A stretch of DNA of 64,000 nt, taken from positions 32,001 through 96,000 of IMG/VR virus record IMGVR_UViG_3300042453_001086; one strand, written 5' to 3'. This DNA comes from a virus. Numbering within the stretch: the stretch's first letter is position 1; each line of letters starts with the position of its first letter. Made by a program: the position numbers and the translations under genes. Positions 1 through 64,000 of the stretch are shown one piece after another. The notes under the pieces are model-generated. The model was not told the origin of the DNA. It ran no database searches and saw only the letters and a program-made list of their open reading frames with translations.

Positions 1-1120
1 TCATAGGAGTGGGATTCATAACTAAGTGGGCAGACATTTCTAATCTATATTTACCCCCAACCTTTCTCAATGATGGGTTTCCTTGTAAAACTCCCGTACA
101 GTTAGATATTCCGTATGTAGAAGTTCCAAAGTTTTTTCCATAAACAGATTCCATCTTTAAAGCATTATCTTCAATATCCATCATTGCAGTAAAACCTTTT
201 CCACTTGATTGTTGAAAATCATACTGCATTCCTGCACCACAAAAATACGAAAGATATTTTGCAAAAGCTCTAATCTCAGGAAACTTATCCAAACTTTCAT
301 CAGCACCTTCTTTATCATTTGCGTAATGACTAACGCCACCCCATTGCTGAAAATGACTTGCGCGTGATCCTTGCTTGTGAGAAAACCAAGCAACATCTAC
401 AAGTTTTCTATTTTCTAAAGCAACAAAAGCAAGATCAGCTTTAACGTTTCCTTCGACTTTATTAACACCAACAATATTAGAAAAAGTTTTGTTTCCTATC
501 TGTAAGTCTATAGTCGGAACACCAAGATCATCAAGTTCTTTATTAAAGGTGTTTATGAAATCTGCTTCTCCTTGTTCAGTTGCTGATGGTTCGTTCAACG
601 AATAAGAAGAATCAACTGTATCGACATAAAACCCCAGTTTACCCCAGTACATCCCTGGTTTACTTCCACCCGAAACTTTTCCACCAAAACCAACATCCAT
701 TCCCATTCCATTATCTTTTAAAATTTTTCCACTATTAACAGAACTAGCAGTTGACTTTGTTGTTGTTGTATAAAAGTTTACACGAAAAGGAGCTTTATCT
801 AGATTTGGAGTATTTTTAATTGAGTTTTCTATTGTTTTTAATATACCATTTTTTCCAGAATAAAAATTCTGAAATGAAGTAAATCTTTTTGGTTCAAATT
901 CTATAAACTCTTTACTTTGCTTCCACCTACCATTTACTTTTTCTGGTATGCTAATGCCAACCATTTTAAAATAGATTTCTACGCCATTGTCTTCAGACAA
1001 TCTATTTTTGTCCAATAAAATAAATGGTCTGTCATTTTTAATTCTATCGTATATAACCTCAAAACACTGTTTATATCTTTTGGTTATTTCTCCCCAAGTT
1101 AATCCTTTGCCGCCTGCCAT
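1..1120 (-). CDS. Hypothetical protein, putative PD-(D/E)xK-fold endonuclease (runs off the window edge; not in the ORF track)
   Basis: Manual translation from ATG at 1120 (MAGGKGLTWGEITKRYKQ...) stays open to position 2 (373 codons). GGAGG SD 9 nt upstream. Contains ...VKADLAFVAL...WFSHKQGSRASHFQQWGGVS. AT-rich. Confidence 0.8.
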   Translation of the reverse strand, partial: MAGGKGLTWGEITKRYKQCFEVIYDRIKNDRPFILLDKNRLSEDNGVEIYFKMVGISIPEKVNGRWKQSKEFIEFEPKRFTSFQNFYSGKNGILKTIENSIKNTPNLDKAPFRVNFYTTTTKSTASSVNSGKILKDNGMGMDVGFGGKVSGGSKPGMYWGKLGFYVDTVDSSYSLNEPSATEQGEADFINTFNKELDDLGVPTIDLQIGNKTFSNIVGVNKVEGNVKADLAFVALENRKLVDVAWFSHKQGSRASHFQQWGGVSHYANDKEGADESLDKFPEIRAFAKYLSYFCGAGMQYDFQQSSGKGFTAMMDIEDNALKMESVYGKNFGTSTYGISNCTGVLQGNPSLRKVGGKYRLEMSAHLVMNPTPM

Positions 1121-1129
1121 ATAAAAATA

Positions 1130-1154
1130 CCTCCCCTAATATATTTAGGGGAGG
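1130..1154 (-). promoter_or_regulatory. 10-bp hairpin sequestering the SD of the 1120 ORF, with a TAAATA late-promoter core at the arm/loop junction
   Basis: Minus strand cctcccctaa-atata-ttaggggagg. GGAGG lies in the 3' arm; TAAATA at 1147..1142. Confidence 0.65.
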
Positions 1155-1160
1155 CATATA

Positions 1161-1565
1161 TCAAAGGTCGTTGGCGACTCGTTTCTCACTTCGCTCAATA
1201 CTGAAGGTTCCTTCTGGGTATCGAGCAGTCAGTTTCTCAAAGTTCATTTGAGCAATCTCCTCAAACGAAATATCAAGAGCAATACATGCTTGAGCAACAT
1301 ACCACAGGATATCACCAAGTTCACGTTTCATGTGAAAGATGTTATCTTCATTATAAGGTTTGCCTTGGAATGCGATCTTCTTCACGATCTCAGTAAACTC
1401 ACCACCTTCGGCAGTGATGCCACAGGCAGCAGTCATCAGACGCTGAATGTCAGCGCCTTGATTTTTCAGTTCGAGAATACGATCAACAAACTCACTAGTA
1501 TCTTTAGATGCTGGGCTGGTGACGGCACCAACAAACTCAACATACTTATTAAAATCAATCGTCAT
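1161..1565 (-). CDS. mazG: MazG-family nucleoside triphosphate pyrophosphohydrolase
   Basis: AEGGEFTEIVKK...KRELGDILWYVAQ MazG motifs; position after gp41 is typical of cyanomyoviruses. Confidence 0.93.
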   Translation of the reverse strand: MTIDFNKYVEFVGAVTSPASKDTSEFVDRILELKNQGADIQRLMTAACGITAEGGEFTEIVKKIAFQGKPYNEDNIFHMKRELGDILWYVAQACIALDISFEEIAQMNFEKLTARYPEGTFSIERSEKRVANDL

Positions 1566-2944
1566 AGAATAAAACTGGTAAACTTGTTTTGTGTGTTTCG
1601 ACTTTGTTCTGCCGCCATTTCTTCAAAGTCATATTCCTCTTCTTTATCAGAAGAGAGGTCAACGGCGTTATCAACATTATAGAGCTTCATCCGTGCTCTG
1701 TCAACCCCAACCAGAAAACGCTTGTGCATGGTGGGATCGTTGTATCGATTCTTCAACTGCTTGACCATAATCTTGCCATCCTTCTCCAGATCCTCTGTAG
1801 CGATGAGAGCAAACATAAAGTCAGCAGTAGCTGGCAAGCCAAAAGACTCACTGGTATCAGTGAGATCGACATCACTATTACCAAACCCACTCCTAGTAGT
1901 CTGGGTAGCAGATACAAGCGGAACATTGTGCTCAACGGCAAGACCTCTAAGTTCTTCTGCGATTGCTTTGACATAGGTATAGGAGTTTACGATCGCTCCT
2001 TTGTATCTCGCACTTGCACAGATGTTGAGGTAGTCGATAAAGATGATATCGGGTTTAAATGTTTTCTTCAGTTGTAGTTCGTTAAGCAGGGATTTGAAAT
2101 GCCCGACGTGTGCTGATGCTGTAGGATATTCTTTGATGATAAGTCTACCTGCAGTCTTACGCTTCAGTTCATTGATGCGACTTTGAAAGATTGTCTCAGG
2201 CAAATCAATCAGGTCTTTGATATTGACGTTAAACAAGTTAGCATCAATACGTTCGGCAATCTTTTCTTCTGCCATTTCCATAGTGATGTAGAGAACGTTG
2301 CGACCCATCGACAAACAATGAGCGGCAAGGTCACACATAAAGAGTGACTTACCTACACCAGTGCCAGCAAGAGCAACGTTAAGAGTCTTGTTTGGCAGAC
2401 CACCTTTGGTAATCTTATTAAAGTATTCAAGGTGGAAAGGAATCTTATCTTCCTCACGATGGTAGAACTCATATCGCTCAACACTATTCTCTAGATAATC
2501 GTGACCTACATGTTCGTCGAACGATACTGCCAGGGCCTCTTGAAGGATTGCTGGGATCGCATCTTTTGATATTTTTGTATTACCTCCATCCGCGACCTTG
2601 ATTGATTCGAGGAGAGCAAGATAGATTGCTCTGTCTTTACACCACTTCTCTGTGGTGTCGAGCAACCAGTTGTATTCGACTGGAGCATCACTAAGCTCAG
2701 CAATCGTTTTAACCGCGTTTTGATATACTTCCTCATTTAAATCTTTCCTTCCTTCAAGGTTAATCGTCAACACTTCTTTGGTAGGCACCAGTTCATAGGT
2801 GCTTGCGAAGTTCCAGACTTCTTCATAGATCACACGTTCATGGATCTCATTGAAGTAATCTGGTTTTACAAAAGGAACAACCTTCCTGTAGAACTGTTCG
2901 TTACACAGGAGGTTGCGTAAAATAGTTGTTTCAATCCTCTCCAT
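1562..2944 (-). CDS. gp41: Replicative DNA helicase (T4 gp41, DnaB-like)
   Basis: Walker [42 protein letters not shown]. Confidence 0.96.
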
Positions 2945-3959
2945 CCACTACTCCGTATAGAAACTCTTTACTGGCACACTCATCAAGGGCTTGCATTATT
3001 TCGGGGGTGAAATATTTTTCGGGATCAGCAAGTATAACAGAAGGATAAACGGAAGATTCCCCAACAACCACCCGATTCCCCTTACGCTGGAATACTCCGT
3101 ATTTCTCACCCAACTCCAATAATCCATAATACTTATCCAATCCCCGTGAGTCATAGAATAACCTCGTCTCGATGTCTGAGTTTTCTTTGGTGAAGCGAGA
3201 CTTCTGTGCCTTCACTTTAATAATGTTACCCACAACTTCAGTGCCATCTTTCTCTTTCTTCTTAGACAAGAAGAGGATAGTTGATGCAGCATACTTCAAA
3301 CCAGTGCCGCCACCCATTTCTTTAGTCGGCACATAAGCACCAACCACTTCATATGTATGGTTAGTAACGATGAGCGGAATACCTGCTTGACCTAGCTTGA
3401 GTGATAGAATCCTAAAGATAGATTTGATCACCTGAGCGCGAGTCATGTCGCGTGTCTCCTTACCATCGGTTGCATCCTGAATCTCCTTAGAGGTCGAGAG
3501 CATCCCCAAAGAGTCTAGCACAAAAAGCAGCGGAGGTCTATCCTCTTTCTTAAGTTTCACATACTCATCTACCACCTTGATAGACTGAGTGCGAAACTCT
3601 TGAACAGTAGTGACAGGAACCAGACCGACACGTTTAACATCAATACCACGCGAAACCATCATGTCTTTAGACACAGCAGATTCAGTTTCAAAATAGATTA
3701 CCTGAGCATCAGGATTACTATTCAAGAAATGTTTGACGATGGAGAGGGCAAAGAATGTTTTACCAGTAGAGGATTCTCCAGCAAGCGCGGTGATTTTGTT
3801 GGAGGGTAATCCACCATAGATACTCCCACTAATGAGAGCGTTGAGAATATAGCTCCCTGTATCAACAAAGCCGTCGCAATCGCCCGTTGCGATTCCGTCA
3901 TCCGCCACACTTGCAAACTCATTATCTAACTCCTTAATAACAGATTGTAGGAAACTCAT
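2931..3959 (-). CDS. uvsX: RecA-like recombinase UvsX
   Basis: [30 protein letters not shown]. Confidence 0.95.
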
Positions 3960-3965
3960 AATACC

Positions 3966-6458
3966 TCAACTAAAAAAACTACTTAAACTGCCTTTGCGTT
4001 CAGATTGCCATCCGATACATTCTAGCACGTTCTTCAGTGGTTCGAAGAAACTCTTCTCAAACTGTAGCGTATAGTCAACGTATTTGTCAAGGTTCAGTTC
4101 CTTCGGCAGTTGTTGAAAGAACGAGATGACATTTTCACGGATGGGGTTAGGTGTCTTCAGATATAGAAACTTAATCTTTTCACCTTCTTGAATGATTGGA
4201 TACTTGTGCTCCAAGTTATTCTTGCGAATATAATAGTTGTAAAGCAATGCTCCTCTTACTTGAATCGGTGTGCCCTTCTGGTAAATATCAGCCGCACTGC
4301 GATACTTCTTCAATCCATTGCAACCACGAGGGAATGCAACGTCAAGATAGTTCTGCTTCTTAGTGTCTTCCTTGATTTCATTAATGAAGTCAAGCACATC
4401 ATCATTTGTTTTAGTAATGATAATAGTGTATGCCTGCATCAGTTTGTCTCGGAAGTAAGCAGGAGTGGAAGAACGTGCCGTCTCCATGCCACAGATTTTC
4501 ATCTTAGGTTTGGCATAACGCACACCTTCGCTATCCCATACGTTGAGAACATAGCGTTTCTTCGCGGTCCAGAAACCACGCTCAGCAATGTTCTCACGCT
4601 TCATCTTCATCATTTGCGCGTAGGCGTTGAGGTAATCCGCCAGTTCTTGGTAAGAACTTTCAATAAACTTTTCAAGTTCCATGCTACAGACCTTATCAAG
4701 GAATGTAACAATGCTCTCATTAGTTTTCTCTCGTCCTGCGAATACCTTTTCAACCAGAGGACCAAGATTAAGATACATAGAATCAGTGTCTGAAGCAATA
4801 ACATAATCAACTCCATTCGTTTTCAGGATTTTATTTAGATAGGCATTCATTCTATCTCCAATCCAACGAATAGATAGCTGACCAGATAGAGTGATTGCCT
4901 CAGCGATTTCAAGTTTGTAATAACGGAAGTGCTCGTTACCGATAGCACCATAGGCAGAGTTGAGTTGAATCTTTCGTGCCATCTGAATGTTATTGCAGCG
5001 AGAGATTTCTTTCTTCAACTCAATCGTTGGAGTCTTTTCGTATTGCTGTTTAGCAGCAAGCATCTTCTTTTTGTAGATGGTTCTGTCTTGATAGATCTTC
5101 TCCATGAGCTTGGGAAGGAATCCCTGAAACTCAGTGGTGTAGTGCGTCCCATTGGCGCACAGGGTCTCCCCTACGAGGTCGCTGGTATCGAACGCCTTAT
5201 CGAGCAGCATATCCACGTTGACGCTGCTACGGCGTGGTAGGAGGGTCTCTGGAGACAGGTTGTATTGCATGATTAGGTGAGGATACAGGGAGTTCAAGTC
5301 GAACGACACCACCCAGTCATACATGCCAGGCACAGGTTCCTTCACATAAGCACCAGCATACTTGGCATCCTTAACACTATCTTTCTTAGGAGGAATCACT
5401 ACGCCCATCTTCGCAAGATAGATGAAGATGATGTTATCCCACATACGCACCTGAGAATACACATCCTCAAAGTTTACCTTAGCGTCGTATGCCATAGTAA
5501 ACGCCAGTTCCAATAGCTTCATCTTGTCTTCTAGTTGGTCAACAAGGCGAACGTCAATGATGTTATACCTAACAAACTTATCCCAATCTTTAGTGTAGAA
5601 CTCCTTGAAAGTATCAAACTCAGAGTGGTCAAGTTTCTTAGCGTCAAGTTCTACCGACGCGATATGGTCGAGGCGATAGGATTCTTGGTTGGTGTATGTG
5701 AACTTCTTATAGAGTTCAAGGTAATCCAAACAAGCAACACCAGGAATATCATATGCAATCTGTTTGCGACCCTTAATGAAAATCTCACGCGAGGAGATTA
5801 GTTTCCAAGGAGACAAAAGTTTAGTATAATCTTCACCAAGCATTCTATCCATGCGGCGGCAGATGTATGGAATATCAAATAGTTGAACGTTCCAACCAGT
5901 GATTACGTCGGGGGTATTCTCCTGCCACCAGCGTAGAAAGCTAGTGAGGAGTTTCGTTTCATCGTTGCAATGAATGTAATCAACCTGTCTGTCTTCATTC
6001 TGGAAACTTTTTGATCCCCAGACAGTGATGCGATTTGTAAAAGAATCACGGATAGAAATAAGCAGAATCTCTTGGTCTGCTGATTCAATATCAGGGAAAC
6101 CATTTTCTGCTCCAGTCTCAATATCGAGAGTGAAGGTGCGAATAAGAGATGAGTCGAACTTGATTTCATCTTCTGGATATGCTTCGTTGATATACTGATA
6201 CAAGTATCTAGTATTTCCATGGATTTCAAATCCTTCCACACCTTCATACTGATTGATGAACTGCCTACAATCATTAATAGAGCCTGGAGAGATTGCTTTA
6301 AGAAAGCGCCCATCCAGACTCTTGTGGTCTGTTTGCTTATTGCTAAGCACATACAGTTTAGGATTGTAGTTTACACGATACTGAACACGCTCACCATTTT
6401 CATAACCACGAACGAGGACACGATTCCCCGCTTGTTCAATGTTCGTATAAAACTTCAT
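3966..6458 (-). CDS. gp43: Family B DNA polymerase (T4 gp43)
   Basis: Exonuclease DIETG and YNIIDV; polymerase SFDLNSLYPH, KIQLNSAYG, ASDTDS, KKRY. 830 aa with no intein-sized insertion. Confidence 0.97.
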   Translation of the reverse strand: MKFYTNIEQAGNRVLVRGYENGERVQYRVNYNPKLYVLSNKQTDHKSLDGRFLKAISPGSINDCRQFINQYEGVEGFEIHGNTRYLYQYINEAYPEDEIKFDSSLIRTFTLDIETGAENGFPDIESADQEILLISIRDSFTNRITVWGSKSFQNEDRQVDYIHCNDETKLLTSFLRWWQENTPDVITGWNVQLFDIPYICRRMDRMLGEDYTKLLSPWKLISSREIFIKGRKQIAYDIPGVACLDYLELYKKFTYTNQESYRLDHIASVELDAKKLDHSEFDTFKEFYTKDWDKFVRYNIIDVRLVDQLEDKMKLLELAFTMAYDAKVNFEDVYSQVRMWDNIIFIYLAKMGVVIPPKKDSVKDAKYAGAYVKEPVPGMYDWVVSFDLNSLYPHLIMQYNLSPETLLPRRSSVNVDMLLDKAFDTSDLVGETLCANGTHYTTEFQGFLPKLMEKIYQDRTIYKKKMLAAKQQYEKTPTIELKKEISRCNNIQMARKIQLNSAYGAIGNEHFRYYKLEIAEAITLSGQLSIRWIGDRMNAYLNKILKTNGVDYVIASDTDSMYLNLGPLVEKVFAGREKTNESIVTFLDKVCSMELEKFIESSYQELADYLNAYAQMMKMKRENIAERGFWTAKKRYVLNVWDSEGVRYAKPKMKICGMETARSSTPAYFRDKLMQAYTIIITKTNDDVLDFINEIKEDTKKQNYLDVAFPRGCNGLKKYRSAADIYQKGTPIQVRGALLYNYYIRKNNLEHKYPIIQEGEKIKFLYLKTPNPIRENVISFFQQLPKELNLDKYVDYTLQFEKSFFEPLKNVLECIGWQSERKGSLSSFFS

Positions 6459-6461
6459 GCG

Positions 6462-6848
6462 TCAACCCACGGTCTTCTGGTAGTATTCTAGCACAGAATA
6501 GGACGGATCGCAAATGGTCAGAATGTCATCTGCTCGCATGTAGATTTGAGTTTGATTAGTATATTTTGGAAACTTCTGTAATAGAATATAATCTGACTGA
6601 ATAACTGTCACTTCGTTACCATCCTTATCTGTTTCTTTTTCCACACTCTCTTCAATAAAAAGAGCATCTGGATTGTGAACGTTTTTGTAATCAACGTTAG
6701 AATGATCCCAGTAAGTCAGGTCAGTTATTCTGTATGGATTTGTAAGAAGACACTCGGGGCTTTCTTCTCTTTCTTCAATCCCCGCTATCAGATACTCCTG
6801 ATTCTTCAACAGAATCACTTGAATCACTGGTTGCTGTGGCGTCGTCAT
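6462..6848 (-). CDS. Hypothetical protein (Sm-like-fold phage family, tentative)
   Basis: 128-aa ORF; VILLKNQEYLIA...NPY...ILTICDP pattern shared with its neighbour and with 19065..19484. Confidence 0.65.
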   Translation of the reverse strand: MTTPQQPVIQVILLKNQEYLIAGIEEREESPECLLTNPYRITDLTYWDHSNVDYKNVHNPDALFIEESVEKETDKDGNEVTVIQSDYILLQKFPKYTNQTQIYMRADDILTICDPSYSVLEYYQKTVG

Positions 6849-7134
6849 TTAGTTTATCTCCAAATTTTTCAATGTAAATGTTAGCAATGTCTGGTTCTGG
6901 ATCTCCAATAGCAGCAACTACATCATAAGGAACTTTATATTGAATATCGGTAGCATATGGAATCCATTTAGTAAAGTTTACAGAGAACTGACCATCTCCA
7001 CTAGGAGTCATAGAAAGAACATACGGACACCTAAAAACAAATCCTAATCCTTTATTTGTTTCTGGATCAGTAAACTCACCAACTGCAGCAATGAGTTTTT
7101 CTCCATTCTTAGTAACAATAATCTTTGGAATCAT
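6775..7134 (-). CDS. Hypothetical protein (Sm-like-fold phage family, tentative)
   Basis: 119-aa ORF with AGGAG SD, directly downstream of a sigma70-type promoter; IIVTKNGEKLIA...CPY...KWIPY pattern. Confidence 0.75.
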   Translation of the reverse strand: MIPKIIVTKNGEKLIAAVGEFTDPETNKGLGFVFRCPYVLSMTPSGDGQFSVNFTKWIPYATDIQYKVPYDVVAAIGDPEPDIANIYIEKFGDKLNDDATATSDSSDSVEESGVSDSGD

Positions 7135-7157
7135 AAAATAATCTCCTGTTTAATAAA

Positions 7158-7186
7158 AGTATAGCACAAAAAAGAAAATAGGGCAA
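7158..7186 (-). promoter_or_regulatory. Sigma70-type early promoter for the gp43 operon
   Basis: TTGCCC-N17-TATACT with extended -10 TG (TGCTATACT). Confidence 0.7.
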
Positions 7187-7213
7187 GAGCTGATAGTTGC
7201 CAGCCCCGCCCTT
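7170..7213 (-). terminator. Intrinsic terminator after hsp20, overlapping the -35 box of the next promoter
   Basis: agggcggggctg-gcaactat-cagctcttgccct followed by ATTTTCTTTTTT. Confidence 0.7.
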
Positions 7214-7242
7214 GCGCCGACGATATTTGGGTTGCCCCGCGA

Positions 7243-7689
7243 CTATTTATCCTCAGTTAAAAACTTAGGATCTAGTTTTCTACCAATAGTATACGTCGTT
7301 CTCTTCTGATGTTCTGGGATGACTTTCTCCAGTGAGATTGTTAGTAGACCATCCGCAAAGTCTACAGAGGATACTCTGACTTCATCTGCAAGTTGCCATG
7401 AGTTATTGAAGGAACGTTTGGATAAACCTTTGTGCAAGTATGTTCTTTCAGTATCTCGTTTTTCAACTTTTGAGGTAACTCTGAGAATGTTTTGTTCTGT
7501 AGAGACCTCAATCTCATCTGCTCTAAATCCAGCCAGAGCGATTTCAATTTCGTAGTTAGCTTCATCGTGTTTGACGATATTGTATGGAGGATAGCTTGTG
7601 TTGTGACCAGACATGGCATCCAGTCTATTAAAAATGCTATCTAATCCAACGCCAAAGGGGGCGTAAATATCCCAGGTGTATTGTGACAT
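7243..7689 (-). CDS. hsp20: Small heat-shock protein (Hsp20/IbpA family)
   Basis: SYPPYNIVK, EIALAGF, HKGLSKRSF, DGLLTISL; AAGGAG SD. Confidence 0.95.
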   Translation of the reverse strand: MSQYTWDIYAPFGVGLDSIFNRLDAMSGHNTSYPPYNIVKHDEANYEIEIALAGFRADEIEVSTEQNILRVTSKVEKRDTERTYLHKGLSKRSFNNSWQLADEVRVSSVDFADGLLTISLEKVIPEHQKRTTYTIGRKLDPKFLTEDK

Positions 7690-7767
7690 GATAGTTCTCC
7701 TTGTATAAGCGAGAGTTTTAGTGGAGACCCCGAAGGCATCTCTTCAATATTATATATCAGATAGCAA

Positions 7768-7792
7768 TAAAAAAGGGAGTGTGGAACTCCCT
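7768..7792 (-). terminator. Intrinsic terminator after regA
   Basis: agggagt-tccac-actccct followed by TTTTT. Confidence 0.75.
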
Positions 7793-7798
7793 ACAAAA

Positions 7799-8227
7799 TT
7801 ATTCGGTTACCTCAGTCTTCTTACGACCAATGTTATATTTACTTTCGAGCGTCCATTCGTCTTTCTCTTTAAAAGCAAGAACTTTGATTTGATTCAACGG
7901 AGCAACATCAGCGATTGCTTCTGCTTTAACAACAGAAATCAATCCCCAATCGGATAACAGTTGAATGATTCTGTTTCTACGTTGCACATCATTCACTGAA
8001 AGATTTGTATTCTTTCCATCAAGGGCAAACAGCTCCTTGAAGTGAACGATATAATACTTGCCTTGCTTATGCAAGATATGGCAAGATTGATAAATCTTTT
8101 TTTCTTTACGGGATGCGACACCGATACGAGTTAGGGTCTCACGAACTTTGAGGAAATCATCAGGTTCATTGAGAGTAACCTCAACCATATCAGCTTGCTT
8201 CCATTCTACTTCGATATCAGGAGTCAT
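7799..8227 (-). CDS. regA: Translational repressor RegA
   Basis: DFLKVRETLTRIG, QSCHILHKQGKYYIVHFKELF, RRNRI. Confidence 0.96.
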   Translation of the reverse strand: MTPDIEVEWKQADMVEVTLNEPDDFLKVRETLTRIGVASRKEKKIYQSCHILHKQGKYYIVHFKELFALDGKNTNLSVNDVQRRNRIIQLLSDWGLISVVKAEAIADVAPLNQIKVLAFKEKDEWTLESKYNIGRKKTEVTE

Positions 8228-8610
8228 CGTTTTCCACCTTTGTCTACAAGTTTTTTAATGTGTTCAAGTTGATCTTTAGATAAAATTCTCAATGCCTGTA
8301 GAGCCTTATCGTCGTTATAACCATAATACTCCTTAATCGCATCAAGGTATTCTACTTGTGATTTTTTCGCCCAAGGCGAAAACCGCTTGCGCGGATTGAT
8401 ACTATTTATAAAAAAGTCATACTGCAACTTCTTATCCAAATGAGGATACATGTTCATCTCATTGGCAAAGAGAACTGTATCGTGGAATGCAGCAAGACAC
8501 TTGTTGACAATGAAAGGTGGATATGCTTTTTCCGATTCCTCGTCAATAACTACCGACTTCTTGTTTTGATTTATTGAGTTCAAATATTCCGTTAGAGATG
8601 GTTTCGTCAT
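8224..8610 (-). CDS. gp62: Clamp loader small subunit (T4 gp62)
   Basis: YPPFIVNKCL, LQYDFFINSI..RKRFSPW, IKEYYGY; position before regA. Confidence 0.92.
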   Translation of the reverse strand: MTKPSLTEYLNSINQNKKSVVIDEESEKAYPPFIVNKCLAAFHDTVLFANEMNMYPHLDKKLQYDFFINSINPRKRFSPWAKKSQVEYLDAIKEYYGYNDDKALQALRILSKDQLEHIKKLVDKGGKR

Positions 8611-9433
8611 AGTTAGTAATCAATAGTTCAGCACGGTCTTTTTGCTCATTCATGTAGTCACCCACTGAACGCATAGTATAAGTCAAATCCCATTTGGTTT
8701 GATAGAAACCATCATACCACTCCATAAGAGTTGGGTTGGTATTGTAAGTAATCATCCACTTGTCTTTTAGATTACCCTGAGTAATCCAAGCATGAAACTC
8801 TTCATGGTTGAATCCTTTGTGTAGTTCTCCTTTCTTACCATAGAGATTATCTTTGATATCATAAGGAGGGTCGAAGAACCAGAACGTTCCAACGGGAGCA
8901 GATGTCATCATCATATCCCAATAAGGACCACGAGTAATCTTCCAGTGTTGAATCAGTTCAGAATACTTGGGGAGATTTTCAATACCTCGCATTGAGAAGT
9001 TAGAGACACTTGCTTGAGGAGAGAAAGATGATGATTCAGTCAGACCAGAGAAACTACACTTGTTGACCACATAAAAAGCAGCAGATTTTTGAAGGTCAGG
9101 TGTATCAGCACTATTCAGTTGAATCTTCATTTCATCAAACAGTGCCCGTGCTTTACCTGGCGTGTCGTATTCATTCTTGTATGCTTCCAGCAAACAGAAT
9201 AGACCATCAGGTGACTTCTGCAGCATCTGCCAGAAGTTTACCAGCGGTTCATACAGGTCATTCACCCACACAGGAATGTCAGGGTATTCTTTTGTGAATG
9301 CGATTGCTACGCTACCACCACCGATAAAAGGTTCACGGTATTCGGTAACATCCTTAGGCATCTTGGGAACAAGATACTTGACGGCACGAGATTTACCGCC
9401 AGGATAGCGAAGGGGGGTTTTCAAAGATTTCAT
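8543..9433 (-). CDS. dam: DNA adenine methyltransferase (Dam/D12 class)
   Basis: LRYPGGKSRA (motif X), EPFIGGGSV (SAM-binding), FFDPPY (catalytic DPPY), C-terminal ELLITNY. Confidence 0.92.
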   Translation of the reverse strand: MKSLKTPLRYPGGKSRAVKYLVPKMPKDVTEYREPFIGGGSVAIAFTKEYPDIPVWVNDLYEPLVNFWQMLQKSPDGLFCLLEAYKNEYDTPGKARALFDEMKIQLNSADTPDLQKSAAFYVVNKCSFSGLTESSSFSPQASVSNFSMRGIENLPKYSELIQHWKITRGPYWDMMMTSAPVGTFWFFDPPYDIKDNLYGKKGELHKGFNHEEFHAWITQGNLKDKWMITYNTNPTLMEWYDGFYQTKWDLTYTMRSVGDYMNEQKDRAELLITNYDETISNGIFELNKSKQEVGSY

Positions 9434-9942
9434 AGTTTAAAAAGTTCGTCAATAATAGAGTTGTAAAGAGGTCTTACTTGGTCTATCGTAGCAGGTTTAA
9501 TGTCAGTTGCAAGATAGATTAAATCGCTTTTATCTATTTTAATTTTTATTCCATCGGTAGCAGTTCTCCATCGTTTAATACTATTATCATAACTTGTATA
9601 TGCAATAGCATTATTAGTTTGATCTATTAATACCATATAATCATAAGTATTTTTAGGAGCACTAACACTACCCATGAAGTTTTTTAATGTTATTTCTTTA
9701 GTGAGTTTAGCGCGGTTTGTTTGAAATAAATTATCTTGCCCCTTACATTCATACCTATTATTAGTAGTAGGACATTCAAAATCTCTGCCAAGAGTAGAAT
9801 CTAATCCAACATAAGTGAGGGTGCTGGTTTTTTCAATAGCCTTTTCAATAATAATCGCTCTACTAAATCTCATACCACCGTGTCTAAGTTCTCGGGTAGC
9901 ATGTACTACACCCATCACCATTTCGAAATCAAACTTAATCAT
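9430..9942 (-). CDS. Hypothetical protein, possible PD-(D/E)xK nuclease
   Basis: 170-aa AT-rich ORF with 4-nt ATGA overlaps to gp44 and dam; E...GRDF-x8-YECKG arrangement. Confidence 0.6.
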   Translation of the reverse strand: MIKFDFEMVMGVVHATRELRHGGMRFSRAIIIEKAIEKTSTLTYVGLDSTLGRDFECPTTNNRYECKGQDNLFQTNRAKLTKEITLKNFMGSVSAPKNTYDYMVLIDQTNNAIAYTSYDNSIKRWRTATDGIKIKIDKSDLIYLATDIKPATIDQVRPLYNSIIDELFKL

Positions 9943-10883
9943 TTGAACTTACACTCCACCATGATTTCGGTTAGACAAGCAAGAAGATTAATCTCTTGGT
10001 CTGCCACAAAGGCAATCTGATATTGATACTTAGCAAGCACCAACACAGCTGGAGGAATAGAAGAACCTTCCAGCACTTCATTCAACGCATTGTAGATTTT
10101 ACGAATGATAGTGTTAGGGTCACTATCCATATTATCCACAACCCACTGACGAACAACCTTGTATTCCTTAGACTTCATTGCTCGCATGAGTTGGTCTAGG
10201 TTAACGTCAGCGATGTCACAGAGCACAGCAGAGTCCAGTGACCCGCTAGCAGAGTGGCGCTGCGCTTCGTTCAGCAGGCGTCGCCAGTCGGGGTAGTAAC
10301 GCTGAATCAGTTTGACCAGCACCTTGTCCTCATACGCCACGCCAGAGGCGTCTAGGATGCCCTGTAAGCGCCCGAAGAACGCCGCCTGCAACTTCTTCTG
10401 CTCCTCTGGTTTGATGCGGAAATCAACGACCGTGCAGCGGGAGTGCAAAGGGTCAACGATTTTGTTAATGAAGTTGCAGGTAAAAATGAAACGACAGTTG
10501 CTATGGAACTCTTCAACAAAGGCGCGAAGAGATAGCTGAACGTCATGAGTGGTATTATCTGCTTCGTCAATGATGACGACTTTATGCTTACCACCACCAG
10601 TTAAACTGACAGAACTGGCGAACTGTTTGACACGAGTTCGGATAGTATCAAGGAAGCGACCTTCATCCGAACCGTTGATAACAATGTATGAAGCACCAAT
10701 CTCTTCACACAGGGCTTTGGCAACTGTAGTCTTACCAACGCCAGGAGGACCAGACAGAAGAAGATTAGCAATCTCCCCCTGCTCTACAAATCCAGTGAAT
10801 ACTTTCTTTAACGAATCAGGGAGGATACAGTCTTCAATCTTACGAGGACGATACTCCTCCACCCACAAAAAGTTTTTCATCAA
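9939..10883 (-). CDS. gp44: Clamp loader large subunit (T4 gp44, RFC-like AAA+)
   Basis: LWVEEYRP, GPPGVGKT, IIDEAD, LHSRC. Confidence 0.96.
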   Translation of the reverse strand: MMKNFLWVEEYRPRKIEDCILPDSLKKVFTGFVEQGEIANLLLSGPPGVGKTTVAKALCEEIGASYIVINGSDEGRFLDTIRTRVKQFASSVSLTGGGKHKVVIIDEADNTTHDVQLSLRAFVEEFHSNCRFIFTCNFINKIVDPLHSRCTVVDFRIKPEEQKKLQAAFFGRLQGILDASGVAYEDKVLVKLIQRYYPDWRRLLNEAQRHSASGSLDSAVLCDIADVNLDQLMRAMKSKEYKVVRQWVVDNMDSDPNTIIRKIYNALNEVLEGSSIPPAVLVLAKYQYQIAFVADQEINLLACLTEIMVECKFK

Positions 10884-11542
10884 GGTTCAAGCGCAATGTA
10901 ATATGTAACGTCAAGGTTCAGATGCTTCCACTCAGAAATATGATGCTTGGAAACACCAACCTGATAATCACCTTGAAGAAGACGAATGTTCTCAACCTTC
11001 AGGTCAAGCGAATGCGTTCCTTCAAACGTGCCTGGTACAATGATATCATACGTGTTAGACGTTGACACTTCATTGTCGCGGACTGACAGAATAATCTCTT
11101 CATCAGAGCTGATGTTCAGGTCAGGTAGTTTGTAGATACCAGTTGCTTTCTGAATGGCAGCGATGTTAGCAGCAGACAGAGTGAACTGAATATCGGAACC
11201 AGGATACTTTACGGATTTGTCAGGTGCAGTTTTGAGCGTAATCTCAGGGTCTGAAAAATAATACTTGACACGGCTACGTCCATCTTTGATAGTAACATAA
11301 TCAGCATTGTCAAAGACCAGAGAAGGATTGTCAAACAAACTAAGACCAGCGAGAAACTGATTGAGATCATAAATCGCAAAGGTCTGAGGAAAAGACTCTT
11401 CCACATTTGCCGCAGCCAGGATGTTCTCGGCGTTGGAAATGGTCCGTAGCGTGTTTCCCTTTTTGATGATGATGCCATTGTTAATCGTGGCGAAGTTCTT
11501 TAAAATATTCAGAGTAGTTTGGGAAAGTGCGACTGTGCTCAT
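10880..11542 (-). CDS. gp45: Sliding clamp (T4 gp45)
   Basis: LKNFATINNGI, FAIYDLNQFL, C-terminal YYIALEP; position before gp44. Confidence 0.93.
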   Translation of the reverse strand: MSTVALSQTTLNILKNFATINNGIIIKKGNTLRTISNAENILAAANVEESFPQTFAIYDLNQFLAGLSLFDNPSLVFDNADYVTIKDGRSRVKYYFSDPEITLKTAPDKSVKYPGSDIQFTLSAANIAAIQKATGIYKLPDLNISSDEEIILSVRDNEVSTSNTYDIIVPGTFEGTHSLDLKVENIRLLQGDYQVGVSKHHISEWKHLNLDVTYYIALEP

Positions 11543-11826
11543 CGGTTGTAATCTTCACGGGTTGCATTTTTATCATTGAAGTTCATAAGAAGAACTGCAT
11601 AGTGCAGCACCTTCATAATATCCATACGAGCACTACCTTTCTTATCATAACGAGAAGCATACTTGAGAATATTACTACGGCAGAATGCCTCGCCATCTCC
11701 ACATGCTTCAATCAAATCAAGGGTTTGAATACTGTCATCACCAGCAGAGTAATGCTGCCTGTAAGTATTGGCGATGTATTCTCGCAGTTGATTGAGGATT
11801 TCCTCTTCGTTGTATTTCCATTGCAT
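11539..11826 (-). CDS. Conserved phage hypothetical protein (DUF3310-like)
   Basis: MQWKYNEEEIL...HYS...QTLDLI...FCRSNILKYASRYDKKG; start likely at 11826 rather than 11850. Confidence 0.75.
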   Translation of the reverse strand: MQWKYNEEEILNQLREYIANTYRQHYSAGDDSIQTLDLIEACGDGEAFCRSNILKYASRYDKKGSARMDIMKVLHYAVLLMNFNDKNATREDYNR

Positions 11827-11828
11827 AG

Positions 11829-12029
11829 TTAAGCGTCCTCCAAGACACATTCAATATCAGTAATATAGCACGTTGCGGGTTCGTAGTCAACCCCATTGAC
11901 AGAATAAAGATGACCAATGTAACAAGGTGAGTTCTTGCCACCAAGCCATTGATAGATTTTACATTTAATCAAAAAAACACCCCCATCCGTCTTGCGAATG
12001 AGGGTGTGGCGGGAGAGATTATCAAACAT
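11829..12029 (-). CDS. Small hypothetical protein
   Basis: 66-aa ORF whose ATG overlaps the AAA gene stop (TGATG) and fills the gap exactly. Confidence 0.55.
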   Translation of the reverse strand: MFDNLSRHTLIRKTDGGVFLIKCKIYQWLGGKNSPCYIGHLYSVNGVDYEPATCYITDIECVLEDA

Positions 12030-13132
12030 CAGAAGGGATCAGATTCAACAGTCAGTTCGGGTTGAGTGGTTTCAGTAGGTTGAGCATCAATGGAAGCGTC
12101 AATCTTGGAATAGAGTTCCATGAAGGATTGCTTAGTCTCATCATCAAAACGAGCGATGCAAACCTCAATCGCTTTTTTACGCTTGCCAAAGATACTGAAG
12201 GCGCGGATAACGTGAACCAGACGACGAGTGGAAATGATTTCGTCAACACCACCATCGTAGAAGGTCTTACGAATAATCTCCGCCCATGCAACCAGACGAC
12301 TCACAAACTCTTCATCGTAGCAGTTCAGCGAATCAGCAGCTTTCTTAAGGATAGCAGTTTCAACCTTAGGAGTGGGATATGCCTGCTCAAAGGTCACAGG
12401 AAAACGCTCAAGGAATGCTTCGTTGAGAACGTTAGTGCCAATGAAGCGACCGTCATCGCTACCCTTACCTTTGGTGTTGGCAGTAGCAACAACGTTGAAA
12501 CCAGCAGCGGGTTTGACATACTTGCCGATCTTCTTAAGGAAGACACCCTTACCCTCAAGCACAGATTGCAGGCAGAGGATTTTGTTAGAGGCAAGATCAA
12601 TCTCATCCAGCAGCAGAATAGCACCGCGATTCAGTGCTTGAACCACAGGACCATCGTGCCATACGGTCTCACCGTTGACGAGACGGAAACCACCAATCAG
12701 GTCATCCTCGTCGGTCTCAATGGTGATGTTGACACGAATCAGTTCACGCTTCAGTTGAGCACAAGCTTGCTCAACACTGAAAGTTTTACCGTTACCAGAG
12801 AGACCAGTGATGAAGATAGGATAATACTGGCGAGAAGAAACAATCTTCTTAATATCACTAAAGTTACCAAAGCTGACGAAGGAAGCATCTTTCGCAGGAA
12901 TAAAGTTTTCAGGGTTTTCTGCCACAGGTTCAACAGCGGGTTGATTATAGGTTTGCTCAAGTTGCTCAGCAGCAGTCAGATGCCACAGACCACGCTGCAC
13001 CTTGAACTGGTCCAGTTTCTTAGTGAGCGTTTGGTAACCCATGCCAATCTCATCAGCATAGGCACGAACGTCAGCGGCAGTCACAACAGGACCGAAGCGG
13101 TCAATCATGGGGGCGACTTCAAAGTTTTTCAT
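12029..13132 (-). CDS. cobS: MoxR/CobS-like AAA+ ATPase
   Basis: GLSGNGKT, ITIETDEDDLIGG, LLLDEID, ATANTKG, AFLERF; the family is usually annotated cobS in cyanophages. Confidence 0.88.
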   Translation of the reverse strand: MKNFEVAPMIDRFGPVVTAADVRAYADEIGMGYQTLTKKLDQFKVQRGLWHLTAAEQLEQTYNQPAVEPVAENPENFIPAKDASFVSFGNFSDIKKIVSSRQYYPIFITGLSGNGKTFSVEQACAQLKRELIRVNITIETDEDDLIGGFRLVNGETVWHDGPVVQALNRGAILLLDEIDLASNKILCLQSVLEGKGVFLKKIGKYVKPAAGFNVVATANTKGKGSDDGRFIGTNVLNEAFLERFPVTFEQAYPTPKVETAILKKAADSLNCYDEEFVSRLVAWAEIIRKTFYDGGVDEIISTRRLVHVIRAFSIFGKRKKAIEVCIARFDDETKQSFMELYSKIDASIDAQPTETTQPELTVESDPF

Positions 13133-13158
13133 GGTGTGGGGTCGTTTCGTATGTAAGT

Positions 13159-13194
13159 ATTATAGGGCAAAAGGGGTGGGGGCACAAGCCCCCA
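13159..13194 (-). promoter_or_regulatory. Sigma70-type early promoter with GC hairpin over the -35 box
   Basis: TTGTGC-N17-TATAAT; hairpin tggggg-cttgtg-ccccca. Confidence 0.72.
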
Positions 13195-13203
13195 TTGATC
13201 AGA

Positions 13204-15348
13204 TCAACTAATGAGTGTGGCGAAGGAGGTCAGCATCTTCTTATTGACACCTTTCTTGGCGAGTGCTTTAGTAAATGCCTTGCCGATTTCTTTCTCGGTA
13301 GCATCATCTTCAACATCAAATTCGCTATTCGCAGATAGCGAATCAGTGCCCATCATGTAAAGTGCTTGATAACCAAGATGCTCAATCAGTTCAGCGGACT
13401 TGTTTTTCTTCCACTGCTTTTGAACTTCATCCCAAGAAGTTTTACAATCTTCAGCATTGTAGGTGGTGTTAAGACCACGACCATTCACCAGACGAATACC
13501 GATAAGGTTTACATCAGGGAAACGATCACGCACATTCTGAAGAAACACTTTGGTGATTTTATCAGAGTTACCATAGTAACCACCATCATCAAAGCGAGGA
13601 TACACACGACCAGTTTTACGATCACGCAGAACACAATCATTGGTTACATGATTCGTGCCCATACGGCTACCATACTTCTGGTCAGTGTAGTAGTTGATGC
13701 TGGCAGATTCACCGTCAGTCAGAATAATAACGTTGGTCTTTTGAACCTTGTTACGCTTCTGAAAGGCAGGGATAAGTGCTGTCAGAGAGATTGCTGCCTC
13801 ATGCAGAGGAGTGCCAGACAAACTATAACCAGCAGGAATAGAGTAACCAGAGTAGCTACCATTGCCAACAACAAGACGCCAGAAGTTTTTAAGTTGTGCT
13901 TCAAGGTCTTTGCCGTTGCGACCGTTGCTGCTGACAAGATTCAGCATGTTGAAGTGGTCACACAGTTTGACTTGACCCGCCTTAGGAGTTTGAATGCGAG
14001 GAGATTTGTTGCGAGTTTGAGTGTGATAATCGTAGCTTCGGTGATACCAGTAGTCATTGGTAAAAGCATAGATGTCAAAAGGAATCTGCACTTTCTTACA
14101 GAACCATGCAAGATTCAAAAGTTGCTTAGCAGTATCCTGCAGAATACCACCCATAGAACCAGACCAGTCAAGAATAAAAATCAGACCGTGATTCTTACCG
14201 TCAGGCACCACATTGATTTTCTTGAATACATCTTCATTCCACTTGTAGGTATGAAGCAGTGCAGTATCAAGGATACCAGTCTTGGCAGTAGATGCACGGG
14301 CATACTGGTCTGCAGACTTACGCATCTCAAACTCTTTCACAAGGTAGTTAACCTCGCGCTGAGCCTCGCTACGAAAAGTCAGATACTGTTTGTCAACTTC
14401 AGCAAACACACGGGAGGTCTGCTCATTGAAGCAAGTATTGCAGTCTTCTTGCACTTGCTTGTTAGAGACAACAATGTTATCTACTTTGAGGTCAGGCAGC
14501 TCAATGTAGTTGAGGTGATGAGAGCGAGGATGCTGACTAATCAGTTGTTTCTGATTCTCAGTGAATGCCTTGTCAGTTTCAGACTCAAGCGTGTTAGTTT
14601 GACCACCACCATTGGTAGCACCTTCACCTTGCTCATTGGGTTGATCAGAATCAGCACCTTTGGTTTGATTACCGTCACCAGAAGTTTGCTGAGGTTGCTC
14701 ACCCTCACCATCGGTAGAATCACCCTCGCCCTGAGTGGAATCACCACCACCTTGGGTAGATTGCTGGAGGTCGCCTTGCGCCTCAACAACCTGCTGTTGT
14801 TCCTGTTGCTCAGTATAAGCAAGAATCTTGCGAGCAACATCTACAACTTGCTCAAAGGTTTCGGCATTGGCAAGTTCATCTACGATAGCTTTCTCTTCAG
14901 CATTCCAAGAGAACACTTCACCAGCATGAATGCCGATTTTAAAATAGAGATTCACACGGTCAATCAGAGCATAACTATCCAGCTCACGGTCGCCAATGCA
15001 GAAGAAATCATCATCTTGCAGTTCTTTATAACCAGCGTAGAAGTTACGGGCGAGGCCAGGAAACTTACGCTTCATCAGTTTCTCAATACGAGCATCCTCA
15101 CACACGTTCAGGTAGGACTGAGGAATGCCATAGTCATCACCCCAACGGTCAGGGGTGTAGAGAGCGTGACCGACTTCATGCCCCACCAGCATATCGTAGA
15201 CGTTGGCGGATGCCCGCTCCCACATCGGCAGGGTGAGGATACGGTCTTTCACGTTGAACATCGCCGTCTCTACAGGGCGGTGCTCTACAATAAGATTCTC
15301 GGTAGCGAGGAGGCGAGCGAGATTGCCCTTGACTTCGGCGTTGAACAT
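13204..15348 (-). CDS. vWA-domain protein with N-terminal HExxH peptidase-like domain (CobT-like partner of the AAA+)
   Basis: GHEVGHALYT; Q/G/D-rich linker; MIDAS ILDWSGSM...GTPL...ILTDG. Start set at MFNAEV (15348) because the -10 box covers 15372. Confidence 0.85.
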   Translation of the reverse strand: MFNAEVKGNLARLLATENLIVEHRPVETAMFNVKDRILTLPMWERASANVYDMLVGHEVGHALYTPDRWGDDYGIPQSYLNVCEDARIEKLMKRKFPGLARNFYAGYKELQDDDFFCIGDRELDSYALIDRVNLYFKIGIHAGEVFSWNAEEKAIVDELANAETFEQVVDVARKILAYTEQQEQQQVVEAQGDLQQSTQGGGDSTQGEGDSTDGEGEQPQQTSGDGNQTKGADSDQPNEQGEGATNGGGQTNTLESETDKAFTENQKQLISQHPRSHHLNYIELPDLKVDNIVVSNKQVQEDCNTCFNEQTSRVFAEVDKQYLTFRSEAQREVNYLVKEFEMRKSADQYARASTAKTGILDTALLHTYKWNEDVFKKINVVPDGKNHGLIFILDWSGSMGGILQDTAKQLLNLAWFCKKVQIPFDIYAFTNDYWYHRSYDYHTQTRNKSPRIQTPKAGQVKLCDHFNMLNLVSSNGRNGKDLEAQLKNFWRLVVGNGSYSGYSIPAGYSLSGTPLHEAAISLTALIPAFQKRNKVQKTNVIILTDGESASINYYTDQKYGSRMGTNHVTNDCVLRDRKTGRVYPRFDDGGYYGNSDKITKVFLQNVRDRFPDVNLIGIRLVNGRGLNTTYNAEDCKTSWDEVQKQWKKNKSAELIEHLGYQALYMMGTDSLSANSEFDVEDDATEKEIGKAFTKALAKKGVNKKMLTSFATLIS

Positions 15349-15371
15349 CGGTCTCTTTCGTTGATGAATCA

Positions 15372-15405
15372 ACTATACAGCAAAGGGGTCGCCGCAGCAA
15401 CCCCT
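15372..15405 (-). promoter_or_regulatory. Sigma70-type early promoter with GC hairpin
   Basis: TTGCTG-N17-TATAGT; hairpin aggggttgc-tgcg-gcgacccct. Confidence 0.68.
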
Positions 15406-15411
15406 GTTAAG

Positions 15412-17136
15412 TTATTCTGATGTCTCGTCTGTGACGTATGAGAAGTTTTTATGCTTCTCAAATCGTAGGCAGCGGTCAAACTTGTCTGCCATATTGTCGC
15501 GGTGGGAGATAACAAATACGTTTGTTTTGTCATCGAATGTTTTGAGAATCCATCCGAGGTCACTGTTACCAGATTGGTCAAGTGACCCGTCAAAGATTTC
15601 ATCAAGGATTAGAAGATTAGTATCCACGCTATTCTTAAGTTTAGCAACACTACGCCAAGTAAGCAGCAGAGCAATATCGATTCTAGCCTTTTCGCCTTCA
15701 GAAAAAGATTCATAACTAAACTCATCCCTATAACGTGATTTGATTACCTCTTCAAAACTTTCGTTGAGCATGAACGATGCTGGAAACTCCATCTTATCAA
15801 GGTAGTCGTTGATAAGTTTGTTCATCGTTGGGAGGTATTTTTTGATGATGCGCGTTTTGATGCCCGAGTCTTTGAGGAGTTGTGCCGCCGTGAGTAGGCA
15901 GTCTTTTTCTTCTTTTGTTTCAGAAATCGTTTCTTGGATTCGCTTCCCGTCCTCGCTGAGCGATTTAAGTATTGAAAACTGCTCCCGTTGACTGACATCT
16001 GAATCCCGCAGTTTTCTGATGTCGTCGTCCAGTTCTTCAATTCGTTTATGAAGTGACTTAATTTCATTATTGAGTTGTCGATTCTTTAGATTGAGTTCGT
16101 TTATTTCATCAATCAAAAGAATAAAGGTATTCTCTTTACTTTGGAGATCAGAAAGTTGTTGTCCCAAATCAGACATAGCTTTCTCCACCTCAGCAAGTTT
16201 ATCCGAGAGAACTTGGATCTTCTCTTGTTTAAAATGCTCCTCAATACTCTGCCCGCATGTCGGGCACGAATCATTCTGCTCAAAGAATATTTTTTCCTTA
16301 TTATATGTTTTTTGTTTGGATGATATTTTGTTGCTGAGCGTATTAACCTTAGTGATCGTTGCTTTAAGCGTCTGCGTGTCTGAAACGGCAGCGGTCTTAG
16401 TGTCGATTTCCTTGTCGTTATTGAGGATTTGTGTCTCATAATCTAGAGCCTCTTGTAGAAGAGTTTCTTTGCGATTCTCTTTTTCTTGAATGTCTTCTTT
16501 ATTCTTCTTTTCAATGTCAAGCATAAACTGCTTCTGCATGTCAATCTTCTCTTTGACAAGTGAGAGTTTATATTCGTGGTCTTTAAGTTCGTCGTTGATT
16601 ACTTTGATTTTTTCTTTCAGATTGACATTCATTGTTGAGAAGATTTGAATGTCAAGAATGTCTTCGATGATTTCTCTGCGAGCTGCCAATGGAAGACGCA
16701 TAAATGGCACAAAGGTGGATGACCCGAGCACCACAATCTGAGTAAACGATTTGTAGTTCATCTTCAGAATCGTTTGCTCAAAATGTTTCTGCTGATCTAC
16801 GGCAGATGAATCTTGGTTGAGTAGCGCACCATTCTGATAGATTTCAAACTTCGCTGGTTTAATACCACGAATCACTTTGTATTTATTATTGCCAATATCA
16901 AAGTTAACTTCTACAACACAATCAGATTGATTGATAGAGTTGAGAAGTTGTGGTTTATTAATCTTACGGAAAGGTTTACCAAATAAAGAAAAAGTCAAGG
17001 CATCTAGAATAGTTGACTTGCCAGCACCATTGGTTCCCACAATCAAACTACTCTTTCTATCGGTCAGAGAAATCTCCGTGAACTGAGCACCAGTAGAAAG
17101 AAAGTTTTTCCATTTAATCGTCTTGAAAATTATCAT
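15412..17136 (-). CDS. gp46: Recombination endonuclease ATPase subunit (T4 gp46, SbcC/Rad50-like)
   Basis: KNFLSTG, GTNGAGKST, CPTCGQ zinc hook, FSEGEKARID, LDEIFD, ISH; start MIIFKTI at 17136. Confidence 0.95.
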   Translation of the reverse strand: MIIFKTIKWKNFLSTGAQFTEISLTDRKSSLIVGTNGAGKSTILDALTFSLFGKPFRKINKPQLLNSINQSDCVVEVNFDIGNNKYKVIRGIKPAKFEIYQNGALLNQDSSAVDQQKHFEQTILKMNYKSFTQIVVLGSSTFVPFMRLPLAARREIIEDILDIQIFSTMNVNLKEKIKVINDELKDHEYKLSLVKEKIDMQKQFMLDIEKKNKEDIQEKENRKETLLQEALDYETQILNNDKEIDTKTAAVSDTQTLKATITKVNTLSNKISSKQKTYNKEKIFFEQNDSCPTCGQSIEEHFKQEKIQVLSDKLAEVEKAMSDLGQQLSDLQSKENTFILLIDEINELNLKNRQLNNEIKSLHKRIEELDDDIRKLRDSDVSQREQFSILKSLSEDGKRIQETISETKEEKDCLLTAAQLLKDSGIKTRIIKKYLPTMNKLINDYLDKMEFPASFMLNESFEEVIKSRYRDEFSYESFSEGEKARIDIALLLTWRSVAKLKNSVDTNLLILDEIFDGSLDQSGNSDLGWILKTFDDKTNVFVISHRDNMADKFDRCLRFEKHKNFSYVTDETSE

Positions 17137-17401
17137 AAGATCTAGGGGGAACAATAATGTCGTCAGGTTCAACAATGAGGTATTTCATACCTCGCAACTC
17201 ACACATGCCAACACCTGCTTTAGCATCAACTTCATAAGTCATTAGTGGAGGAAGACTGTCATCATCTTGATTCGCCACAAGCAATCCAAGATAACGCTCT
17301 GCATCATCTTCCTCTCGAAAAAAGTATACCACATGATCACCCTCTTCGTCAAGAACTGAGTATACTCCGTCTGGATGTTCAGTAAGAGTGATCAAAAACA
17401 T
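17114..17401 (-). CDS. Conserved hypothetical protein
   Basis: 95-aa acidic ORF filling the gap between gp47 and gp46. Confidence 0.7.
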   Translation of the reverse strand: MFLITLTEHPDGVYSVLDEEGDHVVYFFREEDDAERYLGLLVANQDDDSLPPLMTYEVDAKAGVGMCELRGMKYLIVEPDDIIVPPRSYDNFQDD

Positions 17402-18451
17402 TTATACTACCTCACAACTTTCAATATATAGTGACTTCATTATACTCTTTAACTTTGCTTTGTCTACGGCAATCTCCACCTCATCAATGTATTCATTAAG
17501 AAGTGTGAGTGTATCTTTGATTTCTACATTATCATCATCTTCAACAAAAGCATCATTGACCAGAGTTTCAATGATTTTGACATCGTGAGGAGCAACTGCA
17601 AACACAGAATCTACAAACTTTTCAAACTCAGTATAGTCTTTCTTATCTTCTACGATAATCTTGACAAAAGAATTTGAACACTCACTGGTATCGAAGCTGA
17701 GATGAGAACCAGTAGAATCATTATAATAGATTTTCTGGAAAATCTCATAAGGGTTCTTGACCCGCTTGAGTTTATTTGTCGTTGGTTCATAAAGGTGAAA
17801 TCCTCGCTCGTCTTTATAATCATTCCAGAACATCTGGTAAGGATTACCCAGATAGGTGATGTTACCTCTGGATGATTTGTGGTGGTAGTGTCCCGAGAAT
17901 ACTTGTTTGAACTTTTTGAAAATCTTAGGATCCATACCATGATCTTGTGTATTCCCAGGAGTCACTTCAAAACCAGATAGTTCAAGGTGACCCATAGCAA
18001 TCTCAGCACCAGTATCTTCAATGTGCTTCATGGTTTCCTCATAGTTAGAGGAGTTAATCCAGGGCAGCATCAGAATCTTAGCGCCATCAATCATTACAGT
18101 CTCTGGACGAGAATAGATTTCAATGTTACTAAAGTCCTTGAGCAGAAGTTCTGGGGAATTAATCTCGTTAGTATTCTTGTAGTAGGTACAGTGATTACCA
18201 AGAATCATGTGAACGAAGATACCCATATCTTCAAGGCGTTGAAAATAATAACTACGCACACGGTTCCAAACATTGAAATCAATCCCCTTACGATTATCAA
18301 ACGTATCACCGAGGTCAATAACAGTCTTGATTCCATGTCTCTCCAGTGTTGGGAAAAAGATGTCGTCGTAGAATTTTTTGAAGTATTCCCAGAACGCGAC
18401 ACTACCTTTTCTCCCGTCAAGATGTTGGTCAGTAATAAGAGCTACGGTCAT
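17402..18451 (-). CDS. gp47: Recombination endonuclease nuclease subunit (T4 gp47, Mre11/SbcD-like)
   Basis: ITDQHL, DLGDTFD, GNH, GHLE, FSGHYH metallophosphoesterase motifs. Confidence 0.95.
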   Translation of the reverse strand: MTVALITDQHLDGRKGSVAFWEYFKKFYDDIFFPTLERHGIKTVIDLGDTFDNRKGIDFNVWNRVRSYYFQRLEDMGIFVHMILGNHCTYYKNTNEINSPELLLKDFSNIEIYSRPETVMIDGAKILMLPWINSSNYEETMKHIEDTGAEIAMGHLELSGFEVTPGNTQDHGMDPKIFKKFKQVFSGHYHHKSSRGNITYLGNPYQMFWNDYKDERGFHLYEPTTNKLKRVKNPYEIFQKIYYNDSTGSHLSFDTSECSNSFVKIIVEDKKDYTEFEKFVDSVFAVAPHDVKIIETLVNDAFVEDDDNVEIKDTLTLLNEYIDEVEIAVDKAKLKSIMKSLYIESCEVV

Positions 18452-18963
18452 CGTTTAGATCTAATCTCAAGGTTTTCTTTGATACTGTTCATGTCAGCAC
18501 TGCTGCTACTATAACCATACATGTCCCCACCGTGACTGTCCATATGCAAAACTTCATCAAAACCAGAACGTTCGAGAATCTTAGCTTTGATTTCTAGTTG
18601 CTTTTTCTCACGCTGAATACGACGAAGAAAAGCATAGTAGATGATTTGAGTAAAGTAAGCAAACGGGTTAGTAGACTTTTCTGGATTAAAGTTGTCAATA
18701 TATTGAAGGCAGTTTTCGATGCCATCACAAATCATATCTTCCCTAAACATGTAGTTGACAAAGTTAGGTTTGTATGATAAATGAGTGGCAATCTTTAGAA
18801 AACACTCTCCAATATAGTTTGGTACTTTTGGTTTTGGTTTTCCCTTTTCTTTGGCGGCAGCAACTTGTTGCCGATAAACCATAAGGGCATCCAAAAATTC
18901 CCTGTTGTTTACATAGTTCTCTTTGGTTGCCCTTCTAGCCATGGGTTTGTTTGCTGCTAACAT
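18448..18963 (-). CDS. gp55: Late-transcription sigma factor (T4 gp55)
   Basis: YVNNREFL, YIGECFLKIA, NFNPEKSTNPFAYFTQI. Confidence 0.95.
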   Translation of the reverse strand: MLAANKPMARRATKENYVNNREFLDALMVYRQQVAAAKEKGKPKPKVPNYIGECFLKIATHLSYKPNFVNYMFREDMICDGIENCLQYIDNFNPEKSTNPFAYFTQIIYYAFLRRIQREKKQLEIKAKILERSGFDEVLHMDSHGGDMYGYSSSSADMNSIKENLEIRSKR

Positions 18964-18986
18964 TTGCTTTTATTTACTCTGTGTGT

Positions 18987-19015
18987 ATTGTAACACACCA
19001 AGCAACGTTTGTAAA
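18987..19015 (-). promoter_or_regulatory. Sigma70-type promoter for the gp55-gp47-gp46 operon
   Basis: TTTACA-N17-TACAAT. Confidence 0.7.
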
Positions 19016-19020
19016 GGGGC

Positions 19021-19049
19021 TTGACAAGACCTTATATTCTAGGTATAAT
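19021..19049 (+). promoter_or_regulatory. Perfect-consensus sigma70 promoter pointing antisense into the uvsW operon
   Basis: TTGACA-agaccttatattctagg(17 nt)-TATAAT on the plus strand. Confidence 0.75.
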
Positions 19050-19064
19050 AGCAATGTCGCGCTT

Positions 19065-19484
19065 TCAAGATTTATTATATATCTCTTCTAATAACTTCTT
19101 AGCTTCTTTAATAGATCCTAGATATCCTTCATGATCTTTAGGATCTTGTTTTTTTGTATTTGATTTTTGTTCCTTTGATCTTGATTTTCTATATTTACTT
19201 TTATCATTTAAATGATCTTCGTAAAATCCACAGATTTTATTATCTAGTTCAATCATAGTTATAATATGACTTCTAGGAATAATAAACATATCTTCGTGAG
19301 TGGCGTTGATCCAATCATCAAAGACGATTCCTTCCACAATCATATTAGGTTTTTTAATTTCTATTTTTTCAACTAGGCGAGGATTAAAGACAATAACAAC
19401 ATCATCATCTGGATCGTAACTAACTTTAGCTACGATTTCTTCTCCAGACGTAAGTTTCATTGATGCATAAAAATCTTCTTCCAT
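19065..19484 (-). CDS. Conserved hypothetical protein downstream of uvsW (Sm-like fold, tentative)
   Basis: MKLTSGEEIVAKV...NP...DDWI...HIITMIE pattern. Confidence 0.75.
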   Translation of the reverse strand: MEEDFYASMKLTSGEEIVAKVSYDPDDDVVIVFNPRLVEKIEIKKPNMIVEGIVFDDWINATHEDMFIIPRSHIITMIELDNKICGFYEDHLNDKSKYRKSRSKEQKSNTKKQDPKDHEGYLGSIKEAKKLLEEIYNKS

Positions 19485-19485
19485 G

Positions 19486-20964
19486 TTAGTTTAAATCCAG
19501 TTTAATGATTTCTACATTGAACTTTTCTTCTTCATAGATTTTCAAACGCTCATCCAGATGTTTAAGCGTATAGTTTTTTTGTGGTGTTCTGCAGAACTCA
19601 TCGGCAATGTCATAAAGAGTTGCATAAGTTTTATTATTACCCTTACGCAATACACGACCGATAGACTGTAAGTTCCTTACTCTTGATTTTGAAGGTGAAG
19701 CAAATACAACATTGTGTAGATTACGAATGTTGATGCCAGTGCTGAATGTTCCGTATGAAGCAACAATCACTGCGTTGTTTTCAGTTTCAGTGATGCGTCT
19801 AATCTCTTCGCGTTCTTCAGTGTCTACACCACCATAGACCAGAAAAACTTTACGACCTTCTTCGACAACACTATTTATCGCCTCGTAAAGTGGCATCCCG
19901 TGACGCTCAACATAGTTGAAAAGAACCAGAGAGTTTCCTTCAAGGTCACGCACAAGATTTTTAATCAGTCTGTTGCGTTTTGGATTATCAACAATAGCAT
20001 CAATCTCTCCCTGATAATCAAAGAACTCCATTCTCTCATGCTTCAGCAAAAGAACTTTGATTCTGAAATCAGATAGATGACCTTCCTTAATAAGTTTCTC
20101 TGTCTTGGTAACATGCTTACACTCACCAAACAATCCTTCCAGCACCCACTTGTGGGTAGCAGAACCATCTAGTGTTCCAGTGAAACCAAAACGATACTTA
20201 GCTTCATGCAACTTAGTCATGATGCCAGTAAGTGATTTGGATTTGAATAGGTGTGCCTCGTCACCAATGACACAGGAGAAGTCATCGAACCAACGCTTTG
20301 GAAACTTGTAGATAGATTGCCAAGTGGAAATGATGACCGCTTTCTCTACGTTCTTATCTTTACCACCATAGATTTTGTGGCAGTGTTCTTCTACATCCCA
20401 ACCATAGTCTTCGAAGTCTTTATACATCTGCTCCACCAGTGAAGTAGTGGGAACAATGATAAGAGTTTTCTTTCCTGTCTTTCTATATTCCGACGCATAA
20501 TAATAACGCACCAGAGAATAAATCATTAGAGATTTACCAGATGCAGTGGGGGAGAGTAGAAGCCTACGATTGTTTAGCAATGCTTCGTAGACAGCCTGAA
20601 CCTGATAATCTCTGGGTTGATGGTTTGGGCATACCGCTGCCATGAATCCTTTGACTCCTTCGAGAGTGATCATCGGATTCTTTTCTTCTACATCTCCGTA
20701 GAACTTATTGGGCTCATAAGAAATAGAATAGTTTTTAATACCACACCATTCCTTCAGGTGTGAGATTAGACCACAATAGAGCTCACCTGTTCCTGGTGAA
20801 TAAAGTCTAATCTTGCCATCCCACACACCACTTCTATACTGTGGCATAAACTTGGCGTTGGGAATGTCGAACGTAAAGTAATCTGCTAACTCGTAATGAA
20901 CGTGAGGTTCTGCTTTGATGGTCAGATAAATGTTGTTCTTTTTTGCAACTGCCAGATTTGTCAT
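19486..20964 (-). CDS. uvsW: SF2 helicase UvsW
   Basis: PRDYQ, SPTASGKS, IGDEAH, GFTGT, QSIGRVLR. Confidence 0.95.
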   Translation of the reverse strand: MTNLAVAKKNNIYLTIKAEPHVHYELADYFTFDIPNAKFMPQYRSGVWDGKIRLYSPGTGELYCGLISHLKEWCGIKNYSISYEPNKFYGDVEEKNPMITLEGVKGFMAAVCPNHQPRDYQVQAVYEALLNNRRLLLSPTASGKSLMIYSLVRYYYASEYRKTGKKTLIIVPTTSLVEQMYKDFEDYGWDVEEHCHKIYGGKDKNVEKAVIISTWQSIYKFPKRWFDDFSCVIGDEAHLFKSKSLTGIMTKLHEAKYRFGFTGTLDGSATHKWVLEGLFGECKHVTKTEKLIKEGHLSDFRIKVLLLKHERMEFFDYQGEIDAIVDNPKRNRLIKNLVRDLEGNSLVLFNYVERHGMPLYEAINSVVEEGRKVFLVYGGVDTEEREEIRRITETENNAVIVASYGTFSTGINIRNLHNVVFASPSKSRVRNLQSIGRVLRKGNNKTYATLYDIADEFCRTPQKNYTLKHLDERLKIYEEEKFNVEIIKLDLN

Positions 20965-21440
20965 TAGGTGCTACCGTTAATAAACTTCTCCCACTCGATA
21001 GCGTTTTTAATTTGGAAACTTCTGTTGGAAATCATTTTAAGAACATTATCCAAAAAGAAAAGTGCCTTATTAATAAACTCTATTTTCATCTCAATGTTAA
21101 TCAAATCCTCATCCGCTTCTAGATATACTTTCATCTTCTCGGATGTTTTTATGGATTGCCCAAAAGGTTTTTCTTTGTAAACTTCGGGGTCTGCTTCCCC
21201 TTGATAATATTCTCTTTTTTCTTTTAACTTCATACGATACTGGAACTCCAGTGCTGTCTTCTCTGTAGAGAAATCGTTGTAAAAGTTTAAATATTTATTG
21301 TGCTGGTAAGGAATGTCTAGCGAGATTTGTGCTAGGTCTGCTGAGTATTGTTTGTTTTTAAACTGAAAGTCGATATGTGAATCTTCTTGCCATTCTGATT
21401 TAACATGATTAAAAAGGGTTCTCAAATCATCAAACTTCAT
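20964..21440 (-). CDS. uvsY: Recombination mediator UvsY
   Basis: IPYQHNKYL...EYYQGEA..EVYKEKPF...YLEADEDL...IKNAIEWEKF; adjacent to uvsW. Confidence 0.88.
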   Translation of the reverse strand: MKFDDLRTLFNHVKSEWQEDSHIDFQFKNKQYSADLAQISLDIPYQHNKYLNFYNDFSTEKTALEFQYRMKLKEKREYYQGEADPEVYKEKPFGQSIKTSEKMKVYLEADEDLINIEMKIEFINKALFFLDNVLKMISNRSFQIKNAIEWEKFINGST

Positions 21441-21443
21441 AAA

Positions 21444-21956
21444 TCACAACTCCTTGTTATTTTTATCTGTAAAATAATATCTAAAAAACTTAAAAGTTAC
21501 ACTAGCAGTAATGTATTCCACATCTTGATCTCCAACATCAAACTCGACTCCAGATAAATCTACTGGGAATAATCTTTCGAAAAATACTATTCGGTTAGTT
21601 TTAAAGTTGCTATTGAGTATGTGAAGTTCTGCATTACAAAACTCTATGCCGCTATCATCATAAGTTTCTGCTAGGTTATTTTTTTGAATCCAATGAAAAA
21701 TAGAAAGATAGTTTTTTAAATCTTCATCAATAATAAACTGTAATCTAAAATCTCCATAAGTTACACCACCCGCAGAAGGTATTGGTAAACTTCTAAATGG
21801 AGTTGGAATTTCTGTAGTTGGAACGGAAATATCAGGTACTCCAGCTCTCTGGCAGAAAAAATCTACACCTGGAAAAAGTTCCAACTCTAGTTTAAATCCT
21901 GCAGGAGCAAGGAAGTTTCTGTTTGATGGTTGTTCTTCAAACCATTTTGCTGGCAT
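21444..21956 (-). CDS. gp3: Tail tube terminator / tail completion protein (T4 gp3-like)
   Basis: NRNFLAPAGF, DFFCQRAGVP, FIIDEDLKNY, FERLFPVDLS; position after gp23. Confidence 0.85.
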   Translation of the reverse strand: MPAKWFEEQPSNRNFLAPAGFKLELELFPGVDFFCQRAGVPDISVPTTEIPTPFRSLPIPSAGGVTYGDFRLQFIIDEDLKNYLSIFHWIQKNNLAETYDDSGIEFCNAELHILNSNFKTNRIVFFERLFPVDLSGVEFDVGDQDVEYITASVTFKFFRYYFTDKNNKEL

Positions 21957-21975
21957 GATCTTATCCTTTTTTTAC

Positions 21976-21982
21976 TATTTAT
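21976..21982 (-). promoter_or_regulatory. T4-type late promoter core (ATAAATA) before gp3
   Basis: ATAAATA just after the gp23 terminator. The same core precedes gp23 (23492-98), gp22 (24677-83), 25550-56, 27194-200, gp18 (29530-36), 34198-204, 45609-15 and 62785-91. Confidence 0.7.
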
Positions 21983-21988
21983 TTCCAT

Positions 21989-22015
21989 AAAAAAAGACCC
22001 CCCTTGCGGGAGGTC
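21989..22015 (-). terminator. Intrinsic terminator after gp23
   Basis: gacctccc-gcaa-gggggtc followed by a T tract. Confidence 0.85.
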
Positions 22016-22033
22016 CGAGAAGAACCTGATAAA

Positions 22034-23455
22034 TCAGGTGAGGTTGGTAACCTTAACTCTTCTGTAATACTGGTTAGTATTAGGAGTAAGGATGCCGCCA
22101 TCTGGAGTACCACCAGCGATACCATTAACGTTTGTGGTTGAAACGAATGGGTTGCTGACCATGCCGTAACGAGTCTTGAAGCCAATCTTAGGCTGGAAGG
22201 TGTCAGGGTTGATCGAACGAACCATCTGGAGAGGAACGTATGGGCAATAGAAGAGACCTGCATCATAAGGTGAGGTGCCCTTATAACCCATAACATAGTA
22301 GTGCTTAGCAGCCTGACCCTGTGAGTAGACAGGAGCACCGAATGGATCGATGTAAACACGGATACCACCCTGGAGAACACCAGCAAATACGTTACCAGTG
22401 TCATCAACGTTGAGTGAAGTGTTGAGAGCAGGGGCGTAATCAAGCATACCAGCCATGCTCATAGCGGAAGCAACGTCTGCAGAGCAGATCATGAAGTTGC
22501 CCTTACCTCTACGGGTTAGTTGACCGATAGCGTTTGCATCACGTTGAATCTGGAATAGAAGACCCTTGAACTTCTCTGCCATCCAACGACCGTTTGAATC
22601 GATATCAAGGTCGAAAGTACCCTGAGTAGCAACGTCTTGCTGAGCACCAGGAAGCGCAACAGTGTAAACGGTACGGATGATTTCACGGTTGATCTCAGCA
22701 AGAATCTCGCTTGAGAGTAGGTTGGCGAGCTCTTGCTCAGCATCAAGACCATGGATTGCCTTGAGGTCTTGTGCTAGTTCTAGGGTGTACTCAGCCTTGA
22801 GAGCGCGTGTCTTAGCAGTCACCGAGGTCTTCTCGATGCTGAACGCCATCTCGCGGAATAGAGTATTTGCTTCGCCTAGAACTTCAGAAGTCTCACGGCT
22901 CATGCCACGAGCAACTTCATATGCAGAAGGTACAGCGTCGTTAAGAACTGCAGGGTTGTTGCCCTCAGCATCTCCACCAGTTCCGTCAGCACCACGAACG
23001 TTATAAGCGCCCTTGGTTGCATCGTAACCAGCTGAGAATGCCTCGTCTGGTTCGTAGTAGAGAGCCTCAGCGCCGCCTTGGTTCTCGTAACGAGCACGCA
23101 TTGCGAAGATAAGACCAGTAGGACCGCTCATTGGTTGAACACCAGCGATGTCATAAGCGACAAGGTTAGGCATTGAACGGCGGATTAGGCTGATTAGGAT
23201 AGGATCGAAACCAGCAAGACCAGCAGTGTTGCTGGATGATAGAGCTGAACCAGCAGGTGAAATGGTTGCGGAACCTAATGAGTTTACCTGTGAGGTAACT
23301 TCATGAAGCATTCCATACTCTTCACGAACTGCACGCTCTTGATTTTCTAGCAGGGTAGCAACAACCTGTTTACGATATGCATCCTTGATTTCAGGAAGAC
23401 CACCGTGATTTAGAACAGGTGCCCACTTTTCCTGCAAAATTCTTGTATCAGACAT
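22034..23455 (-). CDS. gp23: Major capsid protein (T4 gp23)
   Basis: LIRRSMPNLVAYDIAGVQPMSGPTGLIFAMR, TRALKAEYTLELAQDLKAIHG, YCPYVPL, GFKTRYG. Confidence 0.98.
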   Translation of the reverse strand: MSDTRILQEKWAPVLNHGGLPEIKDAYRKQVVATLLENQERAVREEYGMLHEVTSQVNSLGSATISPAGSALSSSNTAGLAGFDPILISLIRRSMPNLVAYDIAGVQPMSGPTGLIFAMRARYENQGGAEALYYEPDEAFSAGYDATKGAYNVRGADGTGGDAEGNNPAVLNDAVPSAYEVARGMSRETSEVLGEANTLFREMAFSIEKTSVTAKTRALKAEYTLELAQDLKAIHGLDAEQELANLLSSEILAEINREIIRTVYTVALPGAQQDVATQGTFDLDIDSNGRWMAEKFKGLLFQIQRDANAIGQLTRRGKGNFMICSADVASAMSMAGMLDYAPALNTSLNVDDTGNVFAGVLQGGIRVYIDPFGAPVYSQGQAAKHYYVMGYKGTSPYDAGLFYCPYVPLQMVRSINPDTFQPKIGFKTRYGMVSNPFVSTTNVNGIAGGTPDGGILTPNTNQYYRRVKVTNLT

Positions 23456-23503
23456 TTTGCTTTTACTCCGTTGAGTTATTGGGGTTAAAATTATTTATTA
23501 TAA

Positions 23504-24634
23504 TCAGTTGCTCCAGCGAGAAAGAGCCTGGAGATATGCAGCCATTACTGGTGATACTTCTTCGGTTCCTTGCTCACCTGAGACTTCAGGTAGTACTTGC
23601 TCATTCACTACATGCTTAGGGAAGTAGCTGCCAATGAGAGTTGCGACTTTGTTCTTGAAATCTTCTTCAGAAACAAACTCCACCCCTTCAGCAAGAGAAG
23701 CAAGTTTTTCTCTTTGAGTATCAACAAGACCCTCGCTCATTTGAGAAAGGATAACTTGCTTTTGATAACCAGCGAGTTTATTATTAAGATCAATATTACG
23801 CTCAATCTGTTCGTTTAAGCGACCTTCCATTTCACAAAGCTCCTCAGTCATTGTTTCTACAACATCGACTTTCTCTTCTGGGAGATTGAGGTAGTTTTCT
23901 TCAAAAACTTTTTTGAGACCACCCATGAACTCTTCAGCGATCTCAAGCTTGAGACCTGCATCGAGTGCAACTTGGTTCTCTTCTACCCAAGTGGTGATTG
24001 CATAGTTGAGTGTTTCATCAACTTTCTCTGAAAGGGCAGCAATCTCCTCTTGGAGTTTGGCGGAGAACTGCTCCTCTAGAGTTGAAGCAATAGCAGTTAC
24101 TTGCTCTTCGATGCGTGTCTTGACAGCAGCTTCAAAGATTGTGGTTGCTTTTGCTTTGAACTCTTCTGAGAACTCTTCGCCTTCAGTAAGGGCAGCAACA
24201 TCTTCCGCAGCGGAATAGTTGATTGCTTCCATACCAAATACTTTTGTATTGTTGGGACCATTCTCAACGCCATAACCAGATGACTTAACCGAGAAGCCCG
24301 AATCTTGGTGCTTACCGCGTGTTTGTGCATCAGCAACTTTTTTGTTGTGCTTAGCAGCTTTTGCTCCAGGATTCTCTTCACCTTCTGGATCTTCAAAATC
24401 AGAACCACCGTTATCTTCTTCTGATTGCCCAGGAGCAAGAGAAGTTGGTAGTTCGAATCCTGAATCTTTATGACCACCGCGAGTCTGAGCGTCACTTACT
24501 TGACCAGTAACGGGTTGCATGTATTGACCGATACCAGATGATTGACCAGGAACAATAGCTGGGGAGAGAGCACTCGTCATTACATCTGACTCAGTTACAA
24601 GCTCCTCAAACTTTTCGTTTAAGTTATCTGACAT
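23504..24634 (-). CDS. gp22: Prohead core scaffold protein (T4 gp22)
   Basis: Acidic coiled-coil; EEFKAKATTIFEAAV, EKLASLAEGVEF; lies between gp21 and gp23. Confidence 0.9.
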   Translation of the reverse strand: MSDNLNEKFEELVTESDVMTSALSPAIVPGQSSGIGQYMQPVTGQVSDAQTRGGHKDSGFELPTSLAPGQSEEDNGGSDFEDPEGEENPGAKAAKHNKKVADAQTRGKHQDSGFSVKSSGYGVENGPNNTKVFGMEAINYSAAEDVAALTEGEEFSEEFKAKATTIFEAAVKTRIEEQVTAIASTLEEQFSAKLQEEIAALSEKVDETLNYAITTWVEENQVALDAGLKLEIAEEFMGGLKKVFEENYLNLPEEKVDVVETMTEELCEMEGRLNEQIERNIDLNNKLAGYQKQVILSQMSEGLVDTQREKLASLAEGVEFVSEEDFKNKVATLIGSYFPKHVVNEQVLPEVSGEQGTEEVSPVMAAYLQALSRWSN

Positions 24635-24687
24635 TTGAGATTCCTCGTAATACTTACTATATGTTTATTCTATGATTATTTATGATA

Positions 24688-25332
24688 TTATAAATTTTGT
24701 AAGAAATCGTTGAAAGCTTTCAGCGATCTCTCCTCCAGATTTTTTCTGGTGGATTCAGAAATATATCTGTGATATTTAGCAATATTAACTTCCTTAATAA
24801 TGCCGTTTTCCCAAACCCACTCTTTACCTTCCATGATACCATTCACAAATGCGTCAGGTGCGGAGGGGTCTGCTACAATATCAGCAGCAGTTGCGAGCAT
24901 GAAATCATCACGGACATAGTTGGCACCGTTCTTCTCTTCGATAGAACCCATGCCCCTCGAAGAAACGCCAAGTTTAACTCCTGAACTTAGGAGAGATTTG
25001 GCGATGTTTCCCATTGGTGTATCTAAGATTTGTGCTTTTCCAATGAAGTTTGAACCCTCTGCTTTGAGAGAAACAATCTTATGAGATACGCGATCTAGAT
25101 TTACAGTGGGACCATCAGGATGACCTAGTTCACCGAGAGCACGACCAGCAGAAACATACTGTTCATTGTATCTACCAACTTCACGCTCAAGAACACCGAA
25201 TGGATAAACACGACCATTTCGGTTTTTCAAATCTGCCTGAAGGAATACACCTTCAATGTATAGTAGTTTTTTTCCGTTTGCTTCTTCTTCGAGGATTTGA
25301 ATATCTTCGATTGCTTCGGTGATTAGTTTCAT
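24688..25332 (-). CDS. gp21: Prohead protease (T4 gp21)
   Basis: NRNGRVYP, GELGHP, GVSSRGMGS, DIVADPSAPDAFV. Confidence 0.96.
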   Translation of the reverse strand: MKLITEAIEDIQILEEEANGKKLLYIEGVFLQADLKNRNGRVYPFGVLEREVGRYNEQYVSAGRALGELGHPDGPTVNLDRVSHKIVSLKAEGSNFIGKAQILDTPMGNIAKSLLSSGVKLGVSSRGMGSIEEKNGANYVRDDFMLATAADIVADPSAPDAFVNGIMEGKEWVWENGIIKEVNIAKYHRYISESTRKNLEERSLKAFNDFLQNL

Positions 25333-25529
25333 TGGTCTGTTTCCTCTGATGGTGTTTCTTCTACCTCCTCTTCAGGAGATTCTGGTTGATCGAAAAAAGA
25401 ATGAGCAACAACTTGTTTGTAATCTTTCATTGCTTCTGCTGCTTTTCCGTAGAGGATGTCAGCAATTTTATCGAGTGCTTGAACTCTATTACCGTCACGG
25501 ACGGCGTTTACGACTTCAATAGTATCCAT
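25329..25529 (-). CDS. Small prohead core protein (gp67/gp68-like by position)
   Basis: 66-aa ORF with acidic tail between portal and protease. Confidence 0.65.
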   Translation of the reverse strand: MDTIEVVNAVRDGNRVQALDKIADILYGKAAEAMKDYKQVVAHSFFDQPESPEEEVEETPSEETDQ

Positions 25530-25552
25530 TTGATTTACCTATAATAAATTAT

Positions 25553-27169
25553 TTATTTTTCTGATGTTTTAGGTTTAGGTGCAGCTGCTGGAGCGGGAGG
25601 TGGAGGAGGCAATGCCCCCACTTCCAAAGTTGCTGCATTCATTAGGTTTGTGTGGATTGGATCTGGAATCTTGCCTTCCGCAATCTCATTCTCCATTTGC
25701 TTGGTAATCTCGTCATACTCAGCATCAGTTTGCATTAATACTTGACGACGAACGTGTTCAATCGAATAATACTTTCCTAAGAAAGGATCTAAAGCAGTTG
25801 CAACTTGTAGGCGATTGCCCATTAGTTCTGCTTGCTTGAGTTCTTCAAAATGATTATCAAACTGATAGTCATACTGAATGTGCTCTTGCATTTGCTCCCA
25901 ATCTTCTGGAGCAATGATTCCTTTTAAAATAAGTTGTGTTCTTAAAGTGTCGTGAAATATAGTGCTAAATCTTTTACGAAGTCTTCCGATCCACTTAGAA
26001 AACTTAAGTTCATCTCTTAGAATCTCAGATGAACGACCAAGTGAGAATCCTTGGTTGGCATCATCTAAACGTGATGGTGGAAGGTTGAGTGAGTTGTATA
26101 GTTTCTTTTTAAAATACTCAACGTCTTTCAGTTCGCCCAGATTTTGACCACCAGGCAGAGTTGTGATTTCAGTTCCTCTGCCACCTTCACGACGAGGGAG
26201 CCAAAAGTCTTCAAGCATACTCATATGCTTTTTGTCGTCGCGGATTTCTCCAGTGGCAGCATCGTACACAAGTTTGTTGCGGTAACGTGCCATTACCTCT
26301 CTAAGGTATTGCTCCGCTTTTACTTTAGGGAGATTGCCTACGTCGATGTAAAAGATACGGCGTTCTGGTGCGCGTGAAAGTCTGTAGATAACCAGCGCAT
26401 CTTCAATCATGCGAAGCTGGTTGAGTGCTTTGATTGCTTTATGTAAGAAACTCAACGTCATTTTTTTGTTGAGATCTTGGATGCCCGAAGGAACATATGT
26501 AATAGCATCAGCAGCAATCTTCATGCCATTTGCCATGGCATTACCATCAAAGTTTGCGCTTGTAATATATCCTTTTGGATTATAAAGGAAGTACTCAATA
26601 AACTCACCAAAGTTATATTGGAGTGCTGTGCCGCGAGTCTCCTGACTCATTACTTCTTTCTGGTCTTTATTTTGAACTTTGACCTTTTTGATTTTCATCG
26701 GGTCAATATATCTCAGTTCAAGAATACCAGATTTGGGATTGTTCAAATCTATTACTTTGTGGTAATATAGTCTTCCATCAATATACCAGTTTCTGAAAAT
26801 CTCGTGTGAACGAGAATCAAAATTTAATAAACGTTTGATGTAGTTAAACTCTTCTCTGATTTTATTTTTAATACTTTCACTAACTTGCAAGTTAGATAGT
26901 TCTATTTGAACTGGACTATCATCCAAATCAGATGCTATAGTTTCATTAACGATTTCGTCAATAGCAGAATCGACTTCTGGATGTAGTGCCATGTCTCTGT
27001 ATCTGCGAATGAGTTCAAACTCATTGCGAGCGACACCTTCGATGTCTACATACGAACCAAAGTAACCGCCTGCTACAGCGGTTACTCCATCGTCTGCATT
27101 TGGTGGGATGGGGGATTGACCTTTTAATCCCCCCTCCTGCTTAATAGAAAATCCAAATAGTTGACTCAT
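25553..27169 (-). CDS. gp20: Portal protein (T4 gp20)
   Basis: WYIDGR, IYRLSRAPERRIFYIDVGNLPK, EDFWLPRREGGRGTEITTLPGG. Confidence 0.97.
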   Translation of the reverse strand: MSQLFGFSIKQEGGLKGQSPIPPNADDGVTAVAGGYFGSYVDIEGVARNEFELIRRYRDMALHPEVDSAIDEIVNETIASDLDDSPVQIELSNLQVSESIKNKIREEFNYIKRLLNFDSRSHEIFRNWYIDGRLYYHKVIDLNNPKSGILELRYIDPMKIKKVKVQNKDQKEVMSQETRGTALQYNFGEFIEYFLYNPKGYITSANFDGNAMANGMKIAADAITYVPSGIQDLNKKMTLSFLHKAIKALNQLRMIEDALVIYRLSRAPERRIFYIDVGNLPKVKAEQYLREVMARYRNKLVYDAATGEIRDDKKHMSMLEDFWLPRREGGRGTEITTLPGGQNLGELKDVEYFKKKLYNSLNLPPSRLDDANQGFSLGRSSEILRDELKFSKWIGRLRKRFSTIFHDTLRTQLILKGIIAPEDWEQMQEHIQYDYQFDNHFEELKQAELMGNRLQVATALDPFLGKYYSIEHVRRQVLMQTDAEYDEITKQMENEIAEGKIPDPIHTNLMNAATLEVGALPPPPPAPAAAPKPKTSEK

Positions 27170-27199
27170 TGTTAAATGGTTTCATGATATAACTATTTA

Positions 27200-27805
27200 T
27201 TAGCTCTCAGAACCAGCGCCTGCAATAACATTTTCTGCAGCATCATCATCACCACGAGTCCAGTATTGAATCTGAAACTCTACGGTGAAATCTTCAATCT
27301 GGTCATTGCTATCATAAGCAAGATCAATCTGAGAAATGTTGGTTGGGAAACATCCAACTAGTTTATAAACTGTTTTGGTTGCACCTCCAGCACTGTCATT
27401 TCTTTCTAGTTGCTTAACTAAAATATCTCTGAGATATCCATCGGTTGAGTTTGGTAGGACTAAACCAGCACTATTTTGTTCGTGTCTGTTGATAGCTTCC
27501 ATCCACTTTTCCATAGCTCCGCGAATAGCGAAGTTTCTGTCGTTGATGAAAGTAGCAGTCCAGGTATCGAAGGTTCTATCCCCAGCAATCTTTACTGTTC
27601 TTCCTCTGAAAGGAACTTCAATAACACCTAAGTTGGAAGCTGGTAGAGCAGCAGCTTTACATAGAAGACCACTTAGATCATCCACTGCCTGTGCATTTTC
27701 AATATCAACTCCACTTGGAAAAGCAAAATCAACTAGATAAAGGTTTGGACGTACACCGTTCTGTACGTTTTGTAAGAAAGCATTAATGCTACTTGTGATT
27801 GCCAT
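27200..27805 (-). CDS. gp19: Tail tube protein (T4 gp19)
   Basis: RPNLY, CKAAALPAS, FRGRTVKIAGDRTFDTW, FPTNISQIDL. Confidence 0.94.
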   Translation of the reverse strand: MAITSSINAFLQNVQNGVRPNLYLVDFAFPSGVDIENAQAVDDLSGLLCKAAALPASNLGVIEVPFRGRTVKIAGDRTFDTWTATFINDRNFAIRGAMEKWMEAINRHEQNSAGLVLPNSTDGYLRDILVKQLERNDSAGGATKTVYKLVGCFPTNISQIDLAYDSNDQIEDFTVEFQIQYWTRGDDDAAENVIAGAGSES

Positions 27806-27838
27806 TTTTTGTTACCTCTTTAAGTGAATAAATTTTTA

Positions 27839-29488
27839 TTATCTACCAACAACTTCAGAGAAAGATACGCCAGTGCGAGTGGCAACAAATGTAATGGTGA
27901 TAAAGTTAATAGATCTAGCTGGTTTTACATAAATCTCAGCAACAAACTCATTTCTGTCAATAACATCGGGTGTGTTATTTGACTCATCGCAAACTACTAA
28001 GAAGTCAGTTACACCACGCTTAGCTCTTACCTCTGTCATATAAGAGTTAACTGCATTTGTGAATGTAGATCTTGTTGCTTCATCGTTAAGTTCAAATAGA
28101 ACATTCTTTGCTAAGCTACCGATTCTCTTTTCGATAGCAAGGAATAAACGACGAACGTTGATTCTATCAAAAGCACTTGGAGTTGCTAATGCAGTTTTGT
28201 CTCCAAAAAGAACTACACCTTGACCTGGGAAAGAGGTGATTGGGTTGATTCTCTTTAGATAGAGTTTATCTCTATCAGTTTTTCCTGGAACGTATGCTAG
28301 TTTAACAACGTTCTTTAAGTTTCCTCTTTGAGTTCCAGCAGGTGAGAACCAATCCTCTGCATTTAATGAGGTCTCTACACATAAACCTGCTACATCTCCG
28401 CAGCATGGTACATAACGATAAACATCATTGTATCTATCGTAGATATATTTGTAACCAGAATCAAACACAGTGTATGAGTTGCTTGTTCCTAGTTGATCGA
28501 AGAAAGCAATGATTGCATCTCTTTGAGCAGATACGGAAGATAGAGAAATAAAGTTATTGTAAGGAGAAACGAAAGCGATGCAATCTTTTCTGGAAGTGGC
28601 AATGTTTATGGCAGCCTGTGCTTTTGTTACAGTGTTGTTTTGATTAGATAAGGAACCACCAACTAAAATAAAGTTTACATCGATAGATTCTGTGTCAGCA
28701 AATAAATCATATGCTGAGTTGTAATCTGCTACTGATGCGCCATAATCATCAGATCCACCACCAAAGATGTAAGTTTTTTGACCGATTTCTGAACCAACTG
28801 AAGCGCCAGCATATACATATCTCGATCTGTTTCTCAAAACATTCACGTAGTATAGAGAAGCACCTTCGTTATCTACAGCGTTTGATGATGTTGATAGATA
28901 TTGATAGAGTTCTAAAACATTGTTATCTCCATCTAGAACTGCAATGTGGCAGCTATTTGCAGGAGCAAAAGTGAAATCTGGAGCGTAAGCAGACCAAAGA
29001 ACGTCGTTACCTTCGCTGTCTTCGTGGATAACTGCTGTACTGTAACTAGCATCCGCATCGATGTAGCAAACTTTTAAATCATTTCCCCATTGACCTGCAG
29101 TTCTTGCTGCAAATGCCCAGGTATAAGTAGAATAGCTTGCTTCATACTGTGATGTAGTCGAGATTAGTTGACCAGTACCAACAGTTTCATCTAAATCTGC
29201 GGTAGCATTTTCTGCATCTCCGTCATCTGGAGCAATGCGAACAATCTGGAGTTGACCACCATATGCTAAAAATGCAGTTGCGGTAAACCAATCTTGAAAG
29301 TTATTATCGTTTGGACCACCAAACGTATCTAGAAGTTCTCTTTCTGAAGTTATATTTGTAATAACACCAACTGGTCCCTTCTCAAACAATCCAACAAGTG
29401 CTGCAGTGTTTGCTTGAGTATTGACAATAGTTTGTGCTGTTAGATCACGCTCTCTAAGAACAATTCCAGGTGATACTTGACCTGCCAT
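27839..29488 (-). CDS. gp18: Contractile tail sheath protein (T4 gp18)
   Basis: SPGIVLRERD, FLAYGG, WFSPAG, FDRINVRRLF, KPARSINFI. Confidence 0.95.
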   Translation of the reverse strand: MAGQVSPGIVLRERDLTAQTIVNTQANTAALVGLFEKGPVGVITNITSERELLDTFGGPNDNNFQDWFTATAFLAYGGQLQIVRIAPDDGDAENATADLDETVGTGQLISTTSQYEASYSTYTWAFAARTAGQWGNDLKVCYIDADASYSTAVIHEDSEGNDVLWSAYAPDFTFAPANSCHIAVLDGDNNVLELYQYLSTSSNAVDNEGASLYYVNVLRNRSRYVYAGASVGSEIGQKTYIFGGGSDDYGASVADYNSAYDLFADTESIDVNFILVGGSLSNQNNTVTKAQAAINIATSRKDCIAFVSPYNNFISLSSVSAQRDAIIAFFDQLGTSNSYTVFDSGYKYIYDRYNDVYRYVPCCGDVAGLCVETSLNAEDWFSPAGTQRGNLKNVVKLAYVPGKTDRDKLYLKRINPITSFPGQGVVLFGDKTALATPSAFDRINVRRLFLAIEKRIGSLAKNVLFELNDEATRSTFTNAVNSYMTEVRAKRGVTDFLVVCDESNNTPDVIDRNEFVAEIYVKPARSINFITITFVATRTGVSFSEVVGR

Positions 29489-29588
29489 GTTTTTCTCCTC
29501 GTGAAAAGTAGTTCATTTTAATCTAAAAGTATTTATGAAAATGGTTATTTCAAATCCAAAAAATATGCATGAACAGTGCATGAACTAG

Positions 29589-29810
29589 TTACCAGTCAGG
29601 ATATTCCCATGTATTTGGGGATTTTTTATTTGCCATCAGTCTCTTGATGGTACAATCTTTACACTCATAAGAGTATGACGAAGGTAAATGTCTCTTTGAT
29701 TTTCTTATAATATAATAATCATCTAAAAGATCTTTGATCTCTCCACAACATCTACATGTTCTTTCTTTAAACAATAAATGCTCTAGTGAAAACTGATCTT
29801 CGATGTCCAT
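29589..29810 (-). CDS. Small Cys-rich (zinc-finger-like) hypothetical protein
   Basis: CRCCG...YECKDC; start overlaps the gp17 stop. Confidence 0.7.
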   Translation of the reverse strand: MDIEDQFSLEHLLFKERTCRCCGEIKDLLDDYYIIRKSKRHLPSSYSYECKDCTIKRLMANKKSPNTWEYPDW

Positions 29811-31474
29811 TAGTAACCCAACATATACTCTACATCTGCAAACGGATTACCATATCCATCTGTGTACCAAACGTTCCCATCTTCATCAACAAATTTTTCT
29901 TCTTCGTCGATTATGCCGTCTGATATAAACCCGAACGGTGCCATGTCTTGTTCAATCTGATTCTTCTGTTCTTCGTAGATTCGTTTGCGAACATCGTTAT
30001 CAGTCATCTCCCTGAAGTAAGGTTGAACCGCCAACCACGAGAATAGAACTAGACACATCACAAGGTCATCGTTATATCCATCGTCAGCTTCAAACGATTG
30101 ATTCTTTTGAATAAATGTAGTGAGTTCACTGATAATCTCATAGTCTGAGATTAATAGTTTATCGTCTTCAATCAATGTCTTTAAGTTTGAGCACCCAACT
30201 TTCTTAGTCACCTTTGACATCTTCAGACCAAGTTGAGATTTGGTGCCAGAGAATCCCTGACCAACAATCTGACCAGCTCTACCACGCATGGCACACATTA
30301 GAATATTTGGATACTCTAAATCGTAATGAAGAATATTAGTTACCTGCTCACCGATGTCATTGACTTCAGCAAGGATATATGCTTTGTTGTAGTTCTTGCC
30401 AACCTGTTCAATAATGTTGGGGAATAGGATTGGTTTGATTTCGTTGTTTCTATACTTAGCAACTATCTTCCAAGGTAGTGTGGTAATATCAAATACAACA
30501 AAAGCAGAGTAATCATTGTTGGTTCCACGGGATACATCGACTGTCATGATGTAGTCGTGATCCTTCTTCGCTTCCTCGTATACCTTTAATCCTTTGCTGT
30601 TATCTTGTATAGGGTCTTCAAAGACCATTGAACGCAACTTAGCAGCCGAGATAAGTGTATCAACTGATCCTAGGAACTCACATTCAAACTCCTGCGTGAA
30701 CTGCCTCTCTGAGGTGTTCCTAATGGTCTCTTCTTTCCACTTCTCATCTCTACCAGGAACTGCACTCCAATGCACTTCTAGGGGCACGTAGCCGTTCCTG
30801 CCGCGCTCTGCGTCATGCCACAGCTTGTAGAACATATTCATACCCTGTGGGGTAGAAATGATAATAACCTTTGTGGTCTTACCAGACGAGATAGTAGGAT
30901 ATACAGACGAGAAGAACTGTTCCGCCATGTGGTTAGGAACGAACGCAAACTCGTCAAGGAAGATGATGTTAAAAGAGTTCCCTCTAACGGCGCTAGAAGA
31001 CGTTGAGGCAGCGATGATCTTAGAACCGTTATCGAGCTCCATCGAACCTTTGTTCCATGCTACAATGCCTTGCTGCATCCACTTGGGAAGGTTCTCATAC
31101 GCAAGTTGCAAACGAGACAGAAGTTCTCTTGAAGTTTCTGCTTTGTTTGCTAGAATAGCAATCTTGATGTTGTCGTTGAATACTGCGTAGTGCAGTAGGT
31201 ATGAAATAACTGTGGTTGATTTTCCAGTCTGTCTGGGGAGTTTGGCGATGTTGAATCTATTATTATGAAAGTTTTCGATGAGTTTCTCTTGGAAATCATA
31301 CATCTCAAAAGGAACAAGACCTTCATCAAGTGAAATAATCTTCACATAGTTTTTTGCAAAGTAAACGGGATCATCTTTGCATTTAATAAACTCTTCTACT
31401 TGATCCTTTGTAAAACTAATAGCGGTATTAGCTTTCTTTAGATTGGGATTACCAAGATATACATTATCACTCAT
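29810..31474 (-). CDS. gp17: Terminase large subunit (T4 gp17)
   Basis: PRQTGKST, FLDEFAF, ISTPQG, FTQEFECEF, DVSRG, DDLVM. Confidence 0.97.
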   Translation of the reverse strand: MSDNVYLGNPNLKKANTAISFTKDQVEEFIKCKDDPVYFAKNYVKIISLDEGLVPFEMYDFQEKLIENFHNNRFNIAKLPRQTGKSTTVISYLLHYAVFNDNIKIAILANKAETSRELLSRLQLAYENLPKWMQQGIVAWNKGSMELDNGSKIIAASTSSSAVRGNSFNIIFLDEFAFVPNHMAEQFFSSVYPTISSGKTTKVIIISTPQGMNMFYKLWHDAERGRNGYVPLEVHWSAVPGRDEKWKEETIRNTSERQFTQEFECEFLGSVDTLISAAKLRSMVFEDPIQDNSKGLKVYEEAKKDHDYIMTVDVSRGTNNDYSAFVVFDITTLPWKIVAKYRNNEIKPILFPNIIEQVGKNYNKAYILAEVNDIGEQVTNILHYDLEYPNILMCAMRGRAGQIVGQGFSGTKSQLGLKMSKVTKKVGCSNLKTLIEDDKLLISDYEIISELTTFIQKNQSFEADDGYNDDLVMCLVLFSWLAVQPYFREMTDNDVRKRIYEEQKNQIEQDMAPFGFISDGIIDEEEKFVDEDGNVWYTDGYGNPFADVEYMLGY

Positions 31475-31700
31475 TTGCTCTTCTAATATCCTTTTCTATA
31501 TCGTCCATACTATTTAATCTCTTTTCCCACCCATCACCTTTTGTAGTTCCTTGTGCTGGATTGATACAGGTGTCATCTCCAAACTTGTCACAAACTAAAG
31601 AAGCGAGTTCAGTTTCATTTCCCTTCTTGTTTGTGCCAACCCAATAGTGCTGTCCACCAATCCAGCAAGCCCCGCATTTGGGGCAGGTTTTAGTATCCAT
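31467..31700 (-). CDS. Small zinc-ribbon hypothetical protein
   Basis: CPKCGA...LVCDKFGDDTCINP; has its own sigma70-type promoter. Confidence 0.72.
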   Translation of the reverse strand: MDTKTCPKCGACWIGGQHYWVGTNKKGNETELASLVCDKFGDDTCINPAQGTTKGDGWEKRLNSMDDIEKDIRRANE

Positions 31701-31726
31701 GTGTCTTACCTTGAGACGGTAATGCT

Positions 31727-31754
31727 ATTATATAGGTAAATCGTGTATCGTCAA
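31727..31754 (-). promoter_or_regulatory. Sigma70-type promoter upstream of the zinc-ribbon gene and gp17
   Basis: TTGACG-N16-TATAAT. Confidence 0.65.
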
Positions 31755-31776
31755 GTTACAGTTTACACATATTTTA

Positions 31777-32505
31777 TTAGCAATTCCAAGCTCTTAATGA
31801 CTTATTGATACGTGAATCTTTATCGTTTGCTGTTTTTTTAGATGTTAACTTCTTTTTCATGCCTTTCATTCTGGCACAAAACGACGCCCTGCGGGGATTT
31901 CCAACCTTTTTTGAAGGTGCCTTAAGGTCGCTTCCAGGATTTTCGCGTTCATAAGATTTACGCCCCTTTTCGTTGAGTCCTCCACTGGAACTCTTACCAG
32001 ACTTTTTTGTCCAGGCAGCCCCCTCAGCAACATACTCTTCGTTCTTGCTTGACATATAGTTTGCTGATGCATCCATATAATCTGTAGCGAGCGTCACTTT
32101 AGACTGAACCCATGCTGGGATTTGCATCTGGGGATTTTTAATAACTTCTCTAAGTCTTTTGCAGTGCATTTCAATCTCATCAAGTTGGTTCATAATCATT
32201 GAACCTTCATCATCCATTTCCTTTCCCATGGCGATAGCGATATGATTTTCACAAATCTCTCGCATCTCCTTAACGGTTCTTTTCTTTTTGTGTTGTGTTT
32301 TTAGTTCTTTTTCCATCTTAAGTAAGTGGGTATAGTAATCTGGGAACTCATCTAAATGCTGAAGTGCAATACCATATGCTTCCTCGTGGGTAGTCACATG
32401 CTCGCGTTCTACAGTTGAACCAACTTCTGCCTGTTTGATAATACTTTCAACAGACACACCATGCTTCTTGGCGATTTCTTTTTCAGTGGGAACTTTCTTT
32501 TTCAT
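31777..32505 (-). CDS. Modular hypothetical protein (three conserved phage modules)
   Basis: Start MKKKVP overlaps the upstream stop. Modules: VEREH...ALQHLDEFPDYY; EGSMIMNQL...WVQSKVTLATDY; GGLNEKGRKSYERENPGSDLKAP...SFCARM. Confidence 0.75.
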   Translation of the reverse strand: MKKKVPTEKEIAKKHGVSVESIIKQAEVGSTVEREHVTTHEEAYGIALQHLDEFPDYYTHLLKMEKELKTQHKKKRTVKEMREICENHIAIAMGKEMDDEGSMIMNQLDEIEMHCKRLREVIKNPQMQIPAWVQSKVTLATDYMDASANYMSSKNEEYVAEGAAWTKKSGKSSSGGLNEKGRKSYERENPGSDLKAPSKKVGNPRRASFCARMKGMKKKLTSKKTANDKDSRINKSLRAWNC

Positions 32506-33899
32506 TAGTAAATCTCCCTCCATTGAAGAGTAGCAGCAGCGGTAGCAGTAGCATTATTAGCAGTAGAAATTGTTCTTATTGATACTACAAATATTTCAGA
32601 ATCCGTTGAATCAAAATTTTGAACAATAGTATTTTTCTTTGCTTGTGTAAGTTCACCAGAACTGACAGGTGATAGTGAGTTCTGTGAAGATCCTGCTACA
32701 ACAATACCAGCAGCAAAGATATCCAAATTAGCTCCAACAGCAAATGATGTTGAATTTCTACAATACTCAACACCGCTACTATCATCAACAGGGGTCCATA
32801 CAAGACCACCAACATCTGTTGTTGCTAATGAAGATGCTCCAGGAACTTTGATTAACTCATAATAAACATCATTAGTAGCAACATACATGCTAATATTATT
32901 TGGTCTTACTGTAATTCTATTTGGATAACCTTGGAAAGTATTTTTTAAACGGATTGCCAACAGAGGCAATCTTGTTCCCGAAGAAGTAGAAGTAGTCCTA
33001 GTAGCACCAGAGCTGGTTGCCCAGTCAATACCACTTTCAACATATCCACCTTCTGACATTACAGTAGCACAAACTTGTTTCATTGAACCACCTGATGTAG
33101 CTCCAGTATTTTTAATCTCACATCTTACAGGTAGATTGGGACTTGAAATATAAACTTCGTCAAGTACATTTGAGTGGTAATATTCGTGTGCCAAAACAAT
33201 TTGTCCATTATGAACAAATCCACAACGAACTCTACCAACTCCAAGCCACTGGAAGTCAATATAAATGAGTTGAGTTTTTGAAGTATTGATGTTAAACTTG
33301 GAAGGACCAGTGCCATCACAAGGATCAATGTTCCATTCTGATTGTGGAACTCTTCTCTTGTAATCCCCTACATTCGCTTCACTAACACTACCACTAACAT
33401 AAGAACGAATCACGAAGTTTAGCGTGCCATTATCTGTGCCGTTAGAAGTAGGACCACCAACTTGCTCAAAGTAGATACCATCTCTGTCATCAAAGTATCC
33501 AGTTCTTTTAGTTACATTCTGCTGAGCGTAACCGAAAGTAATGGAACTAAAAATCAGTTGAGATTTACCTGGCTGATAATGGTGGTAAAATTTTGATTGA
33601 TGAACAGCACGAGAAGCAGGGTTTGAAGATGTTGCTAACGTTCCCATTGCTTGATTTGCTGGGAATGTGATAGTGCCACCATTCTCCAACTTATCTAAGA
33701 AGTTTGGATCAACAGCATAGATGTGCTTGTAATCACCGAGAGTAAATAAACTAGAAGTCCTCGATCTGCCGAAAGCATCGGAAGCTGTAGAACCAGTACC
33801 AGCAGTAAGATTGCCGAAGTTATCGGCAAGCATAACTACTTCAAAATTTGTTTTTTCCTGTGGTAGAAAATCTTCGTAATGCTTACTATACTGTGCCAT
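32505..33899 (-). CDS. Putative virion structural protein (beta-rich)
   Basis: 464 aa; shares motifs with the 2191-aa protein (HYQPGK, IDFQWLGVGRVRCGF, NLPVRCEI). Confidence 0.7.
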   Translation of the reverse strand: MAQYSKHYEDFLPQEKTNFEVVMLADNFGNLTAGTGSTASDAFGRSRTSSLFTLGDYKHIYAVDPNFLDKLENGGTITFPANQAMGTLATSSNPASRAVHQSKFYHHYQPGKSQLIFSSITFGYAQQNVTKRTGYFDDRDGIYFEQVGGPTSNGTDNGTLNFVIRSYVSGSVSEANVGDYKRRVPQSEWNIDPCDGTGPSKFNINTSKTQLIYIDFQWLGVGRVRCGFVHNGQIVLAHEYYHSNVLDEVYISSPNLPVRCEIKNTGATSGGSMKQVCATVMSEGGYVESGIDWATSSGATRTTSTSSGTRLPLLAIRLKNTFQGYPNRITVRPNNISMYVATNDVYYELIKVPGASSLATTDVGGLVWTPVDDSSGVEYCRNSTSFAVGANLDIFAAGIVVAGSSQNSLSPVSSGELTQAKKNTIVQNFDSTDSEIFVVSIRTISTANNATATAAATLQWREIY

Positions 33900-34177
33900 T
33901 ATCCTAGGTACGCAACTTTAGTAGCTGAGACATTATCAGTGCTGTCAACTTTAATCTTTTGAGCAGCATCTTTATTAATAATAACAGGAATGCCAACAGT
34001 TAAAGCAAAACTACCAACCACCGTAGTGCCATCTGATTCATATAGAGAAACTGTTCTGGTTGAAGCTTCTGCGGTTAAATCTGAATGTGTGTTGTAAAGA
34101 TACACATCGGTTGCTTTACTAATATCACTTGGAGTTGTTGTAAGCGTTTCCGCTTCAGCAAGAATCTTAATCCTCAT
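33899..34177 (-). CDS. Hypothetical protein
   Basis: 92-aa ORF translationally coupled to the next gene, late promoter upstream. Confidence 0.7.
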   Translation of the reverse strand: MRIKILAEAETLTTTPSDISKATDVYLYNTHSDLTAEASTRTVSLYESDGTTVVGSFALTVGIPVIINKDAAQKIKVDSTDNVSATKVAYLG

Positions 34178-34196
34178 CTTATTTACCGTTTATTTT

Positions 34197-34604
34197 CTAT
34201 TTATTCTTGGCAGCATCTTTAATCATCTTTTGAAGATCTGCCGTGGTGCCAATAAACATTGTGTTATTGACTGTTGTTGGGGTTGATTTTTTATCTTCTT
34301 TACCCAGATTTTTCATCTTGTGCTGAAGGTCGATCAACTTATCAGTCATGTCTGAGACCTGCTTCATAGCGTTCACAGCGACCTCATACGCTCTAGGGTG
34401 CCCCGACTCCTGCGCGACCTCTAAGGCACCTTGCACCGCCTCCTGACCCTGTGATATGAGTCTATACAGCTCACCCCTGGTGTATTCATAATCCTTGTTG
34501 GCATCAACACTGACTTCACTGTTTGCTTGTGTAATCATTTCAGTTGTTTGTTCAATCGGTGCTATATCAAAAATCTCTTCCATGTTATCTTCAAACTTGC
34601 TCAT
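34197..34604 (-). CDS. gp16: Terminase small subunit (T4 gp16)
   Basis: DYEYTRGELY, ESGHPRAYEV, NNTMFIGTTADLQK. Confidence 0.92.
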   Translation of the reverse strand: MSKFEDNMEEIFDIAPIEQTTEMITQANSEVSVDANKDYEYTRGELYRLISQGQEAVQGALEVAQESGHPRAYEVAVNAMKQVSDMTDKLIDLQHKMKNLGKEDKKSTPTTVNNTMFIGTTADLQKMIKDAAKNK

Positions 34605-35398
34605 AGTAGTTCAATACCTTCATTAAATCCAAAGTCATCGTCTGGCATTAATAGTTGATCATCTAAGTTATCAACAACACCATCATTATTTTTATCTTCT
34701 AGTGCTGACGCTTCCACGTCATAACGAAGAATCCTTCTATGCTCTTGGTAATCACCGAGACTTTCAAATACCGTTGCTTTTCTGATGATAGCGGCATCAG
34801 TAACTGGACCGTACATGTAAGTTTTTAATGTGAAATCTAAAGTATATGTTATACTTCTTCTTCTCATCATATCATCTTCATAGTCATCTTCATATGAAAT
34901 GCCATTTAAAATAACTGGTAAATCTTTTTTCTCTTCCATTTCTGGAATCATCATAACAGTAACGTTGAATGATGGTTGAAAAAATGGTAGAATCTGCTCT
35001 AGAATCTGTAGAGCATCATCCTGAGTTTTTGATAGAATACCTAGTTCAAAACGAAGATTATATGGAACAGGCATAAACTGAACTTTTACATTCTCTCCAT
35101 CATCATTTACTTTATATTTTTGAATAGGTGAAGTTTTTCTTTGGGCGTCATATGTAATGTCAGTCATCTCAAATGAGATGCGAGGCATAGTAACGCTGAC
35201 TTTTCTTTCTGTGTTTGGATCCTGTTCTAAACGAGCTAGAAACTTACTCTTAGGACCATACGCGAGAGGAACTTTTTCTTGACGTATAACTTCTCCTGTA
35301 TCTGGATCACGTTTAACAATTTGAATATTATTAAAAAGTGTGCCAAATGCTTTGACGTTTTTCTTTATAATCTCGTGATAATAATATTGACCTAACAT
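34601..35398 (-). CDS. gp15: Tail sheath stabilizer / completion protein (T4 gp15)
   Basis: FGTLFNNI, VPLAYGPKSKF, PRISFE, PVPYN, QILEQILPFFQP. Confidence 0.94.
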   Translation of the reverse strand: MLGQYYYHEIIKKNVKAFGTLFNNIQIVKRDPDTGEVIRQEKVPLAYGPKSKFLARLEQDPNTERKVSVTMPRISFEMTDITYDAQRKTSPIQKYKVNDDGENVKVQFMPVPYNLRFELGILSKTQDDALQILEQILPFFQPSFNVTVMMIPEMEEKKDLPVILNGISYEDDYEDDMMRRRSITYTLDFTLKTYMYGPVTDAAIIRKATVFESLGDYQEHRRILRYDVEASALEDKNNDGVVDNLDDQLLMPDDDFGFNEGIELL

Positions 35399-36297
35399 TA
35401 GAATACTCCCATATCTCCATATTCACCAAATGGATTTCCTTCACTAAAGTCAAGAATCTCATCGGCTTTATCTTCGTAATATTTATTCTGTGCATTATCA
35501 AAATCTTCAATGTCAAAATCAATAGTAGAGAATGTATCCACTTCCCAGGATGCACCGCTATCAACTCCTATCAGTTCTTCGTTTTGTCTAAACACGCCAT
35601 TAACATAAGTTAAATCTAGTTTTCTAGATGGCGCATCCCATGCAGCAACCGTTGCTTTTACCATAACAGGAGTGCCGTCTACTATGTATGTTTGTTCAAC
35701 TTCTTCGCCAATCGTATAGTTGCCAACACCACCAGTTTTTAAATAAACTGGAAATACATAGTTTTCTTTTTTTGGGTCATCGATTTCTGGGTTGCCAGTG
35801 TCAAACATATTATCAGCATTTTCCAACAACTCGCAAGTTAGAGCAAAGATATAGTTTTTACCTAACTGATAAAAAGGAACTTCTCTTTCTACAAACTTGA
35901 TTTCGTAGATGTTTTTAGTCATAGGAACGTACAGTAAATCACCTTCATTTGGTCTACCAGGAACTGTAGTTGATGACATCAAATCTGGTTTGAGAGACCA
36001 CTTTCTTTTTGATACAGCAAACGTAACTTCATCAGAAAGTTTCAATCCAAACTTACTCATGGCAACAGCACCAGATCCACCAAAACCTTCTACATTGATT
36101 AGCATCATTTCTATCAGATGAGCTTCTTTAAACTCATTTAAAATAACATCATTAAGAGATCTGTCGATCAACATTTCCTTTGGAACATAAAAAATATCCA
36201 TACCGAACAGATGTATTTGTTCGTCTACCAAATCTTGTACAAGATTCTGTTCGGTATTTACACCACCATATTGGGGAAAATATACGCTCTTAGACAT
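35398..36297 (-). CDS. gp14: Neck protein (T4 gp14)
   Basis: EQIHLFGMDIFYVP, SKFGL, RPNEGDLLYVP, FYQLGK. Confidence 0.92.
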   Translation of the reverse strand: MSKSVYFPQYGGVNTEQNLVQDLVDEQIHLFGMDIFYVPKEMLIDRSLNDVILNEFKEAHLIEMMLINVEGFGGSGAVAMSKFGLKLSDEVTFAVSKRKWSLKPDLMSSTTVPGRPNEGDLLYVPMTKNIYEIKFVEREVPFYQLGKNYIFALTCELLENADNMFDTGNPEIDDPKKENYVFPVYLKTGGVGNYTIGEEVEQTYIVDGTPVMVKATVAAWDAPSRKLDLTYVNGVFRQNEELIGVDSGASWEVDTFSTIDFDIEDFDNAQNKYYEDKADEILDFSEGNPFGEYGDMGVF

Positions 36298-36298
36298 A

Positions 36299-37123
36299 TT
36301 ATCCTATTGCATCGAGAGGTGGAAGTTCGTAATCGCTAATCATCTTAGATTCTATTTCATCTATTTCTCGGATAGCATCCTCGTATATCTGGCGACCGTT
36401 TATCTGTACTCCACCAGGAAGTTGAACATTATTAAACTTGATTAGATTCTGTCCCCACTGTCTCTTGAATAATGCAGTGATATATCTTTTCAAGAACCAA
36501 TCATTCCATATCTTTGGAGAATCGGTTGGATTTAAAAGACGATGGCATTCGACAATAAAATAGTTATCTTGTTGTAAAACTTTTGGGTTGTAATCAATAA
36601 AAAGTTTTCCGTTTCTTTTTGTGAAACGACATTGAATAATCGCCCCGCTGTTTAAAACCATATCCAAAGTTTCAAAATATTGCTTAAACATGTAATAGTT
36701 AACTAGGTCAACATTACCTAGAGAATATCCAGAGTTCAAAGAAAACATGTCCATTAGAAAATATTGGTTTCCAAAACCAAAAAAATCAGAACGCAAAGCA
36801 GTCATCGATAAAGAAAATACTCTCTCGATTCCTATAATATGATCTGGAAGTTCAATATAGTTATTTCTTTCTTCCCATTCACTACCATCTTCTGAAGTGT
36901 GAATAGTATTACCTTCTCTAAATCTTTCTAGTTCTTCCGCAGTAAACTTATGCTTTAAGTAAAGTTTTTCCATGCCGTCAAAATGACGTTCATTAAAATA
37001 CTGTAAAGCATCATCGATTAGATCTTCTAGTTGATCATCATCTACATTGATTTCTAATACAGGAGCACCAAGTTTTCTGAGGCAATACTCTTTTAACTCT
37101 TCTCTTGTGGCTGGTTTAGCCAT
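36299..37123 (-). CDS. gp13: Neck protein (T4 gp13)
   Basis: YCLRKLGAPVLEINV, WLKRY..ALFKRQWGQNL.KF...LPGG. Confidence 0.93.
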   Translation of the reverse strand: MAKPATREELKEYCLRKLGAPVLEINVDDDQLEDLIDDALQYFNERHFDGMEKLYLKHKFTAEELERFREGNTIHTSEDGSEWEERNNYIELPDHIIGIERVFSLSMTALRSDFFGFGNQYFLMDMFSLNSGYSLGNVDLVNYYMFKQYFETLDMVLNSGAIIQCRFTKRNGKLFIDYNPKVLQQDNYFIVECHRLLNPTDSPKIWNDWFLKRYITALFKRQWGQNLIKFNNVQLPGGVQINGRQIYEDAIREIDEIESKMISDYELPPLDAIG

Positions 37124-37127
37124 AAAA

Positions 37128-37158
37128 AAATACCTCTAGTTTCCTAGAGGTATTTATA
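37128..37158 (-). promoter_or_regulatory. Late promoter TATAAATA overlapping a 12-bp terminator-like hairpin that contains the gp13 SD
   Basis: TATAAATA at 37158..37151; aaatacctctag-gaaa-ctagaggtattt then TTTT and ATG. Confidence 0.8.
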
Positions 37159-37176
37159 AATCATGTTATTTATTTA

Positions 37177-40100
37177 TCAACTCCAAGTACCAGCAATAAT
37201 CGATGGGTTAGATGGACCCATAGCTTGAATCTCAAAGTATGAGTTGGTACGAGTATTTACAGTTGCGTTAGCAGTATCACTCTTGTTAAACTGAGGAGTT
37301 AATGTTCCACCAGTTGTTGAGTTTGATACGAAGTAACCTTCAAATCTTATCGCACAATCAGTTGTGACAGTTACTGCTTGAGTAACAGCAGTTGATCCAG
37401 TTGCAGTTGTATTTTGGAATAACAATGCAGTTGCGGAAGGTCCATTTGCTCCTATTGAGTTATATCTAAAGTTCGTTGGAGCGTTTGAGAATGTAAAGAG
37501 TAGGTTCCAAGTACCACTTGTAGTAGTTGACTTGGAAAGATAATAACATCCACTAAATTTATATAATGTGTTTGCTCTTAGTGGAGCGGCATCTTGAGTT
37601 GTTCCTGAGAATACGTTTCTGACTGTGTTTGTGGTTCCAGTCTGAGCGAAGTCAGCAGCAGCTCTTAAGATTTGTGGCGCGAGGATAATACCTCTTCCAC
37701 CTTCAGTAGTTGCAGAAGCATAGAAAGCAATCTGGTTATACTCAAAACCACCTTGAAGCGGAGATGTTAATAGTGCCGCTGATGATGGTGTGAATCTAAG
37801 AGGGGCTAATGTGGTAGTACCAGCAGGAACAATCAAACTATTTCTTACTGTAGTCGTTCCTGTTGTAGCACCGATAGTTAAAGCAGTTGATGCGTTGCCG
37901 ATATCCAACTGAGAAATGGTTGGAAATACTAAACCAATACCAGTCGAACCACTGACATTAGTATCGATCATGATTTCTTCAGTTACTAGAGCACCTGTTC
38001 CATCGGCAGCTGCTGGTTTCGAAGCAATATATTTTCCAGGGGCAAGTAAAAGGTTTTCACTAATATTAAATCTACCAGTAGTTGAAGAACCATCATATGA
38101 TATAGTTTTATCTGTGGTTCCTTTGATAGTCAAACCAGCACCCTGAATAGCAGAATCACCAGTGACATTTCCTCCTGCAAGAATGACGTTTACATCTTCT
38201 ACGATTAGTTCAGTGGTATTGATACTGGTTGTCGTTCCACTAACTTGTAAACTTCCTCCAACAATCATATCACCAGTAACATTGCTGTTTCCATTAACAG
38301 TCAAGTTTTTGTTTACGGCTTCTGATCCAACTGTAATATCTTCATTTGAACTAATGAAGTTAGTATCAACATATGTCTTAACTGCTTTTTGTGTTGGGAC
38401 AAATGAATCGCTACTTTCCGAACCTCCTAATGTAGCATCGGAATCAAACTTAGTGATCTGAACACCAACTTTAGTTCCATCTGCTAGTGCAAACTGTAGA
38501 TTGGATAGACCTGTCAAGTCAAATGCTGATGCATCAATGGTTGACTTACCAGTTGCTTGGTCAATCTTAAAGAACTGACCTACCTTAAAGTTACCATCTT
38601 GGTTAGTAGTTACATAATAAATTCTAGCAGGAGCGATGAAGTTAGTTTCCTTAGTTTCATCTGGTCTTATTATAGGTTCATCTGGGAAGTTGGTTGTAGC
38701 GATACCGCCAGTACCAATCTCAAGCATGTCGTGACCAGTTAGACGAATCTGACTGTAACGATAACGAATCTGGAGACGATTTCCGCTTCCTTCTGCAACA
38801 GATTTAACTGGGAAGAATGTTAGGATTGCAGTTCCAGGATTTGTTGAGGTCTTGAGATCTACTCTAAAGAACTCATTGTCAACCTTAATAAAATCATTTT
38901 CATTGATTGTTTTTGTTGCTATTCCTTCTTGATCTGTGAATGCGAAAACAGGAAGACCGCCATTACCAGTTAAAGAACTGTATGAAAGAACGTTTGAAAG
39001 ATTTGTTGTGTCTTGTCTCAGTGTGGTTACTGGAGTGTACTTAACTACAAATTTTACTACAGCGTTTGCTGGGAAGTTAGGTGAATCTTGGTCAGCATGT
39101 TCTTGGGCAATAGTTCCTTCCTGAGCTCTAGTAACAGTTACATAACTATTGAAAGCATCACTAACAACTGCTGTTGGTAGCATTAACTCATTACCTACTA
39201 GTAGATAAAGAGTTGTTGATGCAGTATTGTATGTAGCAAGAGCTGCTGTTACTCTTTCTGGATTTAAAATATTAATGTTAGTCGCTGAAGTTGAAGTTAA
39301 TAACTGACCAGGATTATCAATAAGAACTTGGTTATTTGTTCCAGTCAATAAACTATAAAGAGTAACGTCAGTTCCACCTACATGTGTTTCAGCTGGTCTA
39401 TTAACACCAGTTGGAAATGTTCCAGTTTTGGCAATAGGAATAGTTACTACAGTATTTTCTAAACTTGCTGTTCTTGTTACATCAAGAACTTTAAATGTAG
39501 CTGATGGACCATCACTGTAGTTTTCAATTTCTTGAATAACGTAGTTAATACCATCAATACTATCAGAAAATGTTACTGCACTAGTAATCTTTGGTTTTTC
39601 TGGTAGATTAATAACAGCAAACTTAGCACCTCTTGTTGCTCTGTTTGCAGCACTTTCACTTGGGGTTGCAGTTGGGAACTCGCTGTTTTCAATAACAGTA
39701 GATGCTTCTGGAATATTTACTGGTGGTGGATTGTTTGGATCTGCTCCTGTAATCTGAGCGCATCTTTGACCGTCACCGATAAATCCTGTGATTGGTTCGA
39801 TAAGAACTTTAGTATAATCATTACCAGCAAGAACATAAAGAACTCTTGCCTTACCCAATGCAGGTCTAACAGTACCACCAGCACCTAAAGTAGCGGTAGT
39901 TGTAGATGCAAACTGCACACCAGTAATAATACCATCTGTACCAACAATACCAGTAACCGTAAATGTGCCATTGAAAGCACTATTGGATACACCACTGATT
40001 GTAATTTGCTTACCAACTGCATAAGGATTAAATGGTTTAGTGGCAAATGAAACAGTGGCAGTTGTTCCATTTCCTACAACACCAGTAATACTAGTATTAT

Positions 40101-42492
40101 TTGCCGATCCTTCGTTAGAAATAATAGAACCTACTTGGAAATCTCCATTAATCTTTCCAGATTGAGCAATAGTTCCTAGTACTAAGTTACCATTAACAGT
40201 CGCTGTCGCAACTGCTGTTGTGGCATCATTATAGAAGTTTAATTCTGTGCCACGAATAGTTGCTTCAAGTGGAATCTCGGTTGGGTCAAATCCTCTTGCA
40301 GAACAACCATAGTTACCCCAAGAGTTGTTTCCGCCGAGGGAGCGCATACGAGCACCACCAGAGCAAGCATAACCAATATGAGCGTAGTAAGTAAAGCAAG
40401 AAACAATTTCTGAGTTTCCATTGTCCTTACACCAAATCGCAACACCCATTTCTGGGAACTGTGTTACGTTACCAAATAGTAAGCTTTGGTGACCAGAAGC
40501 AAAGTGAGATGGGTGATCTTTTCCTTCATTGACAGAACCATCTACAATAGCACCAACACCTTTAAATGAGTATGCCGCACAACTGTAAATATAAGGACTC
40601 TTAATAATATTCTGTGATACTAGGAATGGATTGATTCTCCAGAAAACGAACCCAACCTGACATTGTGTGATATCAGCAAGTTTGTTTCTTATTTCTTCCT
40701 CGATTGTCAATCCAGTTGTATCTGGCATAACAAAACCAGCATCGGGGTCTGGGTTGTTGAATACAAGATCCTTGAGCATCACACCTTCCGAAAGGAAGAA
40801 TAGAGTTGCTTTGGTGTTATCTAGATTTTCAACAGAAATGATATTTACTTCTGGTGCTGTTCCTAAATTAGTACCGTTTAAGAAAGTATCTGTATCGATA
40901 ATAGGACCGCCAGCAATGGTTTCAACATAAACCATTTTTTTGCGATTTGATTCTCCACTGCCCACGAGGGTAGCGTCAGTATCAGCGAAGTGAAGAACTC
41001 TTGCCGTTCTGGTTGCCCCTGCGACTGTATCAACAGTCAGTGTATCTCCTGGCTTTAATAAACATGTTGAATCAATGATTAATCTTTGAATCTTACTTAA
41101 ACCTGGACCTGGCTCGATAATAGTTCCTCTACTGTCGTCACCAACAACAGAACAATATGGCGGAACCGTAATAGGACACTCTTCGTCGTATACACCAGCT
41201 TTTACATAAATCGTTGCTGGGTTCTGTTCGTCGCAACCTTCTTGTGCAGCAATCTGAGTGGCGTACTTAACTGTTCTAAAAGCTCTTCCGATAGAACCGC
41301 CATATCCATCAGAAAAATCATCAACACCATCTAGGTTTACGAAGTAAACTTTTCTGGTTTTTGCATTACCCCATCCAGGAATACCATTTTCTGTAGCATA
41401 AAGAACCTGACCAGGATCTCCAATGGGCAATCTTGCGTTAGTGGCATTTGCTCTGTATAGAAGATCGCCTTTTGTTGTGATTGTACTTTCTTCATCACCT
41501 CTCGCAACTACAGACCAGAATCCATCTGCATCATTAGTTCCAGGATCTCTTCCTAAGTTATTGTAAGCAATGCTTACATAAGTACTAGAAGCTAGGGTGA
41601 TTACATCGTTCTTTTGATATGTTGTTTGGTCATCCCAATCACCTTTGTAAGATAAACCTTCGGAGATTAAACTCCATTTTAACGCACCATCTCCTGATTC
41701 ATTTGGAGCAATCCCAGCTACACTCGTAAGCATTTTAACGAATGTGTTTCCGCCAAAACGAACTACATCTCCAGGAACGTAAATGGTTGCTGGATTATAA
41801 ACACCTTTTGAATCAAAACCAATACTGATTACTTCCCAATCAGTACTAACATAGTTGTTTGGTTGCTTGTTAGTATTAATAGTTTTTGCGGTATATGAAT
41901 AACCACCAAAAAGAACGATGTCCCCAGGTTGATATTCCGTACTCGAATCCCAACTATCTTCAAACTTTACTGATTCTAAGTAAAGAGTAAACTTAGTAAT
42001 ATCAAATGCTGTCGTTGAAGTATGACCTAGATTGCATAGGTAAATGTTGTTTCCATATTTAACAAGATCATTGACTTTATACCAAGTGTTTTGCTGCCAA
42101 GTTCCTTTGTTTTCTGTGCCGTTATAAAAAAGATCCCAGTTACCAGCAAAGTTTGTTAGGTAAAAAAGATTTTGGTCGGATGGTGAAGTGTGGTTGTCTT
42201 TACAAATGTAAATATTACCACCATAACGCACAAGATCATTTTTAGCATAGAAAGTATTTGGTTGCCAAGAACCAGCATTTCTAATACCAGGAACATATAG
42301 TTCCCATCTTGGTGTACTTGCGTTGAGATCAACATCTTCCCATTGCTCTACTGAACCAGTAGAAGTGTGGTTAACCACACAAACGTAAGTATTACCTCTG
42401 AATGAGATAATGTCGTCCAGAACATAGGCGCGGTTTGGTTGCCATTCGCCAGTCCAGTTGAACTTTAGTCTACCTAATCTAAATTCAGCCAT
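37177..42492 (-). CDS. Large virion structural / fibre protein with N-terminal W-x5-Y-x3-D-x-V repeats (carbohydrate-binding-module-like)
   Basis: 1771 aa; about six repeats such as WQPNTFYAKNDLVRYGGNIYIC; fibre-shaft motif VSGTTTSINTT; C-terminal tip domain. Confidence 0.75.
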   Translation of the reverse strand: MAEFRLGRLKFNWTGEWQPNRAYVLDDIISFRGNTYVCVVNHTSTGSVEQWEDVDLNASTPRWELYVPGIRNAGSWQPNTFYAKNDLVRYGGNIYICKDNHTSPSDQNLFYLTNFAGNWDLFYNGTENKGTWQQNTWYKVNDLVKYGNNIYLCNLGHTSTTAFDITKFTLYLESVKFEDSWDSSTEYQPGDIVLFGGYSYTAKTINTNKQPNNYVSTDWEVISIGFDSKGVYNPATIYVPGDVVRFGGNTFVKMLTSVAGIAPNESGDGALKWSLISEGLSYKGDWDDQTTYQKNDVITLASSTYVSIAYNNLGRDPGTNDADGFWSVVARGDEESTITTKGDLLYRANATNARLPIGDPGQVLYATENGIPGWGNAKTRKVYFVNLDGVDDFSDGYGGSIGRAFRTVKYATQIAAQEGCDEQNPATIYVKAGVYDEECPITVPPYCSVVGDDSRGTIIEPGPGLSKIQRLIIDSTCLLKPGDTLTVDTVAGATRTARVLHFADTDATLVGSGESNRKKMVYVETIAGGPIIDTDTFLNGTNLGTAPEVNIISVENLDNTKATLFFLSEGVMLKDLVFNNPDPDAGFVMPDTTGLTIEEEIRNKLADITQCQVGFVFWRINPFLVSQNIIKSPYIYSCAAYSFKGVGAIVDGSVNEGKDHPSHFASGHQSLLFGNVTQFPEMGVAIWCKDNGNSEIVSCFTYYAHIGYACSGGARMRSLGGNNSWGNYGCSARGFDPTEIPLEATIRGTELNFYNDATTAVATATVNGNLVLGTIAQSGKINGDFQVGSIISNEGSANNTSITGVVGNGTTATVSFATKPFNPYAVGKQITISGVSNSAFNGTFTVTGIVGTDGIITGVQFASTTTATLGAGGTVRPALGKARVLYVLAGNDYTKVLIEPITGFIGDGQRCAQITGADPNNPPPVNIPEASTVIENSEFPTATPSESAANRATRGAKFAVINLPEKPKITSAVTFSDSIDGINYVIQEIENYSDGPSATFKVLDVTRTASLENTVVTIPIAKTGTFPTGVNRPAETHVGGTDVTLYSLLTGTNNQVLIDNPGQLLTSTSATNINILNPERVTAALATYNTASTTLYLLVGNELMLPTAVVSDAFNSYVTVTRAQEGTIAQEHADQDSPNFPANAVVKFVVKYTPVTTLRQDTTNLSNVLSYSSLTGNGGLPVFAFTDQEGIATKTINENDFIKVDNEFFRVDLKTSTNPGTAILTFFPVKSVAEGSGNRLQIRYRYSQIRLTGHDMLEIGTGGIATTNFPDEPIIRPDETKETNFIAPARIYYVTTNQDGNFKVGQFFKIDQATGKSTIDASAFDLTGLSNLQFALADGTKVGVQITKFDSDATLGGSESSDSFVPTQKAVKTYVDTNFISSNEDITVGSEAVNKNLTVNGNSNVTGDMIVGGSLQVSGTTTSINTTELIVEDVNVILAGGNVTGDSAIQGAGLTIKGTTDKTISYDGSSTTGRFNISENLLLAPGKYIASKPAAADGTGALVTEEIMIDTNVSGSTGIGLVFPTISQLDIGNASTALTIGATTGTTTVRNSLIVPAGTTTLAPLRFTPSSAALLTSPLQGGFEYNQIAFYASATTEGGRGIILAPQILRAAADFAQTGTTNTVRNVFSGTTQDAAPLRANTLYKFSGCYYLSKSTTTSGTWNLLFTFSNAPTNFRYNSIGANGPSATALLFQNTTATGSTAVTQAVTVTTDCAIRFEGYFVSNSTTGGTLTPQFNKSDTANATVNTRTNSYFEIQAMGPSNPSIIAGTWS

Positions 42493-42509
42493 TTTTATAC
42501 TTCCTGAGA

Positions 42510-43169
42510 TTAACGTGGTGATTGTGAATAATCATGGTTTCCGAACTTGGCAACCAAATAACCTTGATCATCGATATAGTAAGAGATTTTTCTCGCATCA
42601 AATCTATACTGTTGATATTTATCAGATGGGGAGTTTGAATATGTTTTTACCAACTCATCAACATATAAATGTAAATCTGATTGAGATGATTCTTCTTTTA
42701 TAAAAGTGGAAGAAACAATAATCTCATCGCCCACGGCAAAATCTTTGCCACCGTCAGTTACATTAATTTCGCTAATAACTCCATCAGAATCTCTTGTTAT
42801 AGAAACTGATAAATTTTTTCCTTTTTTATTGGATACTAATCCATTAACTACATATGTTTCATTAGCTTCTGACGTTAACTTAGTTCCTCCTGCAATAAGT
42901 TTCAGTCTAAGAACAGGTGCTTTTGCGTCAACATTATCTATTCCATCGAGTAAATCAGACAACTGAGTGTTTTCTTCGTTGAAAACATCAATGGTTCCTT
43001 CATCGGTAGGTCTTAGTGTGTTGTAATACAACATACCCTCGGAATCTCTTCTAAGTGCATGAAAATACCAACTAGTAGTAGTTCTTATTACACTACTAAT
43101 ATCTCCACTTCCGCCACCGCCGCCGCCACTACCAGAACCAGATAAATCACTACTTAAATATAGTGCCAT
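42510..43169 (-). CDS. Hypothetical protein (likely virion-associated)
   Basis: 219 aa; N-terminal Gly/Ser linker; within the late operon. Confidence 0.65.
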   Translation of the reverse strand: MALYLSSDLSGSGSGGGGGGSGDISSVIRTTTSWYFHALRRDSEGMLYYNTLRPTDEGTIDVFNEENTQLSDLLDGIDNVDAKAPVLRLKLIAGGTKLTSEANETYVVNGLVSNKKGKNLSVSITRDSDGVISEINVTDGGKDFAVGDEIIVSSTFIKEESSQSDLHLYVDELVKTYSNSPSDKYQQYRFDARKISYYIDDQGYLVAKFGNHDYSQSPR

Positions 43170-43180
43170 TTATTTTTCTC

Positions 43181-43870
43181 CTATCTTGGGAATACTCTCC
43201 AATATTGACCATCCCAAACTATTCTAACGATAGCATTAGAAACATCAAAAACATATTCAGTGTCTTCAATATTTGCTGAGTTTATAAAAGATGCATTAAC
43301 ATCTCCAGGAATCAATCTGACAAAATTTATACCCCAGGTTCCTTTGGAATCTATAAACTCTATACCTTCACCATCTTCTACAACTAACAATCCAGTGGAA
43401 GAATCAATCTCCGTTGTGCTTGGTAGTGTTATTTCTACGACATTATCTGATGTATCTACCAAATATAATCCTTGTGATTCTGCATTAAAATCAGAATCAT
43501 ATGGAACATATCTAGGAAGACCATTAAATGTGTCTGCCCACGTCATCCCATCACCAGTGGCTTTGAGGATTTGACCTGATGTACCACCAGAACCATTTAC
43601 GATCATTGTGCCGATGGCATAAAAATCGTCTAAAGTTTTATTTTTTAGGGTATCTGTGGTATTTCTTGCTACTAAAGTATCAGTAGAGTTTGGTATCGTA
43701 ATGGTTGCAGAACCAGCAGTAGCGACAAGTTGATTGCCACTTAACTTTAACGTATTAGAATCTGCGCTATCAAATGTGAGATTTCTTAGCTTTCGGTCAA
43801 TACTGATAACTTCAGTATTAACAATGGATAAACCATTTTTAACAGAAAAGTTTTTGTTTTCTAGTGCCAT
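43181..43870 (-). CDS. Putative tail-fibre-associated protein
   Basis: N-terminal NKNFSVKNGL motif, fibre-like GTSGQILKATGDGMTW, and YLVDTS...TLP...IEFID..GTW module. Confidence 0.65.
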   Translation of the reverse strand: MALENKNFSVKNGLSIVNTEVISIDRKLRNLTFDSADSNTLKLSGNQLVATAGSATITIPNSTDTLVARNTTDTLKNKTLDDFYAIGTMIVNGSGGTSGQILKATGDGMTWADTFNGLPRYVPYDSDFNAESQGLYLVDTSDNVVEITLPSTTEIDSSTGLLVVEDGEGIEFIDSKGTWGINFVRLIPGDVNASFINSANIEDTEYVFDVSNAIVRIVWDGQYWRVFPR

Positions 43871-43907
43871 GAAGGTTCACTTTCCCCCCCACATAAGGTT
43901 TCATAGA

Positions 43908-43942
43908 TATTTATAAAAAAAATCCCCCCGTGAGGAGGGATT
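43908..43942 (-). terminator. Intrinsic terminator followed by a TATAAATA late promoter
   Basis: aatccctcc-tcac-ggggggatt + T tract; TATAAATA at 43915..43908. Confidence 0.78.
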
Positions 43943-43962
43943 GGAAAATATGTGAAAAAATA

Positions 43963-45585
43963 TCACGCAACAAAAGTTCCAATACTTCCAGCAGGTAATC
44001 TTCTTACAGTGTAGAAACTGCCTCTCTGCAGTGTAATACCGTTAGCAGAAGAAGTGACACGCAGACGAATGTTTCCAGCAGTGGTTGCATTTGCATGGAA
44101 GTAAGCTCTCACAACATGGTAGTGGTTACCAATGTTCATTGAGGGGGATGCTGGAAGTGCTAGAGAAGCAGCAGCACCAGTGCTAATGTGCTGACCAACC
44201 GTACCAGCGTTTTGTAAACCAATAGAGCTTAATGCAGCATATTGCCAGTTTTGTGTACTGACTAATGTGTATGTATGTGTGCCAGCAGTAGTGGTGCGAA
44301 TCCAATACATGTGATATTCAATCTCATAGTATGCACCAGCAAGGAAAGGAAAACTACTATTTGCAGGAAACGCATCAATAATAGCAGTACCAGTAATAGT
44401 AGTGTTATTTGCTGTTACTTGATGACGTGTGAGAACTTCTGCGTACTTTCTACCGTTGGTAGTATCACCGTTTGTTAAATACCACAAGTCCCCATCATAT
44501 TCAACGCAACCTGCTGCTGGAGATGACAATAGAGATCCATTCGTAAAATGAATAGGAGCTTTTGATGTAGTACCTGCTGCTGGTTTGAAAGAAGTATCTG
44601 CATCAATAACAATATCTCCAGTACCAGCTGCGCCAAGTCTTAGGTTAACATTGGTTTCTCCAACAGATTCAATCAGAGGTCCAGTAAGACCAGTAGCAGC
44701 ATTAGTAATCTTAACTTCATTGACAGCACTTGCAGTGACACCAAACTTTAAAAGTTCTGCACCATTACTATCTGCAATAAATCCATCGTTTACAAAACGA
44801 GGAGCAGTTAATGTTTTGCCAGATAGTATTTGTGATCCATCAATAGAAACAATATCACCAGCGTTTGTTCCACCGATTGTTTTACCTAAAACAGCAGATG
44901 AAGAAAGAACTACAGAACCATTGATTTCGTATGCTTTACCGCTAGCAAGGTTGAAATCTTCTGTGGAATCAAATCTCGCACCAGTATTATTATACTGAAT
45001 ACCAATACCAGTAGTACCTAGTGTGAATCCACCAGTATCTACACCAGCAGCAGTTGTTTGCCCATCACCTAAAACAATCAAAGGATCATTGATTGTCATT
45101 GTGGTAGAATCAATGGTAGTAGTAGTTCCAAGAACTTCTAAGTTACCTTTAATCTGAACAGTGCCAGTATCATTACCAACTACAGCTGGATCAATAACAA
45201 GAGTTGATGGACCTTGAATCTGAGCGCCAGTTCCAAGAATAATACTCTGGTTAATAGTACCATTGATAGTAACAGTGTCTGCAGAATCGCTTCCGAGGAT
45301 AACGTTACCATTTGCATCTAAGGATGTGAAAGCACCACTGTTTCTAGTGGTAGCTCCAATGGAAGCATTATTGATTGTACCTCCATTGATTGCTGGAGAT
45401 GTGAGTGTTTTATTGGTTAGAGTTTGGGTGGCAGTTCTGCCTACCATCTGCTGTCCTCCAGCAGTCACACCATCATGGACAACGACTACATCTAGGTCAG
45501 TATCTACAGTTACTTCAGCAAGAGCACCCGTAAAGGAGCTATGCTGAGTTGTAGTGCCCCTTCTAAACTGAACTTCTTTTGTCAT
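43963..45585 (-). CDS. Tail fibre protein with Mtd-like N-terminal domain
   Basis: VQFRRGTT..H..FTGALAEVTVDTD..VVVVHDGVTAGG; TQTLTNKTLT repeats; C-terminal tip domain. Confidence 0.75.
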   Translation of the reverse strand: MTKEVQFRRGTTTQHSSFTGALAEVTVDTDLDVVVVHDGVTAGGQQMVGRTATQTLTNKTLTSPAINGGTINNASIGATTRNSGAFTSLDANGNVILGSDSADTVTINGTINQSIILGTGAQIQGPSTLVIDPAVVGNDTGTVQIKGNLEVLGTTTTIDSTTMTINDPLIVLGDGQTTAAGVDTGGFTLGTTGIGIQYNNTGARFDSTEDFNLASGKAYEINGSVVLSSSAVLGKTIGGTNAGDIVSIDGSQILSGKTLTAPRFVNDGFIADSNGAELLKFGVTASAVNEVKITNAATGLTGPLIESVGETNVNLRLGAAGTGDIVIDADTSFKPAAGTTSKAPIHFTNGSLLSSPAAGCVEYDGDLWYLTNGDTTNGRKYAEVLTRHQVTANNTTITGTAIIDAFPANSSFPFLAGAYYEIEYHMYWIRTTTAGTHTYTLVSTQNWQYAALSSIGLQNAGTVGQHISTGAAASLALPASPSMNIGNHYHVVRAYFHANATTAGNIRLRVTSSANGITLQRGSFYTVRRLPAGSIGTFVA

Positions 45586-45617
45586 TTTTCTATGTTACCT
45601 TTATTAGATATTTATGA

Positions 45618-48600
45618 TTATGCCTGTGATTCAGACCAAGTGATCCTTGAGGACAGAGATAGAGGAGAGTTAACCGTAATACCCGAAGTATTCAAAGGAG
45701 CAACAGCAACTGTTAGTACGTCTGGTCCATCAGGGAATACACCATCACCACCTAGAATAGAGTTGCCGAGTGATAGTAGGTTATCAATAGCTTGGTTAAA
45801 CACGTTAGATAGTTTCTTACCACTTGACTCAGTAGATCCACCAGAAGCACGGAAGGTGAACACGGTTGTTCCACCAGTTACAGTATCGTCGTTGACGTGA
45901 GAAATATACTGACATAGTGAAGGTCTTCCGATGTTCTGCCAGTTATACTGACTCAATGCTCCGTTTAGAATCAAACGAATCTCAATATCATGTGTGGTAA
46001 GCATACCAACCGTTTGTAAAGCAAGTTGCATTCGGTTGATGATATCCCTAACGCCAACGTCACCAATCAAACCACTATCAACAGAAGGAGCAAGACGAAT
46101 GGAAAGCATTGGAATCAGTGAAGGGATTGGAGTATCCGTACCAACTGTATGTGTTAATGCTGCTGATGTGGTGGCAGCAATAAAACCAGATGTTCCAGGT
46201 GGATTTGTAGTTTGTGAGGCAGCTGCAGCGGTGAAGAAGAAGTCAATATCAGCACTACCACCACCAGTGTTGAGAACACGATAGATTCTTGCCTGACCAC
46301 CAGCAACGGCAGTTACTGCATTGATAGCAGTTGAGGCAATCTGCGTACCGAATGAAACTGAACCAATCGCAGCAAAACCAGAAGCGTCTGTTCTGAATCT
46401 ATGAATGATTCTGTTACCATAACCAGGAACAGATGTTAGAGTTACGTTATAACGGAAGTTAAAACGGAAGAACTGTAAAGCATTACCTTGAGTTGTAAAG
46501 TCAATAGCAGTGCCATTAAGAGTATTAGAAAGTTGGAAATCGTTCGTTGCTGAACCAACAACATAATAGTAGTTTCCATTTACCAATGGTGCAATAACAG
46601 CACCACCACCAGAGTCATATCTCAACAGAGTTCCATTAGAGAAACCATGTGCAGTAATAGTGATTCTATTTGTTGTGACGTTAACGTTTGCGGTTGGAAT
46701 GACAGAAGTAGATGAAGAAGTAGTTGGAGCAGTTGTGGTAGAACCATCAGTGTTTACATAAGTATAGTTTCCAGCAGTACCAGTTGTAGTTGTTGAACTA
46801 CCAGAGAATGAAAGTAGAGATGAAGAACCAGTGAATAGGTATGAACCGTCATCATCATACTTACCATCCATCTGAATGGTAGTACCCCAGTGTGCTAGTG
46901 AAGGAGCAAAAGCTGGTACACCAGTGTTGAGAATCTCATAACGAGCAGGTAAGTTACCAGAACGTAGGTATGCTTCGTACTCTTTGTTGTTATGCTTGAA
47001 CTCGTGCATGTACTTAACATGACCGTTCTGATCCTTGAATCCAAAACGAATCTTACCTGCACCGTACCACGAGTAGTCAATGTAGGCCATCTGAATCTTG
47101 CCAATATTTAAGACATATCCAGTTGGACCAGTACCGTCGCACTTGTCAATGCTGAACTCATGCTGTGGAACTTTAATGTCAATAGTTTTGGTGATAACTG
47201 CACGAGTTGTTGTAACTCCTTTATAAGAAGGAGAAACATACATTGTGCTGTTTGAAGCAATATTAACGATCTTATAAGATTGCCCTCTGATTGCTACATA
47301 ATCACCAGCGGATAACTGCTCAAGGAAACGAGTACCTTGACCAGAAATAACAGGACTATTGTTTGTTGCGTTAATAGTACCAGCAACTTGCTGAGTGCTA
47401 TTTCTTCTAACTGCATATAGGGTTGTGCCATCATATTCCCAGAACATACCGTTCTGCATATCAAACATACCACAACGAATAGCAGAACCATTCCAGTTTC
47501 TGATTTGTAGTTTAGGGAATCCATTTGCCGAAGTGTCAGATGGTTCTCCATCCATAACGTAAGTAAATGTTGTTTGTGAAGGAACGCTTTGAACTGGGAA
47601 AGTCCCGTTGTAATAGTTTACACCCGAGCTAACTTCTGCTTCTGCAACTGTGAATGTTTTGTTTGCAACTAGACCATGTGGAAGAAGTGTGGTTACAGTA
47701 GCAACGTTGCCACTTGCTGTGATTGACTGAATCTCAATAGATGGATTGAAGTTAATAGCGAACTGACACGCTAGACCTTTACCTGACTGGTAACGGAAGT
47801 ATCTACGAGTCTGACGAATGATTTGTGAGTCAGCACCGTATCCAGCATTAATCTCAACACCACCGTCAAATGGTCTGTGAAGACTGAATGCACCAGGACG
47901 TACATAAAGACCAGAAGGAATCAGATATGTTAGACCAGAAGTAGTTGAAGCTGCAGCATCTGCAATCGTTAGTGAGGTGTTGGACTTGATAGCAATAATC
48001 TCAGAAGCAAGTACAGAACCTGTTCCTAGATTGATGATAATCGTATCACCAACACGGAATGTTGAAAGGAAAGTAGTATTCGTTCCAGTGACAGTTGTTA
48101 AACCACTACTGATGGCAACAGTACCTGTTCCAGCAACTTCGCCTACAACACTAGATGACGTAAAGATGTGCGAAGTTCCTGTTCCAATACTGGTAATGTC
48201 TCTTGCCGATCCCCCTAAAGCATTTTCGTAACTATCTGCCAACTTGAATGTATCTTTATCAAGTCTGATAATAAAGTATGTAGCATTGTTAGTTAAGTTT
48301 CCTAAAGAAGTATTGCCATTATTACTATACTCAACAGAAGTACCAGATGCAAAACGGTGGTTTGTGATAGTGAATACATCTGTAGTAGTATTCAACTGAG
48401 TTGTTGGGTTTAGAGATCTTTGAATCTTTGGAATCTGAGCAGAAACGTCAAATGTATATTGAGTAGGTGAAGCTACGTTGGTTACAGTGTAAGCACCATC
48501 AAACGATCCAGCAGTTTGAATGTTTAATGACTGTGTTCCAGTACCAGCAGAGGTTAGATTGATTCTAGTTCCATTGCTGGAAGCAGCGACAGTGAATCTA

Positions 48601-51600
48601 TCTAATCCAATAACTTCCTTTACATAATACGTTTGAAGGTCAGTTAAACCACCGATTGTAGTATTGCCACCATCATCATAAACAAGTTCTGTGCCAGGTA
48701 CTAGACCGTGGTTTGCCTTGAAGATAGTGTCAGCAGTTGGGTTGGTAACAGTCTTAGTGAAGACATGGGCAGAACCAGTACCAAAACTCTCAAGGTCTAA
48801 ACGATTACCTACAGAAGTTGTTTTGAGACCAAACTTAGTTGGCGAACTTAAGTCAATATAGTAACCCTTAGTTACAGAACCAAATGCAGATCCAGTTCCA
48901 GGATTTGCGGTTGATGTAACAGTAAACTGAGTACTTCCGTTAGTCGTAGCAATCGTCCAGCTTCCATTGTATGCAGATGGTGTTACACCACTGATAACAA
49001 CACCTTCTCCAACAGACCACGATGAAGAGTTAGTTGTTACTGTAAAGTTGGATGCGGTTGAAGTGATGGCAGTAATAGTAACAGCAGAGTTTTGGGTTAT
49101 GCCAGCAATAGATGTTCCGCCACCATTTGAATATGTAACAATATCATTGTCAGCAAATCCATGTGCGCTTGAGAAGTTGATTAGGTTTCTTGCTGCATAT
49201 TCTTGGTAAGGAACGAATGCATGAATACCACTTGTTTGTGAGAAACTATGTGTAAATGATTGAGTGCCGTAATCAGTTAAGTTGATTCTAACTCCACTAG
49301 AAGTTAGAGATAATCCAAATCTGTTTGCATCATAACGTCTTACGAAGTACTTCGTATTTGTTGTGAGACCAGTGATAGCAGTGTTTCCATTAGAATCATA
49401 ATTTACCTCATCGTTATCATTATATCCGTGGTTTGCTTGATAGATAGTCCAAGCAGTTTCTAGTGAACGATAAGGAACGAGTAGATGAATCTGACCACCC
49501 GCAGCAAATGTATATCCAGCACTGAATGTGAATGCCGTACCACCTCTTGTTGTAGCAAGAGTCATTTGAGTGGCAGCAGGATAAGACCTTGAGAAGAATG
49601 TAGTTCCTAGATTAGTATTTACTGCCGTGATAACACCACTGGTTGTTGCGTTAGCTGCTGTGTTTAAGGTATAAGTACCAGCACCACCAGCACCAGTTCC
49701 AAAAGCAATAATAAATGCACCAGCAGGAATACCAGGACCAGAAACGGCAGAACCGATTTCTAGTGCTCCACTGATTGCAGTTGGAGATCCGCTAACAGTA
49801 ATACTAGCACTTCCATTTGTTGTGCTGACTGATCCAATAAATGTAGTTGCATGTGCGCCGCTGCTATACCATTGAGCAGTGTTTGCTTCAGCACCTTGTA
49901 ATACGTTACCAGTGGATGAGAGGTTGGCTAATGCTGGACCTTTGTAATAAACAAACTTTTGATCGGTATTTCCGCTGATTGCGAATCCTCTACCAGCGTC
50001 ACTGTTGTTAACATCAGTTGCTTGCATAGTGATGGTGGCAACACCATTCGTAACAGAGTTGATACACATACCAGCAACAAGTAGGAATCCAGGTCCACTC
50101 AAACCAGATAAAGTTAGTGCAGTAGTTCCGTTTTGAACTAATGTGAGAGCAGGAGCTGCTGGTGTAGCACTGGCAACGCCTGTAGTTCTAATAGCGTATG
50201 CTCTACCATTCGTAAGAGCAGCTGGTAGTGTAGTACCAGGAAGAGCAATAAGTGCTACACCAGTCTGGTCCGTGAATACTGTAGTGTTAGCACCAAAGTT
50301 AATAAAGTTACCTGAAATCATGTTAGGTGTCACCAGGGCAATACCGCTGTTTGATGCACCATGTAAAGTTCCCTTACGAGAAGTGGCGTTTAAAATATTG
50401 ACACCTAAAGAATCTGGTGAATACTGTAAGTTGCCAGTAATAGTTGTTGCAGTAGAAACAGTTTGCGAAGCACTAACTGTGTATGTTCCAGTTCCGCCAG
50501 TGCCAGTTCCAAAAGCAGTGATTCTAGTTCCAGCAGTTACACCAGTACCAGAAATGACACTACCAATCTCTAAACGACCATCTGTAACAGCAGAGATTGT
50601 TAGTGTTGTTGTGGCGATAGTACCAGTACCACTGAAAGCACTAGCCTCTTTTCTTAATGGACTGATTGCTAGAAGTGGACCTTCGGTTACATTATAGTTT
50701 CCAGTTGAAGTTGAGTTGATGGTCCAATCTGCAGAAGCACCACCAGTAACAAAATATGTACTGGTTAAGTTTGCCGAATCAGCAGTATACCAGTCTGCAA
50801 TAGTGCCAACAGCATCAGCAGGACCAGTAGTGCCAGCAGAAGACTGTTGAATCAAAGCAGGGCTTTGATCTCCTCTGTAGTAAACAAATCTCTGTGAACT
50901 AGCCCAACCAGGATTCTCAAAGAACTTGATTTGGTCGTTGCTATAGTTAATGCTTCTTACGCCATGCGCTCTAACAATAGCGAACTGACCGCTACCAGTG
51001 CTGGTGATATCTACAGGAGTTGTTGAACTCCAGTATCTTGTTAGATAGAAGGTATTGACATCAATAGTTCTAAGAACATATGCACGACCACCTGTTACAC
51101 CACCAGGCATTGTAGAACCAGCAGCAGGGAAAATAACTACTGCTTGGTTATCAGAGAATCCATGTGAGCTTAGCGTAATGTTATTTGTTGCTGCATCAAC
51201 AGCATCGCTTGTGAATGCTTTAGTATTAGAAATACCAGATGCACCTTGCTTGTCCCAGATAGTTACGTTGTAAGAATCTAGTGTTCCTACGGACTGAGTT
51301 CCTGTTGGATTGACGGTTGCAGTTGATGTGATTGTATCTGCAGTATCAACTAGAGTTGCATCAAATGAAATATTGCTCAGAGCAATAGTATTTGTCAAAT
51401 AGAAAGCAGCTCCATTAACAAACCCTGATGGATATGGAGTTTCAATCGTAATGGTTGATGGGTTGGCAGCATTAGTTGTGATTGTCTTATACTGAACTTG
51501 CGAACCCTGATAAAACTGTCCAGGAGTAATGGTTGTGTAAGATCCAAAAACAGAACCAGTAAATGTTGCTTTCTCTCTGGCAACAAAAGTAAAACGATCT

Positions 51601-52193
51601 GTGTCTAGTACGTTTTTGATAATGTAGCTACCCTCTAGTGTAGTTACACTAAGACCACGAACGTCAATAGGTGTACCTACTGAAAGTCCGTGTGAAGGAG
51701 CTGTTACGATAATAGTATCGTTGTCATTAGTTACAGCAACTTCAGTTACTACTAGAGGACTATCACCACTTCTACTGAAGAACGATGGAATGTTGTTTAA
51801 CATTTCCAGCGTTTCCCACTTGGTTGACTGAAGACCATATTCAAAGTCTGTGTCAATCAGAGTCTGTGCTTCGGAGATTCTGAACTTTGATACGGGGTCA
51901 GTATACGCTTCATCTGGTTCAAAAGCAACAGCATCTTCTTCGTAAAAGATTTGTAGAGTATCAGTAGCACTCATGCCACTGCAATCTTTTACAAGAGTAA
52001 TAGTTGTCTCTTCGGTATCTGTGTCGAAATCAAATGATGTTGCACCTAGAGTTGGTTCAGCAAAGTTATAGATAATAATATTTTCAGTTACATTAGTAAT
52101 AAGAAGAAGTCTTCTTCTACGAATGTTGCCCTCAATAGTTACTTGATTGGTTGAGGGAGAAAATGTGGATTTGAAAACTAATCGTTTTGCCAT
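45618..52193 (-). CDS. Very large repeat-containing virion structural protein
   Basis: 2191 aa; recurring H-G-F..G..V.Y..GG...I.GLT....Y......D.F.L modules; TASG/G-rich. Confidence 0.78.
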
Positions 52194-52222
52194 TTTTTAT
52201 ATCTCTGAATATTTTTTACTGA

Positions 52223-52411
52223 TTAACCACCTAGGGCGATTGATAGGGCAAGTGAGGTACTCTGTTTTGCTACTTCAAACCCACCTTGAGTTGCTCCATC
52301 GTGCATGATTACTGTATTCTTATCAGTGTCAAATGTGATTTCCGCTTCGGCTCCAGTAAAAGCAGCGTGCTCAGCGGTAGTTCCTCTTCTGAGTTTGACT
52401 CTGGTAGTCAT
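52223..52411 (-). CDS. 62-aa protein consisting of an Mtd-like N-terminal domain plus a hydrophobic tail
   Basis: VKLRRGTTAEHAAFTGAEAEITFDTDKNTVIMHDGATQGG...SLALSIALGG; TATAAATA late promoter at 52449..52442. Confidence 0.75.
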   Translation of the reverse strand: MTTRVKLRRGTTAEHAAFTGAEAEITFDTDKNTVIMHDGATQGGFEVAKQSTSLALSIALGG

Positions 52412-52452
52412 AGAGATACCTATCCTAGTGCTTTCTTTTCTTATTTATAAGA

Positions 52453-55400
52453 TTAGATAATGGAGACATATGTTCTTCCTGGACGATATGGATTGTTAAC
52501 AGTATTTGCATTACCAGTAACGACAAATATATTTGTGTCTTCTTCTGGATTTCTACTTATAGATTCTGCAGCACCACTAAATGCAAGAACAGATCCAGAT
52601 CCAATAACAATATTGGATTTAATTGTAACTGCTGCACCAGAAATAGTTGTGAAGATATCACTTTCAGCAACATTTGTAGTTGTTTCTGCCGCTTCGCCAA
52701 ATCCAAACAGGGAACCAGAAGCAGAAAACACAATGGTGTGTGATTCTGATGAGAATACATCTACCGTTGCTGTTCCTTTTCCTCGGTAAGATCCAGGAAT
52801 AAACTCCTCAACGGAGAAACCAGTGATTACTGCAGTAACATCTCCATTGAATACTCTAGATCTTGTGTCATCAGAGTAACCACTAACTGTAATGAATACA
52901 GTAGTATCAATCACTACAGTCGCGGTAACAGCACCACTTCCAACATTGTAAAGTGAACCAGAACCCTCGTAGGATTCTGTATTCTTCTCGGTTGCAGCAC
53001 CAGTGAATGTGTAAAGAACTGTATCTTCTGGTGGGTTGACACCGAACGCCTCGGCAGCACCACTTATAGCAAATAGCGAGCCAGATGCTACATAAGATTC
53101 TGTATTGCTCTGGTCTGCAGTGCCAGTGATGGTTGCTGTTCCAGTTCCGTTGTATGCCTCGGTGTTTCTCTCAACAGAGAATACATCAACAGAGATGTCA
53201 CATAGACCGACATAAGACTCGGTGTTCTTCTCGGTAGCTGCTCCACTGTATGTGAAGAGTTGAATGTTTTCTGGTGGATTTGCACCGAATGCTTCCGCTG
53301 CACCACTGAAGTTGGAGATAGAACCAGAACCGTTATATACATTTGTTTTAGTCGATTCAGAATCAACGTTAATATGAATATATCCTTCTGGATAATATTT
53401 TTCGGTATTTTTCTCTGTAGCAACACCAGAAAGATTAAAGAGTTGAATGTTCTCTGGTGGATTTGTGCCAAATGCCTCTGCTGCACCAGATGCTGTAGAT
53501 ATAGATCCAGTGCCAACATAAGATTTAAATATTGGTGCATATGCATCGCCAAATACTGTTAAAGATCCACTAGAATCATATGCTTCTGTATTTCTCTCAA
53601 CTGCTTCTCCACTGATAGTAAAGAGTTGTGTTGTTTCTCCGCCTTGAGATGTGAAGGATTCTGTGGCAGATCCAACGAACGTGAAGAGAACTGTATCCTC
53701 TGTTGGTTGAACAGTGAAGGACTCTGCAGCACCGTTGTAGTTGAAGAGTTGACCAGTACCAACATAGGACTCGGTATTCTTCTCAACTGCACTGCCAGTA
53801 ACAAACTCTGTGCCAGTGCCGACTTCTTTGTATGTATTGAGAACAACAGAAGATCCAACAAACGTAAATAGTGCAATATCTTCTGGTGGATTTGCACCAA
53901 ATGCTTCTGCTGCTCCAGTGTATGTAAATAGTTGACCAGAACCAACATAAACAGGCGAGAAGCTTTCAAGTCCAACACCAGAAGCAGTGAGAGTTCCTGT
54001 GCCATTGTATGCTTCAGTGTTCTTCTCAACTGCCGTGCCACTGAGAGTTGCAGTGCCAGTAGCAAAGTGTGCTTCAGTATTTCTCTCAACTGCTGCACCG
54101 CTGATAATGAAGAGATGAGTATTCTCTGGTGGTTGAGCAACGAATGCTTCAGCAGCAGAGCTAGAGAATGTGAAGAGAACTGTATTCTCTGGGGTCTGAG
54201 CAGAGAATGCCTCTGCTGCACCAGATAGAGCAGTGATTAATCCAGTTCCAATATAGGACTCTGTGTTCTTCTCTACTGCTGTGCCGCTGAGTGTCTCTGT
54301 ACCAGTGCCGACATATGCCTCTGTATTTCTTTCTGTAGCAGCACCAGAGTAAACAAATAGATGAGTATTCTCTGGTGGATTGACACCGAATGCTTCGGCA
54401 GCACCAGATAGAGTTGAAACAGAACCAGTACCGATGTAAACTTCGGTGTTCTTCTCCACGCCAACACCAGAAGCAGTGGTAGTTCCAGTACCAACATATG
54501 CTTCGGTATTTCTTTCCTTGGCAGTACCAGATAGTGTCTCTGTTCCAGTACCAACCCAAGATTCTGTATTCTTCTCTGTTGCTGTGCCAGCGAATGTGTA
54601 TAGTAGAGTATCTTCGTCTGGGTTGATTGTTCTGCTTTCTGCAGCACCATTGAATGTGAAGAGTTCGCCAGATCCAGTGAATGTCTCTGTGTTCTTCTCA
54701 ATGGCAACACCAGAAGCAGTGGTAGAACCAGTACCAACATATGCTTCTGTATTTCTCTCAACATGAGATACGGAGATTGTGTATGTTCCTTGACCGTCTG
54801 TTTCAAATCTGTAGAGATAGATAACTCTAGTTTCTGCGACACCAGAAGAGACGAAGAGGTGTGTATTTTCTGGTGGATTGACAGTGAAAGATTCTGCCGC
54901 ACCAGAAACAGTGGATAAGGAACCAGATCCAACAAACGCTTCCGTATTCTTCTCTACACAGACACCGCTTGCAGTTGTGGATCCTGTGCCAACGTAGGAC
55001 TCGGTGTTCTTCTCTACCGCAGCTCCAGTGTAGGTGAATAGTGTAATATCTTCTGGTGGGTTGGCACCAAATGCTTCAGCAGCACCAGAGATTGTAGAAA
55101 CAACACCAGTACCGATGTAAACTTCGGTGGTATTGTAAATACCAGCACCACTTAAAGTCTCTGTGCCAGAACCAACGAATGCTTCGGTGTTCTTTTCAAC
55201 TGCTGTTCCAGTAATAGATTCAGTTCCAACACCAACATAAGACTCAGTGTTCTTCTCTGTAGCAGCTCCAGTGTAAGTGAATAGTTGAGTGTTCTCTGGT
55301 GGATTAGCACCAAATGCTTCCACTGCGCCAGACAGAACAGAGAAGGTGCCAGTTCCAACGTAGGACTCGGTGTTCTTCTCTGCGCCAACACCGCTGAGTG

Positions 55401-58400
55401 TCTCTGTTCCTGTGCCAGCAAATGCTTCAGTGTTCTTCTCTGTGGAGAATACATCAATCGTAAAGATTGGATTATCACCAACATAATCTTCGGTATTTCT
55501 CTCAACCGCTGCTCCACTGAGAGTGGTTGTGCCAGATGCAGATGCTGTGTAGACTGCAATCTCTCTAGTATTGCCAACGCCAGATACAGAGAAGAGTTGA
55601 GTGTTTTCTGGGGGATTAGCGCCGAATACTTCAGCAGATCCAGATGCGGTGAATAGGTTACCAGAACCGTTGAAGCTTTCTGTGTTTCTTTCGGTTGAGA
55701 ATACATCAATAGAAGTGCTGCCAGTACCAATGTATCTTTCTGTGTTGCTTTCAACTGCAGAACCACCGAAAGTAAACTGACCTGTCGCACCAATAATAGT
55801 TTCTTCGTAACGAATATATCCATAATCAAATATGCCGCTAGTTGGTGGTAGAGCGACAGATCCATAATCAATGTCAATAGATGGAATCTCAGTAACAAAC
55901 TCATAATCAACTTCATTAAATCCGATAACAACATCAATATTGTAAACATAAGTTACAGACTCAGCAGCACCACTAAATCCGAATAGAGATCCAGTACCGA
56001 CATAAGATTCTGTGTTTGTAACTACAGCAGAACCAGATGTGGTTGTTGTGCCAGTTCCATTGAAGGCGTTGACTTCCTTATAAGAAGCAGCACCAGATGT
56101 GAAGAATGTAATATAATCAGTATATGGGAAGTAACCAATGAAGAAGATTGATCCACTGATGCTAACGAGAACACCAGATCCAACGAAGGACTTGACGAGA
56201 TCTTCGTCACCTTCACCTGTGAGAGTTTGAGATCCAGTACCGACCCAGGACTCAGTGTGCTTGATGTCAGAAGCAGCACCAGTGTATGTGAATAGCTGTG
56301 TATTCTCTGGTGGGTTGACTCCAAAGACTTCTGCAGCACCAGATGTTGCAAATAGAGAACCAGAAGCAATCTCTCTGGGAGTTGAGCGAACAATAGAAGT
56401 TGGAATAATCTCAATGTAGTTTCTTACTGTAGTGCCGTTATCAATAAACTCACTGGCAATAGAAGAAATCAGACCATAATCTTCTGTGGATGTTGTAGCA
56501 TCCTTAATAAGATTTCTATACTCATTGACAACTTCGACAGTTTCAACTGTGTAATCGTAAGTTCTTCTCTCTTCAGAATCAATAAATGTGAATGCGTTAC
56601 CAGAACCAACATAAGATTCGGTATTCTTTTCAGTAGATTCGACATCAATATTGATTGTTCCATTACCGATCCAGTTTGGAACGAAACGCATTGTGTGTGT
56701 AACGTCAATCTCAGTTGTTCCTGCGCCAATATAAGACTCTGTGTTCTTCTCGGTAGCAACACCTGAGTAGACAAAGAGTTGTGTGGATTCTGGTGGATTT
56801 GCACCAAATACTTCAGCAGCACCAAATGCAGTGAATAGAGATCCAGTGCCAATCTCAGATACAGAAGTTACATCAACAGCAACACCAGTTACGGAAATAT
56901 TTTGTGTATTCTCTGGTGGATTGAATCCAGCAGACTCGATAGCAACACCAGAGAATGTAAACTGAGCAAAGTCTTCTGGTGGGTTTGCTCTGAACTTCTC
57001 TGTTGCTGTTCCGCTTGTTTGGAATAGCTGAATATTTTCTGGTGGGTTCGCACCAAATACTTCAGCAGCACCAGATGATGTAAATAGATTACCAGATCCG
57101 ATTTCAGCAACGGATACAGGTACTGTACCAGTGCCACTGATAGTGATTGTGCCATCCTTGCTGACCCAACGTGGAATCTCGCGTACCTTGCCAAAACCAC
57201 TGATAGTAATAGTACCAGAAGCAGTATATAATCCTTCTCCAAAAGATTCTGAGGCAGTTCCTCTTAGGAATAAGAAATCAAAGTCTACTGCACCATATGA
57301 TTCAGTTTGTGTGAATGCTATGTCAACAGTGCCATAATCTTCGGAAGAAGTAATGGCATCAGTAATCAATCCATAATCATCTACACTTAGTAGATTGGAT
57401 TGAGATACAGTGTAGTCATACGTTCTACTTTCAATCTTATCAACAATCTCAAATAGAGTTCCAGTACCAACATAAGATTCAGTATTCCTTTCAACTGCAG
57501 ATCCACTGAGAGTAAAGAGCTGAGTATCTTCGCCACCTTGAGTAGTAAACTTCTCTACCGCAACACCAGAGAATATAAACTGTGCAAAATCTTCTGGTGG
57601 GTTCGCTCTGAACTTCTCAACTGCATTGCCACTAGTAGCGAAGAGTTGGATATTTTCTGGTGGGTTGGCACCAGTAGATTCTGCTGCACCAGAAGCATTG
57701 AAGAGATTGCCAACACCAATATAATCTTCGGTGTTCTTCTCAACTGCACTACCAGTAATAGATTCAGTTCCAACACCAACGTAAGATTCCGTATTCTTCT
57801 CAACAGCTGCGCCCGAGATAACAAAGATCTGAGTATTCTCTGGGGTATTTGGAGAGAATGCTTCAATCGCAGCACCACTTAGGTTGATTGAACCGAATGG
57901 TAGTACAGATTCGGTGAAGATTACTGTGCCATAATCTACTTCGCCACCAGAGAATGCACCAGCAACAGTACCATAATCAATCTCTATAAATGCGGCAGCA
58001 CTGATAGAACCATAATCAACATCTAGGAACGGTACTACGTCGTTTAGATCATAGACATAGGTTCTGCTTTCATCCGAATCAATGAACTCAAATAGAGTAC
58101 CTGTGCCAACATAGGATTCGGTGTGCTTCTCAACCGATGTAATATCAATATTGATAGTACCCGAACCATTCCATTTTGGATTGACCTTGACTATAGCAGC
58201 ACCAGATACTTGGAATAGTTGTGTATTCTCTGGTGGGTTTGCACCAAACGCTTCTGCAGAACCATTGGTTGTGAAAGCGAAACCAAATCCAACATATGCT
58301 GGTATGAGTTTTCTGAGTTCTGAGAATACATCTAATGTTGCCTGACCAGTACCAACATAAGACTCAGTATTCTTCTCTACGCCACTGCCAGTATATGTAA

Positions 58401-61400
58401 AGGTTACTGTCTGTTCTGGTGTTTGAGCAACAAACTTCTCAACCGCAGTACCATTAGTATCAAATAGTTGTGTATCTTCTGGTGTCTGAGCGGATAGTTT
58501 TTCTATCGCATAACCATAGAGTTTGAGGTAATCTCTTACTACGCTACCAGCAGTCTCAAACTCAGTAGCAGCAGACGTGATCAATCCGAAGTCTTCTGTA
58601 GATCCAGCAGACTCTCTGAGATCACCATAATCAGAGAGAACATGAATAGATGCTTGAGCAACTGTGTAAGACTCAGTGTTCTTCTCAACCTTAGTAACAT
58701 CAATAGAAGTGCTACCAGTACCAACGTAGTCTTCTGTATTCTTCTCTACACCAGCACCAGAGAATGTGAAGAGTTGAGTTGTCTCACCGCCTTGTGTAGT
58801 GAACTTAATAATATGACTACCAGAAAGAGTAAACTGAGCAAAGTCTTCTGGTGGATTTGCTCTGAACTTCTCTGTTGCTGTTCCGCTAATGTCATATAGC
58901 GAGAAGTCTTCGGACGGATTAGCACCAAATGCTTCAGCTGCACCAGAAGTGTTGAAGAGGTTACCAGTACCTACATAAGATTCTGTATTCTTCTCTACAG
59001 CAGATCCAGTGAGATTTACAGAACCAACACCAATGATGCTTACCGCAAGAGGTAGAACAACAGCACCACTTAATGTGATTGTTCCGCCATTATCAACGAT
59101 GTTCTTGCTGAATAGTTCAACAGCAAAACCAGAAGTCGTCCACAATCCATAAGGGACTACTTCATTATTAAATGTGATTATACCATAATCTTGTTCGCCA
59201 CCTGTATTAGGAGCACTTACGCTACCAAGATCAATATCATTTGTTGGAGATTGAGTGACACTACCATAATCAAACTCAAAGAATGGAACAAACGAATCAA
59301 AGCTGTAGCGATAAGTTACAGACTCTGCAGCACCAGAGAACGAAGAGAATGTGCCATCACCAATATAAACCTCAGTGTTCTTCTCAACCGCTGCTCCAGT
59401 GAACTGGAATATTTGAGTGTCTTCTGGCGTCTGAGCAACAAAGGATTCGGTGGCAGCACCAGAGAATGTGAAGAGCGAGAAGTCTTCTGGTGTCTGAGCA
59501 ATAAACTTCTCAACTGCAGATCCAGCAATATCATAGTAATCGCTAGTGAGATAACGATAATCTATATTAGTTGCAGACTGCGTGATGAGACCATAATCTT
59601 CAGACTCTGTTACTGCCGTCAGATCGCCGTAGGAAGCGAATAGATCGGTGACATCAGATAGTTCCGCTACATACGTTTCAGTGTTCTTCTCAACGCTTAT
59701 AACGTTGATTGAGGCGCTTCCAGTACCTACATAGTCCTCGGTGTTCTTCTCCACCGCAGCGCCGCTTAGAGCGAAGAGTTGCGTGGTTTCTCCAGCACCA
59801 CTGGTGAACTTCAGGTCAGTATATTCGCCAGCAAAAACAATACTTCTTGGTTGATTAGAAGTTAATCTGATCTCGGTAATGCCGTAGTTATCAAAACCAG
59901 TTCCACTTGAAGATGCTTGTAGTATTTTGAAAATAGTGGAAGATGTTTTAGCAGCACTTGGTATAGTTAATGATACATTTTTTAGTGTGTTAAAAGACGT
60001 ATCATTGTATGATACTATAGGACCAATAATAGTAAATGTAGTTCCGCCATTTATACTGTATTCTAATATTAAATTTTCTGATGATGTATCTGGATCTTCA
60101 CCGCCGTTATTATCGTTTCCTCTTATTGCACTGAATGAAATGCTGTCGTAAGTTGTAGTATCAAGGGGTGTTAATAGAAAACTTCTTGAACCTAATCCAT
60201 TGAATTTAATATGCCTACCAATATTAAATCCGCCATCATCACCAACTCCAGTGCCTGAGTTAGATATTGCTACATTAATAAAACTATTTGTATTAAGTTT
60301 ATTTGAATATGTGGATAAAGTTGTGGTAACAATACTATTACCTACATATGTGTCAGTATTCTTTTCTACTGCAGAACCAATATAAGAGAATATTTCAACA
60401 CTGCTTGGTATAACTGAACTAGTTGATTGCGATGCTCCAAATGCAGTGAAGAGACCACCAGTTCCTATATAAGATTCTGTATTTTTTTCAATATGAGTGA
60501 CATTAGTAGAAATAGATCCACTGCCAATAATAACAGCATTAACTGGAACAATACTAAAACCAGATATCGCAATCTGAGTTCCAGTAGTTATTGTTTTCTT
60601 ATTAAATGACTCTAATCCAGTACCATTTGTTTCGTAGAGACCAAATGGAGTTACTTCGGAATTATTTGTGATTAGACCATAATCTTTCTCTCCATCATTA
60701 TTCTGTTGAACTACAAATCCAAAATCAATATCTGGATTTATTGGAGAAGAAAGAGATCCATAATCTAATATATTAAATGGTAATGCGTTTTCAAAATCAT
60801 AACTTCTAACATGCACCTCCGAGGAGGTGATATCCAATCGCAGGGGACCAGAAGTTCCAACAGTAGAAAATGCTTTTTCTATTTCATTAGCAGATCCACC
60901 AATCTCAAATGGCGTTCCGCTGCCAACCCAATAAGACAATGATGTTGACGAAGAAGCGCCATAAAAATAAAATAATGTTGTTTCTGCATCTTCTTTTGTA
61001 ACAAACTTAACCAGTGCTTCATTTGAAGCGTAGGTATAAGCAGTTTCCATTGCAAGAACACTTTGGTTCTGTATGATTAGGTAACGATCTTCTCTGGTGG
61101 TTATGCCATCACCAGCTGTTAAAGTGCCATAATCTTCTGAACTATCTGGTGTTGTCGCTGTAAATGTAGTTACAACACCTAGATCTTCATTTGTTGCTGT
61201 GTCTCCTAACAGACCCCAATCCTGAGTTTCTGCAGATTGGGTGTCAATAGTTCCATATCTTTCTATTAATACAATATCACCATAATCTTCCGAAGTGTAG
61301 AGATTATCGGAAGTCGATGAGTATCTATATCTTTTTGGTTTCCAGTATGTTGCTGAACCATTTACAGTGGCAAAACCATAGGGAGTATCGTTTCCCTGAC

Positions 61401-61551
61401 GCACTGTAACGGTATCGTATGATTCCTGTGAAGTTGATGCTACGTTTACTGCACCAAAATCCTCAGTAGACGTAGCGGGTGTATATGTAAACCCGTTATC
61501 TACTGAGGAAAAAGGATAACTGTCAGTACTATCGTAAACGTATGACGCCAT
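52453..61551 (-). CDS. Giant acidic repeat protein (putative fibre/structural)
   Basis: 3032-aa uninterrupted ORF in the late structural cluster, composed largely of 19-20-aa repeats. Confidence 0.8.
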   Translation of the reverse strand: MASYVYDSTDSYPFSSVDNGFTYTPATSTEDFGAVNVASTSQESYDTVTVRQGNDTPYGFATVNGSATYWKPKRYRYSSTSDNLYTSEDYGDIVLIERYGTIDTQSAETQDWGLLGDTATNEDLGVVTTFTATTPDSSEDYGTLTAGDGITTREDRYLIIQNQSVLAMETAYTYASNEALVKFVTKEDAETTLFYFYGASSSTSLSYWVGSGTPFEIGGSANEIEKAFSTVGTSGPLRLDITSSEVHVRSYDFENALPFNILDYGSLSSPINPDIDFGFVVQQNNDGEKDYGLITNNSEVTPFGLYETNGTGLESFNKKTITTGTQIAISGFSIVPVNAVIIGSGSISTNVTHIEKNTESYIGTGGLFTAFGASQSTSSVIPSSVEIFSYIGSAVEKNTDTYVGNSIVTTTLSTYSNKLNTNSFINVAISNSGTGVGDDGGFNIGRHIKFNGLGSRSFLLTPLDTTTYDSISFSAIRGNDNNGGEDPDTSSENLILEYSINGGTTFTIIGPIVSYNDTSFNTLKNVSLTIPSAAKTSSTIFKILQASSSGTGFDNYGITEIRLTSNQPRSIVFAGEYTDLKFTSGAGETTQLFALSGAAVEKNTEDYVGTGSASINVISVEKNTETYVAELSDVTDLFASYGDLTAVTESEDYGLITQSATNIDYRYLTSDYYDIAGSAVEKFIAQTPEDFSLFTFSGAATESFVAQTPEDTQIFQFTGAAVEKNTEVYIGDGTFSSFSGAAESVTYRYSFDSFVPFFEFDYGSVTQSPTNDIDLGSVSAPNTGGEQDYGIITFNNEVVPYGLWTTSGFAVELFSKNIVDNGGTITLSGAVVLPLAVSIIGVGSVNLTGSAVEKNTESYVGTGNLFNTSGAAEAFGANPSEDFSLYDISGTATEKFRANPPEDFAQFTLSGSHIIKFTTQGGETTQLFTFSGAGVEKNTEDYVGTGSTSIDVTKVEKNTESYTVAQASIHVLSDYGDLRESAGSTEDFGLITSAATEFETAGSVVRDYLKLYGYAIEKLSAQTPEDTQLFDTNGTAVEKFVAQTPEQTVTFTYTGSGVEKNTESYVGTGQATLDVFSELRKLIPAYVGFGFAFTTNGSAEAFGANPPENTQLFQVSGAAIVKVNPKWNGSGTINIDITSVEKHTESYVGTGTLFEFIDSDESRTYVYDLNDVVPFLDVDYGSISAAAFIEIDYGTVAGAFSGGEVDYGTVIFTESVLPFGSINLSGAAIEAFSPNTPENTQIFVISGAAVEKNTESYVGVGTESITGSAVEKNTEDYIGVGNLFNASGAAESTGANPPENIQLFATSGNAVEKFRANPPEDFAQFIFSGVAVEKFTTQGGEDTQLFTLSGSAVERNTESYVGTGTLFEIVDKIESRTYDYTVSQSNLLSVDDYGLITDAITSSEDYGTVDIAFTQTESYGAVDFDFLFLRGTASESFGEGLYTASGTITISGFGKVREIPRWVSKDGTITISGTGTVPVSVAEIGSGNLFTSSGAAEVFGANPPENIQLFQTSGTATEKFRANPPEDFAQFTFSGVAIESAGFNPPENTQNISVTGVAVDVTSVSEIGTGSLFTAFGAAEVFGANPPESTQLFVYSGVATEKNTESYIGAGTTEIDVTHTMRFVPNWIGNGTINIDVESTEKNTESYVGSGNAFTFIDSEERRTYDYTVETVEVVNEYRNLIKDATTSTEDYGLISSIASEFIDNGTTVRNYIEIIPTSIVRSTPREIASGSLFATSGAAEVFGVNPPENTQLFTYTGAASDIKHTESWVGTGSQTLTGEGDEDLVKSFVGSGVLVSISGSIFFIGYFPYTDYITFFTSGAASYKEVNAFNGTGTTTTSGSAVVTNTESYVGTGSLFGFSGAAESVTYVYNIDVVIGFNEVDYEFVTEIPSIDIDYGSVALPPTSGIFDYGYIRYEETIIGATGQFTFGGSAVESNTERYIGTGSTSIDVFSTERNTESFNGSGNLFTASGSAEVFGANPPENTQLFSVSGVGNTREIAVYTASASGTTTLSGAAVERNTEDYVGDNPIFTIDVFSTEKNTEAFAGTGTETLSGVGAEKNTESYVGTGTFSVLSGAVEAFGANPPENTQLFTYTGAATEKNTESYVGVGTESITGTAVEKNTEAFVGSGTETLSGAGIYNTTEVYIGTGVVSTISGAAEAFGANPPEDITLFTYTGAAVEKNTESYVGTGSTTASGVCVEKNTEAFVGSGSLSTVSGAAESFTVNPPENTHLFVSSGVAETRVIYLYRFETDGQGTYTISVSHVERNTEAYVGTGSTTASGVAIEKNTETFTGSGELFTFNGAAESRTINPDEDTLLYTFAGTATEKNTESWVGTGTETLSGTAKERNTEAYVGTGTTTASGVGVEKNTEVYIGTGSVSTLSGAAEAFGVNPPENTHLFVYSGAATERNTEAYVGTGTETLSGTAVEKNTESYIGTGLITALSGAAEAFSAQTPENTVLFTFSSSAAEAFVAQPPENTHLFIISGAAVERNTEAHFATGTATLSGTAVEKNTEAYNGTGTLTASGVGLESFSPVYVGSGQLFTYTGAAEAFGANPPEDIALFTFVGSSVVLNTYKEVGTGTEFVTGSAVEKNTESYVGTGQLFNYNGAAESFTVQPTEDTVLFTFVGSATESFTSQGGETTQLFTISGEAVERNTEAYDSSGSLTVFGDAYAPIFKSYVGTGSISTASGAAEAFGTNPPENIQLFNLSGVATEKNTEKYYPEGYIHINVDSESTKTNVYNGSGSISNFSGAAEAFGANPPENIQLFTYSGAATEKNTESYVGLCDISVDVFSVERNTEAYNGTGTATITGTADQSNTESYVASGSLFAISGAAEAFGVNPPEDTVLYTFTGAATEKNTESYEGSGSLYNVGSGAVTATVVIDTTVFITVSGYSDDTRSRVFNGDVTAVITGFSVEEFIPGSYRGKGTATVDVFSSESHTIVFSASGSLFGFGEAAETTTNVAESDIFTTISGAAVTIKSNIVIGSGSVLAFSGAAESISRNPEEDTNIFVVTGNANTVNNPYRPGRTYVSII
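52900..60500 (-). repeat. Imperfect coding tandem repeats (about 57-60 nt units) in the giant gene
   Basis: By-eye count: about 40 E(K/R)NTE(S/A)YVGTG units and about 30 (N/T)PPE(N/D)TQLF units; the DNA core gtattcttctc/gtgttcttctc recurs. Confidence 0.9.
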
Positions 61552-61574
61552 GTATTACCAAGCCCTCTTTTAGT

Positions 61575-61605
61575 AAAAAAGGGGATTGCCAAGGCAGCAA
61601 TCCCC
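61575..61605 (-). terminator. Intrinsic terminator after the 359-aa gene
   Basis: ggggattgc-tgccttg-gcaatcccc followed by TTTTTT. Confidence 0.82.
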
Positions 61606-61640
61606 AAATAATATAGAAAAGTATTCTTTTCTAGGAGATA

Positions 61641-62720
61641 TCAGTCAAGGCTGATGTTGAGGGTGATCTTAATCTGGTCACCGTTGTTCTGAATCTCGTA
61701 AGGACCGTTTGTGAATCTCTCAGCGTACATAATGGCGCTGTAGAGAGTTACGTCACTGTTACCAGTGAAAGCAGTACCACCCGAGGTTAGAAGTGAAGGT
61801 GTAGTTGTGAACTCAGTTGCCGAAGGTGTCTTATAAACGGTGTATGTGTTAGCAGCAACAGTACCACCAGCAGTTGAAGTACCACCAGCAACGTAGATTA
61901 CGTCGCCAGGTTGTAGTTGGTGAGCAGTGTCAGTTACAACTTTACCGAATGAGAACTCAACGGTAGGATCGGTAGCGTTCTGAATGTTAGCAGTTAGGTT
62001 AGCACTGAGGTATACTCTGTGACCGTTATAAGGAGAATCGGTTGCAGTGGTTCTCTCAATACCGATAACCTTGGTGTTTGCAGGGATAGCAGCGTTACCA
62101 CCAGCAATCATGCCGATTGTTAGATCGTCTACACCACCAAATGAAGCACTGTTAGCAGTAGTAGGAACGGTGATGAAGTTGGTGTTGATAAGACCAATAC
62201 AATCCTTAGTACCAGCAGCACCTGCTTCACCTTTGGTGATTGTAGTACCAGCAGAAGCAGTAGCACCATCAAGTACACCCTGAAGTGCTAGTGGCATGTT
62301 GTTGGCGCGGGTGATGTAGTAACCGTAAACGTTACCTGCAGCAGCAGTGAACGTAAAGGTTTGCTCTGGGTAGGTAGCAGTTGTAGTTCCACCAGACTGA
62401 GTAATCGCCCAACGCGAACCGTTTAGAAGAATACCGTACTGTGAATCATAGTCGTAACGGGCTTCTGTACGGTTGTTGACGCAAGTTGGATAACCAGTTT
62501 CAATAGATGAACCGTAACCGAAGCTGCCATCATTCTGATAAGGCTCGTAATAAGCAGACTGAGAAGGTACGTCGTTCTCAGCGGGAGTTGTATCTGATGA
62601 GAATAGTTTTAGAACAAGATCTCTAGGTGCGGTATCTTCTCTGTCAGCAACGTGATTGCTTTGGTTGATGAGATAACGTAGTGAGTCTAATTCACCAATA
62701 TTTGGAACTAGAAGTGCCAT
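61641..62720 (-). CDS. Putative virion structural protein
   Basis: 359 aa; LVLKLFSSDTTP...YPEQTFTFT...VYGYY...AERFTNGPYEIQNNGDQIKITLNISLD; TATAAATA at 62761..62754; GGAGG SD. Confidence 0.7.
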   Translation of the reverse strand: MALLVPNIGELDSLRYLINQSNHVADREDTAPRDLVLKLFSSDTTPAENDVPSQSAYYEPYQNDGSFGYGSSIETGYPTCVNNRTEARYDYDSQYGILLNGSRWAITQSGGTTTATYPEQTFTFTAAAGNVYGYYITRANNMPLALQGVLDGATASAGTTITKGEAGAAGTKDCIGLINTNFITVPTTANSASFGGVDDLTIGMIAGGNAAIPANTKVIGIERTTATDSPYNGHRVYLSANLTANIQNATDPTVEFSFGKVVTDTAHQLQPGDVIYVAGGTSTAGGTVAANTYTVYKTPSATEFTTTPSLLTSGGTAFTGNSDVTLYSAIMYAERFTNGPYEIQNNGDQIKITLNISLD

Positions 62721-62790
62721 TTAAATTTCCTCCAGGGATTTCTCTTTTTCTTTTATTTATAAGAATAGCAAAGTTGCATACATGTATTTA

Positions 62791-63483
62791 TCACAAATGA
62801 ACCTTCAATGCTATTAAAAATCTTTTTATATTTGATACCGCAATGACCTCATATTGAAGAACATCGCTAGCGTTTAATACTCTATTCCAACTAGTCAAAT
62901 CTTCATCTTTATTTTTTCTTTGCTGAGATCCATTTATAACACCTAGATATGGTTTTTCTGTTCCTGTGATAGAAACCATATCTGGGTAATTTTGATATGA
63001 AGATTTTTTGATGTCTAATAATAAAGTTCCAGGTTGATCCGCAACTATTGTCCACGAATCAATAGTGCCAGTGACATCTAAAGTTATTTCTCCTTTTATT
63101 CCTGGTTCCATATCAAATGAACCACTTTCAACAACATAGTTTATTGTTCTTGTTAAATCTGCTGTTGTTGCCATAGCAACACAGAAAAAATCAGAACCTT
63201 GTGCTGGCGGAGAAGTGAAAACAATAGTATTCCCAGATATTAAATAATCAACTTTTGGTTCTAAAATAATATTATTTAAAGATACCAATATTTGTTGCTC
63301 ATTTATAGGATAATATGGTTCATCATCTAAAGTTAGAGAAAATGATGTCGTTGAGTTGTTGAAGAGCAAACTAAAATCATCAAGTATCTCATTTAGATAC
63401 TGCAATGATTTTGAAGGAATCTGATAACTTATCCCTACTTTATATTGCTTTCTTCCACCTACAGTAACTCTATAATCAGTCAT
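62791..63483 (-). CDS. Hypothetical structural protein (baseplate/fibre-associated module)
   Basis: ILVSLNNIILEPKVDY.ISGNTIVFTSPP module followed by GTIDSWTIVAD..G.L.LDI.KSSY.NYP module. Confidence 0.65.
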   Translation of the reverse strand: MTDYRVTVGGRKQYKVGISYQIPSKSLQYLNEILDDFSLLFNNSTTSFSLTLDDEPYYPINEQQILVSLNNIILEPKVDYLISGNTIVFTSPPAQGSDFFCVAMATTADLTRTINYVVESGSFDMEPGIKGEITLDVTGTIDSWTIVADQPGTLLLDIKKSSYQNYPDMVSITGTEKPYLGVINGSQQRKNKDEDLTSWNRVLNASDVLQYEVIAVSNIKRFLIALKVHL

Positions 63484-63818
63484 TAGGTTACTCCTGGAGA
63501 AACTTCTACTATGCCTTCTACAACTCTAGTTTTAACTCCAGAGGGAGAAGTGATTACAACATCGTAAACATATCTCTTTGCAGTAAGAACTGATGACTGT
63601 TGAGGTGTAAGAGATAGTCTAATAACACCAGCTAGTCTATCCACAAACTCTACATTCATTGAATGAGATGTTGCGGAAGCAAATGAACGCTTCATTTTTG
63701 CCTCGGCAGTAAATCCTGTCAGATTTAGAGGCAATCCATTATCTTCATCAGCAATAGTTAATGTAGTATCAAAATTTGCGTTTTTTTCTACTGGTAGATT
63801 AATAGAATATGCAGACAT
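63483..63818 (-). CDS. Small virion structural protein (Ig-like adaptor, tentative)
   Basis: PLNLTGFTAEAKMKRS...G.I.LSLT...RYVYDVVIT...RVVEGIVEVSPGVT. Confidence 0.68.
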   Translation of the reverse strand: MSAYSINLPVEKNANFDTTLTIADEDNGLPLNLTGFTAEAKMKRSFASATSHSMNVEFVDRLAGVIRLSLTPQQSSVLTAKRYVYDVVITSPSGVKTRVVEGIVEVSPGVT

Positions 63819-64000
63819 TAATCCTCTGAGGATGTTTCCTCTATGTTTGTGGTTTCTTTAATAATGATCTCTAAGGTTTCCAATCCACCTTGCAGTTTGA
63901 GTTTGTATTCTTTGAGTTTTTCTAAATCAGATTGAAGTGTGTCGATTTTTTCATCAACTTCTTTAATTTGATTTTCAAAGTTTTGTTTCGTGCTAGTAAT
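63818..64000 (-). CDS. C-terminal part of a coiled-coil hypothetical protein (5' end outside the window)
   Basis: Open frame ...FENQIKEVDEKIDTLQSDLEKLKEYKLKLQGGLETLEIII...SSED*, stop overlapping the next ATG. Confidence 0.7.
   Translation of the reverse strand: MTSTKQNFENQIKEVDEKIDTLQSDLEKLKEYKLKLQGGLETLEIIIKETTNIEETSSED

What the first reader, a model, noticed from the sequence alone, without database searches (positions are those of the whole stretch)
52453..61551. 3032-aa protein written in a small alphabet of interchangeable 19-20-aa units
Seen: unit A (EKNTESYVGTG-SLF/TET-xSGAA, about 40 copies) and unit B (EAFGANPPENTQLFTYSGAA, about 30 copies) share an E...SG-x-A frame but occur in irregular order (AB, AAB, ABB). 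They are punctuated by several acidic triple-DYG blocks (DYGS...DYG...DYG). Inference: a long beta-solenoid or fibre whose length and pattern can be rewritten by recombination among near-identical DNA units. I do not recognise the repeat family.
Basis: partly seen in the sequence, partly recalled or inferred. Interest (0 to 1): 0.7.

Follow-up and report, generated by a model that had tools for sequence, protein, structure and literature searches.

The report
Giant repeat fibre protein of cyanophage
A lake-water relative of phage T4 that infects cyanobacteria encodes a real 3032-residue virion fibre protein made of about 85 short 20/21-residue units, which most likely acts as a very long "rope" onto which many copies of the neighbouring 359-residue protein dock, a fibre design so far solved only in much shorter forms.

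Summary
ORF 52453-61551 (-) encodes 3032 aa with about 85 contiguous units: 51 A-type of 20 aa and 34 B-type of 21 aa. They form (A)2-3(B)1-2 groups of 61/81 aa. Conserved acidic DYG "knots" and a reelin-like jelly-roll domain interrupt them.

The repeat is not unrecognised. It passes Pfam DUF4075 and PHROG 11522, both of unknown function, and has 490 cluster representatives. All those with context lie in one conserved tail-fibre cassette of T4-like cyanophages.

A syntenic homologue, S-SCSM2R ORF111 (mis-named TolB), was detected in purified virions.

The DNA units are not near-identical: 55-64% identity and no tandem array by TRF. Even so, orthologues differ by whole-unit indels of 20-83 and 172 aa, and a 3.76-kb block is 100% identical to a strain that is otherwise about 87% identical.

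AlphaFold monomer models do not fold, and no solenoid appears.

The upstream 359-aa gene co-occurs strictly with this family. It carries a late promoter, a strong SD and a terminator, whereas the giant gene has no promoter of its own. This fits a beads-on-a-rope fibre (about 0.5). A self-folding trimeric fibre is the main rival.

The scan made the same reading earlier on an orthologue in another genome (e1-5735239).

The parts
52453..61551 (-). Giant repeat protein gene (3032 aa, P0001)
   Evidence: PHROG 11522 at E 3.6e-224; Pfam DUF4075 at 38 bits against a cut-off of 25
60502..61551 (-). N-terminal 350 aa. It starts directly with a DYG-type knot motif and holds a further knot at aa 245-310 (60622-60819).
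   Evidence: no Pfam hit
59869..60219 (-). Inserted reelin-subrepeat-B-like jelly-roll domain (aa 445-561), the probable ligand- or sugar-binding 'cargo'
   Evidence: Pfam PF21471 at E 1.2e-14, 54.6 bits against a cut-off of 27; PDB reelin chains at E 1e-7. Other family members carry FG-GAP, SBBP or CBM17/28 domains in the same slot.
59137..59325 (-). Type-1 triple-DYG knot (aa 743-805). Paralogous knots lie at 57886-58074 (aa 1160-1222) and 55777-55962 (aa 1864-1925).
52930..55755 (-). Dense A/B unit array (aa 1933-2874) organised as (A)2-3(B)1-2 groups of 61/81 aa
   Evidence: DNA spacings of 183 and 243 nt
52456..52491 (-). Conserved extreme C-terminal tail (..P.RTYVSII-COOH), shared across the family
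   Evidence: also present in S-SCSM2R ORF111, S-SSM7_110 and S-CAM1 SXBG_00232
54617..58380 (.). 3764-nt block that is 100% identical to the orthologue in IMGVR_UViG_3300043427_001127, whose genome is otherwise about 87% identical. This is a recombination tract.
   Evidence: the same block is held in contigs of other studies
61581..61605 (-). Intrinsic terminator (11-bp stem, then a T run) between the 359-aa gene and the giant gene
   Evidence: an equivalent hairpin is found in 13 of 14 diverse loci
61641..62720 (-). U1, a 359-aa partner candidate (PHROG 10467, unknown function) and the proposed 'bead'
62729..62761 (-). T4-type late promoter TATAAATA (62754-62761) and GGAGG Shine-Dalgarno (62729-62733) in front of U1
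   Evidence: conserved in 14 of 14 loci
62791..63818 (-). U2 (230 aa, virion structural, PHROG 10330) and U3 (111 aa, weak BppU_N/LtfC-like), the upstream members of the cassette
52223..52449 (-). Late promoter TATAAATA (52442-52449) immediately after the giant gene's stop codon, followed by a 62-aa Mtd_N-domain ORF (52223-52411). This starts the next transcription unit.

Best explanation
The gene encodes the backbone of a very long virion fibre of a freshwater T4-like cyanophage. About 85 units of 20/21 aa form an extended chain that does not fold on its own. Most likely each unit, or small group of units, is a docking site for copies of the co-encoded, much more highly expressed 359-aa protein U1. 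This would be a 'beads-on-a-rope' (chain-like) fibre. Conserved acidic DYG knots and a swappable lectin-like domain (reelin-like here) are spliced into the rope. A conserved C-terminal tail (..PxRTYVxII) probably anchors or caps it.

Shown: the repeat anatomy; the family and its fixed place in the tail-fibre cassette; detection of a homologue in virions; the strict U1 partnership; the promoter/terminator layout; whole-unit indels; and a recombination tract.

Inferred: that U1 physically docks on the units; the stoichiometry; and the role in host adhesion.
For: (1) Context. The order U3>U2>U1>giant>Mtd_N gene>tail protein>1771-aa tail fibre is conserved in about 45 loci, next to the neck genes.
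(2) Virion presence. S-SCSM2R ORF111 is the syntenic homologue (phmmer 1e-39, same B units, same C-terminal tail). It was detected by mass spectrometry in CsCl-purified virions (PMC12801897).
(3) Partner. In 50,697 phage records, U1 is found in exactly the 16 records that hold the repeat, plus one contig-end fragment. U1 is far better conserved (46-59% identity) than the giant protein (25-32%).
(4) Expression layout. U1 has TATAAATA plus GGAGG, then a strong terminator, and there is no late promoter before the giant gene. This is conserved in 14/14, 13/14 and 14/14 diverse loci, with different stem sequences. It implies many U1 per giant protein.
(5) Folding. AlphaFold2 with a 108-sequence alignment gives an extended chain with no secondary structure (pTM 0.14). 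The array gives pLDDT 38.5.
(6) Language-model features place U1 next to clusters carrying Pfam Gp80, the GP4 bead (score 0.95, 197 of 256 features, 14 of 30 hits).
(7) In the solved A1002 rope, the 226-residue fibre-dock stretch holds 11 bead dimers, about 20.5 residues per dimer (PMC13730344). This matches the 20/21-aa unit.
(8) Indels among orthologues come in whole units: 20, 41, 61, 63, 81, 81, 81, 83 and 172 aa.
Against: No sequence or profile link exists between U1 and known beads. Pfam gives no hit, PF23140 finds nothing in the whole genome, hhalign of the U1 alignment against GP4 gp80 gives probability 0.3%, and the U1 profile hits no fibre chain in the PDB. U2 shows no link to the GP4 adaptor Gp77. 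U1 is about 2.5 times larger than the known beads. About 85 sites would be eight times more than any solved rope. In some lineages other fibre genes lie between U1 and the giant gene. Failure of a monomer prediction is equally expected for an intertwined homotrimer.
Confidence: 0.5

Rival explanations
1. The protein is a self-sufficient homotrimeric beta-fibre, such as a triple beta-helix or beta-spiral like the T4 long tail fibres or the adenovirus shaft. Each 20/21-aa unit would be one structural repeat of three intertwined chains. U1 would then be an unrelated abundant virion protein, a tip adhesin or an assembly factor.
For: The gene lies in the tail-fibre cluster of a T4-like phage, where trimeric fibres are the rule (established knowledge). 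Each unit carries Gly-rich turns (GxG, SGAA) and alternating hydrophobic residues. AlphaFold monomer models fail, as expected for obligate trimers. A chaperone-like gene, U3 (LtfC/BppU_N-like, weak), lies nearby.
Against: No similarity to any tail-fibre Pfam or PHROG family or to a PDB fibre. This reading does not explain the strict co-occurrence with U1, or the conserved layout of promoter, strong SD and terminator that over-produces U1 relative to the giant protein.
Confidence: 0.3
2. The protein is a monomeric beta-solenoid (single-chain beta-helix with one 20/21-aa unit per coil).
For: The coil-length periodicity fits. The array profile gives a weak hit to PDB 3jx8, a 'putative lipoprotein' with GSG-containing repeats, at E 0.011 for the whole sequence.
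Against: The individual stretches of that hit have E-values of 4-8. AlphaFold2 did not build a solenoid with either a 20- or a 108-sequence alignment, although in my experience it usually predicts solenoids readily.
Confidence: 0.08
3. The protein is not a fibre. It would be an internal or ejected virion protein, or a head or neck decoration, whose repeats serve another role such as a ruler or spacer.
For: The authors of the S-SCSM2R paper themselves judged ORF111 'unlikely to be structural'. Direct localisation is lacking.
Against: Its fixed position between fibre-assembly-like genes and tail-fibre genes. Inserted lectin- and propeller-type domains typical of surface adhesins. The gene lies outside the head module.
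Confidence: 0.07

Closest known systems
Chain-like ('beads-on-a-rope') fibres: Fiber I of Ralstonia podophage GP4 (gp80 dimers on a separate rope protein, PDB 8JOU), Pseudomonas podophage A1002 (11 dimers on the nozzle-rope gp39) and Bas63 collar/whisker (PMC13730344, PMC12609058)
   Same: A long, extended, non-globular polypeptide with tandem short units. An adjacent gene for a small, more highly expressed partner. About 20 residues of rope per bead dimer in A1002, against 20/21-aa units here. Language-model features link U1 to Gp80-bearing clusters.
   Different: About 85 units, against 2-11 docking sites. The host is a myovirus of the T4 type. The candidate bead is 335-475 aa, against 140-171 aa, and has no HMM or profile match to Gp80. 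Two unit types, DYG knots and lectin-like domains are spliced in. No complex has been shown.
Pfam DUF4075 (PF13294) and PHROG 11522
   Same: The protein passes both: 38 bits against a cut-off of 25, and E 3.6e-224. The matched segment is the B-to-A unit junction.
   Different: Both families are of unknown function, and no paper mentions DUF4075. The DUF4075 model covers only a fragment of the grammar, and no single stretch passes on its own.
S-SCSM2R ORF111 'TolB', S-SSM7_110 and S-CAM1 SXBG_00232 (isolated Synechococcus phages)
   Same: Same cassette position, same B units and the same C-terminal tail. ORF111 was found in virions.
   Different: They are shorter (1369-2130 aa) and only 25-32% identical. 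ORF111 carries an FG-GAP propeller where this protein has a reelin-like domain. Those phages are marine isolates, whereas this one comes from lake water.
T4 long tail fibres (gp34-gp37) and other trimeric phage fibres
   Same: Giant repetitive proteins in the tail-fibre module of a T4-like phage, likely involved in host recognition.
   Different: No detectable sequence, profile or PDB similarity. Trimer formation was not tested.

Membership tests
Pfam DUF4075 (PF13294) | Whole-sequence score at or above the gathering cut-off (25 bits) | tested here: met
   38 bits, E 1.9e-9, summed over many weak unit matches; no single stretch passes alone
PHROG 11522 | HMM match | tested here: met
   E 3.6e-224, 748 bits, 15 stretches
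Reelin subrepeat B domain (PF21471), for aa 445-561 only | HMM score above the cut-off (27 bits), plus similarity to solved reelin repeats | tested here: met
   54.6 bits; PDB 3a7q and 2e26 at E 1e-7 over aa 440-580
Chain-like fibre (GP4 Fiber I type) | Rope: an extended polypeptide with tandem docking repeats that does not fold alone | tested here: inconclusive
   85 units of 20/21 aa. The AlphaFold model is extended with pTM 0.14. This is consistent with a rope but not specific to one.
Chain-like fibre (GP4 Fiber I type) | Bead protein of the Gp80 family (PF23140) encoded with the rope | tested here: not met
   No Pfam hit for U1; PF23140 finds nothing in the genome; hhalign probability 0.3%. 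Only a language-model lead exists (0.95). The fold of U1 was not tested.
Chain-like fibre (GP4 Fiber I type) | Ig-like fibre-tail adaptor (Gp77, PF23148) | tested here: not met
   U2 has no Pfam hit, and BLASTP against GP4 gp77 gives E 3.4
Chain-like fibre (GP4 Fiber I type) | Bead dimers physically wrapped round the rope, in excess over it | not testable with these tools
   Only indirect evidence: a late promoter, SD and terminator on U1, and none on the giant gene
Trimeric phage tail fibre (T4 gp34/gp37-like) | Sequence or profile similarity to known fibre families | tested here: not met
   No tail-fibre Pfam or PHROG hit for P0001; no PDB fibre hit
Trimeric phage tail fibre (T4 gp34/gp37-like) | Homotrimeric intertwined fold | not testable with these tools
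   No multimer prediction was available; the monomer models failed
Single-chain beta-solenoid | Confident stacked-coil model, or significant similarity to a solved beta-helix | tested here: not met
   pLDDT 38.5 and 51.8 with no solenoid. The 3jx8 hit has E 0.011 overall and 4-8 per stretch.

The most novel reading that the evidence does not exclude
T4-like cyanophages of lakes and oceans carry a beads-on-a-rope fibre roughly an order of magnitude longer than any solved example. It would be a 1150-3800-residue rope whose A/B units each dock copies of a new, larger bead protein (the U1 family). Lectin-like domains would be spliced into the rope. Fibre length and binding domains would be re-tuned by whole-unit indels and by recombination between strains.
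Probability: 0.45. Interest if true: 0.75.

Novelty: new variant of a known kind. Interest (0 to 1): 0.55.

Why it matters
T4-like cyanophages are among the most abundant viruses of aquatic primary producers, yet their host-recognition apparatus is largely unannotated. This family has 490 clusters at 50% identity and is listed everywhere as 'hypothetical' or mis-named TolB. It is a large, conserved and variable part of that apparatus.

If the rope-and-bead reading holds, chain-like fibres would no longer be a curiosity of a few podophages and one Felixounavirus. They would become a major, scalable fibre design in myoviruses. That would give a concrete model for how fibre length and binding domains evolve, through unit-quantised indels and mosaic recombination. 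It would also explain why structure predictors fail on such proteins. Isolates that carry the cassette already exist (S-SCSM2R, S-CAM1, S-CAM3, S-SSM7, Sf-FS3), so the hypothesis can be tested directly.

Tried and rejected
- Tandem Repeats Finder on the DNA found no array apart from a 20-nt trifle.
- Megablast of the gene against phage records found nothing.
- The search for related loci with the N-terminal 350 aa found nothing.
- AlphaFold2 on the array (aa 2037-2446, 20 sequences) gave pLDDT 38.5. On a knot plus flanking units (aa 722-872, 108 sequences) it gave pLDDT 51.8. Both models are too poor for a fold search, so none was run.
- The protein atlas search on the array gave no lead; the best score was 0.86.
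- PDB sequence and profile searches for the repeats gave only sub-significant hits: 3jx8, 4opw, 3ljy.
I used IMG/VR loci instead.
- Unit-number variation within a population: contigs of four runs show 'joints', but these have short sides (20-53 nt) at 90% likeness and fall inside repeats, so they are not trustworthy. Contigs cannot show rare variants, so this test is void rather than negative.
- Tests for GP4 parts by sequence were all negative: Gp80 against U1 by HMM, genome scan and hhalign, and Gp77 against U2.
- The bead-chain neck fibre of Anabaena phage A-1(L) is a polymer of trimers and a different design. I do not use it as an analogue.
- The 'TolB' reading of the S-SCSM2R homologue is rejected. 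That name comes from an FG-GAP propeller insert, not from the repeat scaffold.


Full report
**What is there.** The window belongs to a 189,882-bp IMG/VR virus record. The ORF at 52453-61551 on the minus strand encodes 3032 aa.

Regex counts give 39 A-type and 32 B-type cores. Their spacings show that A units are 20 aa, B units are 21 aa, and they abut one another. Unit HMMs built from the clean copies tile 85 units, 51 A and 34 B.

The order is quasi-regular rather than free. In aa 1933-2874 the units form groups of 2-3 A followed by 1-2 B, each group 61 or 81 aa long. A units differ by position within the group, and the DNA repeat spacings of 183 and 243 nt agree with this.

Four 'type-1' acidic knots with two or three DYG motifs lie at about aa 245-310, 743-805, 1160-1222 and 1864-1925. 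Several 'type-2' knots (..SEDYGLIT..) also punctuate the array. The knot is itself a conserved module, with 137 distinct copies in related loci.

Residues 445-561 are a reelin-subrepeat-B-like jelly roll (Pfam E 1.2e-14; PDB reelin E 1e-7).

**What organism.** All neighbours are T4-type structural genes on the same strand. They include neck proteins, a 1771-aa tail fibre, 'tail protein' genes and virion structural proteins.

tblastn hits are exclusively Synechococcus phages and other cyanophages. The runs that hold the DNA are mostly lake-water and freshwater metagenomes from several studies. This is therefore a freshwater T4-like cyanophage whose nearest cultured relatives are marine.

**Is the family known?** The protein passes Pfam DUF4075 (38 bits against a cut-off of 25) and PHROG 11522 (E 3.6e-224), both of unknown function. 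No paper in the library mentions DUF4075.

A word-indexed search found 279 relatives of 1667-5306 aa. A full HMMER scan of 1.84 billion representatives with the knot-plus-unit profile found 490 at E<=1e-3 and 168 at E<=1e-30.

Among 50,697 phage records the repeat occurs in 16: S-CAM1 x7, S-CAM3 x4, S-SSM7, S-SSM6a, S-SCSM2R and Sf-FS3.

Nearly every member ends in a conserved tail..[FY]xPx[RF][TI][FY][VGA]xII.

Members carry different globular inserts in the N-terminal third. These are reelin-like here, an FG-GAP propeller in S-SCSM2R ORF111, an SBBP propeller, and CBM17/28 (the last a weak match). The scaffold therefore displays swappable binding-type domains.

**Context and virion presence.** In about 45 loci the order is fixed: U3 > U2 > U1 > giant > Mtd_N gene > tail protein > ... 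> tail fibre.

S-SCSM2R ORF111 is annotated 'TolB'. It occupies the same slot, matches P0001 (phmmer 1e-39) and shares the B units and the C-terminal tail. It was detected by mass spectrometry in CsCl-purified virions (PMC12801897).

**DNA-level repeats and evolution.** The units are not near-identical DNA.
- TRF finds nothing.
- Mean nucleotide identity between units is 55% for A and 64% for B.
- Codon sharing at identical residues is barely above the codon-usage expectation.
- The longest exact direct repeat is 32 nt.

Even so, orthologues of 46-84% identity differ by indels of 20, 41, 61, 63, 81 (several), 83 and 172 aa. These are whole units or whole groups.

Against the 84%-identical orthologue (IMGVR_UViG_3300043427_001127), the genomes are about 87% identical, but window 54617-58380 (3764 nt) is 100% identical. 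It is flanked by segments with dS 0.3 and then above 1.

Contigs from other studies hold the same block, bridged to their own diverged flanks. The mosaic is therefore real recombination between strains, not an assembly artefact. dN/dS is 0.13-0.39 throughout.

So the 'rewriting' is real on evolutionary time. It proceeds by unit-quantised indels and inter-strain exchange, not by homogenised DNA repeats. Within-population variation in unit number could not be assessed from contigs.

**Fold.** Two AlphaFold2 monomer runs failed.
- The array (20 sequences) gave pLDDT 38.5, with low-confidence hairpins.
- A knot with flanking units (108 sequences) gave pLDDT 51.8 and pTM 0.14, with no secondary structure at all.

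PDB sequence and profile searches give nothing significant for the repeats. A single-chain solenoid is therefore unsupported. The chain appears to need partners: either copies of itself or another protein.

**The partner.** I tested what I could.

Evidence in favour:
- U1 (61641-62720) occurs in exactly the same 16 phage records as the repeat, plus one contig-end fragment. It is much better conserved than the giant protein.
- U1 carries TATAAATA (62754-62761) and GGAGG, and is followed by an 11-bp-stem terminator (61581-61605). The giant gene has no late promoter of its own.
- The same layout holds in 14/14, 13/14 and 14/14 diverse loci, with different stem sequences.
- Language-model features place U1 beside clusters that carry Pfam Gp80, the GP4 bead (0.95, 197 of 256 features).
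- In the solved A1002 fibre, a 226-residue rope stretch holds 11 bead dimers, about 20.5 residues each (PMC13730344).
- Bas63 and GP4 show the same principle with 2 and 5 dimers (PMC12609058).

Evidence against:
- Pfam, a PF23140 scan of the genome, hhalign against GP4 gp80 and a PDB profile search all fail to link U1 to known beads.
- U2 is not detectably a Gp77 adaptor.
- In some lineages other fibre genes separate U1 from the giant gene.

I rate it about 0.85 that this is an external virion fibre component. I rate it about 0.5 that it is specifically a rope that docks many U1 copies, about 0.3 that it is a self-folding trimeric fibre, and below 0.1 each for a monomeric solenoid or a non-fibre role.

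It is best classed as a new (giant, myoviral) variant of the recently solved chain-like fibres, pending a multimer model or virion stoichiometry. The scan reached the same reading before on an orthologue in another genome, and on several unrelated 'giant rope' candidates. Those notes are leads, not independent evidence.

Noticed in passing
window 52223-52411 (-), with TATAAATA at 52442-52449: A 62-aa ORF consisting of a Major-tropism-determinant N-terminal domain (Mtd_N, E 5.8e-16) sits directly after the giant gene behind its own late promoter. The 540-aa 'tail protein' gene at 43963-45585 starts with the same domain (E 2.4e-12). In most relatives the Mtd_N hit directly precedes that tail-protein gene.
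   Followed up: partly
window 45618-52193 (-): The 2191-aa protein P0002 (PHROG 5838 virion structural, with many H-G-x-x-x-G-D/T-x-V motifs) lies between the Mtd_N ORF and the tail-protein gene only in this phage and its closest relatives (L009-L013; also L015 and L032). Most family loci lack it there. U1 carries one copy of a similar motif (AHQLQPGDVIYV).
   Followed up: partly
window 54617-58380: A 3764-nt tract is 100% identical to a strain that is otherwise about 87% identical. In two other studies' runs, the contigs of this tract have 5-7 times the depth of the flanking strain-specific contigs. This suggests that several co-existing genotypes share the tract.
   Followed up: partly
whole window / runs X1-X9: The DNA is held mainly by lake-water and freshwater metagenomes (16 studies), whereas every cultured relative is a marine Synechococcus phage. 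This points to a freshwater lineage of Kyanoviridae-like phages.
   Followed up: no
L057:12081-16190 (S-SCSM2R ORF111): The GenBank product name 'TolB' comes from an FG-GAP beta-propeller insert (Pfam E 4.9e-43). The protein is a member of this repeat family. Its neighbours are annotated 'tail fiber rope protein' (the U1 homologue) and 'tail adaptor protein' (the U2 homologue), words that echo the GP4 fibre parts.
   Followed up: partly
window 8403-8410, 37151-37158, 43908-43915, 52442-52449, 62754-62761: All five TATAAATA motifs in the window are on the minus (coding) strand; the four checked (37151, 43908, 52442, 62754) lie just upstream of gene starts. This is consistent with T4-type late promoters, although the raw count is not above chance (5 against 3.5 expected).
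   Followed up: partly
L016:3429-4841 and similar loci (L026, L031, L033, L053): In some lineages, extra fibre-like genes are inserted between U1 and the giant gene. An example is a 471-aa protein with GYATQGYVN-type repeats.
   Followed up: no
window 56986-57013 and 58858-58885: Independent (Logan) contigs of the source run break at these two points inside the gene, with 28-nt overlaps. These are probably assembly-graph branch points caused by co-occurring strains or internal repeats.
   Followed up: no
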